A stretch of DNA of 64,000 nucleotides from Phoronis australis (taxonomy: Eukaryota; Animalia; Phoronida): positions 45,324 through 109,323 of the forward strand of contig NMRA01000180.1 of assembly GCA_002633005.1 (NCBI GenBank). The letters run 5' to 3'. Below the pieces are notes generated by a model that searched no databases, was not told where the DNA came from, and saw only the letters and a list, made by a program, of their open reading frames with translations. Numbering within the stretch: the first letter of the stretch is position 1; every line of letters begins with the position of its first letter. This document shows, in pieces, positions 1-64,000 of this stretch. Both the position numbers and the translations under genes were made by a program.

Positions 1-2689
1 GTTCTAGGTTACATACCGCTTAAAGGACAATTATTCTTTCAACAATGTACTTTGTACTATAATCAACATTAATACAAGTCATAAAATTTAGTTTTCAAAT
101 CAGTGCCTGATCGTGGGTTACATTTCCTTACGTGAGTAATAAAAATTCATGCCGATATGAGTGTTCTCGTTGTTTCACGCTTCTGTTTAACCGTGTATTT
201 GTCCATGTGAACGTCGTATATGTGACGTCACGTAAACATCACATCCGTGCGTCTGCGTTCCCTCAAGTTTCCTTCGGAGGTGAATTTCAAAAGCAAGTCG
301 TGTAACTGAAATTTGAGGTAACGACATTAAACCTGTATGTTTGTACGAAACCTAAAGAAATGCTTTGCCTGTACAAGGTTTAATAGTGAAAGAGACGACG
401 ACGATAATCGTATATGATAGGCGGTTGAGTAAGGGGTGCACATGCTAAATTCACACGGTATATTGTTACAAGAAAACGTGAATTTCTTCAATTTGTGTAC
501 GAACTACACGAGTGAGAACAATAGCAGTTACCTAAGTACGGTGTGTTGTTTTCAGCTGGCCATCCGGCAAATGGTCGTTCAAGTGATTTAACCACATGAC
601 TAAATGCGGATCAGATTATAGCACAACGATATCTTGAGGGGGTTTCTGATTTTTCATCGTTATCGTACGATTCACAACGTACAACCAGAAAACTGGTAGA
701 ATAACGTTGCTTTGTTTACAATACCTGAACATCTCGTATTGGCGTCAGTTCCGGTTAAACACAAACAGGTTCCCGATTGCGGGTTGGTATCGCATATATC
801 AGCGTTTGCCACAGCGAAAAATCGAAGTACCATCGCATTTTGCTAAATGATGCCTTTGCAGTTTATAATCAGTTGTTTGAATACTTTTAAGGCCGAATTT
901 TAGATTTACGTCTGTACAGGTACCATATGGCCAAGACACAATGAGTTGCAAATTACACGTCATTGCATTAACAGCAGATTGATTTCAACTGTCAATATTT
1001 CACCAATGATTCCTCCCAAAACAAGTAGGTTTTAATAAATGTTCGGTGGTTTAAATGGCCACGTGACCAATCCGACCAGCCCCTCTGATGAGCACAGAAA
1101 CTTCACTCTCTCTTATATTTCCGAAACTTTCGCTCCTACTGAAAATCAAAGTAGATCAAGAAAAAAGAAACGCAAAATCGGCACTTTTCACCCCAAAACC
1201 ATCACTTCCCTGTCGATGCTCGACTAAAGCCAATTAGATTCTGAAAGGAAATTTCATACCAATTCCAAAATTGTGCTTCACAATAGCTGTCAACCAGGTA
1301 TATTTTTCTGCAAATCTTGTTTGAGGGCTACCTGAAATCGTAGCCAATAGCGGAGTTGCAACGTCGCCATATTGGAAATGGGTCAGAATGTTGCATTGTG
1401 GTTAAGCCGGTAAACAAGTACGTCGGCAAGCGTGGGGGCGAACCGGCCACAGGGAGGTTATACGTGTTGTGTGCCTGGCATGCTATAATACCAGTTAGCG
1501 AGATAAAAAATGTAGGAACTACCTGTTTCCCAAGGATCAAAAACTGCGTTAAACATGAGTCAGAGTCATCGGTTGAGCTGGTAGCAAAGGCCGACTTCGT
1601 GAATTCTTTCCGACTTCGTAGCATAAAATATGCAGCGCTCATTTTGAGGGCGGCAAGAAAACGTATCTTGGAAATTGCCCAACAATATCTCCCTTCAAAG
1701 AAGCAGTAACAAATACTCCACGACGGTTGGTAGTGAAAAAAAATGTTTTCGCTTGACCAGAACCACGCCAACATGAGCAATTTTGAGGATAATGCCTCTG
1801 CCCAATCACCTGTTCTAGGTCAACTCACTTAACGTACGCACACTATATGCATTACGCGCTAAGATAAAGCGTGCAGAATATTATTATTTGCTTTGTACAA
1901 AATTGTGGTGCATTGCTATCAAAATTCGTTGTTAAATTACGATCATTTTTCTTAAAATTATGTTGAAGTCCCAGGGCGAAATCTTGCCGACAAATGCTTA
2001 GCTACCGGTCTCGCAATTGTCGATAGGGCTTGAATTCGTGAATAGGAATACAGCTACGACTCAGCAAGTTACCTGAAATCCTCCTCAAGTTTTCCAAATA
2101 GCGTCTCTAAGATTTTTAAGTTCTTGTGGAGTCTGGATTAACTGCAGATTAAGTCCAAATCTGCGCTAGATTGTAGCCCGCAACACGAGAAAAATCTTTG
2201 GAGGAACACACGTTGTTGTCACGTGACGTTTGTTTTAAAGTTTGTATGCGTGTGTGTGAGAGAAAGAGTGCGTGTGCTTGTCATCAGAGTTCATTTACCA
2301 GAGTAATGTAATGATCTAGGTGTGCATTGTATCCAAAGAAATTAAGTTAAGCAGTCAAGCAGAGCGTTTTTTAATAATTAGCTTAGCACTTGCTGGCTTC
2401 ATCTGCTAAAAATGTTCGAGTTTTTTTTTCGGTAAGACCTATATGTCACTCACTGAGTCGCCGGGTGAGTGGATGCGTGACCGTAGTGTAACAGCTATTT
2501 TCCGGAAGATTTGAGGTGTAAAGGTGCGAAGTGGGTCATTTCGACCTTAAAAACACCAATTATGATTAGTTAAATAATTTCTCTTAAAAATAATGCAAAA
2601 GTGTTTTACGGTATTTTGAAACTTTCGGAAATTAGTGCCAATATTTATTTGCCGATGCTATGTTACCCGTTTCATGAATAGATAGTTCC

Positions 2690-2960
2690 CGACTAAATGT
2701 CTTCGATGACAGCCGGTACATTATGCAGCGCGCGCTTCTTGGCCGCTTGCTAACACTGGTCGATTTTTTTTTTATTAGTCTTCGATTCACGGTTTTCACG
2801 TGTACAAAGAAGTTTGGATTCCAGTTGAGGCCGGAGAAGATCTGTACCGGAAAGAAACCGTGAATGCAGTCCCGCTGACAAGTACGCTGCGTCTGTTTTC
2901 AAAGTCCAGACCCGCGTAGTGGGGCACATCCCTCGCAAGAGCAGCAAAACTTCTGCGTTC
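2690..2960 (-). pseudogene. Possible degenerate THAP-domain fragment (transposon relic)
   Basis: Broken minus-strand frames give FCCSCEGC..., then LHSRF...RPQL and a later RLSSK/RHLVGN segment that loosely follows THAP motif order (C-x-C, FHxFP, W, CSxHF). Several frameshifts must be assumed. Confidence 0.2.
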
Positions 2961-5900
2961 TTTTTGAATGGCGGCGTAAGTTTGAAGTGTATACGGACAT
3001 AATGGTGAGGGTCGTGGTCCACAAATTCAGGACTGTCGGATCTTTCAATTGATAAATTGGAGACGTTAGAACTGTAGGTAAGGGCATTTTTCGCATGTTG
3101 ATGGGCTGGGCGCTTACTTTAGCAAAGTCTGAAAACGCGTTGGGGCACTTGTTGGGGCATGGGCGCTTATTAGGGCGAATAGCGGCAGAATTACATACAG
3201 CAGCGTAGTACAATGCACACATATCACACGTCGTGCAAACCAGTCGGTCATTCCATTTACCCTAATCAATCCCAATAGCCTTTGCGCACCCTACTTTCCG
3301 GACATGCGCAATCGTTAAATCGATTCGGTTGCAACTCCGCTATTTCTCAGTCGCTACCCAACAATGCTCAATTGCAACAGGGGGCCGCCATTTTGAAGAG
3401 GAAGGCAGCTGTAGCCCAGCAAGTGGTCTTTTTATATTCTCATCATGTTCACAAGTACAAAAAAGTCGCATTCAATATTTAACTAAAAATCCACTCAAGT
3501 CTGGCCTACCCTAGATTTTAGTATTTTGGGAGTGCACTGGCCGCGGCTGCACCTTAACTGTTGAGTGCCACCTAACGGGGAAAACTAGCGTGGTTCTTTC
3601 ACTGGCAAGGAGGCTATTCGGAGAATTCTCCTCGTGGTGTCGCTGCTGTACTAGTGGTGATTGAATTGCGTATGTGTCGCTGTCTGCATGCAAACAGCTA
3701 CTGGTAAAAAGACGGAATTATTATCAAAATGCTTCGTCGCTATAAGCCCTATCATTGCTATTTTCCCTGGTGCAAGTCTTCGACAGGTGGTCACAAATTC
3801 CCAAAAGACCTAAGGTTACTACATTTGTGGAGAATTGCGGTCAAAAGGGTCAACCAACTGACAAAAAGTGTGTGGATGCCGAAGCCCCGTGTGTGCTACA
3901 TAGTGTAACGTTACTTAGTAAGTTTTTTGCAACCAGTTTCTATCGACATCGTTCGGTGATGTTATCCCCACCAGTTACTCCACTGAATAACGAGTTTATG
4001 GAGTGGAACTAAGTATTTCTTTTCGGAAACTCACCCGTGACTTGGATGCCGGCTAGGCTAGCAGCACATATTCATATATTGTCATGGATGGGACTGCGCG
4101 CAACTTAAGAGGTGTATGTTACGTGACATTCAGAAGTCAAGGGTGACATTTATAGCAGTTTGTCTTCAAAACTATGCTATGTCCAATAAAACTCTAGATG
4201 AGTGAGTTATAAAAATTGACACCTAGAATGAATTTTACTTGTTGAGATTAGAAGCACATTTTAGGTGCCATGAAAAATACAGTGTTAATTCACTTTTAGC
4301 CTTTTTCACAGATTTTAATTCAGATCTTAAATAAGGCTTGGGTACAAAGATCATTAGTTTCTACATATGAACATGAAGATGAAACGTCAAGTATGCTCCG
4401 CCTTACAAAAGTAGTTTTGTCGTGTGTTTTATTTTATAATTTGCTAATATTTCTCTGACTATTCTGTTACAGGTGAAAGAAAATGACTGAAACCAGCCGC
4501 CTGACGGTCTATTTTACCTCTGGACAAAGTGAAAAGCAATCCTTCAGCAATAACCTAAGAGAATTTAACCTAATTCAGTAACTGATGACTATGGACTCCG
4601 TTGCATTGGGAAAATTACAATTGTTTTTAACAATGTTGTTTCATTGTATGTATGTGGTTGTTCAGTTTGCCATTTTGTTTTTAAATGCAGTGATCATTTT
4701 TATTATCGAATCTTGTACTTAACATATTCTTATCCAGCTAGTTACAATTGAAAACATACTTTTCTTGCATGTGGAACTTTTGTTCATAGACAAGTTAACA
4801 CAAAACTTAAAATTGTTCAAAGGCCTTCTTAAGAAAGCTCTAAAAATAATTACACACACAAACAAATCAAATGCAAACAAAGGGAGTATTTCATTTTGAT
4901 CGCTGCACATTTCCATGGGTCAACAGGAAAATGACAATTCGCAAGCGTATTAGGTAATCATTTCAGCTTTATAAAGAATAAGCACAACTGCACTGTATGG
5001 GGATTTAAAAATGAAGAAATATTGTGGTTTCAATAATTAGTGACCAACTTGCCCTTTGAGGAAAAATTTATTCGATCATCAAAGTGTAACATTAACGGAC
5101 TTTCTACTGACAATAAGACATTCAATGCAGTCACTGAATGTCATTTCCCCGTAATGTGCGCCAAGTTGAAAAGCATTTACCATTAGTATAAAGCCTTTTT
5201 TCTGAAAGGAAAAGTTAATGTCACTCAGTGAGAAAGGACAGGTATTTGTAACAGATGCTTTCGGTTTTCGTTTCACTGGAATCTATTTTCAATGGCCAAT
5301 AGAAGCGCTTGTAAATAAGGTCCAGTTTCGGCACGTGGTTTTCCTTCATGTAACCTCATTCAGCCTCAATAACATCCGCAATTAGATCCTTGACATCAGC
5401 ATATCACTTGACTCGTTTTGTGCCCAAAATCTGACCCTGAACTACACCAGAGTGTCACTAGGTGTTCTTTAGCTTCAGTCCCTCATGTTTCTTCCAGGAA
5501 AGGAAATAAGCTATTGTCCACACATGACTCATTGCCTATGAAATGGCATCCTCACTAATGAGGCTGACTAGTGTAGCAGTCAGATATACTTCCTCTTCAT
5601 ACACAAACAATCCACTGGCACTTTGTCTTATGGTAACTTGGTACTGCGATTCACATTTCTCCAGGGCAACTGACTTGGGCCATGCAGCACTGCTGGTGTG
5701 TGTAAATGCTTTGGGAAGAAAAAGCAAAGCTTGTCTGTGTTGGGGCTTGAAGTGGCCTTAATATGTCACTGAAACTCTAACAAATATTGAAATATGAATA
5801 ATTAAGTACTCCAGGTTGGGTAAAAAATGCTACCCCTGTTTTTCAAAAATATGATATAGTGACTGCTCAACAATTTCACACCAAATTAAATAATAACTAT

Positions 5901-7194
5901 TTTCAGAAAGCAAGGGTGTATATAATAAGTATTGAATAAAACTTCGTATTTATTTTTCATTCGTAGCCGTAACAATTCTTTAAACGCATCGCTTGTTTTC
6001 AATGCAAAATATGCAAGTTTTTGAGACAACTTCAAACCTTTGTTACCCATTTTCAAGCCTTTTTATTGTTGATACTTTCAGTAATTTTAAACTACGATTA
6101 CAGATTCATGGGTCTGTCAAGCATACTTCTAGTCTAAAGCTGAGGGAACTGTTTCTCATACATGTACTTGATAATTTTCTTCTAATAGAAGATACGGTAT
6201 GAAGACTTGGGTCATTTAAAAAACGATGGATAATCTTTCTGTTGTTTAAGAGTAATTACAAATCGTAAGGCACCATCAAAAATGCAATTTTCACAAAAAA
6301 TGGCAGTCATTTGAATTTATAAACGACTTGCAACATTTAGCAAAACAGTTTCATGAAATATACTTGATAGAAATTCATGAAGTTTAAGAATTAACTCACC
6401 ATGCTCTTTCCCCCAAACATGTATTACCTGTTATTTCCATACATTCAGTTGCACCTAATTTTACAACCCCAACCCCCTATGCCAATCGCCCGTTAAGGAC
6501 CTGAATAAGTAAATTAACAAAATAACTTACATCATACATTTCTTTAAAAATAGCTTTTCCTTTTCAAAGGCTTTGTTCGTTGCCTTCAATATTGAAACTA
6601 GGCTTTGACAAAAGATCTGCACTGGATGGGAAGATCTTGCTGGTTAGCTGCAGTCAAATGCTTAAAATCAATTTTTGTCCATTCAGGGACGGTGCAGAAG
6701 CGATGCACTGACATCTCCTTTGCATGGAACAAGCCCTCATACCTAAAAACCAAAGGTCACGTTCCATTTCAACGTGTAATAGATTTTCGGAAGACATAGT
6801 ATAGGGAGTAAACAAATAGTCTAATGGATATTTGCCATGTACCCTTTGCCCTTGGGCTTGGACTGTAATTTTAACTCACTATACCCAATATCGAGTTGAC
6901 AGCATAAAAATTCGGCATTGATTGATGTAATGTCACAGATAAACCTGTTAGAAATCATTCCAAACAACAATACTGCTTTGATGTACGAAAAGATCCCGTG
7001 CTACGCCAATTTGTAAGACTTATCACAACAAAGATTAACCCAACTGGCGACTGCCGCGTAGTCGATATCGGCGAGTACCTCAGTTAACATGCATCAGTAG
7101 AATAAACATGGAACCGCTGTTAATAGACCCAATTCACGGCGACAGGAGGCGCGTTCCAAAACGAGGCTCGCTACGATAGCTCTGTTAGCTTATC

Positions 7195-7335
7195 GGCATA
7201 GTTGTATTTCAGTCAGCGTTGCTCCGCGAACGACTAGAAAAATACGAACACTCAACTGTCTGCTTTACAATCCCTAAAGATGTTGAGATTCGGAAGCGTT
7301 GGGTCGTTGCCATACGCCGAGAAGAAGGAAACTAT
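7195..7335 (+). pseudogene. THAP zinc-finger fragment (DNA-transposon relic)
   Basis: ORF 7219-7461 contains CFTIPKDVEIRKRWVVAIRREEG, matching the THAP core F-x-x-P-K-D-x3-R-x2-W-x2-A-I-R-R. The N-terminal Cys pair and C-terminal CSxHF are missing. Confidence 0.6.
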
Positions 7336-8157
7336 GTCCGTGTAAAATTTATCAATGTTTTCGAAAAGTTAGATCATATTTTGTCGCATCTCGGTGCCAA
7401 GCATCATAGTAACGACAGGAGAATGGGCCACCCAGGCTGTGTTTTCATGACTACGGGCTGAAACATTATAATTTTTCTTTCCAAACAGGACAGGCCCTCA
7501 ATCCCTTGAATTTGGGGCCCAATATCGGCCCTATTCCCTCTCAAAAATATTCAATCACGCGAAATTCCCACCACGAGGCATAAAAATTACCCTAGTGAAA
7601 AATTCTCTCTGAGTTCACATCACCACACAGGTGACAATTTTTAAGAGCACAAAAGACTACTTTAAATTTAGACAGAGCCTATGAGAGCTTGCAAAAGGGC
7701 GGGTGTGCTATTGATGGTGATCGGGAGGTAGATTGTTCCCCTCACTCGGCGAAAAAGTCGCCTCTCAGTAGGCACTGGCACCTTTCCCCTCGGATGAACG
7801 AGGCTCCTGGCGACGCACGATAACTATGATTGCTTTGTCCAGTTAACTGAAGTTGAGTTCTACAACGAAGTTATGCTTTGGACGATAGAATTAGGTGTTA
7901 AAATTCAACTTGGTCCAGATTGATATTTGAAACCTAACACATGAAATAGACGAAAGAATTATTACAACCAAGAAAGCAGAATTGATGGTCAAATAGTTTT
8001 TATTTTCAATTACGAGCCTGCTTTTTATTTTAATGAAAATATATTTATAACATCAATTATTCTTTCAGATTAATGACAAATCAACTGTTTTTAGTCCCAG
8101 TGAGTGCATAGGATCAGGCTATGATTGGTGTTAATATTCTTGATCAACAAATTAAAC

Positions 8158-8564
8158 CAGGGTCCGGTCTCTAATCTTTGTACTCGAAACGAACTCAAAA
8201 GTATTTTTCGCAATCTCCCTGCTCCTTTTGTGCGAAATTAAGATAATTGGTTATCAGACTGTGCTCGAATACAATATAGTTTATGCATAGGAGTTTCTAG
8301 TTCAAGTTTTCCCTTGGAGACCCTTATATTCGTGCTACAAACTCGAGTAAAAACTCGAAATTTCGAGTTCAAACTCGAACTTATTGCTTTAATATTGGGT
8401 TTACAAACTGTGAACTAAGGGCAATAAATTATTTACGTAAGTTATTGTGTACTCGAGCATAGAATAATAGACACTTATCTTGATTCCGCCCAAAAGTAGA
8501 GTAGAAAATGCCAAACCTAATTTCGAGTTCCATTTCGAGTAAAAATATTAGAGACCGGGCCCTG
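8158..8564. mobile_element. Foldback MITE with long imperfect terminal inverted repeats
   Basis: Left end cagggtccggtctctaatctttgtactcgaaac versus reverse complement of right end cagggcccggtctctaatatttttactcgaaat. Complementarity extends ~120 bp inward. No clear TSD. Confidence 0.8.
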
Positions 8565-10099
8565 ATGTGGCTAATTGCACAAGACAGCCACCACTGTCTA
8601 ATATGTATTCAACTAGTCAACAATACGAGCAGATGACCTGGTTCGCGTGGAAAGTATTTTGATCAACAATTTACAAGAAAAAAAACGTAACCATAGCATA
8701 CTAATCCGTAACACTACGATCGTTGGAATTTGGTCATATTTACTTTTCATGTTTCGAACCTAGTTTTCCGAAAAAAATAAATCCTTTCGTCAGACAACTC
8801 TTTGGCCCACTAACTTGTTCTCTAATGTAATTTTCTACGTCTCCGTGGTTAATTGTCGACACATTATTAAAATCTAATATCCAGGTTGGACTCGAAAGAC
8901 CGGCTATTTAACTCACGCAATTTCAACTTCCGCTTTGTTTATCGCAGTGAGCCTCGCTTTGGATTTTAATGTCCGCCGCTTGAATTGAGTCAATAATCAC
9001 AAACCTTGCCTTTGAAGAAGGGCGTACTTACTTCCTCTCATAGAAGCACCCTTTTGACACAATCTCAGATTCAGTTGGCACGGCTGCAAGCCATTTCACC
9101 ATGTAATGTATTTAAAGGGCTCACGAAATCCAGGCTGTTTATCTATCACCACTAGTACACGCACGCCCTCTAGTTAATGTAAATTTTCCCAATTGCCCCA
9201 GTGCAGTAGCTCATGCATAATGTATAGCCCGAGCAAATGTTTGTTTGGCCACAGAAGGTATTCTGAAAATTGTAACTGATTATTTTATCTACAGATGAGA
9301 GACGGGTCTGCTTGAACTAGCTGAACCTGTTTTATGTGTCAAGTCGGTGGAAGCAAAAGGTCAGAAAAATAAAATTGCCATGCATTCAAAACACAAAAAC
9401 ACAGTATTACAAAGTTGCTGCACATTGGCTATGATAACGCAATGCTTCAGTGACAACATAGAATTGTTTCATACATGTACATCAAACACGTTTTCTTACC
9501 ACCCGACCTAAGAGGTGCGACAGAGCAAAGAAATCAACTTTTTGTTGCCATTCGAATACCTTAATTCGTGTAAAGCATGAAATACATAGTGTAACAATGC
9601 TAGGAACATTGACGGACCATGCGCTTCACTTTGGAGGTCTCATCCTATATCCGTATGCCCTAAAGAGAATAAAAATGGGCTCGCTTGAAACGACTCAGGG
9701 TACATCAAGTGTCTGGACTAATTTGCCGTTCGTAAAAAAGACTCACACGAGAATCGCATAAGAGTTTCTCATGATATTGCTCTCACTATGGCTACTGGTG
9801 TGGCTGCCCTCAATAAATATTAGGTGTTTTTTTCGGAAATACTGTAAGTTGCGGACGGCAAGCAGATAATACTTGATATATGCATAATTAAATCACGTAT
9901 CAGATACTGGAACTTCTTCCAATGAATGGACGAAATCAATACTTGTACCAAGTTTCAAACGAGGTACCCGTCACCTAGGAATTTCAGCGGCACATCCTTA
10001 TAAGTTCAAGTACAGAATGTTTGAAAAGATACTTTGTGTTAGATTGCAAAAATAGGCAGAACGTAACGAGGTCACTAGCATGTCTCAAGCAGTAATCAA

Positions 10100-10590
10100 A
10101 ATTGTTTCACTTCTTCTTTTACACAAGTTTATTGTTGAGGGTCTTCTTATCCTTCCCCGTCCAAACACTCACGTCTTATCTACAAATATCAGGAAACTAG
10201 CTTTCTAAGTTTTGGATATGGTATCCAGGGTTGCTCAAATCATCTGCAAAAAGAATTTTTGGTGGACCTGAAAGTTTAATTAATTAATCAAGTGGTCATT
10301 AATTAAAATGTGTCTTAGTTTATAACCCAATAATTGTTCATGACTAAGTTGTATTTTTGTTCATTTGAAATAATGTTTTATCCATAGACGTAATCAATAT
10401 TGTTTTACTTCCTCCTTTGTTTATACAAGTTCATTTTTGACGGATTCTTACCCATTCGTGTCCAAAAACCCCATCTTATCTAAGAACCCCCAGGAAAATC
10501 GCGTCTTAGTTGTGGATACGGGGTCCAGGATTACTAAATCATTTTTGAAAGAAGAAGTTTTGAAAGTCTAAGTAAATCGTTTAAGTGTTG
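10100..10590. repeat. Diverged direct repeat, two ~190-bp copies about 300 bp apart
   Basis: 10102-10275 and 10401-10570 share acaagtt...gtccaaa...tcttatcta...caggaaa...tggata(t/c)gg...tccagg...aaatcat in the same order. Probably the body of an old TE. Confidence 0.6.
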
Positions 10591-11021
10591 TTAAGTAGTA
10601 TTGTCTTAATTAATCACTATACGCATTTTCACGTCCTAATTAAATGAATTTCTAGGTCCTTTTTGGAACCAACAGGGACCAAACCCCAGGAATATGCAAC
10701 TCAAGACCCCCCCCTTCTATCATTGGTAGGTGATTTTCAATATAAAAACTCACTCAAACCTTTTGCACTCAAAAGTGTAAATAGAGTCCTGCTGGCTCTT
10801 CAACTAAATAACAGACAAACGACAAACGTCCCTGCCTTAGAGAAGGAAATGGTTAAAGTAAAATGACACCCGATTTAATTAGTCTTTTTTGCCGTCTTAA
10901 TCGGTCTATATCCACTTTGCATCGCATACGGTCGACCTTACCTTGCCAAGAGGTGTCGCGTTAATCTGTGAGGAAGGTGAGAAACGACGCTAGCGACGTC
11001 AGTGGTTCATATGCAGAGTGA

Positions 11022-11270
11022 ATGCCGCTATGTTGCGGTGCATCATTCCCGCTTGTCCGAACTAAGCAGCTGCGAGGAAACCGGGTATATCATTTTTCAC
11101 TTCCTCGAGAGTCCGAAATGCTTAGGAAGTGGCTCATGTTAGTCAAATATTAAATGTACGCTGTAAATAGCAAGTATGAGGCCGTGAAACATCTCCGTGT
11201 CTATGGCCTGCAGACGTCGACAGTGCCTGACGAATGCCGGCTTACCAAATAACTCCATACCTTCCGTTGT
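11022..11270 (+). pseudogene. Degenerate THAP domain (transposon relic)
   Basis: Overlapping frames give MPLCC / CIIPACPN*...KPGISFF / LPRESEMLRKWLMLVK, then KHLRVYGL and NSIPSV. This is the THAP motif series, disrupted by stops and frameshifts. Confidence 0.5.
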
Positions 11271-11599
11271 CTGAGCTTGTTCACGGCGCCTCTCTAGTAT
11301 TTCTTCATCACTGTATTCCTGTTCGAATTCATAGCCTGTAAAACTTAACGATCCATCTGCGAAGTCGGGACTGATGAGCTCTAGCTCGTCCTACGTCGGG
11401 ATTGCGAGTTGCCATACTCTATCTAAATTGATGCAAATTAGTTTTTTTTGGGTGGCATGCTCCTTCAATGCTACTGATGATTCAGAAACGTTACTGAAAT
11501 TCAAATACAAATGACATTGTTTTTCAAGTTAATCCAAAATACATTTATTTTGTTTTAAGGATTTCGTTTCTTCTTTTTCATCACCTTTTTCGATTTTAA

Positions 11600-12620
11600 A
11601 CCATTCATCTTTTTCCCAACTCAATAAACAATTGACGCAGTTATTGATGTGCGAGTATATTTTGGTGCACCGTGGAAAAATTTAATGCCCTTCTGTTGAC
11701 CTAATAATTTTGGATGTGAATCATGAGCATTTTGGGGTAGCAATAACGTCTTTCAATGTTGATCAGATACAGATTTATTTGTGATTAGTCAGCCGAATCT
11801 TCTAGTATCACGAGAAAGATGATGTTTCAACAGGTGCGGTGGAGCACGAGGTTATTTAATACATTGACAAGTCTGAATTGTTATTACTAATGGTATCATC
11901 AAGTACTGATATAAAAAGTAGCACAGCCTCCGCGCTGTAGGGCTTGGACAATGCGGGACGTTTGCGAAATTTAAAATAATGCACGTTGTGTTTGGAAATT
12001 TATTTAAGTAATCTCAACAGACAACAAAGGGATGATTCGTCGTTTGAGATTTTTTGTCTTACTCGTGGCAACATTCATAGCTTAGATATGTTCGTTGGCA
12101 GTATATGTCGCTGGAGGCATCGCCAATTGGCATACTTGCCAACAATGGTGAATTAAAATAAGACACCCAGATTGAAATAGCTGGATACCCGGATGAAATG
12201 CGTGACATCTGTGCCTGCTCTAAATCCAAGAATGAATGGCCCTCCGCAACACACGTATACGGAATCGTCCCAACGGCGTTCATTTCTGGTAGAACGCGAT
12301 ATTTCGGGTAATTCAAAAGTCAAAATCGTTCCAACAGGATTTTTAGTCCAACAGATAACTTAGGGATATGTCGCGTGGGAAATCACAGTACATTTATACC
12401 ATAAGTCATCTTCCAAAAAGCTGGAAATTTTCAAAAAGCTAGGCGTTTTGTCAGATTTCTGAGATGGAGCAAAAACCTTAAAAAAGCAGAACAGTCCCTC
12501 TTCTGTCCGCCAATAACGCCACTGTTGGCAAGTATGGAAAAAGTCGTTGGAATTGGTAATGTCTTCTGTCTTCATTTTCTCTTGCACAGCGGTCACCCCG
12601 TCGATCGGTGTCACCCTCAG
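11600..12620 (-). pseudogene. Possible decayed Crypton/DUF3504-type tyrosine-recombinase ORF
   Basis: Minus-strand fragments in order: QQWRYWRT, LFCFFKVFAPSQKSDKTP, EMNAVG...WVSYFNS, CCLLRLLK*ISK, IRLTNHK, SVSDQH, FHGA/HINNCVN. This loosely follows Crypton recombinase motif order. Many stops; recognised from memory of the family only. Confidence 0.25.
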
Positions 12621-15600
12621 TTGTTGGAATCCTGCATCGACTCACTGTTATCCAATTGATGTTGGGATTGGTAGCAGCGTCTCTTTCAGTCGTGGGGTCG
12701 TTGGTTTTAGGACATCATTGGTTCTACGGCTAAATAATCTTTGATTAGATATGCTTCATGGACTTGTTATCTCTGGCCAGTCAGATATAAAACAACAAAA
12801 TGCGTTGGGTTTTGCGATTATTTTACCAATCTCCGACCAGTCGTTGTGTCTATCAGACATTTTCTGAAATCGAGGCCAGTGACTTAACTAGTTGAATATG
12901 CTTAAAGTAGTGACTGCCATTTATCGGATGGACTTTGGCAATGAATTGGCTGCCGATGCAGTTTTTACACTATCTTCGCAGAAATCTTGGGAATGGATTA
13001 TACTGCTGCCACTGAAGATGACTGAAGGTCAGGGGAGTGGGGAAACTTGACGCGGCCTCAGGGACCAGACTGCCTTCCCATGTGCACCATTACACTGAAA
13101 AGAAAATCAACGTAGGCAATTGTCGTTGAAGGGCACGGCGAGGTTGTTGGCCACTACGACATTGGTTGGGATGACTTCGTGGAAGTGGCATACGGTATTA
13201 AAACCTATCGACATTGGCAATGAAGATTGGTATATAAAGTGTGGCCTTTTAGTGAATAAGAAGCTGGTAATGCACGCCAGTCTCATGCTTCTAGAAGTCG
13301 TGATTGTGAAACGACGTTGAGAGGTCCCCTAATGCATTACAGACTGTTGTCTCGGGCAACTCACTCTATCTTGCTCTTGCTCTCTATTACTTCAGTCATA
13401 TGCCCCCCGGAATTGGTCCAAATTCTGTGCAATAAGGTGCAATGAAAAAAATGATGCTAGAAAGATGTACCTGAAGAGGGCGCTACCTTTTGGCATTTGT
13501 TTGAATTGTGGATGAGGAAGTCAGGAACATCGTGTAACAGAGAGTGAGAGTTGTTTGCAACAACAATGACTTTAAGCGTGCGCTGGATTCACAGTAATGT
13601 CCTGGTGATTCGTTTCCGAAGTGGCCGTGTTGTAAAGTTACTTCCGGTTCATTGGCGACCGGACAGAGACGTTTATGTTCGTGCAAGCTGCTCTCCCCAT
13701 GCATCTGTATTCATGAGTTAAATATAGATCAAAATTTTGTGAAATGGGTTATTCATTCTCTACGGGGTACTGTGAAAACAGGCCCGTGGATAACTGACGC
13801 CTTTCATAGCCGTTTGCATACGCAGTGATTCCATTAGGCGAAAAGTGATAAACAACGCGCTTTTTGCCTCATAGATCATTCACTGAGTAGTGTTATAACA
13901 CTTTATAACACTTTGAAAATTCTAGTAATTCCGCTCCAGCTCCTGAAAATTGACACCCGCAGTCATGATACGCTAAACACCGGTCAACAAATGTTTACTG
14001 GTGGATTGTCTATCTGGTACATGGTCAATAAATACACACAGTTTGACTCTCGCGTAGTGTAATGCGCAGTGCCTTTTTTGCATGGCTGTTGTTGTAAACA
14101 CATCCGCTGCTTCCAGATGCGTAATTTTGTTTATGTGACCTTTTGAGATTCTTACTCGTTCATATCTGAGATACCCTAATTCCGATTCGACGCGTCTATT
14201 GTCTAATTGTAATCTGACAAAAAATTGTTTACAAAGTTAATCGATGTTCACGGGAAACTTTGATGCGCGATCATTCTAAGAGAGAACAAGGACATGCGGC
14301 TGAGAGGATTTTGTTTTAGGTGGATCAGAAATTATATTTTAAGATACATTAAATACAAAGCATTGATCTAGTTTTAATTTTATAGCGTTAGTGCCAATGC
14401 TGAGGTCCAGAAACTACATCAGGTAATAACACGTGAGATTTTTGGCTAATGCATGCTCGAGAAAAACTATACTCGGTGAATAAGTAAGTACTGCCAGAAC
14501 AGAAACAAAACAAAACATTAACGGATGTGAATGTGCATTTCATTGGTATAAGTTTATAGATAAGCAACACTATAAATTACTATTCTGACATCCGCATGAA
14601 AACACAGAACGCAGTCTTCTCAGGCATGCTAGTAATAACTTATGAGATTGTGCAAAATGGCGCTCGTTTCATTGAAACTGACGACAACTGCAACATTAAT
14701 AATAATGATATTAAAACGAATCTAAGCGCTCTGAAGATTGACACTTAACAAATTCGAATAAAAATTTAAAGGTGATTACCCCGACAAAACCGAGGACACC
14801 AACAACTACAAACACAGCGCTTACTACAACTACGCACAATAAATGATAAACCATTAAATGAGCATTGAGGATTCCTTTAATAAAAGACAGTGATCAAATC
14901 AGAAAAGGTCCAATAACTGGAGAATGATAGGATCATGGTGAAAAACAATTCACGCATTGCAGATAATCCGAAAGGAGATCTACATGTATTTACACACTAA
15001 ATTTGAAAAGGATTGATCAAAGGATAGAAAACGTAACGCAAATAAAACAGCGATCAAGGCGCCACCTTGCGTCCGATTACCCCAAAATCAAAGCTGGTGA
15101 CTAGAGAAGCACTGTACATGTATGTAGATTTTATTTGATCAGAAGAAATATGAGACCTCTAACACTAATAAAACAAAGTGCAGTGAGAAAAATATCAATA
15201 AAAGAACAGAGGTCTAAGCAGTAAATCTCGGAAATTCTCGAGAACGGAAAGTTGTAACGCGAACTGGGTTCAATATCGAACCATTCATTAGGCACACGTT
15301 GCCTGTAAATTCTACGTTGACCAGATTTAAAATGCGATCTGGACCTGGTGAACAAAGAAAAAACAAAAACGAGCAAATTTGATGGCAGACTGGGAGAAAA
15401 TTCATTCTACCAAGTGATAAAAACACTAATAACTTGGACCATGCTTATGGTAATGGCAGCAACGCCATCAACCGATCTCTCTAGATTGTAAGTTAACAGG
15501 GTCACCCGCGAGCATTGTTTTTGTTGTACATGTACTACGTAATTATCCGGAAACGATTCTTGGCAGATTCCAAGGACCACTCGAAACAGTAACGCACAAC

Positions 15601-15681
15601 TTGACTCCGGCTCCGCGGTATCATTGCGCTTGTTTCTTTCGTTACGGTTACACTAGCACGACGTCTTTAAATTTCCATACG

Positions 15682-15836
15682 ATACGCCGTAAAATGTAGA
15701 AATTTCGTAAAATGTAACAGTTGTCATTGTTACATTTTACGTTGCTAGACCAAGTTGTTACATGTTATAGTTACAATTTACGTGGAATGCACATACAAGA
15801 AATGCACCATTGTTACATTTTACGAAAGCGACGTCA
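15682..15836 (+). repeat. Short TGTTACATTTT-rich repeat (MITE or TIR arm), copy 1
   Basis: atacgccg...(tgttacattttac)...gaatgcacatacaagaa...ttacattttacgaa...acgtca. It is the reverse complement of 20419-20576. Confidence 0.7.
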
Positions 15837-16462
15837 TATTTCATGAGTTTGCATGATAATTGTCACACGGAGGAAAACCGTTTACACACTTAACGCCTTC
15901 TTTCTCAGATTGTGAGAATGAAATTCTATCAAATATGCCACGTCGAATTAGATGTGTCCCTGTGTGCTTTCCAAGGTTTTTTAATATGAGTAGTTCCACG
16001 GTATAATCAAAAACGTACAGCTTACTGTTTCAACTCCACATTAAAGAGTTTCCAAGATCAGGCAAAAAGTTTTTTATTCTTAAGCGTTCTTGCTATTTTT
16101 GGTGACACTTACAGGTCATAAACCAATTGTGTATCCGGCTTTACAGTAAACATAATTCCCTTGGTAAGGAAAACAATGACATTGTGTTTGGCTAATATTT
16201 ATGATCGCATTTCTCCGGGAACAAACGACAATAACAAACATGTTGATGGAGAATTCAGTTTCGGAAGCCTATTAGATAGAAAATATCACCCGTTTTAGTC
16301 CACGACAGTTTTTTTTATTTCAGCCAGTGTTTTATTGCCTTAAAGTCATCGCTAAGGCAGAAATTGCCCAACTCCACACAAAAGGAGCAAAACCAAAGTT
16401 TCTGAAGCCGGCGGGTTCTGTCTACCACCTTAGTTACAAATGACAATTTATTAAAGGTATTA

Positions 16463-17709
16463 TTACTCTGCGCGTGTAAGCGCAGAGTACTGTTGTTCCT
16501 GAGTTTTCTTCAATTTTATTCTTATTCTTCTTATTCTTCTTATTCTTCTTATTCTTCTTCCGACCAACTTTGAGGCATAATAACTCCAAATTGGGTGCAG
16601 GTACGGTCTTTAAATTCAGTATATGATTTTTGACAGTATATAAATTTTGATTGATTATATAATCATATTCCACATTGCACAGGAAAGGTCGTTTGGTGCA
16701 AAGGTCATATAATTTTCAAAATGCTACTCGTCCTTCAGTTTCAAAGGTATCTTTTTCAAATTCGGTACACATGACAATTAAAAAATTACTTTTCTAAGTA
16801 ATCGGGTCATCCAATCAGGTGAAATAGGTCAAAAGTCGTTAGGTGCAAACTAAAATTTTGAGCTAGACACTTCAAATTGACAGGTCTAATTGCCACACGT
16901 AAATCAAATCGGAATCCAAAGTTTCAGGTCATTTAGTGCAAAATGGGGTCATTAGGTGCATTTTTCTTTTGAAAATTTGACCTTTTCAATCAGCAAGTAC
17001 TCTGATGTGTCAACCGTTAGACAACTGGGATTCTCAGCGTTGAACACATTTTCCATGAGCTTTGCAATAATTCTCCTAAAAATGCTTAAAATGCACCGGA
17101 TGAGGTCAATTAGCGCAAAGGTCATGTAACGTTCAAAATGTTATATCTCTTACGTTTTTCAAGGAATTCTTTTCAATTTCAGCAGACTGGTGTAAGTCAA
17201 CATGCCAATTAAAAACCCTACTTTACTTTGCAATAGGCCTAACCAATCAGAAAAAATAAGTCAAAGGTCATTGAGTGCAAACTTAAATTTTGAGCTAGAG
17301 ACTTCAAAGTTACATATCTGTTTACTAAGTGCGATTGAGTTTGAATTCTAAATTTTCAGGTCATTTGGTGCACCCATGGGGTCATTAGGTGCATTTTTCT
17401 TCTGAAAATTTGACCAAATCATTCATCTTGTATTCTGAAGTGCTTAAAGTAAAACATCTGTGATTTTTAGCATTAACCACACTTTTAATCAAGTTAGCAT
17501 TTACTCCCTCGTCGGGGCTCATAATGCACCGGAAGAGGTCAATTAGTGGAAAGGTCACCAAAAAATTAATATGTAATTTCTCCTACAATTTTAAAGAATT
17601 CCTTTTCATATTGGTAAACGGGTTGCTGTCAGTAACTTCCCATAATAATTCCAGTAATACGCACGCACAGAGTCCGTTATTGTCACGCCGTGACAATAAT
17701 CTTTCTAGT
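16463..17709 (+). mobile_element. Non-autonomous Helentron-type element (HINE/DINE-1-like), family A, copy 1
   Basis: 5' palindrome actctgcgc-gtgtaa-gcgcagagt; (TTCTTATTC)n microsatellite; 3' sub-TIR cacgcacagagt; hairpin ttattgtcacg-c-cgtgacaataa; terminal CTAGT. Confidence 0.85.
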
Positions 17710-18230
17710 GTTCAAACCTGGTCTAGGTCGATAGTTTAAAGGGGCAATAATCCAAAAAGCTGACTGTCGACCTTTCGGACAATGTTCGTTAGTTCCAAGT
17801 ACACCTAAATCAAGACGAGGTTTGGAGATTCTAGTATTATTGGACGTGAAGTCACGTGTCTCATGAGGCGCCATTTTTGTGTTGCAGCTCGCGGATTAGG
17901 AAATTTGGTACTGCATATTAACCCTTTTGTTGCATTGCATTAAAAGTTCATATTAAACATGCCATCCACTTTCAATGAAACCTAGTTCAAATCACTCGGC
18001 TAATCACTGTGTTTTTCTAAGAATATTGGCGCCCGTTGCACATGAAATCGTTGCGTGGTTTCTATGTCCGTTACCAACTATTCTAATGACCCTGTGACCG
18101 CAGCCGACTAGTCGTTAGTTCTCGAAAATTGTCAGCCTTCAGAGTTCAACTAAACGCAATTTTCAAATTTACACCTCATCGTGCAACGATCCCCAGTTCT
18201 TTGAAAAGGAATGCTTTCAACAAGAGACAA

Positions 18231-18338
18231 ACTAGAAAGATTATTGTCATATGCTGAATTTAAAGACCGTACCTGCACCCAATTTGGAGTTATTAAGCCT
18301 CAAAGTTGGTCGGAAGAAGAATAAGAATAAGAATAAGA
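18231..18338 (-). mobile_element. Internally deleted mini-copy of HINE family A
   Basis: The 3' end (actagaaagattattgtca) is fused through the shared GTCA directly to the near-5' segment (tatgctgaatttaaagaccgtacctgcaccc...) and the microsatellite. It abuts the next full copy. Confidence 0.75.
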
Positions 18339-19614
18339 ACTAGAAAAATTATTGTCACGGCGTGACAATTACGGACTCTGCGCGTGCGTATTACTGAAAT
18401 TATTATGGGAAGTTACTGACAGCAACCCGTTTAAGAATATGAAAAGGAATTCTTTAAAATTATAGGAGAAATTACATATTAATTTTTGATGACCTTTCCA
18501 CTAATTGACCTCTTCCGGTGCATAATGAGCCCCGATAAGGGAGTAATTGTTAACTTGATTAAAAGTGTGGTTAATGCTAATGATCACAGATGTTTTACTT
18601 TAAGCACTTCAGAATACAAGATGAATGAAGTGGTCAAACTTCCAGAAGAAAAAATGCACCTAATGACCCCATGGGTACACCAAATGACCTAAAAATTTAG
18701 AATTCAAACTCAATCGCACATAGTAAGCAAATACGTAATTCTGAAGTCTCTGGCTCAAAATTTTAGTTTGCACTCAATGACCTTTGACCTATTTTTTCTG
18801 ATTGGTTAGGCCTTTTGCAAAGTAAAGTAGGGTATTCAATTGGCATGTTGACTTACACCAGTGTGCTGAAATTGAAAAAAATTCCTTGAAAAACGTAAGA
18901 GATATAACATGTTGAACGTTACAGGAACTTTGCACTAATTGATCTTATCCGGTGCATTTTAAGCATCTTTAGGAGAATTATTGCAAAGCCCATGGAAAAT
19001 GTGTTTAACGCTGAGAATCACAGTGGTCTAACGGTTGACACATCAGAATACTTGCTGATTGAAAAAGTCAAATTTTCAAAATAAAAATGCACCTAATGAC
19101 CCCATGTTTGCACTAAATGACCTGAAACTTTGGATTCCGAATTGATGTACTCGGGGCAATCAGACCTGTCAATTTGAAGTGTCTAGCTCAAAATTTTAGT
19201 TTGCACCTAATAACCTTTGACCTATTTCACCTGATTGGTTGACCCGATTACTTACAAAAGTATTTTTTTAAATTGTCATGTTGACATTTACCTGTGCACC
19301 GAATTTGAAAAAGATAGCTTCAAAACTGAAGGAGGAGTAGCATTTAGAAAATTATGTGACCTTTGCACCAAACGAACTCTTCCGGTGCAATATGGAATAT
19401 GGTTATATAACCAATCAAAATTTATATACTGTCAAAAGTCATATGCTGAATTTAAAGACCGTAACTGCACCCAATTTGGAGTTATTAAGCCTGAAAATTG
19501 GCCGGAAGAAGAATATTAAGAAGAATAAGAAGAATAAGAAGAATAAGAAGAATAAGAATAAAATTGAAGAAAACCCAGGAACAACAGGACTCTGCGCTTA
19601 CACGCGCAGAGTAA
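18339..19614 (-). mobile_element. Non-autonomous Helentron-type element, family A, copy 2 (inverted)
   Basis: Reverse complement of 16463-17709 along its whole length (roughly 90-95% identical by eye), with the same hairpin/CTAG end, sub-TIRs and microsatellite. Confidence 0.85.
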
Positions 19615-20418
19615 AAATGCTTACACGGTAGATATCCTCACGTTTAGATTGATGTCGCGAGTAAATTATTGCGTTTTGAATTCAGTTCTTCCTGGCAAAC
19701 TACAGATGGATATAGTTATATTTACAAACAGTAACAGTACTCTCTGATAGTTCAGAAGTAATCAATGTTTGAAGTTAGTGCACGTCTAAACATGATTTTA
19801 ATTTTCAACATCCTCATTTCCAAAAAGTAGGCCTACTCTGCATCCACAGCTGTCAAGACGTTCCTCACAATATCGTTGAGGCTGTCCACTATGGAAAGCC
19901 CATTGTAAATATTGAACCATAAATGAGATGATTTTAAAATCTTTGAGGACCACGCTGTAATTGCACTTTGCTAAACATGCATTGTGTCCTTGTTAAATAA
20001 ATTTAAAAATATTAATAATGATGATAACGATAAGGAAAACGATAACAAGTAATAGTAGTGGTAGTAGTAATAGCACTAGTAGTTGTAATAGCAGTAATAG
20101 AAGTAATTGTTGTGTAATACATTCATGTCGTGTCAGCCAGGAGGCCATACCTATAGAAGAAATATACAAAAAGTGCCGCCCAAAAGGTTGTTTTACCAAG
20201 AAAAAATACTCTCCAAAATGGTATCATTTTCGACAAAATTGTGTCTAAAAGGTACCTTTCCTGAATTTCTGAAACAGACCTGTGCGAAAATATGAAGTTT
20301 TATATGATTAAGTCTATTCAAATTTTTTGGCGGCACCCCTCGTCAAAAATACTCCAGTACCTCCCCCGGGAGTGTCTGATAAAACTTGTTCGTGATTTTG
20401 TCAATATTAATTGCAAGG

Positions 20419-20576
20419 TGACGTTGGCTTCGTAAAATGTAAAAATGGTAAACTTCTTGCATGTGCATTCGACGAGAAATGTAACAACTACGTAAAACGT
20501 AACAACTTGTTACATTTTAGGAGAGGCTTAGCAACGTAACATGTAGCAATGATGTAAAATGTAACAACCGGCGTAT
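20419..20576 (-). repeat. Short TGTTACATTTT-rich repeat, copy 2 (inverted)
   Basis: tgacgttggcttcgtaaaatgta...tgtgcattc...aaaatgtaacaaccggcgtat is the reverse complement of 15682-15836. Confidence 0.7.
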
Positions 20577-20838
20577 TAGGGTTTTTCTAATACGTATGTT
20601 GAATTATATCACCGTGATTTTCTTTTCTATGTATTAGTTGTCCAAATTAGGGACTAGGAGATTTTGTTTATGAGCGAACAATGTTTAAGCAAACGGAAAG
20701 CATACCGATTCGAGTACAATCTCTAAATTAAACAGTATTGCCATTGAAATGTATCGTAAGTATAACTCATTGAGTTTGCTGAGGGTGTAGGCTATATTGG
20801 ACTTACGTGTACAAACCTATTGGCTTGTATTGTGCATA

Positions 20839-21790
20839 CAGCACACATCACGAATTTTTGGCCGACCGGTCGGAAATTGGTCGACGGCCGGCCGTCGACC
20901 GGTCGGCAAATTTGCCGACCGGTCGGCTAAAAATTAGCCGACCGGCAGCCGCCCGCAGTGCCGACTCATAAGGCGACTCCCCAGCCGACCCTTCAGCCGA
21001 CCCTTCAGCCGACCGGCCATCAGCCGACCAGCTGGTCGGCTGCTATTTTTAGGCTANNNNNNNNNNNNNNNNNNNNNNNNNNNNNNNNNNNNNNNNNNNN
21101 NNNNNNNNNNNNNNNNNNNNNNNNNNNNNNNNNNNNNNNNNNNNNNNNNNNNNNNNNNNNNNNNNNNNNNNNNNNNNNNNNNNNNNNNNNNNNNNNNNNN
21201 NNNNNNNNNNNNNNNNNNNNNNNNNNNNNNNNNNNNNNNNNNNNNNNNNNNNNNNNNNNNNNNNNNNNNNNNNNNNNNNNNNNNNNNNNNNNNNNNNNNN
21301 NNNNNNNNNNNNNNNNNNNNNNNNNNNNNNNNNNNNNNNNNNNNNNNNNNNNNNNNNNNNNNNNNNNNNNNNNNNNNNNNNNNNNNNNNNNNNNNNNNNN
21401 NNNNNNNNNNNNNNNNNNNNNNNNNNNNNNNNNNNNNNNNNNNNNNNNNNNNNNNNNNNNNNNNNNNNNNNNNNNNNNNNNNNNNNNNNNNNNNNNNNNN
21501 NNNNNNNNNNNNNNNNNNNNNNNNNNNNNNNNNNNNNNNNNNNNNNNNNNNNNNNNNNNNNNNNNNNNNNNNNNAAAATGGTAATTGCCGACCAAGGACA
21601 CGCTTAATCCGAATTGGTCGTCTACGCTAGGCGACCATTTAGCCGACCCAAGTGCCGACCACAGAGGCGACTCAGCAGACGGCTCCTAGCCGACCGTTGT
21701 TGGTCGGCTGCTGGTCGGCTAGACGACCGGTCGACGGCCGGTCGTCGACCAATTTCCGACCGGTCGGCCAAAAATTCGTGATGTGTGCTG
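20839..21790. mobile_element. TA-flanked TIR DNA transposon with GCCGACC subterminal repeats (EnSpm- or Tc1-like, non-autonomous as far as visible)
   Basis: Near-perfect TIRs cagcacacatcacgaatttttggccgaccggtcggaaattggtcgacg at both ends; TA at 20837-38 and 21791-92; many GCCGACC/GGTCGGC motifs. The interior is hidden by the N gap. Confidence 0.85.
21057..21574. other. Assembly gap (518 N)
   Basis: Run of N characters. Confidence 1.
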
Positions 21791-24700
21791 TACGTGCATA
21801 AGTCCATGGAGTTTTCATCACACATTTTAATGCGTGCTGTCGGGATACGTTTTCCAAGAATCGTGAAATAGAGTTCCGTATATAATTTTTATCTTGCTTT
21901 CTAAAACGGCCGATATCTCTACTCTGCACTTCTTTTTGTACACACTATTGGCATACTTTTAATATGATACAAAGATACTTTAAAAAATGATTAATACTTT
22001 ATCGTAAGTTGCAACGTATCTAGAGGAATATTTGATATGGTGCGTTATGGGGTCTGGAAGAAACTTCAACTATCTCAACACATCATAACAACTGTTAACT
22101 AGTTAGACAGAAATCAGGTCTGGCCATTTTCTAGTTTAAGTACACTTTTTGTAATGGATTAGATTTTCTCCAAATTCAGCTACGGAAAGTTCTTCCATTA
22201 TTTCCAAAACCTCGTCCCCGGCCCTCGTATTGTTTTTTTGCTGTAAAGTTATAACAGGCTTCAGCTAAATCGTAGACTAAATTCCTGTCTCCACAGCAAA
22301 TAGAAAAATTAGAATTCAAGTCATATACAGTAGACTTTAAATGCTCAAAATCTGGACTATCGGGTTATCTGTGTTGGAGCCAATACCGAATACTGATTAC
22401 GGTCAACAACTATCTCTAAAATAAAGTAGTTGCATCCTGACCACGTGACCTTAGTTTAATTTCATGTTCAAAATTAGTACTAAACAGTGCCCACACCCCT
22501 CTTGATCTGTATTACTTATACTATAACACTCAAGACTCAATTAGCTTCTCACAAAATTTAGGTCACTGTCCAGAAGATGCCATCAATTAGATATCTGTGT
22601 GTCGATGACGAGTCTGACAAGTGAAATTGAGATGACCTGAGGGTGGGACTGGCAAATATGGTAAACTGATGGTCAAGTGGACCGAAAATCCATGACGACG
22701 ATGACAGCAAAAGGACTTTGAGAGAAAATTGCTGTCGTGCTTCCACCGAATGTAGCAATTTCTGATAGAACCTATGGAATCAAAAAATCTACATCACCCG
22801 TCACATAATTGGCTGAAATTTTACCAGTAGATTCATATCGACCTCAAATGACACCAAACTCCGTAGTACACTCATTGAACTCTCCGTCAATGTTTTATTA
22901 GTCCGTGAATTTTTTACTAGAAACAGGCGAAATGTTCAGCTTAAAAATTACCTATTTTTTGGTATCAGGACTAATCCGTGTACATTAGGAAATGATGTTC
23001 GATACTGTTTAGGAATGTATAGCATCCATCCTCCCGTCCAAAACTATAATTTTCAATGAAAGTAAATTACCCCCATTCGTGGAGGCACCCGTTTTGTCGT
23101 GCAATCTAATTGACGGATCCTGTAGAGTGCGGTTTTAAAAGGTATTCTCCACGAAAATGCTCACCCGAAGAGGTCTTATTCAAAGTGGGAACCTGCACAA
23201 GAAGAGCAGCAGAGTATTTACGATCTACCTGTAATGTAAGTGAACTAGTGTTCGAATATGAACTCATACTGGCCTGAGTGGGTGTGTTTGGTATATGGCT
23301 CCACGCACAAAATGCTGCACTTCCTTGGGTGCAACAAATGCTCCCTTACTCATTGACGGATATACACTATGCGTGTGATCTAGTGAGAGAAACTGCATTT
23401 CATGACATTGCAAGGCAGTAGGTGTCTGCCCCGAATGCATTTGGAGCATCAGCACTACCATTGGCTTCTTATGAAGAGAGCTGGCCACCCGGGTCCACTT
23501 GTAAAGCATTTGAGTCTTGGTGACACTAAACATAGGCAAACGGTGCTTCAGACTTGCTCATGACATGAAAGCCTTCTTCAGGGAAAGTTTGCGTCTAGAC
23601 AAAGAACTGGTGTCAAGTGTACCCCTGCAGTGGTAGCTAAAGAAATGACATTAGCAAAAATGGCCGAGAAAAATGTTGGTCAAAAGAGGCCCAGGTCGGT
23701 GGCATGGCTATCTCCTCTAAGGCTGGATGCGGGATGGAGACGCGGAAACGGTGAAGGAAGAACTTTTAAGTTCCGAATTATTATATGAATTTCTGACAGA
23801 TCTGGGCTAATAACCAATCCGTTCTACTGGAAAGTTCAGTCTACACCTTTTCTGTTGGTTGATTGTCAAGGTTTAAAGATCCGCAATTCTTTCTTGATGA
23901 TGAAGAATAATACATTTTGATTTGTTTAGTACTTTTTATCGTCACATGTGTTTATGCTGCTGTGAAGAGAGGGAAAAATAAAAACAACATTTGAGCTTTT
24001 AGTCGCTGTTACCATAAGTGTTGAAATTTACAGAAGCACCTTTTTTCGCTCAAGCCCACAGGGGGTGAAGTTTCAGATACCAACAAAATACTCATCAGGC
24101 AGCACGATGTATAGTTTCTAAAAATGGCAAATACAATGTCATAGGAATTAAAAATTACATCCTTCAGCATTTTTATTTATTAGAAGCTCTCACCATAGCA
24201 TCTCATTATATCACCAATCTGTGTAGCAAGGTTTGCTGTTGTGTAAAGAATGTCTCACCTGCAAATGTTTGAATTTAATCATAAGGCCCATTACATGGAT
24301 GATCATGGTCAAATAAACGGAAAAGGACGTTTTATACAAGGAGACATGTTTTACTTTCGCGGCAGTTATATGAAAATTGTCTAGGACAGGCATCTTTTTG
24401 GTGCCCATTAAACCAGAAAATCCATATCATAAATGGCAAAAAACATGGTTTATGCAGTCAGGATTCTTTCCATGTGGCCACTCTAGCAGACATTGCCAAC
24501 AGTTCTTTAGTCTGAATTGTTCTGTAGCTGAACTAAGTACACAAAATCGTAAATAAGAGAAAAGGTCATAACCCATGCCCAACCCTGTTGAAACGTAAGT
24601 TGTGTCTCAAAAGTCTTGCAAAGTTGGCAACATTTTTACTGAAATAAGAGTCGAAAAGCCATTTTTGCAAGATCAGCAAAAAACGAGGCTTGTGTCTAGT

Positions 24701-25119
24701 AAAAATAAAGTTGACTTTGTTTATATCTAGGGGTACCCAAGCCCTCATAAACTTTCTGGAAAATCAGTGACGATTGCTGTAGAACCACCCGTAGTGCTCT
24801 CACAAACTGCAAATTAAAATTCCACTTTCCGTTATTAGTAACTTGCTACCAGTCATTTGTCTAGTAACTTTAATATAGGTTATCATAGCAGCAATCCACC
24901 CAAGTGTCTAACTCATTAAGGAGGAATAACTTCTACATGATATGTGACGATTTGTAAAACACTTCCGTTTATGTAATTCGCTTACTTAACCTACAGATTG
25001 TATTTGCCGCGTTATATGCGTTCACTGTAAATGCAGAAACATTGGTTTGGTACTTTGTTAACTTAACTGTTAACTCTCTTTCGATAATTTGATGTCGCAC
25101 TTTCGTCAGCTCGTCCCTA

Positions 25120-25520
25120 AGGCCTTGTCACATCGTTCCGGTAAGCCTTGCAGGCATCTTGCCGAAAGGCAATTTTTTTTGCTCGGAGCTCCCCGCAGAT
25201 CACTCGGACCTGACAGTATCGGGCACGAATCTCGCCTGCACTTGCCCGAAGATTCGCACGGAAGTCTGAGGTGCCCGCAGCCAAGTTTTGAGAATGGTCC
25301 GGGTAAGCTACGTGGGTTTGCCTGCAGAGGTCAACGAAGAAAACCAGCAGGTGGCCCGTAGCGGCCGCAAGTCACCCCCTTGAAGAAGGTAAGTTGACCG
25401 TGAACATGTGCGAGAAAGTGTGGGCGAGAGCCGTGCAAGATACTGCCAGAGGTCTGAGTAAAAACAATTACCGTCCACATTTTGGTCGCACGCCTTGCCC
25501 GGAACGAAGTGACAGGGCCT
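25120..25520. mobile_element. MITE, ~400 bp
   Basis: aggccttgtcacatcgttccgg versus reverse complement of right end aggccctgtcacttcgttccgg, flanked by TA on both sides (25118-19, 25521-22). GC-rich interior. Confidence 0.75.
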
Positions 25521-26673
25521 TAGAAAATTCCTTGTGTTTTGCAAAATCCATGCCCCATTATGCATTCAGACGTGTACAGATTTCAGTTGGATTTGTGTAG
25601 CGACCTGCCACGCTGGAACTATTGTTGAACAGTTGACATGTCAGAATCAGGTTACCCGTACATGTACATGTACATTGTAGCTTCCTGTGACCAATCGTTT
25701 TTCAAGAGGAACAAAGGTCGATAACGTTTCAAGTGTTTATTGGTAATGCGTAAAATTGCATCATTTCAGTTAGTGTACGAAACCAGGGAGCAGAGGCGTG
25801 ATGTATATGGAAGCTCAGCAAATTAAAGCGACATCTTGGAAATTAAGGTAGTAGATCGTACAGAAAATGGAAAACTGGACTATTCTTATTGATCAAGCAT
25901 AGTGTATTAGAGCAGGAAAATGTAGCATGCCAATGTTCAAATTTTCGCTGATATCTGAAACAATTTGTTCAAGGATGGTTCTCGCGCATTTATTTTTTTC
26001 TTGAGATAATGATTATGCAGTGACTACTGATATACCCATCGTGGTGAACCCCTCCGAATGCCGTTTGACGGGGTTTTAAAAGTACATACAATAGTTCTCA
26101 TTAGTCTGTTTAGGAACAATCTAAAGTGCACATCCTAGCCGCAGAGAACTTATTGATCTTCTATAATTACCAAAAACGTTTCTAAGATCAGCAAAATTAA
26201 GAAATATCGTCAGCAGGAATCGAGACACTCTTTTGATTTTGGCCACACTGGATGGCCCTTTGAGGAGGCAATCAGTCACCTACCTTTGTATACAGGTACG
26301 AGCGTTTCAAGTCACCTATGGTTCATTATTCAAAATGTTGAATCAAGTCAATGGGTGCATTATATTTCTAACTGATGGAAGTACCGGTACTCTAATATAT
26401 TGTCGTAAAATTGTAAATTTAAGGTTTACAAGATTACTGTACAAACATCTCAAAGAGGAGACAGGATACCGTATTCCAAATTCAATAGACTTACATGTAT
26501 GTAGCATCGTCTTTGCTACTAGTCACGGCACAAAACATTCACGTGTACGTTGTCCAAGAATGAGATCAAATTACAAGTTTACACCAGTAATCGAGTTGAG
26601 ACGGTCGAATGAATCTCTAAGTTTTGCATTAGTGCACTAATTGTAACCGGATGTTTGTGAATTGCCAAAATAT

Positions 26674-27682
26674 ACCATAGCACTCCGAGAAGCGAAACTT
26701 GGCAAAATTAACAGACAAGACGACGGTAGAGATGATGACGAGGATGATGAATATGATGACGATGGTGGCGATGATGAACAATACAAGTAATGATAACAAT
26801 CATATGACGAACGCAGATGTCAGAAATCAGTAAGAAATAGTCTACAGTCTTGTTCAATAGAAGCTAAACTAACATCAATGCACCAAGAGCGCTCAACAAA
26901 GGAACACACAAGCGCTATCAGAAAAATTCAAATAATTCAAAAAGTAGAGACCCAACCCGTCAGTTTCGAAAAATTCCGTTTTCAGTTTTTCGGAAAATTG
27001 AAACTTGCTTTTTTCGAAATTCAAAGTCAAATAACTCAAAAACGGTAAGTCTGAAAAAAATTGTTACAAACCATTTGAAAAGGTATACATGTACCTCAAG
27101 GAATCCACATGCAAAAACGTCATTTTCTTTTCCCGTTTAAAATGGCACCCTAGCACGACTGAAATTAGGTCAACATGCGCCAGATCCGCCATCTTGAAAA
27201 CAAGTTCCAGTTTTTTAACGTTGAATGATAGCTAGTCATAGAAAATTAATACCTGGAAAATTTTGAAGTCATTGGCCCTCTACAGGAGAAAACGTTTTTT
27301 GCCCGGAATCGAGGTGAGCATGCACAATTGCTGATATTTCCGCCATCTTTACCGGGAAGTTAACAATTTCCAGTACAGATGTAGCACTTGCACTCTTCAA
27401 TAATTTTACAGATTCTCAGCCCTGTACGTACAAAATTATAGCCTTTAATAGCATTCGAATCTTAAAATGGAAACAAAATGGCCGCCATATCCGCCATCTT
27501 GGATTCGATTATAACGAAAAACAGTAGGCTTCCAGGACTTCCTAAACTACGTGTTAAGTGTAAATTTCGTGATGATCGGACAAAAATTGTGACCTGTATC
27601 GAGCGAACAAACAAAATAAAAATTAGTGACAGAGCAACATACTTGGCGAAATTTATTTCGCGAAATTTATTTCGCCAAGTAA
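26674..27682 (-). mobile_element. Non-autonomous Helentron-type element, family B
   Basis: 5' palindrome acttggcgaaat...atttcgccaagt (27641-27680); matching sub-TIR acttggcaaa at ~26697 preceded by a short imperfect hairpin; body with repeated ccgccatctt motifs. Confidence 0.6.
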
Positions 27683-27850
27683 TGAAAACGCCCCGAGGAG
27701 CGAAATTTGGCAAAATTAACAGAAAAGACGACGACAGAGATGATGATGAAGATGACGGATATATGAAGACAATGGTGGAGATGATGAACAATACAAGTAA
27801 TGATAACATTCATATGGCAAACGTAGAGGTCAGAAACCAGTAAGAAATAG
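27683..27850 (-). mobile_element. Tandem truncated second copy (3' end only) of HINE family B
   Basis: Direct repeat of ~26680-26840 (hairpin cgcccc-ga-ggagcg, tttggcaaaatt, GAT-rich tract, cagtaagaaatag) starting immediately after the 5' end of the first copy. Confidence 0.6.
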
Positions 27851-28944
27851 GATGCCCAACTACAACCGAAGTTACAACAATCTATTCTTTCCAAATGTAC
27901 CAATTCGCTTTGTGCTTGACTGGGTTCAAAAGTGGTCTGTAATAAGCCTGGTAGATTATTGGCTTGCCTGTTGTGATACCAGACAAAAGACTGTGCTTGG
28001 CAGTTAACAAAGAAGCCAGGTGTTACCACAAGCTCACAACACTCTAGGTCTGGTAAAGTCACTGAACGAGAAAACGCCATCATGTACATGTTCACAGGTC
28101 GTCTTGGAAACCGCCAAGGTTTACGGCCGTGGAAATATTTCTGATTTCAACCGTTTAAAAGTACCGGGACTAATGTAACTTTCCTGGCCGAATTATGGAT
28201 ATTTGTTTAAAGAACAGGCAAATTCACACACTCAGGTAAAAGGCACAAAAATAGGAAACCGGAAACAATGTGTTAGTGGAGCCAGGCTTGGTTCAACCAC
28301 ACCCTGAAAGGAAGTCCGCGCTTAGATTGATGCCATCTTCACTTTCACAACAGAAAACTGCTTGGAGATATGCGCAAGATTAAAGAAGGCAGGGCGGCTT
28401 GGCGACCACTAGGTTGGTTTTCAAATTCGCAATAATCGCCTAATGGAATTTTATCTAACTCCCCCCGTCGGTGTTGCAGCATATTAAAGAACGAACAGAG
28501 CATATGGAGCCGAGAAGACAACAACACAAAAACTTGACGGATATTGAGGCATTGTCAGTGGCTAAATACTGAGAGAATTGTGTGTCGCTGTGTAATCTGG
28601 GACGGAACTATTACGTGTACTTGAGTGGGATCCACGCACATGACAGATGCCCAGTTTTTCGTAAGTGAAGGACAGGAATGGTGTATTTAATGATTGCCTG
28701 TGAATTTCATCTCTTACGGCCAATGTGCCCGTCAGTTTCACCTATTTCTTTACCAGACATAACTCTAAGGATGGTTCCCTTTGCCCAAACGAAAACCTGC
28801 GAACCTGTGACAAAAAAGCCATCATTTTGGTTATGTTCGGACCGTCAAACGCAACATATCTGTTTGATTTATTATGTAAATTGTTTCGGATTTATTGCTT
28901 ATTTAACCGATACACAACATCTTTGTTTTTCAGTCCTATTAGTG

Positions 28945-29560
28945 ATGGAGTAATCCAAGCATGAAGCAACACCAAGCTCTAATCTTCGTGATGTTAACGA
29001 GTAGGATATTATTACGTAAGTTGACATTGTTATTATACCTGTTCCACACTGTTAGATGATTCCTTTATCCATCTATATTTGTTAATTCCTCTTGTATTCA
29101 ATTTCTGCAAAGAACAATGAATTAATCGGTACTATTGGTAGATACGAGAGTGCTGCATTATTGTTTGGTAACGCGGTGATGTTTGCGAAAGTTAACTGGA
29201 TATTTTATTAAAGCAGTATCCAGCTCATGTAGACATACATGTAGACAAGTTGGCCGAAATAACAAGTTTATAGCAAAATTCAATTTTAAAGAGTAGGCAA
29301 TTATATTTGTCTTTTTGCAGTAAACCTAAACGAGCATAAATGTTTGACATGATTTCTTGTGGGCCTGCCGGAGCTTCACCTCATGTACACTATGCGTGGT
29401 GCATGTACATGTAGGTGATCGCGGGTTTCAGAACAAAAGTCAGTTGATATTTATTCTCGTGACTTGACATTTGACCAGACCTTTGCAAATACTGAGCTGC
29501 ATTCCATAGACATGCACGATACAGTGGGATCGTGTGGATCGATCGTAAAGTGTGGCAAAA
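28945..29560 (+). repeat. Old dispersed repeat, homologous to 35200-35805
   Basis: Shared anchors tggagt(a/g)atccaagcatgaagc, tgttccaca, tccatcta, gcgaaagtt, cgggtttcagaa, ttattctcgtg, ctgagctgc, tagacatg, gatcgtaa in the same order. About 70% identical by eye. Confidence 0.65.
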
Positions 29561-29704
29561 TTTTGCGAAGGCTTGCGTTGTCAAGCGTGTTGCTTGCGTC
29601 TACGGAACACAGAATATGTCAACGGGATGGTTATTCTTCTGCTAGAGTTGTGGTTCATTCTTTTTCGCACTCGGCTTTCAGCGACATGGAATATTGCGTT
29701 ACCT

Positions 29705-29850
29705 ATTTTTGAAAATATTTTTGGAGAAACTATTGAATAATCTGAATTTAACTAAATATTCATCAAGATAACAACGTGTTGAGAGTATAGACAAGTTGCA
29801 CGAGTTTTACCGATAAAAATCAAATAACAAAGGCAATACAATAAGTTATG
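29705..29850 (+). repeat. Dispersed repeat fragment, homologous to 58829-58975
   Basis: Shared ttttgaaaatatttt...ctaaata...agataacaa...agacaagttgcacgag...aaaaatcaa. Confidence 0.65.
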
Positions 29851-32769
29851 CTTTATTACTAACAGTTGAACAAATACTGAAACAACCGGAAGGTACTTGA
29901 AGGTGGAACTGACAACGTTTCAGAAAATGTGAAAACGACTTGAACATCACTAAAACTTTCCAATTTTAATTATTTATTTAGCAGTCTCAAAAACGATGTT
30001 AGGGTTTTACTTTTAACGCCTGTTTTTTGCGTACCGTAAGATAGACGAATTTCTACTGCTGTTTTATACAAAAATCCCTTGCGTTTAATTTACATGGAAG
30101 CAAAATAAATGTTTTATAGAACATTCCTAACAGCGTTTTTGAGGAAAATTGTGGAGTTTTCATTAAATCAGGGTTTTATTAAAATCGACCAAGGGTTATT
30201 TAGTTATGAATGTATCTTTCTTAAAAATAAAACTTTGGCTTAAAACACGTGTTAACGTAATAAAAATAACAGCGCATAAGTATAAAACAAAGTTTGTAGT
30301 CTCTGATGTATTTCTTGCAGAAAATATGAAATTTTACTCGTCGACGCAGCTAGATTTTTTGATATTTGTGTTAGATTGAACTTCGGTCACTAAATAAGAT
30401 TTGAGATAACCTTAAGATAACTTAAAAAACTGTCGTTTTTCAACACGTGAAGTTTGAATCGGTGGAGATGACACGTTGTGACAAAATGAATAGTTCTTTT
30501 GTGCTCAAAGTTTTTAACATACTAGATATTGAAGAGACGTTTGTGAAGATACGAAGGTTGAGCTTCCTCGACAATTACAAGGACACAGATCGGCACCCTA
30601 GTCACACTAATTCTCGTATTCGTTTAATTTTGTAGTTTTCCGTTATATAAAGACAACACATTGTGCAAGTATCAATTCACGCAACTCTCCAAATATGTCC
30701 AGAATTCCATTCAATCATGAATTGTCAATACATCTGATCTAATGTCCCCTCTACATGTACATGGTACGCGTAATATGGTGATTTTTTACTTATAGGCAAT
30801 TTTACCTTAGATATCTAGCCTGTAACATTCGCCAGTTGATGGAATGAAACTGTTATCGACGTAACATCTTGCAGATTCACAATCCACATCCAGTGATCTC
30901 AAGGGGAAATTTCCCTTTTCCCACACTTATGGCCACCAAGATTCCACACTTCTCATATGAACGGCATGGCATAGACTTACAATATTTCGTATCCATCATT
31001 TCGACACTGCAAAGGGAAACATTTATACTTGATTTTGAACTTATACATTGCACAAGAAGGAGATTTGTTTGAAAATGAATTCAAATTCCTAGTTTTCGCT
31101 AACGCTGTCCCGTTGGGGCAAAGTTGTGAACATTCGCTACGGATAACGCCTTCTCGCAATATGTTATAGGAACACCTCTCCGTTTGTAAAGTACATCATA
31201 GCTCCCTTCAAAAATATATTACACCAATTCTTCGTCCACAATCTGCCTCTTCATTTTAAAGGCAAAAACGGCGTTCCTGAATTTTAAGATTGAGCTTCCC
31301 AAAAATATGCAATCAAAACATGTGCATGATACTACATCTACATCATTGTGTGTGCAGTGAGCCAACGAGAAATTGTGTTTGATTTGTCCCGGGTTGAACC
31401 AAGGCATCGTAAGTAAATAAGGATACTGTTGTCTTGCATTTTAGACCTGTTTAGAGCAAAGTAGCTCGTTTTCCAATTACGCCCATCTCAGGCTGACAAA
31501 CCCTTCACAATGTATCCGGGGCCGAAAGATGAATGTCGACCAGCCAGGATTATTACAAATCCAAACAGTCTGATGATAATATGAATGTACTGAAAATGTT
31601 CAACTCCCATTGGCTTTTGCAATCAGTACAGGTTGAACAATTGAAAAAGGCGGGGAAAGAACAACTAGCACACCCCTTCAATCAGAACAAGTGTAATCTC
31701 CATTGACCCTACGAATCTCAAAATCTTCAGCAACCCAGCAGACGCCATTTTTTATGAAATTGGGTGAGGTAAATTTAATCGGTTAATTAAAAAATATTGT
31801 GTGCCGTCTACGTTCTTGACACGAGTGAGACACATGTAGTACAATATTGTCGTGCGCAGCAAATGCGATTTTAAATTGTTCGTGATGTGATTATCAGCTG
31901 TCATGCCCGGCCGGTCGTCTACCAGACCGCCAATTCCGTGTACCCCCCCCCCCCCCCNCCCCCCGTCCTCTCCTCCACTGGTTGCATTGGAATCAGATAC
32001 AGAACAATTAGCTTTCCATTTACTACTGTTTGTCATGTGCAGTGGTCGTCAAGTATAGCATACAGTGTATGACCACTGAAAAGGTAAATGCCTACTTTTC
32101 AGCTAATCAAACTGTCTTCATCGGCGTCAATGACGCAGGTGATATATTGAAAACAAGTTTTGCAGCGTTAAAGGCACGAGTCGCCTGAACCTAAAGTAAT
32201 CTAATAAATCTTAGAAGACTGGACATAAATCAAAACTTGTTTGTCGTGGTCTCGTTCTCCAGAAACATTCAATTAAAACTATGGGCTAGAGAAATGAATT
32301 AGGGCCTGACCGGAGAAATTTCAGCTGGTTGACCATGTTAAATCCTTCGCTGAAAGTTCAGCCATGCGCGGCGCACACCGTTTTACAAATACCACCCTAT
32401 GCAAGACATAGAGACTCCACTAAAAAGTTGGACGCAGAATATTATAACCATTGTTCTACTAGCATTTAAAGCAAACTTGGCGTGATTTACATCCTATGTT
32501 GTGGACTTATTAATCCTTAGTCGGTATACAAAAATATGTTGCTACGGAATCGCGGATCTAGACGATGATGGGGATGAGCAAACACGGTTTAGCCACATTC
32601 TCATATTTTTGATAAAATGGGGTGCATTTAATTCAAAAAACTAAGTTTGATAACGTTACGGATGTTAGGGGCGGGGGTGGTGATTTAAGAATACTCCGAT
32701 CGTTGGATAGATGCACGTTCTCAAATGACAACAATACGTTACATGTAAAATAACAACAATGGTAACTTT

Positions 32770-33044
32770 TATTACCATTATCATAAATAACATCATCATC
32801 ATCATGATCATAATCATAATCACCATTATGATTTGTATAATCATGATCATCGATATTATTATTATGAACAGTAGTAGCATCACCCTTGTTATTATTATTT
32901 GATTGGCATTGTTACTGTTAATATTTAGTATTAATATTAATCACAATTATTTCTTATGTCTGATCTGGCCGCCACCTGTTGGCCACATCTGTGATCTAAA
33001 TGTCGTGACATGTATATTTCCTCACGGTTTCAAAATTTACACAC

Positions 33045-33089
<45 letters not shown>

Positions 33090-33112
33090 CCATTATTATT
33101 ATTATCATTATG
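32770..33112. repeat. (ATC/ATT)n microsatellite tracts
   Basis: Pure (ATC)n at ~33046-33089 and degenerate ATC/ATT runs at 32770-32900. Confidence 0.9.
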
Positions 33113-34416
33113 AATCATAGTCGTTGTTTTCCTGATACAAAAACCATCGCTGACTTTGATTTTGAGACCGGGGTGACATTTGGTGCGTCCCCTTGTGAGA
33201 ACCATGGTTGTATCTCCTTTGACTGGACGTTTGTGAACATTTGCAGGTGTTTTCTTATAGATGTGACAATGGCGGCCAACGACTTTTTGGATCTCTCTGA
33301 CCACCACTGTGACCCTGGTGGCATTGTTGTACATGTACCTTTGCCTCTATATCTTCAGAGTTTCTTATTCTTTTTTTCTGAAATTTGTCAAGCAGGTTTC
33401 TGTAATGGAAATGACAGCATCGTTCCAATTTTTGACGTACTTCGCGCCAAAAATGGCTTATCAACACCACGTCGCAGTCGTGGGCGCCTTTCAACTCTCC
33501 TAATGTTGCTCATGATTACTTTTTGGCGCCCTGCAATACCAATTTGTGGATGCAATTCGATTCTCTTTCTATTCTCATAGGAAAGTTTGTGTTATGTTTT
33601 CTATGCCTGAGTAACATAGTATGCATACACAATGTATTACTACTATAGATGCTCCTTTAAATGTACAGAGTACTGTAAATTTGCAGAATTAATGTTTATC
33701 ATATTAATGCGCAGATATTTTAAAATGTGTTTATGAATTTGTCAATCTCAATATGGCGTGGGAAATATGTTATAAACATGCTAAGTCACGTTAACACGCC
33801 ATCTGTAGGAGGAGAAGAAGAGCCAAATTGTCGTATTTCGAAATTAAGGTTAAAATATGTAGGACCCTGTCGACAGATCTGTGTGTTTTGCCAAATATCT
33901 AAAAAAAGTACAGATTTTAACTGGGTAGAACTATAAATACCCTGAAAGTATATAATCCAGCAGTAGAATTTTATTTTTGAATTTTCACCAATACATTATT
34001 AATTGAGTCACGACACTATGACTTTTTAGTAGAGTTGGTAAAAAAAAACGTACCAGTGACATGATCACCATTATGAAAATCATGTAAGTCCGATTTTAAC
34101 TGTTTCTCATGCAAAAGAGAAACAATTTAAAAGCAATTCCTAACAGTGTTACACAATACCGCCACATATTGCTTGAGTGAATTCCAAGCGCGCCGTACTT
34201 GGCAACTGACAGGTAAGGTGCATTCAGCGATTGCCCGTGATTTCCATTTCTCGTGATCACTGTGTTTGGCAAAGTCACCCAGTTATTTAAAGCATCCCAA
34301 AGACAGCTTCTTTTTGCCTTTTCGCCTTAGGTGATTTTGCGTTTTTCGTTAGATTAGCGAGTTGGTCACGCGATATTTATAAAGTCTTGTTTCTACACAC
34401 GAGATCATAAATATAT

Positions 34417-35125
34417 TAGATTATTACATGTTCTCAGTCGTTATCCCCCGTTATCTAGGGCTCTCGTGGATTTTGTAGAATTATCACCCTCGTGGCGTTA
34501 CTATTTATACCACATACTGAACGAGAAACATTGCAATGAATCGATCTACCTTTCTCGACTCGCCTCGGCTTTGTAACTACTTTCTATGTCAGAGGCCCGG
34601 GGTCGGAGGTCGCGACCATTTAAGAAAAGCCGAACTATTTTTGTCAAATAATGCTTTTACTCAAAATCAATTGAAAATTTAAACAAAACAGAATTAAGTG
34701 AATATATAAATTAAGGTTTAACAACTATTATAGCTTACTACATATTTTATCACGCTGCGCTTCGACCGGTAAAATATCGTCTGCTAAAATAGATTACCAA
34801 TAGTAACTGAGTATCATGCTCAAGTCAAAGGATCCCGACGACACGATACCCGCATTCAAATTGGAGATCGGTGATTTACACAAGAGAGAACACGAGAAAA
34901 AAATCACAGAATTGAGATATAGTTTTTATGGAAATTATGCGTCTTTTTTCATAGCGTATAAATGTCGGTACAATGTCCTTTGCTGAACATGCGATTGTTG
35001 CGCGTGTTCATTTAAGTATCTATTTTCACGTTCGATGACGTCAGCCGCTGAGTGGTGTAGTGGTAAAGTCGGCGACTCGAAACTCTTGAAGCCCGGGTTC
35101 AAACCAGGCCTCGGTTTCCCGCCAA
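34417..35125 (+). mobile_element. Palindrome-headed dispersed repeat, copy 1 (one palindrome arm deleted), ending in a tRNA-like segment
   Basis: Collinear with 41811-42522 plus 43546-43650. Only one arm of the terminal palindrome remains. Confidence 0.75.
35047..35116 (+). pseudogene. tRNA-derived sequence (SINE-head-like)
   Basis: A-box-like tggtgtagtggt, B-box-like gggttcaaacc, partial acceptor pairing gctgag/ctcggt; D and anticodon stems are broken. A second, more decayed copy is at ~43570-43640. Confidence 0.55.
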
Positions 35126-36762
35126 AATGATATCTCACTAGTGAGATAACTAAATGGGTTACACGGTTGTATTCGATCAGTCTTCATTACACTGTATTTG
35201 TGGAGTGATCCAAGCATGAAGCGAGTCGGACACCTGGCGCTAATATTCCTGATTTGAACGTGTGGGATAGCATTGCTTAAGCTGCCATTTTTATCGGGCT
35301 TGTTCCACATTGTTAGCTGGTTCCATCATCCATCTACATGTATGTTTCATAAACTCACTCTCCTTTTCGGCACAGGACATTGAATAAATCTTTAGAACGA
35401 CGGCACTACCTGTTGAGACAAGGTTTTATTATTTTATGATAAGGGCGTCGTTCGCGAAAGTTTACTGGCTACTGCCACGTTATTCAAAGCAGTAAAAGCA
35501 AGAAGTAGGCTGATATGAGATGCTCGGAATAAGTTTATATCGAACTTCAGTTTCTTTGGACATTAAACACCACAGAGCATGACGCGATTTCTCAGTCGTG
35601 GGCCAGCTGGAGTTTCATCCCCGTTGTACTGTATATCCTCGGTTTGTGATAACGGGTTTCAGAATACATGTTGGAAACAAGAAGCTAGTTCTTATTCTCG
35701 TGGCCCTGACTTCTGACCGGACTTTCAAATATTCTGAGCTGCGTTCCGTAGACATGGACGATAGTGTTATCACATGCTTTGATCGTAACGCAGGGCAATA
35801 TCTCACAAAGACTTGGGTGATCAAGCCTATTTAATGCATACATGGAACCGACGGAAACCTGGCCATCATATCAAGAATGTGTGTGTGTGTGTACATATAT
35901 GCTTAAAACCATTTGTGTACAAACACACGAACGCGCACACAATGCACACACACACACACACACACACGAAATTATATATACTTTATTACTGGCTAATTAA
36001 GGTTTCCAATAGCACTTGCCTTCTACTTTCGGGGAATATATAACTTTATTTCCGTAAACGCAATTGTGTCGTAGATACCTGCCTAAATACGCAGCTCCAT
36101 CATGCCTATCACTTTGTTTGCGTGCCCTCAATTTACAAAAAACTTTGTATGAATAACCCATATCCAGTGCCATCCTTTGACAACCATTGTTTTCTGTCAA
36201 GTTCTGGAATGGTATCCCTCGAGAAGCCGAATGCGCGATGGGGGCTGGAATAAGACTAATGCGGAGTTACCACAAAGATTTCATAGTGTACCAAAGATGT
36301 CCGACTGTGACCTAAAATGGTATATAGTATCTTTGGTTACGAAACACATGTTTTTAGGCTACGGAAATTCCCGAATTATTCCGGATGCAGGTGTTGGCGC
36401 ATTTGGAACCCTTTAACTATTTTCGTAACTTATTTTTTTAGGTTACAGCAATAGGTGCTGAGACATTCCAGATTCTGTCGATAACGACCCACGGCCATCC
36501 AAACATTGACTCAGGGATCAACTGAAATAGAGTTGACCATATGTTAGCGTTCTGTCGCGCATTCATTAAGGCCTAAGTTGGCAATAATTGACTTTTTTCT
36601 AGAAAACCAGTTTTCACTCAAATGTTTTCTCACAATGTATGCATACTAGCTTAACTTCAAAAAGACAATGTTTCATTCCCTGGGGCATGTGCCTCTTCTA
36701 AGTCTGTCTGTGACAAGTTTTTAATTACATTTGATAAGTTCATTTGTCCTCCTGCTTTGCAG

Positions 36763-36919
36763 ACGCCGAAGCGTATTACCGCATTCACGTTAAAACGTCG
36801 GATGACTCAGGCCCGGGTGCCCACCACGTGGACATTATGCTCTACGGCCACCTCAGAGAAAAGGGGACAGACTGGATTAATATGAACACGCTAAATCACG
36901 AAGACTTCAAAAGGGGACG
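36763..36919 (+). CDS. Exon: PLAT/LH2 domain, N-terminal part (possible signal-cleavage site AEA|Y)
   Basis: tttgcag| acceptor, phase 1. (D)AEAYYRIHVKTSDDSGPGAHHVDIMLYGHLREKGTDWINMNTLNHEDFKRGR matches PLAT Y-x-I-x-V-x-T...V-x-I-x-L-Y-G...F-x-R-G. Donor cg|gtactg, phase 2. Confidence 0.8.
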
Positions 36920-39900
36920 GTACTGTAACTAAAAGACTGCAACTTAAACGTTATTTTCGGGATATAAAACGTTCACTTAAAATGATAATAAGCCCTGCTT
37001 TGAAGACTTTAGCCAAGTTTAGTTCTTTTACTTGCTCATTCCCCATGCTTGTCTTACTTCAGTGGTAAAAGCAGGGTTCAAGGAAAGATAATTACTGATT
37101 GAGTCATTAAAATATATAATGGTTTTGTGGTGTGTGAACATTCCTCACAGCTGGCATGCAACTCACCAAAAGCGTACATGTAGATATCTCTTACCAGTTT
37201 AGCATGTTTTGCAAAGTGTTTTCAAAACTTGCTCCGAGCATTTGCCGGTTGACATGTGTTACAGAGAATTATTTTGTGAGAGAAAATTGGATAGAAAATT
37301 TGTCGTACTATTTGTTAATAGGCCAAACCAAGGATCAGTCTCTGTATAAGTTTGCGTGTTGTTTTTTTCTACCAATTCCTGGAGTCGAGTGAATTGGAAA
37401 GAAATTATCCGTGACATCAACGATTGAGGTACATTAAAAATGTGTCCGAAATTGTATTCGCTTATTTGTTGTTTATTAGTCCGATTATACCATCTGTTAT
37501 CTACTTACACTAGGCTAATTGTTATCAATTGCCCATTAAATATCACCTCCTGGCATTTTTTTGCATTCGGCAAGGTACTTTTATGCGCCCACATATACAT
37601 AAATGTGGTCGTATTTTGTTGTCACTTTGTCCGGGCGTCCAGTTGATCATCTGTTCCGGTGTCCGGTCAATATCTCAAAAACCATTGGTCGGACTGTGAC
37701 GAAATTTGACAATATGGTATCGGGCACTAGAACGGTTCATGCCACTTTTCAATATGCTCGCGTCCTGGTGTAAGGTGGCGTAGCTTTTTCTGTATTTCTG
37801 GGGGAATATCCTTTCCGGATGAGAATTTTTCATTAACGAATTTCAATCAAACTGATCAAAAAAGTGAAGAATACGCTTGCACGATTGCATTTTGGGGCGG
37901 AATCGACCACTGCAGCACCTCCTGGTGGCCATTTGGTTCTTGACGAGGTCTTTTCAAATGTTGATTTGGGGAGAAGAGAGTTTCCGGGTGATGTCTAGAC
38001 AACCGATTGTCAGATAAACTTGCACAGAGGAAAGTGCAGCATGAGAATGCACCGGGCAATATTTGGTTTTCGTCGGACTTGACTATTGCAGTGCTTTCTA
38101 AAGGCAGTTTTCTGTGAGACTGTTTCCAAATGATGAAGCGAACCAATTGAAGGATGTCAATAAAGGTTGACACGAAAGTATGTGATCTCAATGCGCCGCT
38201 ACCATTAAATGTTCGTGCAGATCCGACTACTCCAGTACCTCCTAAGGCAGTTTTGTTCCGGACAAGGACTTCTGAAGTGCTGTTTTGGGGTAAAAGCCTC
38301 TCCGGGTGATATCTAAAGTGCCGCTTAACGGATTCCATTAAAACGTGACACAGAGGTACAGTATGTGATGAGATTACCCCGGCACAACTTGATTTTCGGG
38401 CCATTTTGAGTGAGGGGTTTACGTAATATATATAGATAAATGAGTGAAGGATTTCAATGAAAGTTGACAAAGAGGTTTGTACTGCAGTTACAATGCGGTG
38501 GCATCATTAATTTTTTTCGTGGATTCGACAAATGCAGCGCCTCATAGTGGCCAGTTTGTTTGATAGTGTTACCAGGTGAATATGTAAGAACTAAATGAAG
38601 GAATTCAATGAAAGCTGACACCGAGGTATATGAGGGCAATGGTGCGGCACCGTGAACTTTTCGGGAGGATTTGACTATTACAGAACCTCCTAGTAGCCAA
38701 TTAATTTTCGACATATGACCTTTCAATTGTTGTTAAGGTTAAGAGAGTTTCCGATGATATCTAAAGAACCAATAAACGGGTTTAATTGAAACTTACCACA
38801 GTGATAAACCTTAAATTGCACCCGCTCCATCTAGATTTTGGGCTGATTCAGCGACTGTAGCGCCTACTAGTGGCTATTTAGTTTGAAAGCGTCTCAAGAT
38901 GATATGCAGAGAGCGAGTGGTAGATTTTAATAAAAATTGAAGTCGATGCACGGGCATCATTAACTTTTCGGGCGGATTTGACACTTGCAGCACGTCGTAG
39001 TGGTCATTTTGATATCTTCTACGGACTATTCAGTGTTGTTTGACAGAGGGACTTTTTTAATAATTGCAGGCGGTTTGGTACACGTTGTTCCAGGCTGCGC
39101 ATGTGGGTCCATTGCACTTATCACCTGGAAATATTTTTGTGCTATATGAATACATAGTTAAAACCGAGCTGTTGACTCAAGGGTCTAGCAGTGTGGCTCG
39201 AACCCACGACCTCGAGTAAAGAAGGCGGGCACCATCACACTGGGCCACAATGCCTCCTCCTCAGATGGACGTTTCTGGCTGATATGAACTGAACCGACAG
39301 ACGAATTTTGATAAAACATGACACAGAAGAACACCATTCGATTTTCGAAGGCATTCGAGCACTGAAGCACCTCATACTAGCAGGTATAACTCGCAGATTT
39401 CAATGAAATTTTACTCAACAGTATATGATGACAATACGCCGACACCATTTGATTTTTGGGCTGATTCCATAACTGTAGCACCTCCTAATAAGCTCTTAGA
39501 AACATATCCTATGCGATGCACCATGGGCTCATGTCAACGTCACCGCGTTGCTCCGTTATTTAATACTTCCTGGGGAAGAACATGCACAGATGATACATGT
39601 ATCTAAAAAGCAAGCAACGGATTACAAGGGAAATTGACAAAGAGGTGTGGAACGGCATAGCAAGGAGTCCAGTCGGGTAATTTTGACCTCTTAATTGTAA
39701 TTCTGTCCTGTTGTCCTCTCAACTGTTAGATAACTCGAACATCTGTTCGTAGTTTGACACAAAGGTGTAGGGCATCGCAAGAGCTGGGCAATTTTTACTT
39801 TGTGTTGCACCCCAAGACAAGTGGGACTAGGATTTTTAGTAATTTGAGGAATTTATTTCCGGATGAAAAAAGAACTCGTCGCTGTACTTCAATGAAACTT

Positions 39901-42900
39901 TTGAAAAATGTTAACTCTTATATATTTAAACTACTGTGTGCGATGCGCAAGGTGGGCGCTAATCGACGATGTGCGATGCTGGTCTCCATTTTAAGACTCT
40001 TCTATTTTGCTCTCTTTTGTTCTTCTTCTTAGCACCGACGCCTTTCTTATTCCTGAAGATTGCGGGATCTTATTCAAAATCGCATTAAGACAGACGGGCG
40101 CAGACTGGAAACTTCAAGCAGTAAGTACGGATTTGACCAAAATGTGCTAGGCGTCTGTAGAAATGTATGTTTTTGTTATATTGTGCATGGTTACAGCAGA
40201 TTTTTACACTTCTGTAAACACAAAATAGTAGTACCAAGTGCAATCAATACTTTTCTTCAGAGATGTTCATCTGTCCGTTTGATAAACGAAGCCTATTGGC
40301 TCTGACATAAGCAGATGCTATCGCATGTCTTTCGCATTTTGGGCACTCGTTCTCATCTGAATCTCCGCCCGCTATTTGTTTCACAATAAACCAAATTATA
40401 CACTTTCTTAACCGCTTTTTGCATGTCGGGTACGTCTTTTTCATCGCCAGTCGGAGGTTCACGATCAAGGTACATGTACATGTTCATGACCGTGTGAATT
40501 TGCACCATTCTCCTATAGTCAAATTTGTTCTGACAGCATGAACTGTACAGTATGATAAATTCCATTTCAATTCACTGTCACCTCGACCATCTCTCAATGC
40601 ATAAGTGTGTGCTCTTGAAGGGTCTGTACAAGAATAAACCAGCAGTATCTAAGCGAATCCGTCATAAACGTTAGATTGCTTCTGTCCTTTCGATCGGCAT
40701 GCATTACAAGCAAAACTAATCTATTAACTTTCGTCCGCCGGTATCCTGCTTTGCGTGCAAGTGCAGACAGGCCAACCAATATTGACACTATTGATGTTTC
40801 CATATGACAGGTGAAAATTACGGACTACGACCGATCGAACACACAATACCAGTTCCACTGCGATTGCTCGATAAATGAACTGAACCCGTACGAAATTAAA
40901 CGGACCGGTAGGTACATGCACTTCGCTTTGTTTAGCATACTGAAAACAGAAATCATACTTGGTCTTTTCCTCTTATAAAATGATCTTTTAGCATGCGTTA
41001 ATGTTTCCGTTACCAAAACGAAGACAAAACAACCAGTACCTCAAAAAAACGTTTCATTGCGAATTGAAGTTTGAAGAAACCGGGTCTACGCATTGCCTGT
41101 ATCTTGAACTGTCTGCTCATTCGGCAACCATCAATTCAAGATCGGATGAGAGTTATATGAGCCCTAAAGAAACACCTCAACACTGACATCGAAACAGCGG
41201 CAAATGTGTCCCTTTAACATTTAAGAAGCAGTTTGCTTTGCTTCCATCTATACATGTAACACCACTGATCATTTCAGATCTGTGTCTAAAATATAGTCTC
41301 TTTACTTGAAAATTGACTAGAACGTTCACCAATTTTCTGGTGTATTTTGAATAAACTAACAAAATTTGTTCTCAAATAATGCAGCGCAATTGGTTTTTTA
41401 AAAGCACGAGTCCAGTATGTGTTCGTAGATTACATGTACACTCTAGGGAAAATTTTGCTTTATTTCCTTGCTTCCAAAATCATTAAAGTGTACATAAAGA
41501 AAATATGTAAAACAAGTACGAAAATCGTTGATTACACCAAACAATACAGCATTATACTTCGTTTTCGACCTGGAATTTATTGTATTTTTAACTGCAGTGA
41601 ACGGTGGATGGACCAGCTTCGGACCCTACACTCGATGCTCCACAACTTGCGGCACTGGTAGACGGACCAGACAGCGATCTTGTACCAATCCAAAGCCTTA
41701 CAATGGCGGAGCACATTGTAGTGGCCACAGCATTGAAACCAAGTCATGTTTTACAAAGAATTGTCCAGGTATATCCATAATACCAGGAATTTAATGCCTT
41801 CCTGATAAATATAGATTATTACATGGCGAAGTCGTTATCCCCGTAATCTAGAGCCCGAGTGGATTTTGGAGAATTATCACCCGAGGGGCGTTAGCCCCGA
41901 AGGCGATAATTCTTCAAATCCACGAGGGCTCTAGATAAGGGGGATAACGACTGAGAACATGTAATAATCTATTTGTACCACATACTAAACGAGAAACGCT
42001 GTAATGAATCGATTTACCTTTCTCGACTCGCCTCGGATTTATAACTACTTTCTATGTCAGAGGCCTCGAGTCGGAGGTAGGGACTTTTTAAGAAAACCCG
42101 AGTTATTTTTGTCAAAATAATGTTTTTACTCAAAACCAATTGAAAATTTCAACAAAACAGAAATAAAGTAAATCTATACATTAAGGTTTAGCAGCTATTA
42201 TACCTTAATTAACATTATATTACGCTAAATTTGGACCGGGAAAATATCGTCTGCTAAAGTTAGTTCAGTACCACAGGTTGCTGAGTATAATGCCCAAGCC
42301 AAAGGACGATATCAAAGAACGAATGCTGGTGTCGTGTCCCGACGACACGATCCCCGCATTCAAATTGGAGACTGATCCATGATTTACAAGTGAGAGAAAA
42401 TGAGAGGCAATGTTAACTGAATTAAAATATCGTTTTATGGAAATTATGCGTCTTATATTTCATAGCGTATAAATGTCGGTACAATGCCCTTCGTTAAACA
42501 TGCGATTGTTGCACGTGCTCATTAAACTCGGACAGCGGTAAAACTCTGACAAGTCTAAATAAACGTCAAATATATTAACAATCAAGATGCCTTTCCACTA
42601 AATGAAAAGATTATTCACTTCATTGAACAATAGTAGGGATTTATTTATCACCTCACTTGAATTACGACAAAGTTTCAACACATATGAGGCATACTCAGCA
42701 CCTTATGTCGCTCTGCCGTCTACTTCGCGTGGTGATTTTGAAAGACTGCGGTACGTACGCTGGCTTTTCCAAGTTTTATTTAGGTCACTTGGTCACTTGT
42801 CATGTAAATCAATTTGAATTTGAATTTTCTTGATGCATAACTCATCAGTATGCTGTTTTATGTGTTAATTTCAATAGAAGAACGCACAAAAAGCACGCTT

Positions 42901-45900
42901 TAATCAAAAAACGGGTGTCCGAATTTCCCTTCCAACTTTTTGTACGATGCAGGGAATTTCGGACACCATGTTTTCAGGCTACTAGTAAACTTTTCTTGGC
43001 GTTTTCTTGAGAGTTTCCTAATCAGGTGATGACCTTCTGTGTTAAGAGGTCAATTCAAAACTTAATTTGTCAACAACAATGGCGCTGTTTACCACATGGG
43101 TTGCACACAAATTGGTAATGGCGGATATACTTTTACGTTATTTACATGTATGTACCCAGGACATGATGATTTCTTAAATTTATTATTCATCTCATGATAA
43201 GACAGCTAAATAATACGTAAATTCATTTTTGAAATCATAATGTTCTATTATGTGCTTTGTCCGAGTTTTACCTATTCAGAATTTGCTGGTCCGAATTTCC
43301 CCAACAGTCTGTCCGACTTTCCCCACCTGCATCCGAATTTCCCCGATTTTGAGCATTGTTATTATTGTTAAAATTCGAAGGCATTGAAACTGAAGTACAT
43401 GTATTAACAAAGTATCTCATTGGATGGTTTCTCAAAAGATTTGCGTATATCCCATTACTCGTCTAATGTTATTAGCTGACACATAAACTTTCAGTGGCAG
43501 GTAAGCAAGTCGAGCTAGGTGGTTTCGTCCGAATTTACCCGAACTTCTATTTTCACGATCGATGACGTCAGCTAAGTGGTGCAGTGGTAAATTCTACGAC
43601 TCGAAACTCTTGCAGAGCGGTTTCGAAACCGGCCTCGGTTTCCCACCAACGTGTTATTTAACGGTTGTATTGGCCATTCCAGACTGACATTGTGGTATAC
43701 CTTGTATAGTGCAGATAGGTTTTGTCCTGGATGTAACAGAAGAAAAATGTCGTCTAAACCAAACATTAAACGGGCATCTGCAAGTATTCGTGAACATTCA
43801 CGTCTGTTAATTCAAGTCGGGTTATTATAAAACGAATACGTTTGCAAGCTCTTCGGGCGGGTACGAATTCTTCGAATACTGTACACCTCCACCAAACGTG
43901 TGATTTGTTTTGTAATATTGTCACCATCCACTGCCGTAATCAAAAGTTTTGATCTTGTTGAGGCCCAAATGTGAAATTGTGGACTTGAAATGAGACGCAA
44001 CCATGAGGCAATTTGCAATGAACAGGATATCCAAACCCAAATTGATATGAATTGCGACCGGGGAGTATTTTGTGTGATAAACTTGGGTCCACGTGCCTGT
44101 TGTATACCCCATATCGCTTGCTCCGTGGCATCTTCTGAACCTTAAATCGATGTAGAAGATATTTACTTTAAACGAGATACGAGAATCGTCTTCCAGAGGT
44201 ATGCGTGAATGAATGGTGTACGTATTTGTTTGTTTGTTTCTGTGATTGTTTGTAAATGATAATAAATACCTTAAAAAAGGATTTATAAACTGTTCTTCGT
44301 TGGTACATTATTCAGTTGACGGAGGCTGGAGCGGTTGGTCAGGTTGGTATTCATGTACAGTGCACTGCGGCGGAGGTACGCAAACACGTGTGCGCAGCTG
44401 TACAAATCCTCGACCTGCTTACGACGGTTCAACATGTCCTGGGTCTGCCAAAGAAGTACGTGACTGTAACACTCATAACTGTAGTGGTAAATATTCACTT
44501 TCATTACTTGTTTTGATGATTTGAGATTATGGTAATCTTAAAATGTCGTCTCCTTGAAATCTTTATGCAAGAGTACTGTACATTTAAATTTCATTCAAGC
44601 GACGAATGAAAAACTAGCATTTTATAAACGCAGTGCAGTACTAAGATAACCTAAAACATCATTTGAATAGTGTGCCATTATACAATGTACATGTAATTAT
44701 AAAAATTATTTTAGTTGACGGTGGGTGGACGGACTGGAGCCATTGGTCAGACTGCTCGACGTCGTGTGGCAACGGTAATGAAAGTTCAAGTAGAAGCTGT
44801 ACCAATCCTGCACCCGCACACGGCGGGCAAGGATGTGTTGGGAACGAGACGAGAATCAGGAAATGCAAACTGGAGGAATGCCCTGTAAACGGCGGTTGGA
44901 GTCATTGGAGTGACTGGGGTCCGTGCTCGATATCGTGCGGGGAGGGTACACAAACCAGCTCGCAAAACTGCAGCAACCCGGCGCCAGCCAACAGCGGGCT
45001 TGACTGTGTCGGAAACAGAACGAGAACAATTTCTTGCAAACTGAGCGAATGTCCAATAGATGGCGTATGGACGGCTTGGTCTGAGTGGAGTTCTTGTTCT
45101 CAGAAGTGCGGAGACGGAATCCAGAGGAGCTTCAGGAATTGTTCAGATCCAAAACCACAGCATAATGGGCTATATTGTCCAGGAGAAAACCAGCGAAATC
45201 TGTCATGCATAATCAAAAACTGTTCAATAGACGGAGGCTGGAACTCGTGGAGTCAGTGGAGCACTTGCTCCACGTCTTGTGGAGTGGGTAATCAAACAAG
45301 ACATCGCAAATGTACCAGTCCTCTTCCAATGTTTGGAGGGCAGGATTGCGTAGGCAATAACTCAACAATCAGAGAGTGTAATGTTAGAGACTGTCCAATA
45401 AATGGGTCTTGGAGTGTCTGGGCTCCATGGACCGACTGTTCGACAACATGTGGTGGCGGAGTGCAAAATCGGACGAGAACGTGTACAGACCCAACACCAA
45501 AATTTGGTGGGTGGAACTGTAGCGGTAATAATTCAGAAATACGAATTTGTGGATTAATAAACTGCCCCGTTAACGGAAGTTGGGGACCTTGGAAAGAATG
45601 GGGTCCCTGTTCCTCTTCTTGTAGTCAGGGCCTGCAAACTAGGAGCAGATTTTGTGACAGCCCAGAACCGTCGTTTGGAGGCAACAACTGTTCCGGTAAC
45701 TATACTGAAGTGCGTTCGTGCATCGTGAAACATTGTCCTGTTGACGGCGAATGGGAATCTTGGAGTAACTGGGGTGGATGTTCTAGAACTTGCGGTGAAG
45801 GTATGCATTTCAGATTCAGAACATGTGGTAACCCTGCGCCACAATACGGGGGACGAAACTGCTCTGGGAACGATACCATGGCACAACAATGTATCAAAAA

Positions 45901-48900
45901 GCACTGTCCAGTCGATGGAGGATGGACGCCATGGAGTGGGTGGGGTACGTGTTCTAGTAAGTGCGGCGTAGGGGTGCAGGTCAGAAACAGAACGTGTATA
46001 AATCCAGCGCCAATGTATGGAGGACAAAATTGTTCCGGCAACAATACTATAACACAGGTGTGTTTCTTAAAAGACTGTCCCGTAGACGGAAAGTGGTCAG
46101 CTTGGAGTAACTGGGGGAAATGTTCCAAAACTTGCGGTTCAGGTGTACGTGTGAGGAATAGAACATGTGACACTCCTGCACCGGAATATGGTGGAAGAAA
46201 TTGTTCTGGTAACTCTACGATGATGCAGTCGTGCTTCGTAAAACATTGCCCTGTCGACGGATGTTGGGAGGATTGGAGTGAATGGGGCGCATGCTCAAGA
46301 ACCTGTGGTGAAGGGATTCAGGTCCGGAATAGAAAATGCAATCGCCCGGTACCAACGTATGGAGGGCGCAATTGTTCCGGCAACAATACTTTGACACAAT
46401 CGTGCCTCGTAGCACACTGCTCAGTCGATGGAGGTTGGGGGGCTTGGAGTGAGTGGAGTGCTTGCTCAACAAGTTGTGGCGCAGGTGTTCAAGTCACCAA
46501 AAGAAGATGCGATAACCCTGCAGCAGCTTACGGTGGACACAACTGTACAGGTAATGGCACTGACACAAAATTATGCTACGTTATTGAGTGTCCCGTTGAC
46601 GGCGGATGGACTTCGTGGAACGGTTGGAGTCGATGTTCACTCTCGTGTGGGACGGGGATGCAACAGAATACAAGAATGTGTTCCAATCCTGCCCCGGCTC
46701 ATGGGGGAAAATATTGCATGGGAAGCAAAAGGGTTACCCGGTCGTGTCGTCTTAGACACTGTGCAGTCGATGGTGGATGGACCTCTTGGGCTGGTTGGTC
46801 GTCGTGCTCTGCATCATGCGGCAGCGGTGGACAGGAGCGCAGAAGAACGTGCACAAATCCTGAACCCGCTCATGGCGGCACAAGCTGTAATGGGAATAAT
46901 ACTGCAACACAAAAATGTTTTCTCCAACATTGTCCAGGTTTGTTTTCGATTAAGTAAATTACGTTGTTTCAAAAGACTGGGTTATTGGATAATTTAAATG
47001 TTGAGTTCCAAGAAGTATTTTTGTTTTTAAGAATAGAATTGTTTTATGCTAATTGAAAGCAAGTCCGAAGGTTGTTCGTCGAATTTTAACCGAAACTAAT
47101 AAAACGTTGGGTTGATGTTGGTGTAAACATTTAACCATCATAATTTTCAGTGAATGGAGGTTGGAACACTTGGAATAGGTGGGGTGCGTGCAGTGCGACA
47201 TGTGGTGGCGGTGTGCAGGTCAGGAACCGCACTTGTAATAAACCTGAGCCCCAGTACAACGGAACAGACTGCGATGGTGCTGGTTCCGAAACTCTCGGCT
47301 GCAATTTCCATGATTGCCCAGGTAAAATGTTTCTACTCATCAGTCGAATCAAATCGCAATTTCTTTTTGAAATTGTCTTAACTATGTTGTTAGCACACCA
47401 TGCGCTGTAGATTTTCAACAAAATGACTTCAACTATGCGCTTTTGAAGTGAATGCATTTTTGTATTATACATGTATTTGACGAGGTGGGAATACTTGGGG
47501 ATCATGGGGAGATTGCACACTAAGTTGTGGAGGAGGTCAGCAGTTGCGTACATACAGAAGGATGTGTACATTACAAACCCTACTCCCTCCCATTACGAGG
47601 AAGATTGCAAGGGACAAATTATCCTGGCTCCGACAAAAACTAACGAGTCTGGAGCACTCTTAACTGTAGATGTAAATATTGGCATTTATTACATATTTTT
47701 TAATTTGATAAAATGTTATCTTTTTGCATTTTTATGTATTAGCGTATGGCATACTTAAGGTACATTCATACTGTATGGTGAAGTGAAGAGGGTGGGATAG
47801 AAAAGTTAACTTATAACCTCGTCATACTTAACAAAGAACATGATACAATCAAAATCATTTCAGTTGACGGCGGTTGGGCTGACTGGAGCCAGTGGTCAGA
47901 CTGTTCGACGTCGTGTGGCAAGGGTAACGAAAGTTCAAGTAGAACGTGCTCTGATCCTGCACCCGCTCATGGCGGGCGAAGATGTGTTGGGAAGGAGACG
48001 AGAATCAGGAAATGTAAGCTGAAGGAATGTCCTGTAAACGGCGGATGGAGTCAATGGAGCTACTGGAGTCCGTGCTCTAAATCGTGCGGGAAGGGTACAC
48101 AAACAAGCTCCCGAAACTGCAGCAACCCGTTGCCAGCCAACAGCGGGCTTGACTGTGTCGGAAACGGTACGAGAACAAATTCTTGCAAACTGAGCGAATG
48201 TCCAATAGATGGCGTATGGACGGCTTGGTCTGAGTGGAGTTCTTGTTCTCAGAAGTGCGGAGACGGAATCCAGAGGAGCTTCAGGAATTGTTCAGATCCA
48301 GAACCACAGCATAATGGGCTATATTGTCCAGGAGATAACCAGCGAAATCGGTCATGCGTAATCAAAAACTGTTCAATAAACGGAGGCTGGAACTCGTGGA
48401 GTCAGTGGGGCACTTGCTCCACGTCTTGTGGAGTGGGTAATCAAACAAGACATCGCAAATGTACCAATCCTCTTCCAATGTTTGGAGGGCAGCATTGCGT
48501 AGGCAATAACTCAACAGTCAGAGAGTGTAATGTTAGAGACTGTCCAGTAAATGGGTCTTGGAGTGTCTGGGCTCCATGGACCGACTGTTCGACAACATGT
48601 GGTGGCGGAGTGCAAAATCGAACAAGAACGTGTACAGACCCAACACCAAAATTTGGTGGGTGGCACTGTAGCGGTAATAATTCAGAAATACGAATTTGTG
48701 GATTAATAAACTGCCCCGTTAACGGAAGTTGGGGACTGTGGATCGAATGGGGTCCCTGTTCCTCTTCTTGTAACCAGGGCCTGCAAACTAGGAGGAGATT
48801 TTGTGACAGCCCAGAACCATCGTTTGGAGGCAACAACTGTTCCGGTAACTATACTGAAGTGCGTTCGTGCATCGTGAAACATTGTCCTGTTGACGGCGAA

Positions 48901-51900
48901 TGGGAATCTTGGAGTAATTGGGGTGGATGTTCTAGAACTTGCGGTGAAGGTATGCATTTCAGATTCAGAACATGTAGTAACCCTGCGCCACAGTACGGGG
49001 GACGAAACTGCTCTGGGAACGACACCATGGCACAACAATGTATCAAAAAGCACTGTCCAGTCGATGGAGGATGGACGCCATGGAGTGGGTGGGGTACGTG
49101 TTCTAGTACGTGCGGTGTAGGGGTGCAGGTCAGAAATAGAACGTGTATAATTCCAGCGCCAATGTATGGAGGACAAAATTGTTCCGGCAACAATACTATA
49201 ACACAGGTGTGTTTCTTGAAAGACTGTCCCGTAGACGGAAAGTGGTCAGCTTGGAATAACTGGGGGAAATGTTCCAAAACTTGCGGTTCAGGTGTACGTG
49301 TGAGGAATAGAACATGTGACACTCCTGCACCGGAATATGGTGGAAGAAATTGTTCTGGTAACACTACGATGATGCAGTCGTGCTTCGTAAAACATTGCCC
49401 TGTCGACGGAGGTTGGGGTGATTGGAGTGAATGGGGCGCATGCTCAAGAACCTGTGGTGAAGGGATTCAGATCCGGAATAGAAAATGCAATCGCCCGGTA
49501 CCAAGGTATGGAGGGCGCAATTGTTCCGGCAACAATACTTTGACACAGTCGTGCCTCATAGAACACTGCTCAGTCGATGGATGTTGGGGGGCTTGGAGTG
49601 AGTGGAGTGCCTGCTCAACAAGTTGTGGCGCAGGTGTTCAAGTCACCAATAGAAGATGCGATAACCCTGCAGCAGCTAACGGTGGACACAACTGTACAGG
49701 TAATGGCACTGACACAAAATTATGCTACGTTATTGAGTGTCCAGTTGACGGCGGATGGACTTCGTGGAACGGTTGGAGTCCATGTTCACTCTCGTGTGGG
49801 ACGGGGATGCAACAGAATACAAGAATATGTTCCAATCCTGCCCCGGCTCATGGGGGAAATAATTGCATGGGAAGCAAAAGGGTCACACGGTCGTGTCGTC
49901 TTAGACACTGTGCAGTCGATGGTGGATGGACCTCTTGGACGGGTTGGTCGTCGTGCTCTGCATCCTGCGGCAGCGGTGGACAGGAGCGCAGAAGAACGTG
50001 CACAAATCCTGAACCCGCTCATGGCGGCACAAGCTGTAATGGGAATAATACTGCAACACAAAAATGTTTTCTCCGACATTGTCCAGGTTTGTGTCCGATT
50101 ATATTAATTGGGATTTTCAAAAGACTGGACACATGGTTCTATAAAATCACGTGGTTAATGAAAATTTTGTTCTTTGATTTTAGCTGCAACCAACAATGCG
50201 TCTGAAGTCTGCTGGTGTAAACATTGAATCATAATCATATTTTTAGTGAATGGAGGTTGGAACAGTTGGAATGAGTGGGTTGCTTGCAGTGCAACATGTG
50301 GCGATGGTGTGCAGGTCAGGAAGCCCACTTGCAACAAACCTGAGCCCCAATATAACGGAACAGATTGCATTGGCGATGGTTCCGAAAGTTTCAGATGCAA
50401 TTTCCAAATTTGCCCAGTTAGACTTTGTCTGCTCATTTTTGAAATTGTCTATGTTGTTACCAAACCACGCGCTGTGGGTTTTCAACAAAAATTCCCAAAT
50501 GTGTTCTCTTGCAGTGAATACAGGAGTTGTTTTGTAATTCAGTAAACGGGAGTTGAAATACTTGGGGATCATGGAGTGACTGCCCATTAATTTGTGACGA
50601 AGGTCAGCAGCTGAGTAATAGGACAAGTTTATGTATAACTCAACCCCCGCCCATGACGGGGATGATTGCAAAGGACCCAAAGCTTGTTATCGGGATTGTC
50701 ACAGTAACTACTGCCCAGGTATGACCTGGCAAGTGGTTGTCGACGTCACAACGGCTGAGATATATGCTACTCATTTTTCCTATTAAAAGCACCAAACAAT
50801 TTGCATTTGAATTTGAATTGCGATAACTTGACAATAAGTGCGCCAACTTTCCATTACGCTCGTTCTTTTCAGTCATGATCGCTCACCTTCGCTGGCGTCA
50901 ATCAATACCAAAAATCATTAGGACTAACTCGTGGTCAGGATAAGTTCATAGTACCACCATTGTCGCGACAGATCTTTTTCCTACGTTTCTGGCATGATTC
51001 CGACATTTTCATAAGGTTCCCTGACTGGATTTCATCTGGTTTAGATGGGCAACACTCCCAAGACGTCATCCGGTTACGTGAATGGCATGTTTTTTTTGCA
51101 GTCGACGGTCAATGGAGTAAATGGTCAGGCTGGTCAAAATGTAGCCAGTCATGTGGAAAGGGTGAGCAGAAAAGACTGCGTAGCTGTGACGATCCTTCTA
51201 ACTCTTCCGGTGGATCGGGTTGCAAAGGAGACAATAACGAAATGCGGGAATGTACAGTTGAAAAGTTTTGCGAGAAGAAAGCGTCTGACGGCAACCCTGT
51301 CATATCACAGGCTACCCCGCGGGATAGGACGGCCAAAATAATTGCACTATCATCAACTGCTGGCGTGATGTTCGTGGCTATAGTTGTCATTCCACCTTGC
51401 ATTTTTTTCACAAGGTGAGTGTAACGCTGCCGAGAGATACATGCACAGTGAAACCTTTGCCACAGGAGTGAACTTCCTGATCGCTCTCAAACAAAATCAC
51501 ACTCGCAATAATACGCCACACAGAACCTTCGCTACGAGCAAAAACCTTAACCATGCTCAAATTGCCTTTAACCAAGCGTCAGTTCAAGCGCAAAAACCTC
51601 GTGGTACATGTACTTTTAAAGGTGTGTCTGCGGCGTAGTTTTAGTTCAACTTCCGTTGTTAGTGAAGATGGTGTATTTTTCCTAAAAAGGCCTTCGGCCT
51701 ACATGTACATTACAAATATACAATAAACAGAGAGTACGGGATATCTAAACCACCTGTGTTCTTTATGTTGGACACATGTAGGTAAGACTTTTTTCGTGGA
51801 GAATGGCAAGGTTCCGTTGCTGTGACGTCTGCTTCCGCAGTACTTGTTTTCGGTACGTGATAAGGATTCCACTACCATCTCTGAGACTTTATAGTGCAAC

Positions 51901-52190
51901 AACGTTATTTAAATTTCCCTCCAGTGTCTATTTTAATCATCACGATTGGTGGTTGAATATTTACATGTATGTCATGCTTTAGTTCTGGTTGACATGAGTG
52001 CATGCTATATTTCAGGAGAAATTCATGGAAACAAAAGATCGGTTTATGCTGCACGAGAAGCCAGCTTGACTTTTCGTCTCACAATACCTCCTTCGATTCG
52101 ACATTTGCCAATACCGGTGCACACAGGGAAGACAATGCAGGGCTCGGTGAAACAGGCGACATTCTAAATCTCCCCGTTATAAACGTTTAG
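36763..52190 (+). CDS. Spliced gene (5' end missing): PLAT/LH2 - 30x TSP1 - TM - cytoplasmic tail, type I membrane glycoprotein (hemicentin/SCO-spondin-like TSP1 array)
   Basis: Exons 36763-36919, 40033-40120, 40811-40907, 41598-41768, 44316-44486, 44715-46937, 47151-47321, 47864-50086, 51102-51414, 52016-52190. All have AG/GT boundaries and compatible phases, giving one open frame of ~1,930 codons. Confidence 0.85.
37581..39985 (+). mobile_element. Old Helentron-type element (family C) with internally repeated modules, intronic
   Basis: 5' palindrome atgcgcccacat...atgtggtcgtat; TGTCCGG-like microsatellite; repeated modules (gatttcaatgaaagttgacac...gcagcacctcctagtggcc) at ~38150, 38445, 38595, 38920, 39395; 3' sub-TIR gtgggcgc at 39952 followed by a small hairpin. 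Confidence 0.55.
39190..39250 (-). pseudogene. tRNA-derived SINE-head-like fragment
   Basis: Minus strand tgtggcccagtgtg (A-box-like) ... gtgggttcgagcc (B-box). Confidence 0.5.
40033..40120 (+). CDS. Exon: PLAT domain, middle part
   Basis: Long polypyrimidine tract + ag. TDAFLIPEDCGILFKIALRQTGADWKLQA matches PLAT TD-x-F...D-x-G...I-x-L...W-x-L. Donor gca|gtaagt. Phase 2 in, phase 0 out. Absent from the ORF track. Confidence 0.85.
40811..40907 (+). CDS. Exon: PLAT domain, C-terminal part
   Basis: gacag| VKITDYDRSNTQYQFHCDCSINELNPYEIKRT matches PLAT V-x-I-x-D...Y-x-F-x-C. Donor g|gtaggt. Phase 0 in, phase 1 out, joining in frame to VNGGW. Confidence 0.85.
41598..41768 (+). CDS. Exon: TSP1 repeat 1 (171 bp, phase 1-1)
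   Basis: VNGGWTSFGPYTRCSTTCGTGRRTRQRSCTNPKPYNGGAHCSGHSIETKSCFTKNCP; ctgcag| and |gtatat. Confidence 0.92.
41811..43650 (+). mobile_element. Palindrome-headed dispersed repeat, copy 2 (intronic, interrupted by a nested MITE)
   Basis: 162-bp imperfect palindrome 41811-41972 (atagattattacatg...gggcgttagcccc...catgtaataatctat), then a body collinear with 34500-35015. Homology resumes at 43546 after the insertion. Confidence 0.8.
42523..43545. mobile_element. Nested ~1-kb TIR element with GTCCGAATTTCCCC subterminal repeats
   Basis: Absent from the homologous position in copy 1 (~35015). Ends taaactcggac / gtccgaatttacccgaac are inverted. Motif recurs at ~42917, 42952 (reverse), 43289, 43311, 43332, 43527. 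Confidence 0.7.
44316..44486 (+). CDS. Exon: TSP1 repeat 2 (171 bp, phase 1-1)
   Basis: VDGGWSGWSGWYSCTVHCGGGTQTRVRSCTNPRPAYDGSTCPGSAKEVRDCNTHNCS; ttcag| and |gtaaat. Confidence 0.92.
44715..46937 (+). CDS. Giant exon A1: 13 tandem TSP1 repeats (2,223 bp = 13 x 171)
   Basis: Open frame of 13 57-aa units, each with WxxWxxWxxCSxxC...C...C...C...C; ttttag| and |gtttgt; phase 1-1. Confidence 0.95.
47151..47321 (+). CDS. Exon B1: single TSP1 repeat (171 bp, phase 1-1)
   Basis: VNGGWNTWNRWGACSATCGGGVQVRNRTCNKPEPQYNGTDCDGAGSETLGCNFHDCP; tttcag| and |gtaaaa. Confidence 0.88.
47477..47630 (+). pseudogene. TSP1 pseudo-exon C1
   Basis: NTWGSWGDCTLSCGGGQQLR...TNPTPSHYEEDCKG is recognisable across frameshifts. 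No AG acceptor or GT donor at the expected positions. Confidence 0.8.
47864..50086 (+). CDS. Giant exon A2: 13 tandem TSP1 repeats (duplicate of A1, offset 3,149 bp)
   Basis: tttcag| at 47863. Open from VDGGWADWSQW to FLRHCP; |gtttgt. Same 2,223-bp length, no stops or indels. Confidence 0.95.
50247..50417 (+). pseudogene. TSP1 exon B2, probably non-functional (splice donor lost)
   Basis: Open 57-codon paralogue of B1, but followed by ttagac where B1 has gtaaaa. The conserved RNR motif has changed to RKP. Confidence 0.65.
50543..50718 (+). pseudogene. TSP1 pseudo-exon C2
   Basis: AG and GT sites intact, but TGA at 50554-56 replaces the first Trp and the length is 176 bp (171+5, frameshift). 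Confidence 0.85.
51102..51414 (+). CDS. Exon: last TSP1 repeat, linker and transmembrane helix
   Basis: VDGQWSKWSGWSKCSQSCGKG...CTVEKFC, then IIALSSTAGVMFVAIVVIPPCIFF; ttttgcag| and ag|gtgagt (phase 2). Confidence 0.9.
52016..52190 (+). CDS. Terminal exon: cytoplasmic tail
   Basis: tttcag| phase 2 gives RRNSWKQKIGLCCTRSQLDFSSHNTSFDSTFANTGAHREDNAGLGETGDILNLPVINV*. Basic residues after the TM fit the positive-inside rule. Confidence 0.75.
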
Positions 52191-55100
52191 CCGCCATTTG
52201 TAAAGGCCGACGTGGCAGTGCTAGTCAACCAGCCACAGTTTCATTTCCAATGCCAACGACGATCTGTGACGAACTTGCAAAAGACGGGACTATAAATTAT
52301 CATAAACCTGCGGTACCTACGTGTACATGAAGCCTACATGGGGACATCTTTGTATAAAAAGATAAGGTAGACATATCTGACATTTATCATACCTTTTTCC
52401 ATACATGTATATGGTACAATCGTTTCATTCATTTTGACTCGTTCGTTCACTTCATCTTACGTAGTAATGTTTTAACATTACTATTGCTTGTCATCTATTT
52501 GAGAGAGATTGTTCAAACAAAGACTTGGCCCCAAACATCGGATTTAGTTCTTTAGGCAACTCGTACACTAACACTATTGGCGCTATTGGAGAAGAATGCG
52601 TGCAGCTCTCACCCTTCAGTCACCAGCAAATTTCTCGGCACATCGAAGATTTCACCGTGCCGTCACACATCGAACTGAGATTATAGCTATCCATAGGCTT
52701 GGCCAGATGTGTACTAGTTTCAAAATCAGAAATGGACGACGGAGTAAGGCAAAGACCTAAGTGACTTTTAAAATATATTGGCCACCATAGAATTTCCAAA
52801 ATCAGTCCATTATAAGAGAAGTTATAGTGGTTAGTTATGCGCATTAATTAACTTTTGTGAAACGATGGGTTAGTCACAATCTGGCTTAGGCGCCCCTCTA
52901 TCGTTAGTCGACAAAAATGCCAGCGTAGACGAGTTGCCACATTGTAAGCGTCGTACATGTTGCTATTTGGCACTTACATTACCGTACGTGGCTATTTCGG
53001 TTGAAAAGGTTTTTGTAAACATATATTATGATGATATGCAACGAAAAACTCTGGGCGTCGGAAAGTTTTGCACGGATTAAAAAGGAGATTTGTGCTGAAC
53101 AAAAACAACCCAAAACGCAAGAGGTTATTCGTAGAAAGAATAGCGTCCTATAATTACACTATTAAAGATTCCACGCATCGTTGAATTCGGAAATCTGAAA
53201 CTCAAATAAATGAAAATGGCCGAGGTATGAGCAATCAATGAACATATTTGAACAGCGGTGTGTATGTAATTAGCAGCATCAACACGTCGTATTGAAGAAC
53301 AGTAAGAAAGGCTTTCAACTCAAAACAATGGCTTCCAAAGATGCCGCTGTTAAGGCTTTTCCTTTGAAGGATCCAATTGGCAACCAGGATTCTCCAAAAT
53401 AATCTGTTGATTTTCATATACAGTGTACTTAACAAGAGGATGAAACGAGTCTTTTAAATTTGACGTTCACTTTTGCACCAGTTAGAACAATCGACATTAG
53501 CACGAGCTATTGTTAACTGACATTTTTGTTATGCGCACACGTGTTAGCTTGCCAATCGGAAAACCAAGAACGTCTATGTACGCAATACTTGATAAATTAA
53601 GAGCAATTGTGTCCTGCTTTCAGGGACATCGATTTTTATACAGCTGAATCGTTAGATTTAATTGTGATGAATGTATGTTAATTTATGATGCTTATGAGTA
53701 AAAAGGTACTTGTATAAATGTTTGATGTTTAGGAAACATGTGGCACCACGCTCATGCATTCATACAATGGCGATAAGCATGCTATACATATGTAATGCTC
53801 AATGATGCTCGTTTAGCAATACGGTCACAATTAATCAGCAAAAAATGTCCCCTGTGTTATGTGGATGAATTCCCTTCTGGGTAATACAGTGTCATCCTTT
53901 TTATGCGCACATATCTTTATACGTGAGCGCATATTGCCGCCATCTCTTTTTTGAGCATCCGAAATAAACCGCTTGCAGGATGTTAATGAGATTTGGCAGA
54001 TTTTCGGACCGATCCGACTATTTCCGTGAGCCCTTATGGAAATTTTAGTTTTTTCGGTTGCTTCTTCGATGCATTTTCTTGAACTCTTGCAAATAGACAG
54101 ATTTGACTACTGGTGTCCGTTTAAGCCATTTATTTCTTCAAACACTTCATTGCAAATTAAAACTATTAATAGTGGAAGTATATAAACCACGCTCATACAC
54201 CACTTACTTGGTGCAGGTGCCCCCCCCCCNCCCCCAACTAGTTATTGAGTATATGCAACTACATGTACGAATAGATAGGAAAACTAACCACATTGGTCTC
54301 CGCCATTACTGTATTATGGACAGTAGCGGCACTATGCGGGCGCAGGCGATGAGGAAGTACGAAACACGTAGCACATCAATACAATACCTCCACTACTGCA
54401 CCGTAAATAGTATGCTTCTAGGGGTCATTATTTCCATGTATGTACATGTAATTAGATTAATTAAATCAGTTTTTGGCCACAATAAGATTAAAAACCGGAT
54501 GATCGCCGCACAAGTAAAAAAGTTCATGTTCAATTCAACGTTTCGTCTTCATTAGACATAATCAGAATCACATTTACAACAATTTAGGACAAGTGCCAAC
54601 AAACAGCTTAGGTAGCATCCATAGAGTGAAGTGAGAGATACATATAATATATTCAGTAGCTGGTTATCACCATAGTTGCAGGGTCACTGAGCACTGCATG
54701 TTATTCAGAGAATCAGTGGCATGCTGGTTTATTTGTGCGGTGATCGTCCGGTTTTTAATTAGATTAACGACGGACAACAGAAGGCAAGAGGTTGGCAGTT
54801 AATTAAATTTAACTTGTTAAATGCATTTATCGTCATTATGTTGACACTTGTCTCTTTATTTTGATACTAGTCCTTATCGTTTATTTTGCATTACTCATCT
54901 CTATTTATAGCCTCAATGGCCTACTTTTGTATTCATATGTTTCTCTACGCGACTCCTGATTGGTCGCCAATATTTCCTTTGTTCAGTTCAGTGTGGTCTC
55001 TCATTCAGCCACTTACCTCGTCGTCTACAAGACCCCCCCCCCCCCCCCCCCCCCCGNTCGGTTCCACTTTCTCTTTGCTCATATACATTTCCTGTTAGGT

Positions 55101-57589
55101 TTTTTCAAGTTTTGTGTTCATGTTCATGTTCTGTACTTTTCCTTTAAGCCTTTCAGACAGTTCTTTGTTTTGTTCCCTCTTCCAGGGCTATTCATTGTAC
55201 ACGCCGATGGGCGTTTTGTCCATGCCCATCTTGCAGAGTCTTAGTTAGTTTTATCTATTTACGTCAATATATTATGACAATATTCGCAATCCTCCTCTTG
55301 TTTTACTCTGCAACATAGCTCGTGGCGTACCCCGGGCAAAATAGATTACGATAAATAGTTTAATAAAGTAATACGTGCAAAGATCCAAGGATAGTCACCC
55401 ATAAACCATGAACTGACAACCCGCCGCAAATGTTGCGGATTTAGACGATGTAACTTCATTCGTGGTGTCGGTTTATTGACCTACACTTTTTCCGAGGTGT
55501 TATAAATATCGGCAGTAGTCAGAATTTCTTCACCCGTTATTTTTTATTAAAAGACGCAACGTTCAAAATTAACATGAATAGCATTTGTGAAATTTACGTT
55601 TGTGCCATGTGTTTTTGCAGCCTGCTCCGGCGAAAGCATGTGTCTGGAAGATCGTGCGTCTTCCACTTGAGTGCCGCAAAGCGTCGTGAATGGCGTGATG
55701 GCGTGTCGTTAACAGTTCGCAGGTTCACTGCACGATCCACTGTTCATTTATACTCAGTAGTATTGAGTCAACAGGCAGCAGTTTCTGATTTTCACGTCTT
55801 CAGCTAAATGACCTTTATTTGGATAAGCGCACGTCAGCGAGGAGTTTTTCATGATTCAGTGTCATCGGCGTTTAACTTTGTCAATAATCGTACGTTTGAC
55901 TCTGTTTATTAGATTAGCCATGTACTCGTAAGATCCGATTTGTTGTTGTCAGCGTGTGTTTTTTTATTACCTTCAAATACGAACACAAGCTTGGCGTTCC
56001 CTGACCAACATTCTTCAATATACGAAGACCACGAGCACTGGAATCTTTCTCTAGTGTTACGACCGGTTTAAAGTTATAATTAATGTTCGTGGTCGTAATC
56101 TAGAGATATTATCGTAGTCAATAAATAAATCAATAATATTAATGAATAATAATGAATAGATAAAACTTAACAAATAAATATGTGATAATGCGATTAGAAA
56201 ATAATCAATAAATCTTAAAGCAATACATATATCGTAATAGTAAATATATGTTTTGGATCTGAATGTATTAAGACTTGGTGAATTACAGAAGGAAATGAAA
56301 TAAAGTCAAGTTTATATCCAACCACAGAAGGATAAAAACATTGATACCGTAGCGCGGAAACGGTCATTGTCCGTGGTACTCAAGGGTACTATACGATTCC
56401 CACAAATTAATGCGCGTCAATTTTTTCAAAGCAATTGCGTCTTGAAATTGATGCTCTACAGTTCCCATCATTTAATACTTCTGTTTGGTTCACTTAATGG
56501 CTAAATCTGCATAACTAGGTCTACTATACGTGTACATGTGCGTACTTTCGTAGTAGTTTACGCTCAGATTAAGCGCTTGCGTTTTGCTCTCCAACTGGAA
56601 GTTGCTGGCTCATGCTGACATCTGTTGGGAATTTCTAAAAACTCAGAAAAATGTTTCCGATAGGACACCTATTCAAAGAAGATATTTGCATGCACCAGAC
56701 TTTAAAAAAAACGTTTAGCGACTCCCAATGAACTTCTGCTCATGGTGTCAGGCATGTAACCTCAATCGCACATTTTATCTATTAATTTGAACTTTTAGAC
56801 TGTATGATGATTATGATACGTTTGTTCAAAAAATGTCGTTGTTCACATGGTTTCACTCAAGTGATACGCATAGGAGCGTATGCGTCTAATTCCAAAAAGC
56901 ATTGGCCCTCAACACGTTCTTATATGGTAAAATAAAAATTTGTACTCATTCTGCAAATAATTTCGTGATATATGGCGGCATTTTAAAAATCTTGGAATTT
57001 CTTTCGCACAAATTGTCATTCCAAAGTAGCGGTTTACATTTTAGGTACTTCAGTGGCTCTCGTTTTTTCAAAGAACTTGTGAATCCCCTTAGGGTGGTCA
57101 TTCGACTGATACGTATGTTATTCAGGAGCTGCCAATGCTCAATATTTGCCAATGTCCAAACATTTACGGCAAATATCTGTCATCAGTTATCGATTGTTAC
57201 GATGCTACAGTAAAAATACGATCATGATACTACCATGCAGTTGCGCGCTGTGCTGTATTAGAGGCTTTTCAAATATTTTTCCATTTTGAAGTCAAAAGCT
57301 TATTATGCAATCATACAATTCGCCATTGAATTAATGACTCCTCATTTACGAATACACTGAGTATACGTTTGGTGCTTCCTTTGTCTGTTTTCTTCAGGTA
57401 AATGAGTGTAATGAGTTTTTTCCCGGTGATTATTACCTGTTGCAATACAAATCTTCACTTTTTACAACCAGTTTATTCTGAAATGCAATACAAGTGTCTG
57501 TGATTGTGCATACTCATGGCGGCCATGTAAACTTTACAGCACCAAAAGGCGAGTGATCAGTCTAGAAAGGCAAAGTTCTGGGACCCGTT

Positions 57590-58095
57590 CCAAGAAGCTG
57601 ACGTTGAAGTCAAATCGTGATATTATGTCCAAATTGAACTTAAATGTTTATTTTGGACATAAGAGCACGATTTGTTTTAAGTTTTTTTTAATATTCCTTT
57701 TGCGTTCCAATAACCAACCTTAGCTAAGACTGCCTTACGTTTTTGTTTTAACTTTGAGTCAATTCTCACCTTGACCTAAATCTAACTTAAGTTTGTCAAA
57801 ATGGTTACCTTTCACACTTGTCAGGGAAGAAATGTAATCAAACAGAGGTTATCGAGATTGGCTTGAATATGATTCATTTGTTGCGCCCTTTAGAAATGAC
57901 AGGGCTGCATATGACACTCTATTTACTAATTTGAGAGATAAAATTGAATCCGAGTGAAAGAGAGGAAATTCATTGGCAAAGGAGAAACAACTTGCTGTAG
58001 CGTTGAGATTTTACGCATCGCACCGTTTCTAAATTGTCGTCAGTGATGTGAAGGGTGTCAGCCATCCAGCTACTCTTCAGACATGTGGAGATTGT
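57590..58095 (+). mobile_element. Truncated PIF/Harbinger element with HARBI1-like transposase fragment
   Basis: Starts gggacccgttccaagaag with an internal hairpin (aaatcgtg...atgtccaaa / tttggacat...cacgattt). 57868-58090 reads FVAPFRNDRAAYDTL...SLAKEKQLAVALRFYASHRF*IVVSDVKGVSHPAT, the Harbinger N-terminal QLxxALRFYASGxFQxVxxDxxGVS motif, with two stops. Confidence 0.8.
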
Positions 58096-59772
58096 CAAAA
58101 ATCTGGTTTGTAATGACATATTTTAACCTTAATTTCTGGGTTCAAGAGTGAAAGCGAATTCGGATTATGGTACCCTCAAATGCACTGAGGCAATTGTGAA
58201 GTTTGTGATTTTAGGTAAAAAAGCCCCAATCAAACTTTTTGGTCATTTTTAGCATTTCATTTTTCCGGTGGACGTAGCTAGGTAAAACTATAAGGCTTTG
58301 TTGAATTTCTTCATCTTCGACGCTTTTGTCCTTTATGTCATTTCTCAGGAATCCTGAGACAGCTGTGCAAACAAATACTTTCATTGACCCAGACTAGTGA
58401 TAAGGTCTACATCAGTAACTCGAACTATGTGGTCTTTGCCCTTCAAGAGTGATCCAATGTGGCGGCCGAACAGGCGAGTTTTCTTAATTAAAATAGCTGG
58501 AAAGTTAAAAATACACTTTAAAATCGATAAATGCAGATTTCAATGCTTAACTGAACGTTCAGTTAGTAACGACACAATCATTAAAAACAAATGGAACGAA
58601 CATAGAGCGCAGACAACGCATGAACTAGTGGAGCGCGAATTTCACCGGTCTTGCCCGTTTTTTGCCGAACAATTCCGACTTCCATCTGACAAACGCACTT
58701 ATTTCTCGAAATAAACGTAACAGGTCTTTTGAGTGAGTAATTTTCGCGGTTCATTTCAAAATCCGGAAATTATGTATCCTCTACAAGTAAATCGACGAAT
58801 CATAAAATGCGGCCAATTGTAAGCACTCATTTTTGAAAATATTTTGGCGGAACCATCCAATAAAATGAAATAAGCTAAATACTCACCGAGATAACAATGT
58901 TGAAATTCGCCCAAAGACAAGTTGCACGAGCTTTACCAACAAAAATCAAGAAACAAAGTCAATCCATAAATTTATCAAAACGCTAAAATAAGGCCCGGAT
59001 GATGACTTCGAGTCCGTCGGACAAAAACAACTCAAAAGCGCCCGAGCGGACGCCTGCCCTCACCCGACGCCTCATTCCTCTTCGTTCAGGGACTGAAAAG
59101 CGCCGGTTCTGCGGCCGCATCAAGCTGAGTGCAGTGATGGCTTCGGTAGGACTTGGCGTACTCAATTTTTTTGCAGATAGACAAACAGGCTCAGGCTCGG
59201 AACTGGAGCTAGTTCACCATTTCACTACCAACTTTCACATGATAAAAAATAGAATTCTTTTATTCTTGGTCTTACTACAACATCAATATCAGCTGGTTCA
59301 GCACTCTCGATTGGCCGGTTACGTAATGTTTGTTGACAGGGTTAGATTAGAGCTAGTGTCCGCCCCAGTTGTCAGTCACTGAGTTGGTGAGGACTCGAGC
59401 CACACTTACTGAGGCTTGGTCAAATATAGCTACAAAAACAACTATGGATTTTCAGAATGATTGTAGTTTTCTTCATTATACTGTGCATCAAGAATTAAAG
59501 ATTAGGATGACATAAAATTTACAAAACAGTCAAAATTAATTTTTGTGTATCCACCTACCTTAACATGATTTGAAAAAGCAAAAACAAAACACACAGGTCC
59601 TTTGTAGCCTCAGTTTATTGCACCATTTGTAACATATATAGATATCGTGCTGCAAACCTTGTTTAAGAACAGAGTTGACTGCTGTACAAGAACTTTGAGT
59701 GTGTTCCAGTTGAATTTCTTTTGTTGAAAACACTGTTGTTTTATTGTATTATATGTGCATTGAAAATGACAT

Positions 59773-60100
59773 GATAGGAAATCCTAATGGATTTCTTAAA
59801 AGTCTTAAAAGAATTCCTATAGGGTTTCCTATAGGGTATTCTAAAGTATTTCTATAGGGCCCTATTGGATTTCCTATAGGAAACCTTATAGGATGGCCTT
59901 TTCCTGAAACCTTATAGGATTTCCTATATGATGCAATAGGAAATCCTGTAGGATCGTATAGGAATCCTATGGATAATCCTATAGGAATTCCTTCAGGTTA
60001 CAATAGGAAATCCTATAGGATCCTTTAGGAATCCCATAGGATATTGGACCAAAATCCAATTGGATTCCTATTGAATCCTATAGGAAATTTTTCATAAGGG
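59773..60100. repeat. CCTATAGG-based ~11-bp subterminal repeat array, probably one end of an EnSpm-like element
   Basis: Many degenerate TCCTATAGGA units, ending aatttttcataaggg. No matching opposite end was found in the window. Confidence 0.65.
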
Positions 60101-60879
60101 CTGGATGCCTGTAATGCGACACCTACCGGCTAATAAACAGAAAAAACATGTCACAGCAAGTGAATAGGCATGAATAGTTAATACTCAGAGCAAAACAATG
60201 CCCGGACATATCTAATAGCACAAGGCAAAGCAAGACTCCTGGTGCTGCTCACTCGGAACTGCGACTGAATTCGATATAATGTGAAGACAAACAAAGAGAT
60301 CAAAATACAGAGAACCGTGTACTTCCTGGTCTACTAGAACATTACAAGAGTTCAGTAAACAATACGATAACCAAAAGCCCCCAAAATAAACCTAAATAGA
60401 CAACATGCAAAGCGCGTCTTTCTCACTTAAACGTACGAATTGAATAGTCTATGAAGGCCTACCGGATCGTAACCAACGCCTCCTGTGGTCAAAACATGAA
60501 ACTAGTGCTGGAACAAAATGCCAAGTAGTAGGCGCCATCTATTGACAACAAACGTCATAAGACAAATCTCTTTGACCTAACAATAATTGTGCAGTTACCA
60601 CTAATTGTTTTCTCCCACAGAGTTGAGATTGAGAAGGAATGAGATTGACAGTACTCATCTAGCTACAGGTAGAGAATAATTTTTGAAGTGCTTAGTAGTT
60701 CCCAGTGCTACGCACAGCTGCAAATGCGTAGTAATTAATATTAATATCTTTTTCATTCACGCATTTTAATTTTATTTGCCTGGGTCTAAAATGTCATGCC
60801 ATCCTACTCACCAGACACATTTAGCAGCAAGGCATGTTGAGAACACACAAAGGTATCATACAGGATGCGGATATATTGC

Positions 60880-61085
60880 CAGGGAAAGCGTCTTTTTACC
60901 CTTAACTCGGTGAACATCTGACTGGATGGAGAGTCAAATGGAACTACCAGAATGATCTTAACAGCCTGTTTCTTGAATCTTTATAAGCTTATTAAATATT
61001 GGTTGAGCAGCCAGACCACTCAGTACAATAATGCAAACAATGGGTAACACACAGGGAACATGAAATCTCAATTTGCCCTCTCTAG
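60880..61085 (-). pseudogene. LINE (CR1/L2-group) ORF2 C-terminal relic
   Basis: Minus-strand fragments FHVPCVLP..., FNKLIKIQ(K)QAVKII and FDSPSSQMFTEL resemble the post-RT region (LP..YC..W...L.KL...QK.A.R.I...S..LF..L). Frameshifted. Confidence 0.5.
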
Positions 61086-64000
61086 GACGATAGGGGCAAA
61101 TACGTCTTAAAAATGCATTTGTATGCTCCTATAACCCAGCACCACGCGTTGATACTTACTGAACCCGTTCTAGGTTCTCCTGTCTGTATTTCACGGAAGA
61201 ATACTTCGAATATATATCCGAACAGAGCCCAAACTCCTGCTACGGACCATGGTACTTTGTAGGCTACCGTGTGTCCAAATACCAATAAATTGGTAATAGC
61301 AAAATAAAACAACACGTTTTTATAAGAACTCGGTGTATTTTTAAAGGTTTTACATCGAATTTTGATGATTTATTGGTGTTAAACGATGAATTCAAGCGAT
61401 AAACTGACACCAGTAACCTGTGTTGAGAACTACTGAACAGACTGCTTGTGAAAACAATGACGTCATTGGATAGTTTCAACACCTCCGTCTGTCGTCAGGT
61501 GCCAAGTAACGCAACCGAACATGCCATTATCGAGTAGAACTACTCGATCTAAATTGATACAAAATAGGTTGTTTTTTGCTTGGCAATCTCCTTTAACTTT
61601 TCTTCGTGAAATTTTGTTTCCGGAAGGTTATTCGAGCTCTGATGATTGCCTACTCGGGAATTCCCCCACTTATGGCGGGTGTGGGGATCGTTACAAAGCT
61701 GGCAACATTCGGAAAAGAGATGAGTAGGTAGTAGTTATAGGAATTAACGAGGAGGTGCAAAAATTTGGCAAAACTTGCTGCATTACATTTCTTGAAACAC
61801 CAGCTACACAGTGATTGTCATATCGAAAGTTACAAATTCGACACTCTTTCAATGGCCCATTATTGTCGCGCCATCCAACAAGAATTTTTAAAAAGTACGA
61901 AAAACTGAAGCCCTGTTCTAGAATTTCTTCATTTGACGATATGTTAACGTATAGTAACTTAACATCCACATGAACATTGCATACATAGCCGCATCACGTA
62001 AGCTAAATAGGCCAATGCGTATAGGCCTGCCTCGCACAAACTGCTGGTCCCGTCTTGTAGTCAAAACGGCCCCTCAAAACTTATGTCTACAATGGGTGGA
62101 AATTATGGCACCGGAAGATGGGCGATGAAAGTTGTGTTGGTCACAGAGAGGGTAAAAAATGACGACCGGAGACATTTCAAGTTACTAGGGCTCATTGACC
62201 TATCATCGCTTAGGGACCAAGAGAAATCTTATCACCCGACACTATCTACATGTATATCTTTGGAGTGATGGTGAATTGTGCATATGAGATGGTGCACAGT
62301 TATGGCAATAGCTCGGCATTTTTTAAAGTATTTGAATAATTAACTCAGCTCCGTTCATTATTGCGGAACGCAATGTCGCCAAAACATGTAAGCAATTCAA
62401 CACGAAAATCATTAAAACAGCATCAATCACATGACCATGCATTTTGTATGTTATAATTGTTCTAAAAGTGAATATCATTGAGAGGTTTTTATCGACCGCT
62501 GTCGCGTTATCACGGAATTATTACATGCATGTTGGTCCAATTGTCAACGACTCACCGTTGATACTGATCATGGGTGATTGTAATGTTAAAATCAATCGTT
62601 AAAATGCTGCATCCTTGACGATTGCTTTGATATGCTTTCGTCATAGATTCGAAGCAACTGGGCGTGTGTTGAGCATAAAGGGACAGAATGGCTTGATGGC
62701 TGTGTGTTAAGTGCATACTTCAATAATTAATGACGGTCTTCGCTGACGTTTAGTGAAATTTATACTTTAATTAAAACGAACGGCACGGATGGGTTTAGAG
62801 CAAGGATGAACACTGTAACTTTGGTTTGGATATTTTTTATTTCAGTAACTCTTCCAGTGTTTGGTAAGTGTCTACCAATAATAGCATTCATGTAATATGC
62901 TGTTTTAGCGATTCTTTCGGTTCTTAAATAACGTTCACATTTCCATACATGTAACAGATTGAACGTTGGCTGGATAATCGTTCTCTGATGGACGTCTTCC
63001 ACTGCTCATGGTGTTTTCTATATCAAAATGTTATTATCTGTATTAATTATTCGGTCTTTGATTATTGCCATGTTATAAATGAATAAAAATGGAAGTGCTT
63101 GTAGCAAACTGATATGCACTGCGACATATATGAGGGTTGTCAAAATATTCAAGTTTTAAGTGGCATTACATGTATGTCTTTGTCACACGAAATTTTCATC
63201 TGCAAATGTTCTGAGTATAGTAACTGCAATGTGTTATTTCAGCTGATTGCTATATATAAGACCACTTTGTGACAACCAGTATATTCTGAAATGCACCACA
63301 AACTTCGTGGTACCTGGAGGACAGGTACATATCACTACACACAAAGCGAATGGTCGAGTTAAAACTGCTAAGATGGTTTTGGTCTGTACCCCGATTCATT
63401 CTAGTTAAAACTTGCGCGTACAATTCAAAAAAGCGTCCGCTCTACTAGGTCTCGAAATTTTTACAAAAACCGCTACAAAACCGCGCCTGTCAAATGAGTC
63501 ATCAATCTGTAAATGATGCATTGTTGCGTAAGCACCGAACGACCCCATAGGAACTGGCACTGGAAGTGGTGTTTGAAATTGACCTTTGTTGAGATGACAT
63601 ATGCAATATTTTCTCATGCGCATTTTCTGTTGGAAAGTGGGCAACTAAAGATACCGCACCTTTGAACCAATGTTTAAGTCAACCAATGAGCGTCTATAGT
63701 CAAAGGCATTGCTTGCACATCATTTTTTTCCTCTCTAGTCTATACCCTTGGACTTGGATGCTATTCCGAGGACATCGCAAACAGAACACTGCAGCTGTCC
63801 ACAGGTGAATACTCTCCCCTAGGACCTGTGAAGGCTTGTGTATACGCATGCTACAAAGATGGGCAAAGGTAAATTACCCTGACTAGTTTTAGAGTTTGTT
63901 ATCAACTGCTAAACCGTGGAGGGTGCTAGATCCATTTGAGTGAGCATGGGTGGCGCATCACCGAAAAAGTTGGCAGAGGCGGATCTACATGGGGGTTCAG

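What the first reader, a model, noticed from the sequence alone, without database searches (positions are those of the whole stretch)
36763..52190. Cell-surface protein with an extracellular PLAT/LH2 head on a 30-repeat TSP1 stalk
Seen: three small exons (36763-36919, 40033-40120, 40811-40907) splice with matching phases into a complete PLAT domain that continues in frame into 30 TSP1 repeats, a TM helix and a short tail. Established: PLAT is a lipid- and protein-binding beta-sandwich (lipoxygenases, lipases, polycystin-1, LOXHD1); in membrane proteins such as polycystin-1 it is cytoplasmic. TSP1 modules are elongated, about 5-6 nm each. Inference: a single membrane- or lipid-binding head held up to ~150 nm from the cell, acting as a tether or sensor for microbes, gametes or lipid particles. 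I know of no characterised protein with this architecture, and automated annotation would probably call it hemicentin-like and miss the head.
Basis: partly seen in the sequence, partly recalled or inferred. Interest (0 to 1): 0.85.

Follow-up and report, generated by a model that had tools for sequence, protein, structure and literature searches.

The report
PLAT-tipped thrombospondin-repeat surface protein
An animal gene, transcribed and spliced in its front half, is predicted to encode a cell-surface protein that would carry a PLAT domain (a lipid- or protein-binding fold) at the tip of up to 30 thrombospondin repeats; the parts and the head-on-a-stalk plan are familiar, but this head on such a stalk was not found described.

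Summary
The observation largely holds. Ten exons give an open 1928-residue frame: PLAT head, 30 TSP1 repeats, one hydrophobic helix, 58-residue tail. The spliced head scores 57 bits on a PLAT profile (shuffles at most 10). RNA data show three junctions directly: PLAT exon 1-2, TSP1 exons 1-2 and 2-3. The junction from PLAT to TSP1 was not seen directly, though all three PLAT exons are covered on the same strand in the same runs. The second 13-repeat block, the membrane exon and the tail exon were never laid, and read depth hints that one block per mRNA is possible. No signal-peptide exon was found, so 'extracellular' is inferred. No relative with PLAT appeared among 240 long TSP1-array proteins, and four paper searches found no such architecture. 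But head-plus-TSP1-stalk proteins are common in marine invertebrates, membrane-anchored secretory PLAT proteins are published, and this scan earlier noted a secreted PLAT-TSP1 protein in another genome (Owenia). Verdict: real, probably undescribed combination of known parts; likely a non-signalling capture or adhesion receptor, ligand untested. Interest 0.42.

The parts
36763..36919 (+). PLAT exon 1 (first about 50 profile positions); starts in phase 1, so at least one 5' exon is missing
   Evidence: Pfam PLAT 14.5 bits; multi-PLAT hits; joined to 40033 in an X1 contig
40033..40120 (+). PLAT exon 2
   Evidence: best of 46 candidate segments on the PLAT profile; in the X1 contig with 2 differences in 91 letters
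40811..40907 (+). PLAT exon 3, ends in phase 1 like the TSP1 exons
   Evidence: best of 32 candidate segments, lifts the score from 37.3 to 57.3 bits; sense-strand depth in its bin in X2 and X3; junctions not seen directly
41598..41768 (+). TSP1 repeat 1: net charge +7, no N-glycan site
   Evidence: Pfam TSP_1 45 bits; spliced to 44316 in 17 and 10 reads; charge
44316..44486 (+). TSP1 repeat 2
   Evidence: motif and six Cys; both junctions seen in reads
44715..46937 (+). Intronless block of 13 TSP1 repeats (block 1)
   Evidence: Pfam 13 stretches; sense-strand depth about 5-15 in X2 and X3 over its full bins; a block-1-type X1 contig
47151..47321 (+). TSP1 repeat 16, single exon; low or no read depth, may be skipped
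   Evidence: AG/GT, open, six Cys; depth 0 in X2 and about 2 in X3 over its 3' 119 bases
47480..47640 (+). Degenerate TSP1 exon copy (frame broken; approximate limits)
47864..50086 (+). Second intronless block of 13 TSP1 repeats (block 2), tandem duplicate of block 1
   Evidence: 95.8% identical, dN/dS 0.41; Pfam 13 stretches; splicing not tested
50247..50417 (+). Open TSP1 exon whose donor reads TT; left out of the 30-repeat model
50543..50720 (+). Degenerate TSP1 exon copy (stop and frameshift; approximate limits)
51102..51414 (+). TSP1 repeat 30, short linker and the predicted transmembrane helix
   Evidence: Pfam TSP_1 43 bits; most hydrophobic 19-mer of the protein, mean 2.34; splicing not tested
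52016..52190 (+). Predicted cytoplasmic tail and stop; no Pfam family, no tyrosine, a Cys-Cys pair near the membrane
   Evidence: splicing not tested

Best explanation
This is a transcribed, spliced animal gene that likely encodes a single-pass surface protein whose predicted PLAT beta-sandwich would sit at the tip of a likely heavily glycosylated rod of up to 30 TSP1 repeats and would likely capture a lipid surface or partner protein at a distance from the cell. Shown: the exons, the open frame, the PLAT and TSP1 identity of the modules, three splice junctions. Inferred: a missing 5' signal-peptide exon puts head and stalk outside (type I); 57-residue repeats without linkers, with 63 N-glycan sites, 58 WxxW and 26 CxxS/TC motifs, form a stiff spacer; the PLAT head together with the basic, unglycosylated first repeat forms the binding tip, probably without the calcium switch of lipoxygenase-type PLAT domains; the 58-residue tail has no tyrosine or catalytic domain, so the protein would tether or internalise rather than signal on its own. 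The stalk was nearly doubled by a tandem duplication of a 13-repeat exon in this lineage.
For: Open 1928-residue frame with matched phases. Head 57.3 bits against at most 10.1 for shuffles, each exon adding score (25.4, 37.3, 57.3); exons 2+3, which played no part in choosing the profile's source proteins, score 21.8 alone. Junction reads and sense-strand depth on all three PLAT exons in X2 (about 4.6, 4.3, 5.3) and X3 (2.7, 1.3, 2.4), none in X4, where the TSP1 exons are also near zero. dN/dS 0.41 between the blocks and all six Cys kept in 30 of 30 repeats argue both blocks are under selection. The same plan with other heads exists: mussel P0180 (three SRCR, 12 TSP1, hydrophobic helix, tail) and P0175. 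Secretory-side PLAT proteins with one TM are published, and plant PLAT1/PLAFP is reported to bind phosphatidic acid. Tandem TSRs of properdin are described as stiff and rod-like.
Against: The PLAT-to-TSP1 junction and the 40120/40811 junction were not seen in reads. No signal-peptide exon stands above chance (2 candidates against 1 in the reverse-strand control). Depth on block 1 (8-15 in X2) is no higher than on the single-copy exon 41598 (19 at 41746), whereas two blocks in one mRNA should roughly double it; PLAT exons show only about a quarter of that depth, which may be read loss on short divergent exons or a shorter transcript. The head keeps 10 of 17 conserved columns and lacks the T of the GTD loop and the HD-G loop, so its binding surface may differ from lipid-binding PLATs. 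THSD7A domains 1-2 form a V, so TSR chains need not be straight. No binding data, no fold prediction, no orthologue.
Confidence: 0.5

Rival explanations
1. Same protein plan but a shorter stalk: the two 13-repeat blocks are alternative exons, or only one is used or present in most individuals, giving about 16-17 repeats and half the reach.
For: Block-1 depth about equal to single-copy exon depth, low depth on exon 47151; both blocks are phase 1-1 and can be skipped without a frameshift; neighbouring duplicated exons are decaying.
Confidence: 0.3
2. The stalk is the working part: a glycocalyx, mucus-layer or adhesion protein of the THSD7A or coadhesin kind, in which PLAT is a protein-docking or oligomerising cap with no lipid ligand.
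For: 108 of 240 relatives carry 20 or more TSP1 repeats with many different heads or none; 63 sequons; loss of conserved PLAT loop residues; three Cys in the head and one extra Cys in repeats 12 and 27 could form interchain bonds; PLAT also mediates protein contacts.
Against: The head is kept whole over three exons at the very tip, free of glycan sites, next to a basic unglycosylated repeat, which suits a binding tip.
Confidence: 0.3
3. The PLAT exons belong to a separate small transcript, or are included only in a minor isoform, and the main product is a TSP1-only membrane protein.
For: Junction 40907/41598 not displayed; PLAT exon depth lower than exon 41598 depth.
Against: Exon 3 has no stop and ends in a phase-1 GT donor matching the next acceptor; PLAT and TSP1 depth rise and fall together across the three raw-read runs; TSP1 exon 1 has no start codon context of its own in the model.
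Confidence: 0.08
4. The second block is an assembly artefact (two alleles placed in tandem).
For: The species is very polymorphic: reads lie below 96% identity on the PLAT exons; the blocks are 95.8% identical.
Against: The flanking introns differ by many substitutions and indels, the neighbouring single exons differ at dS 0.40, and divergence is concentrated in the first two repeats (23 and 16 differences against 2-8 elsewhere), the pattern of an old tandem duplicate with a homogenised core; no N gap at the junction.
Confidence: 0.07

Closest known systems
Marine-invertebrate 'head + TSP1 array (+ membrane anchor)' proteins auto-named SCO-spondin-like, hemicentin-like or coadhesin-like, e.g. 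Mytilus P0180 (3 SRCR, 12 TSP1), P0175 (16 TSP1), P0092 (24 TSP1), P0001 (SEA + TSP1 array)
   Same: Long arrays of the same six-Cys TSP1 repeat, often glycan-rich; 18 of 240 have a hydrophobic segment after the last repeat.
   Different: None of the 240 carries PLAT; best identity 49%; the tail matches none of them. They are database records; I saw no functional study of them.
THSD7A (human)
   Same: Glycosylated single-pass protein whose ectodomain is almost all TSRs (21 predicted) with a short tail (10.1101/2023.05.03.539264, passages).
   Different: THSD7A alternates two TSR types and the passages name no other head domain; here all 30 repeats are of one 57-residue type and a PLAT domain leads.
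Single-PLAT secretory proteins: Arabidopsis PLAT1/PLAFP and mite TuPLAT10
   Same: One PLAT domain with predicted signal peptide and one TM helix; PLAFP is reported to bind phosphatidic acid (passages).
   Different: Under 200 residues, no stalk; no sequence relationship was tested.
Plasmodium CCp3/LAP1
   Same: N-terminal LH2 (PLAT) domain heading a multidomain adhesive protein (PMC10892792, passages).
   Different: LCCL, SR and LamG domains instead of TSP1.
Owenia fusiformis PLAT-3xTSP1-chitin-binding protein (scan note e1-7275478, unchecked here)
   Same: PLAT followed by TSP1 repeats in a reportedly secreted protein.
   Different: Three repeats, chitin-binding end, no membrane anchor reported; I could not obtain its sequence, so homology is untested.
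Polycystin-1 and LOXHD1-type multi-PLAT proteins
   Same: The PLAT fold; the best PLAT hits of exon 1 are 8- and 9-PLAT proteins at 36% identity.
   Different: No REJ, GPS or channel domain, only one PLAT in the window, and it precedes the only hydrophobic helix.

Membership tests
PLAT/LH2 domain (PF01477) | Profile match over nearly the whole domain | tested here: met
   57.3 bits over positions 3-107 of 123 of a profile from 16 Pfam-confirmed PLAT domains; shuffles at most 10.1
PLAT/LH2 domain (PF01477) | Pfam gathering score (23 bits) on the spliced domain | not testable with these tools
   only single exons could be scanned: exon 1 14.5 bits, exons 2 and 3 no hit
PLAT/LH2 domain (PF01477) | Eight-stranded beta-sandwich fold | not tested
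   the spliced head could not be folded; an alternating-hydrophobicity test gave p 0.03, weak support only
Calcium-dependent membrane-binding PLAT (5-lipoxygenase type) | Acidic calcium ligands (Asn43, Asp44, Glu46 in 5-LO) and exposed Trp residues (PMC5113960) | tested here: inconclusive
   against the profile consensus the head has K for E in the FERG motif and lacks the TD and HD loop residues; mapping these to 5-LO numbering is recalled, no lipoxygenase was aligned, and one domain of P0123 also reads FKRG
TSP1 repeat (PF00090) | WxxWxxW/C motif, six Cys, profile above cut-off | tested here: met
Hemicentin | vWA domain, long Ig array, G2F and EGF modules (recalled) | tested here: not met
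   none in the eight exons scanned or in 128 further ORFs of the window; a 5' part outside the window cannot be excluded
SCO-spondin | vWD, LDLa, TIL and cystine-knot domains beside TSP1, secreted (recalled) | tested here: not met
   hydrophobic helix and tail present
THSD7A/B | [quoted passage not shown] | tested here: not met
   30 uniform 57-residue repeats
Type I membrane protein | N-terminal signal peptide | tested here: inconclusive
   5' exon not identified; 2 candidates against 1 in control
Type I membrane protein | Single hydrophobic helix near the C-terminus followed by basic residues | tested here: met
   19-mer mean hydropathy 2.34, followed by RR; hydropathy only, no topology predictor
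Polycystin-1 family | REJ and GPS ectodomain, PLAT after the first TM, channel domain | tested here: not met
   family architecture from PMC4890752 passages

The most novel reading that the evidence does not exclude
A long-range membrane probe: a calcium-independent PLAT tip plus a basic first repeat reads lipids or partner proteins on microbes, gametes or dying cells about 100-150 nm from the cell, with reach tuned by duplicating or alternatively splicing a 13-repeat exon, and with a fast-evolving head; together with the Owenia protein it would be one member of an undescribed invertebrate family of extracellular PLAT-TSP1 recognition proteins.
Probability: 0.2. Interest if true: 0.7.

Novelty: new variant of a known kind. 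Interest (0 to 1): 0.42.

Why it matters
PLAT domains are mostly studied inside cells or on secreted enzymes. A PLAT head on a TSP1 spacer would add a lipid- or membrane-recognising tip to the set of heads (SRCR, vWA, SEA, PAN, lectin) that marine invertebrates mount on such stalks, and it offers an isolated 113-residue PLAT for testing what a domain lacking the usual loop residues binds. It also shows how annotation misses such heads: each of the three exons alone is below the Pfam cut-off. It does not by itself reveal new chemistry or a new pathway.

Tried and rejected
No whole genome was held, so paralogues and the 5' exon outside the window could not be sought. Exon 1 found nothing in the word-indexed protein search of 91-2000 residue proteins or among PDB sequences at E up to 10. 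P0121, the top hit, is a repetitive protein without PLAT and was left out of the profile. The second read-laying used a 96% cut-off that removed almost all PLAT-exon reads: my misjudgement; it shows divergence, not absence. No listed holder was on record as RNA; X2-X4 came in by species label and X1 is only guessed to be RNA. The Atlas could not read exon 1; with a PLAT domain of P0122 it showed five PLAT clusters, none listing TSP1, which says little. A scan of prokaryotic genomes with two TSP1 repeats found no relative and a family search without a genome handle failed. Signal-peptide candidates 9771-9843 and 28961-29015 are not above chance and the second lies in a repeat. Of 310 ORFs of 55 residues or more outside the TSP1 blocks, 128 were scanned; none passed a Pfam cut-off. 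An architecture search with a whole-head profile in the large databases was not run, so PLAT-TSP1 proteins with few repeats would have been missed. No fold or complex job was run. Papers read without finding a PLAT-TSP1 protein: PMC12549020 (passages and 10 supplements), PMC4890752 (passages, 12 of 27 supplements), PMC6626399 (passages), PMC11796336 (passages). The 5 nm length per repeat is recalled; one search gave no source.
Full report
Observation. The gene lies on the + strand. Exons 36763-36919, 40033-40120, 40811-40907, 41598-41768, 44316-44486, 44715-46937, 47151-47321, 47864-50086, 51102-51414 and 52016-52190 have AG acceptors, the nine internal ones GT donors, and join into one open frame of 1928 residues with 30 TSP1 repeats. 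The repeats follow each other at exactly 57 residues (29 of 29 intervals), each with six Cys, two with a seventh. Pfam confirms 1, 13, 13 and 1 TSP_1 stretches in the four TSP1 exons scanned. A further open TSP1 exon at 50247-50417 has a TT donor and is left out; with it the count is 31. The most hydrophobic 19-mer (mean 2.34) lies after the last repeat and is followed by a tail of 58 residues. The first exon starts in phase 1, so the 5' end is missing; a scan found 2 signal-peptide-like candidates upstream against 1 in the reverse-strand control.

Is the head PLAT? Exon 1 alone matches Pfam PLAT positions 1-47 at 14.5 bits, under the cut-off of 23; exons 2 and 3 alone match nothing. Against 1.84 billion representatives exon 1 has 3 hits at E up to 0.001 and none at 1e-10: two are proteins with 8 and 9 PLAT domains from a leech and a flatworm, one is a repetitive protein without PLAT that I dropped. 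A profile from 16 PLAT domains of the two proteins scores the spliced head at 57.3 bits over positions 3-107 of 123; exon 1 gives 25.4, exons 1+2 37.3, exons 2+3 21.8; the best of 5000 shuffles gives 10.1. Exon 2 ranks first of 46 and exon 3 first of 32 alternative open AG..GT segments of the right phase (next best 30.3 and 42.6). No second PLAT appears in the six frames of the window. The source proteins were chosen through exon 1, so its score is favoured; those of exons 2 and 3 are not. The head keeps 10 of 17 well-conserved columns and lacks the T of the GTD loop and the HD-G loop, and reads FKRG where the consensus has FERG. 5-lipoxygenase binds calcium through Asn43, Asp44 and Glu46 (PMC5113960, passages); that these correspond to the FERG region is recalled, not aligned here.

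Expression. Four runs under one species label were laid on 35400-47600 at 88% identity. An X1 contig joins 36816-36918 to 40032-40122 with 0 and 2 differences, which is the exon 1-2 junction; it then leaves the intron after the two letters that the intron and exon 3 share. Junction 41768/44316 is seen in 17 (X2) and 10 (X3) reads and 44486/44715 in 6 and 5, all with the first mate on the minus strand, as expected for a plus-strand RNA; none in X4. Bin depth converted to exon depth is about 4.6, 4.3, 5.3 (X2), 2.7, 1.3, 2.4 (X3) and 0 (X4) on the PLAT exons, assuming all minus-mate depth of a bin lies on its exon. Only 15 of 45 joints were displayed, and 40120/40811 and 40907/41598 were not among them. 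The second laying, at 96%, lost nearly all PLAT-exon reads and showed only the loose end at 41768 running into exon 44316 (14 and 9 reads, 28 of 30 letters). So the PLAT-to-TSP1 link is strongly implied but not seen, and X2 and X3 carry alleles or come from a population more than 4% from the window in the head. Four of the five listed variants in repeat 1 change a codon's amino acid: too few to claim selection. Nothing 3' of 47600 was laid.

The stalk. 44682-47615 and 47831-50676 are 88.8% identical. The two 13-repeat exons are 95.8% identical with dN/dS 0.41; the neighbouring single exons differ at dS 0.40 and the introns by many indels, which fits an old tandem duplication better than two alleles. 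Two more exon copies are decayed. One X1 contig is of block-1 type (1 of 23 diagnostic places has the block-2 letter). Against the 30-repeat mRNA: depth on block 1 (8-15 in X2, 5-13 in X3) is no higher than on single-copy exon 41598 (19 and 11 at position 41746), although block-2 reads should also have landed there, and exon 47151 is barely covered. The frame has 63 N-glycan sequons, 58 WxxW and 26 CxxS/TC motifs, no RGD and no furin-type site. Repeat 1 is basic (+7) and has no sequon; neither has the head. At about 5 nm per repeat (recalled; the THSD7A two-domain fragment spans 9.5-11.5 nm) 30 repeats would reach at most about 150 nm, 16-17 about 80 nm. Properdin TSRs are described as stiff and rod-like (PMC2781399, passages), while THSD7A domains 1-2 form a V.

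Relatives. Block 1 found 722 proteins of 1296-3700 residues and 890 of 407-1295 at E up to 1e-50; I saw the best 120 of each. Best identity is 49%, so no orthologue is on record among them. None of the 240 lists PF01477 or matches my PLAT profile or the head; 108 of 240 have 20 or more repeats, 39 have 30 or more, and 18 have a hydrophobic segment after the last repeat. Their other domains include SEA, vWA, PAN, IgGFc-binding, LDLa, MAM, SRCR, lectin and chitin-binding (accessions; names recalled except SRCR). Mussel P0180 (three SRCR, 12 TSP1, helix, tail) has the same plan with another head. These searches rank by repeat number, so PLAT-TSP1 proteins with few repeats would be missed. The scan's own note e1-7275478 reports a secreted PLAT-3xTSP1-chitin-binding protein in Owenia; I could not check it. 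The source organism is probably a marine invertebrate (inference from the hits).

Literature. Four searches pairing PLAT or LH2 with thrombospondin terms gave 2, 2, 48 (30 listed) and 0 papers; the ones I opened describe no PLAT-TSP1 protein (15 of 27 supplements of PMC4890752 not searched). The library lacks most subscription papers. Precedents for PLAT on the secretory side: Arabidopsis PLAT1, predicted signal peptide and one TM (PMC4232524, passages); mite TuPLAT10, likewise, with plant PLAFP cited as binding phosphatidic acid (10.64898/2026.05.13.724795, passages); Plasmodium CCp3/LAP1 with an N-terminal LH2 domain (PMC10892792, passages). THSD7A is a type I protein with 21 predicted TSRs (10.1101/2023.05.03.539264, passages). 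Astacin-TSP1 proteins on ascidian sperm (PMC6353882, PMC11673157; listing and start of abstract only) show TSP1-carried heads acting in fertilisation.

Mechanism and verdict. Most likely (0.5) a type I capture or adhesion receptor: glycosylated TSP1 spacer, PLAT plus basic first repeat as binding tip, probably calcium-independent, and a tail without tyrosine or enzyme that has a Cys-Cys pair, an acidic di-hydrophobic stretch and a hydrophobic C-terminal end resembling palmitoylation, sorting and PDZ-binding motifs (recalled motifs, untested). The rivals are not all exclusive: a shorter stalk (0.3), a structural coat with a protein-docking cap (0.3), PLAT exons not joined (0.08), artefactual second block (0.07). 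It is not hemicentin, SCO-spondin, THSD7 or polycystin by the features tested. It is a real and apparently undescribed combination of two common domains on a common plan, known from one genome, with no ligand evidence: new variant of a known kind, interest 0.42.

Noticed in passing
window 47480-47640, 50247-50417, 50543-50720: Three TSP1 exon copies in stages of decay (lost donor, frameshift, stop) beside the duplicated block: exon birth and death in the stalk.
   Followed up: partly
window 44715-46937 and 47864-50086: One extra, seventh Cys in repeat 12 and another in repeat 27, at non-equivalent repeats of the two blocks; divergence between the blocks is concentrated in their first two repeats.
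   Followed up: no
window 36763-41768: RNA reads of X2 and X3 lie under 96% identity on the PLAT exons, and most listed variants in repeat 1 change amino acids: high polymorphism or a sister population.
   Followed up: partly
window 16459-17709 and 18339-19618: Inverted repeat pair of about 1.25 kb at 91% identity with internal repeats, probably a transposon.
   Followed up: no
window 3708-3905 and 7189-7458: THAP-domain-like fragments below the Pfam cut-off, likely transposon relics.
   Followed up: no
window 39060-39260, 41805-42526, 34407-35133: Interspersed repeat families that draw many RNA reads on both strands and crowd the junction tables.
   Followed up: no
window 21057-21574: 518-base N gap upstream of the gene that could hide the missing 5' exon.
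   Followed up: no
P0175, P0213, P0222, P0092 (Mytilus): A mussel family with signal peptide, a short Cys- and Arg-rich head without Pfam match, 14-25 TSP1 repeats, a TM helix and an acidic Tyr-rich tail (P0092 lacks its N-terminus).
   Followed up: partly
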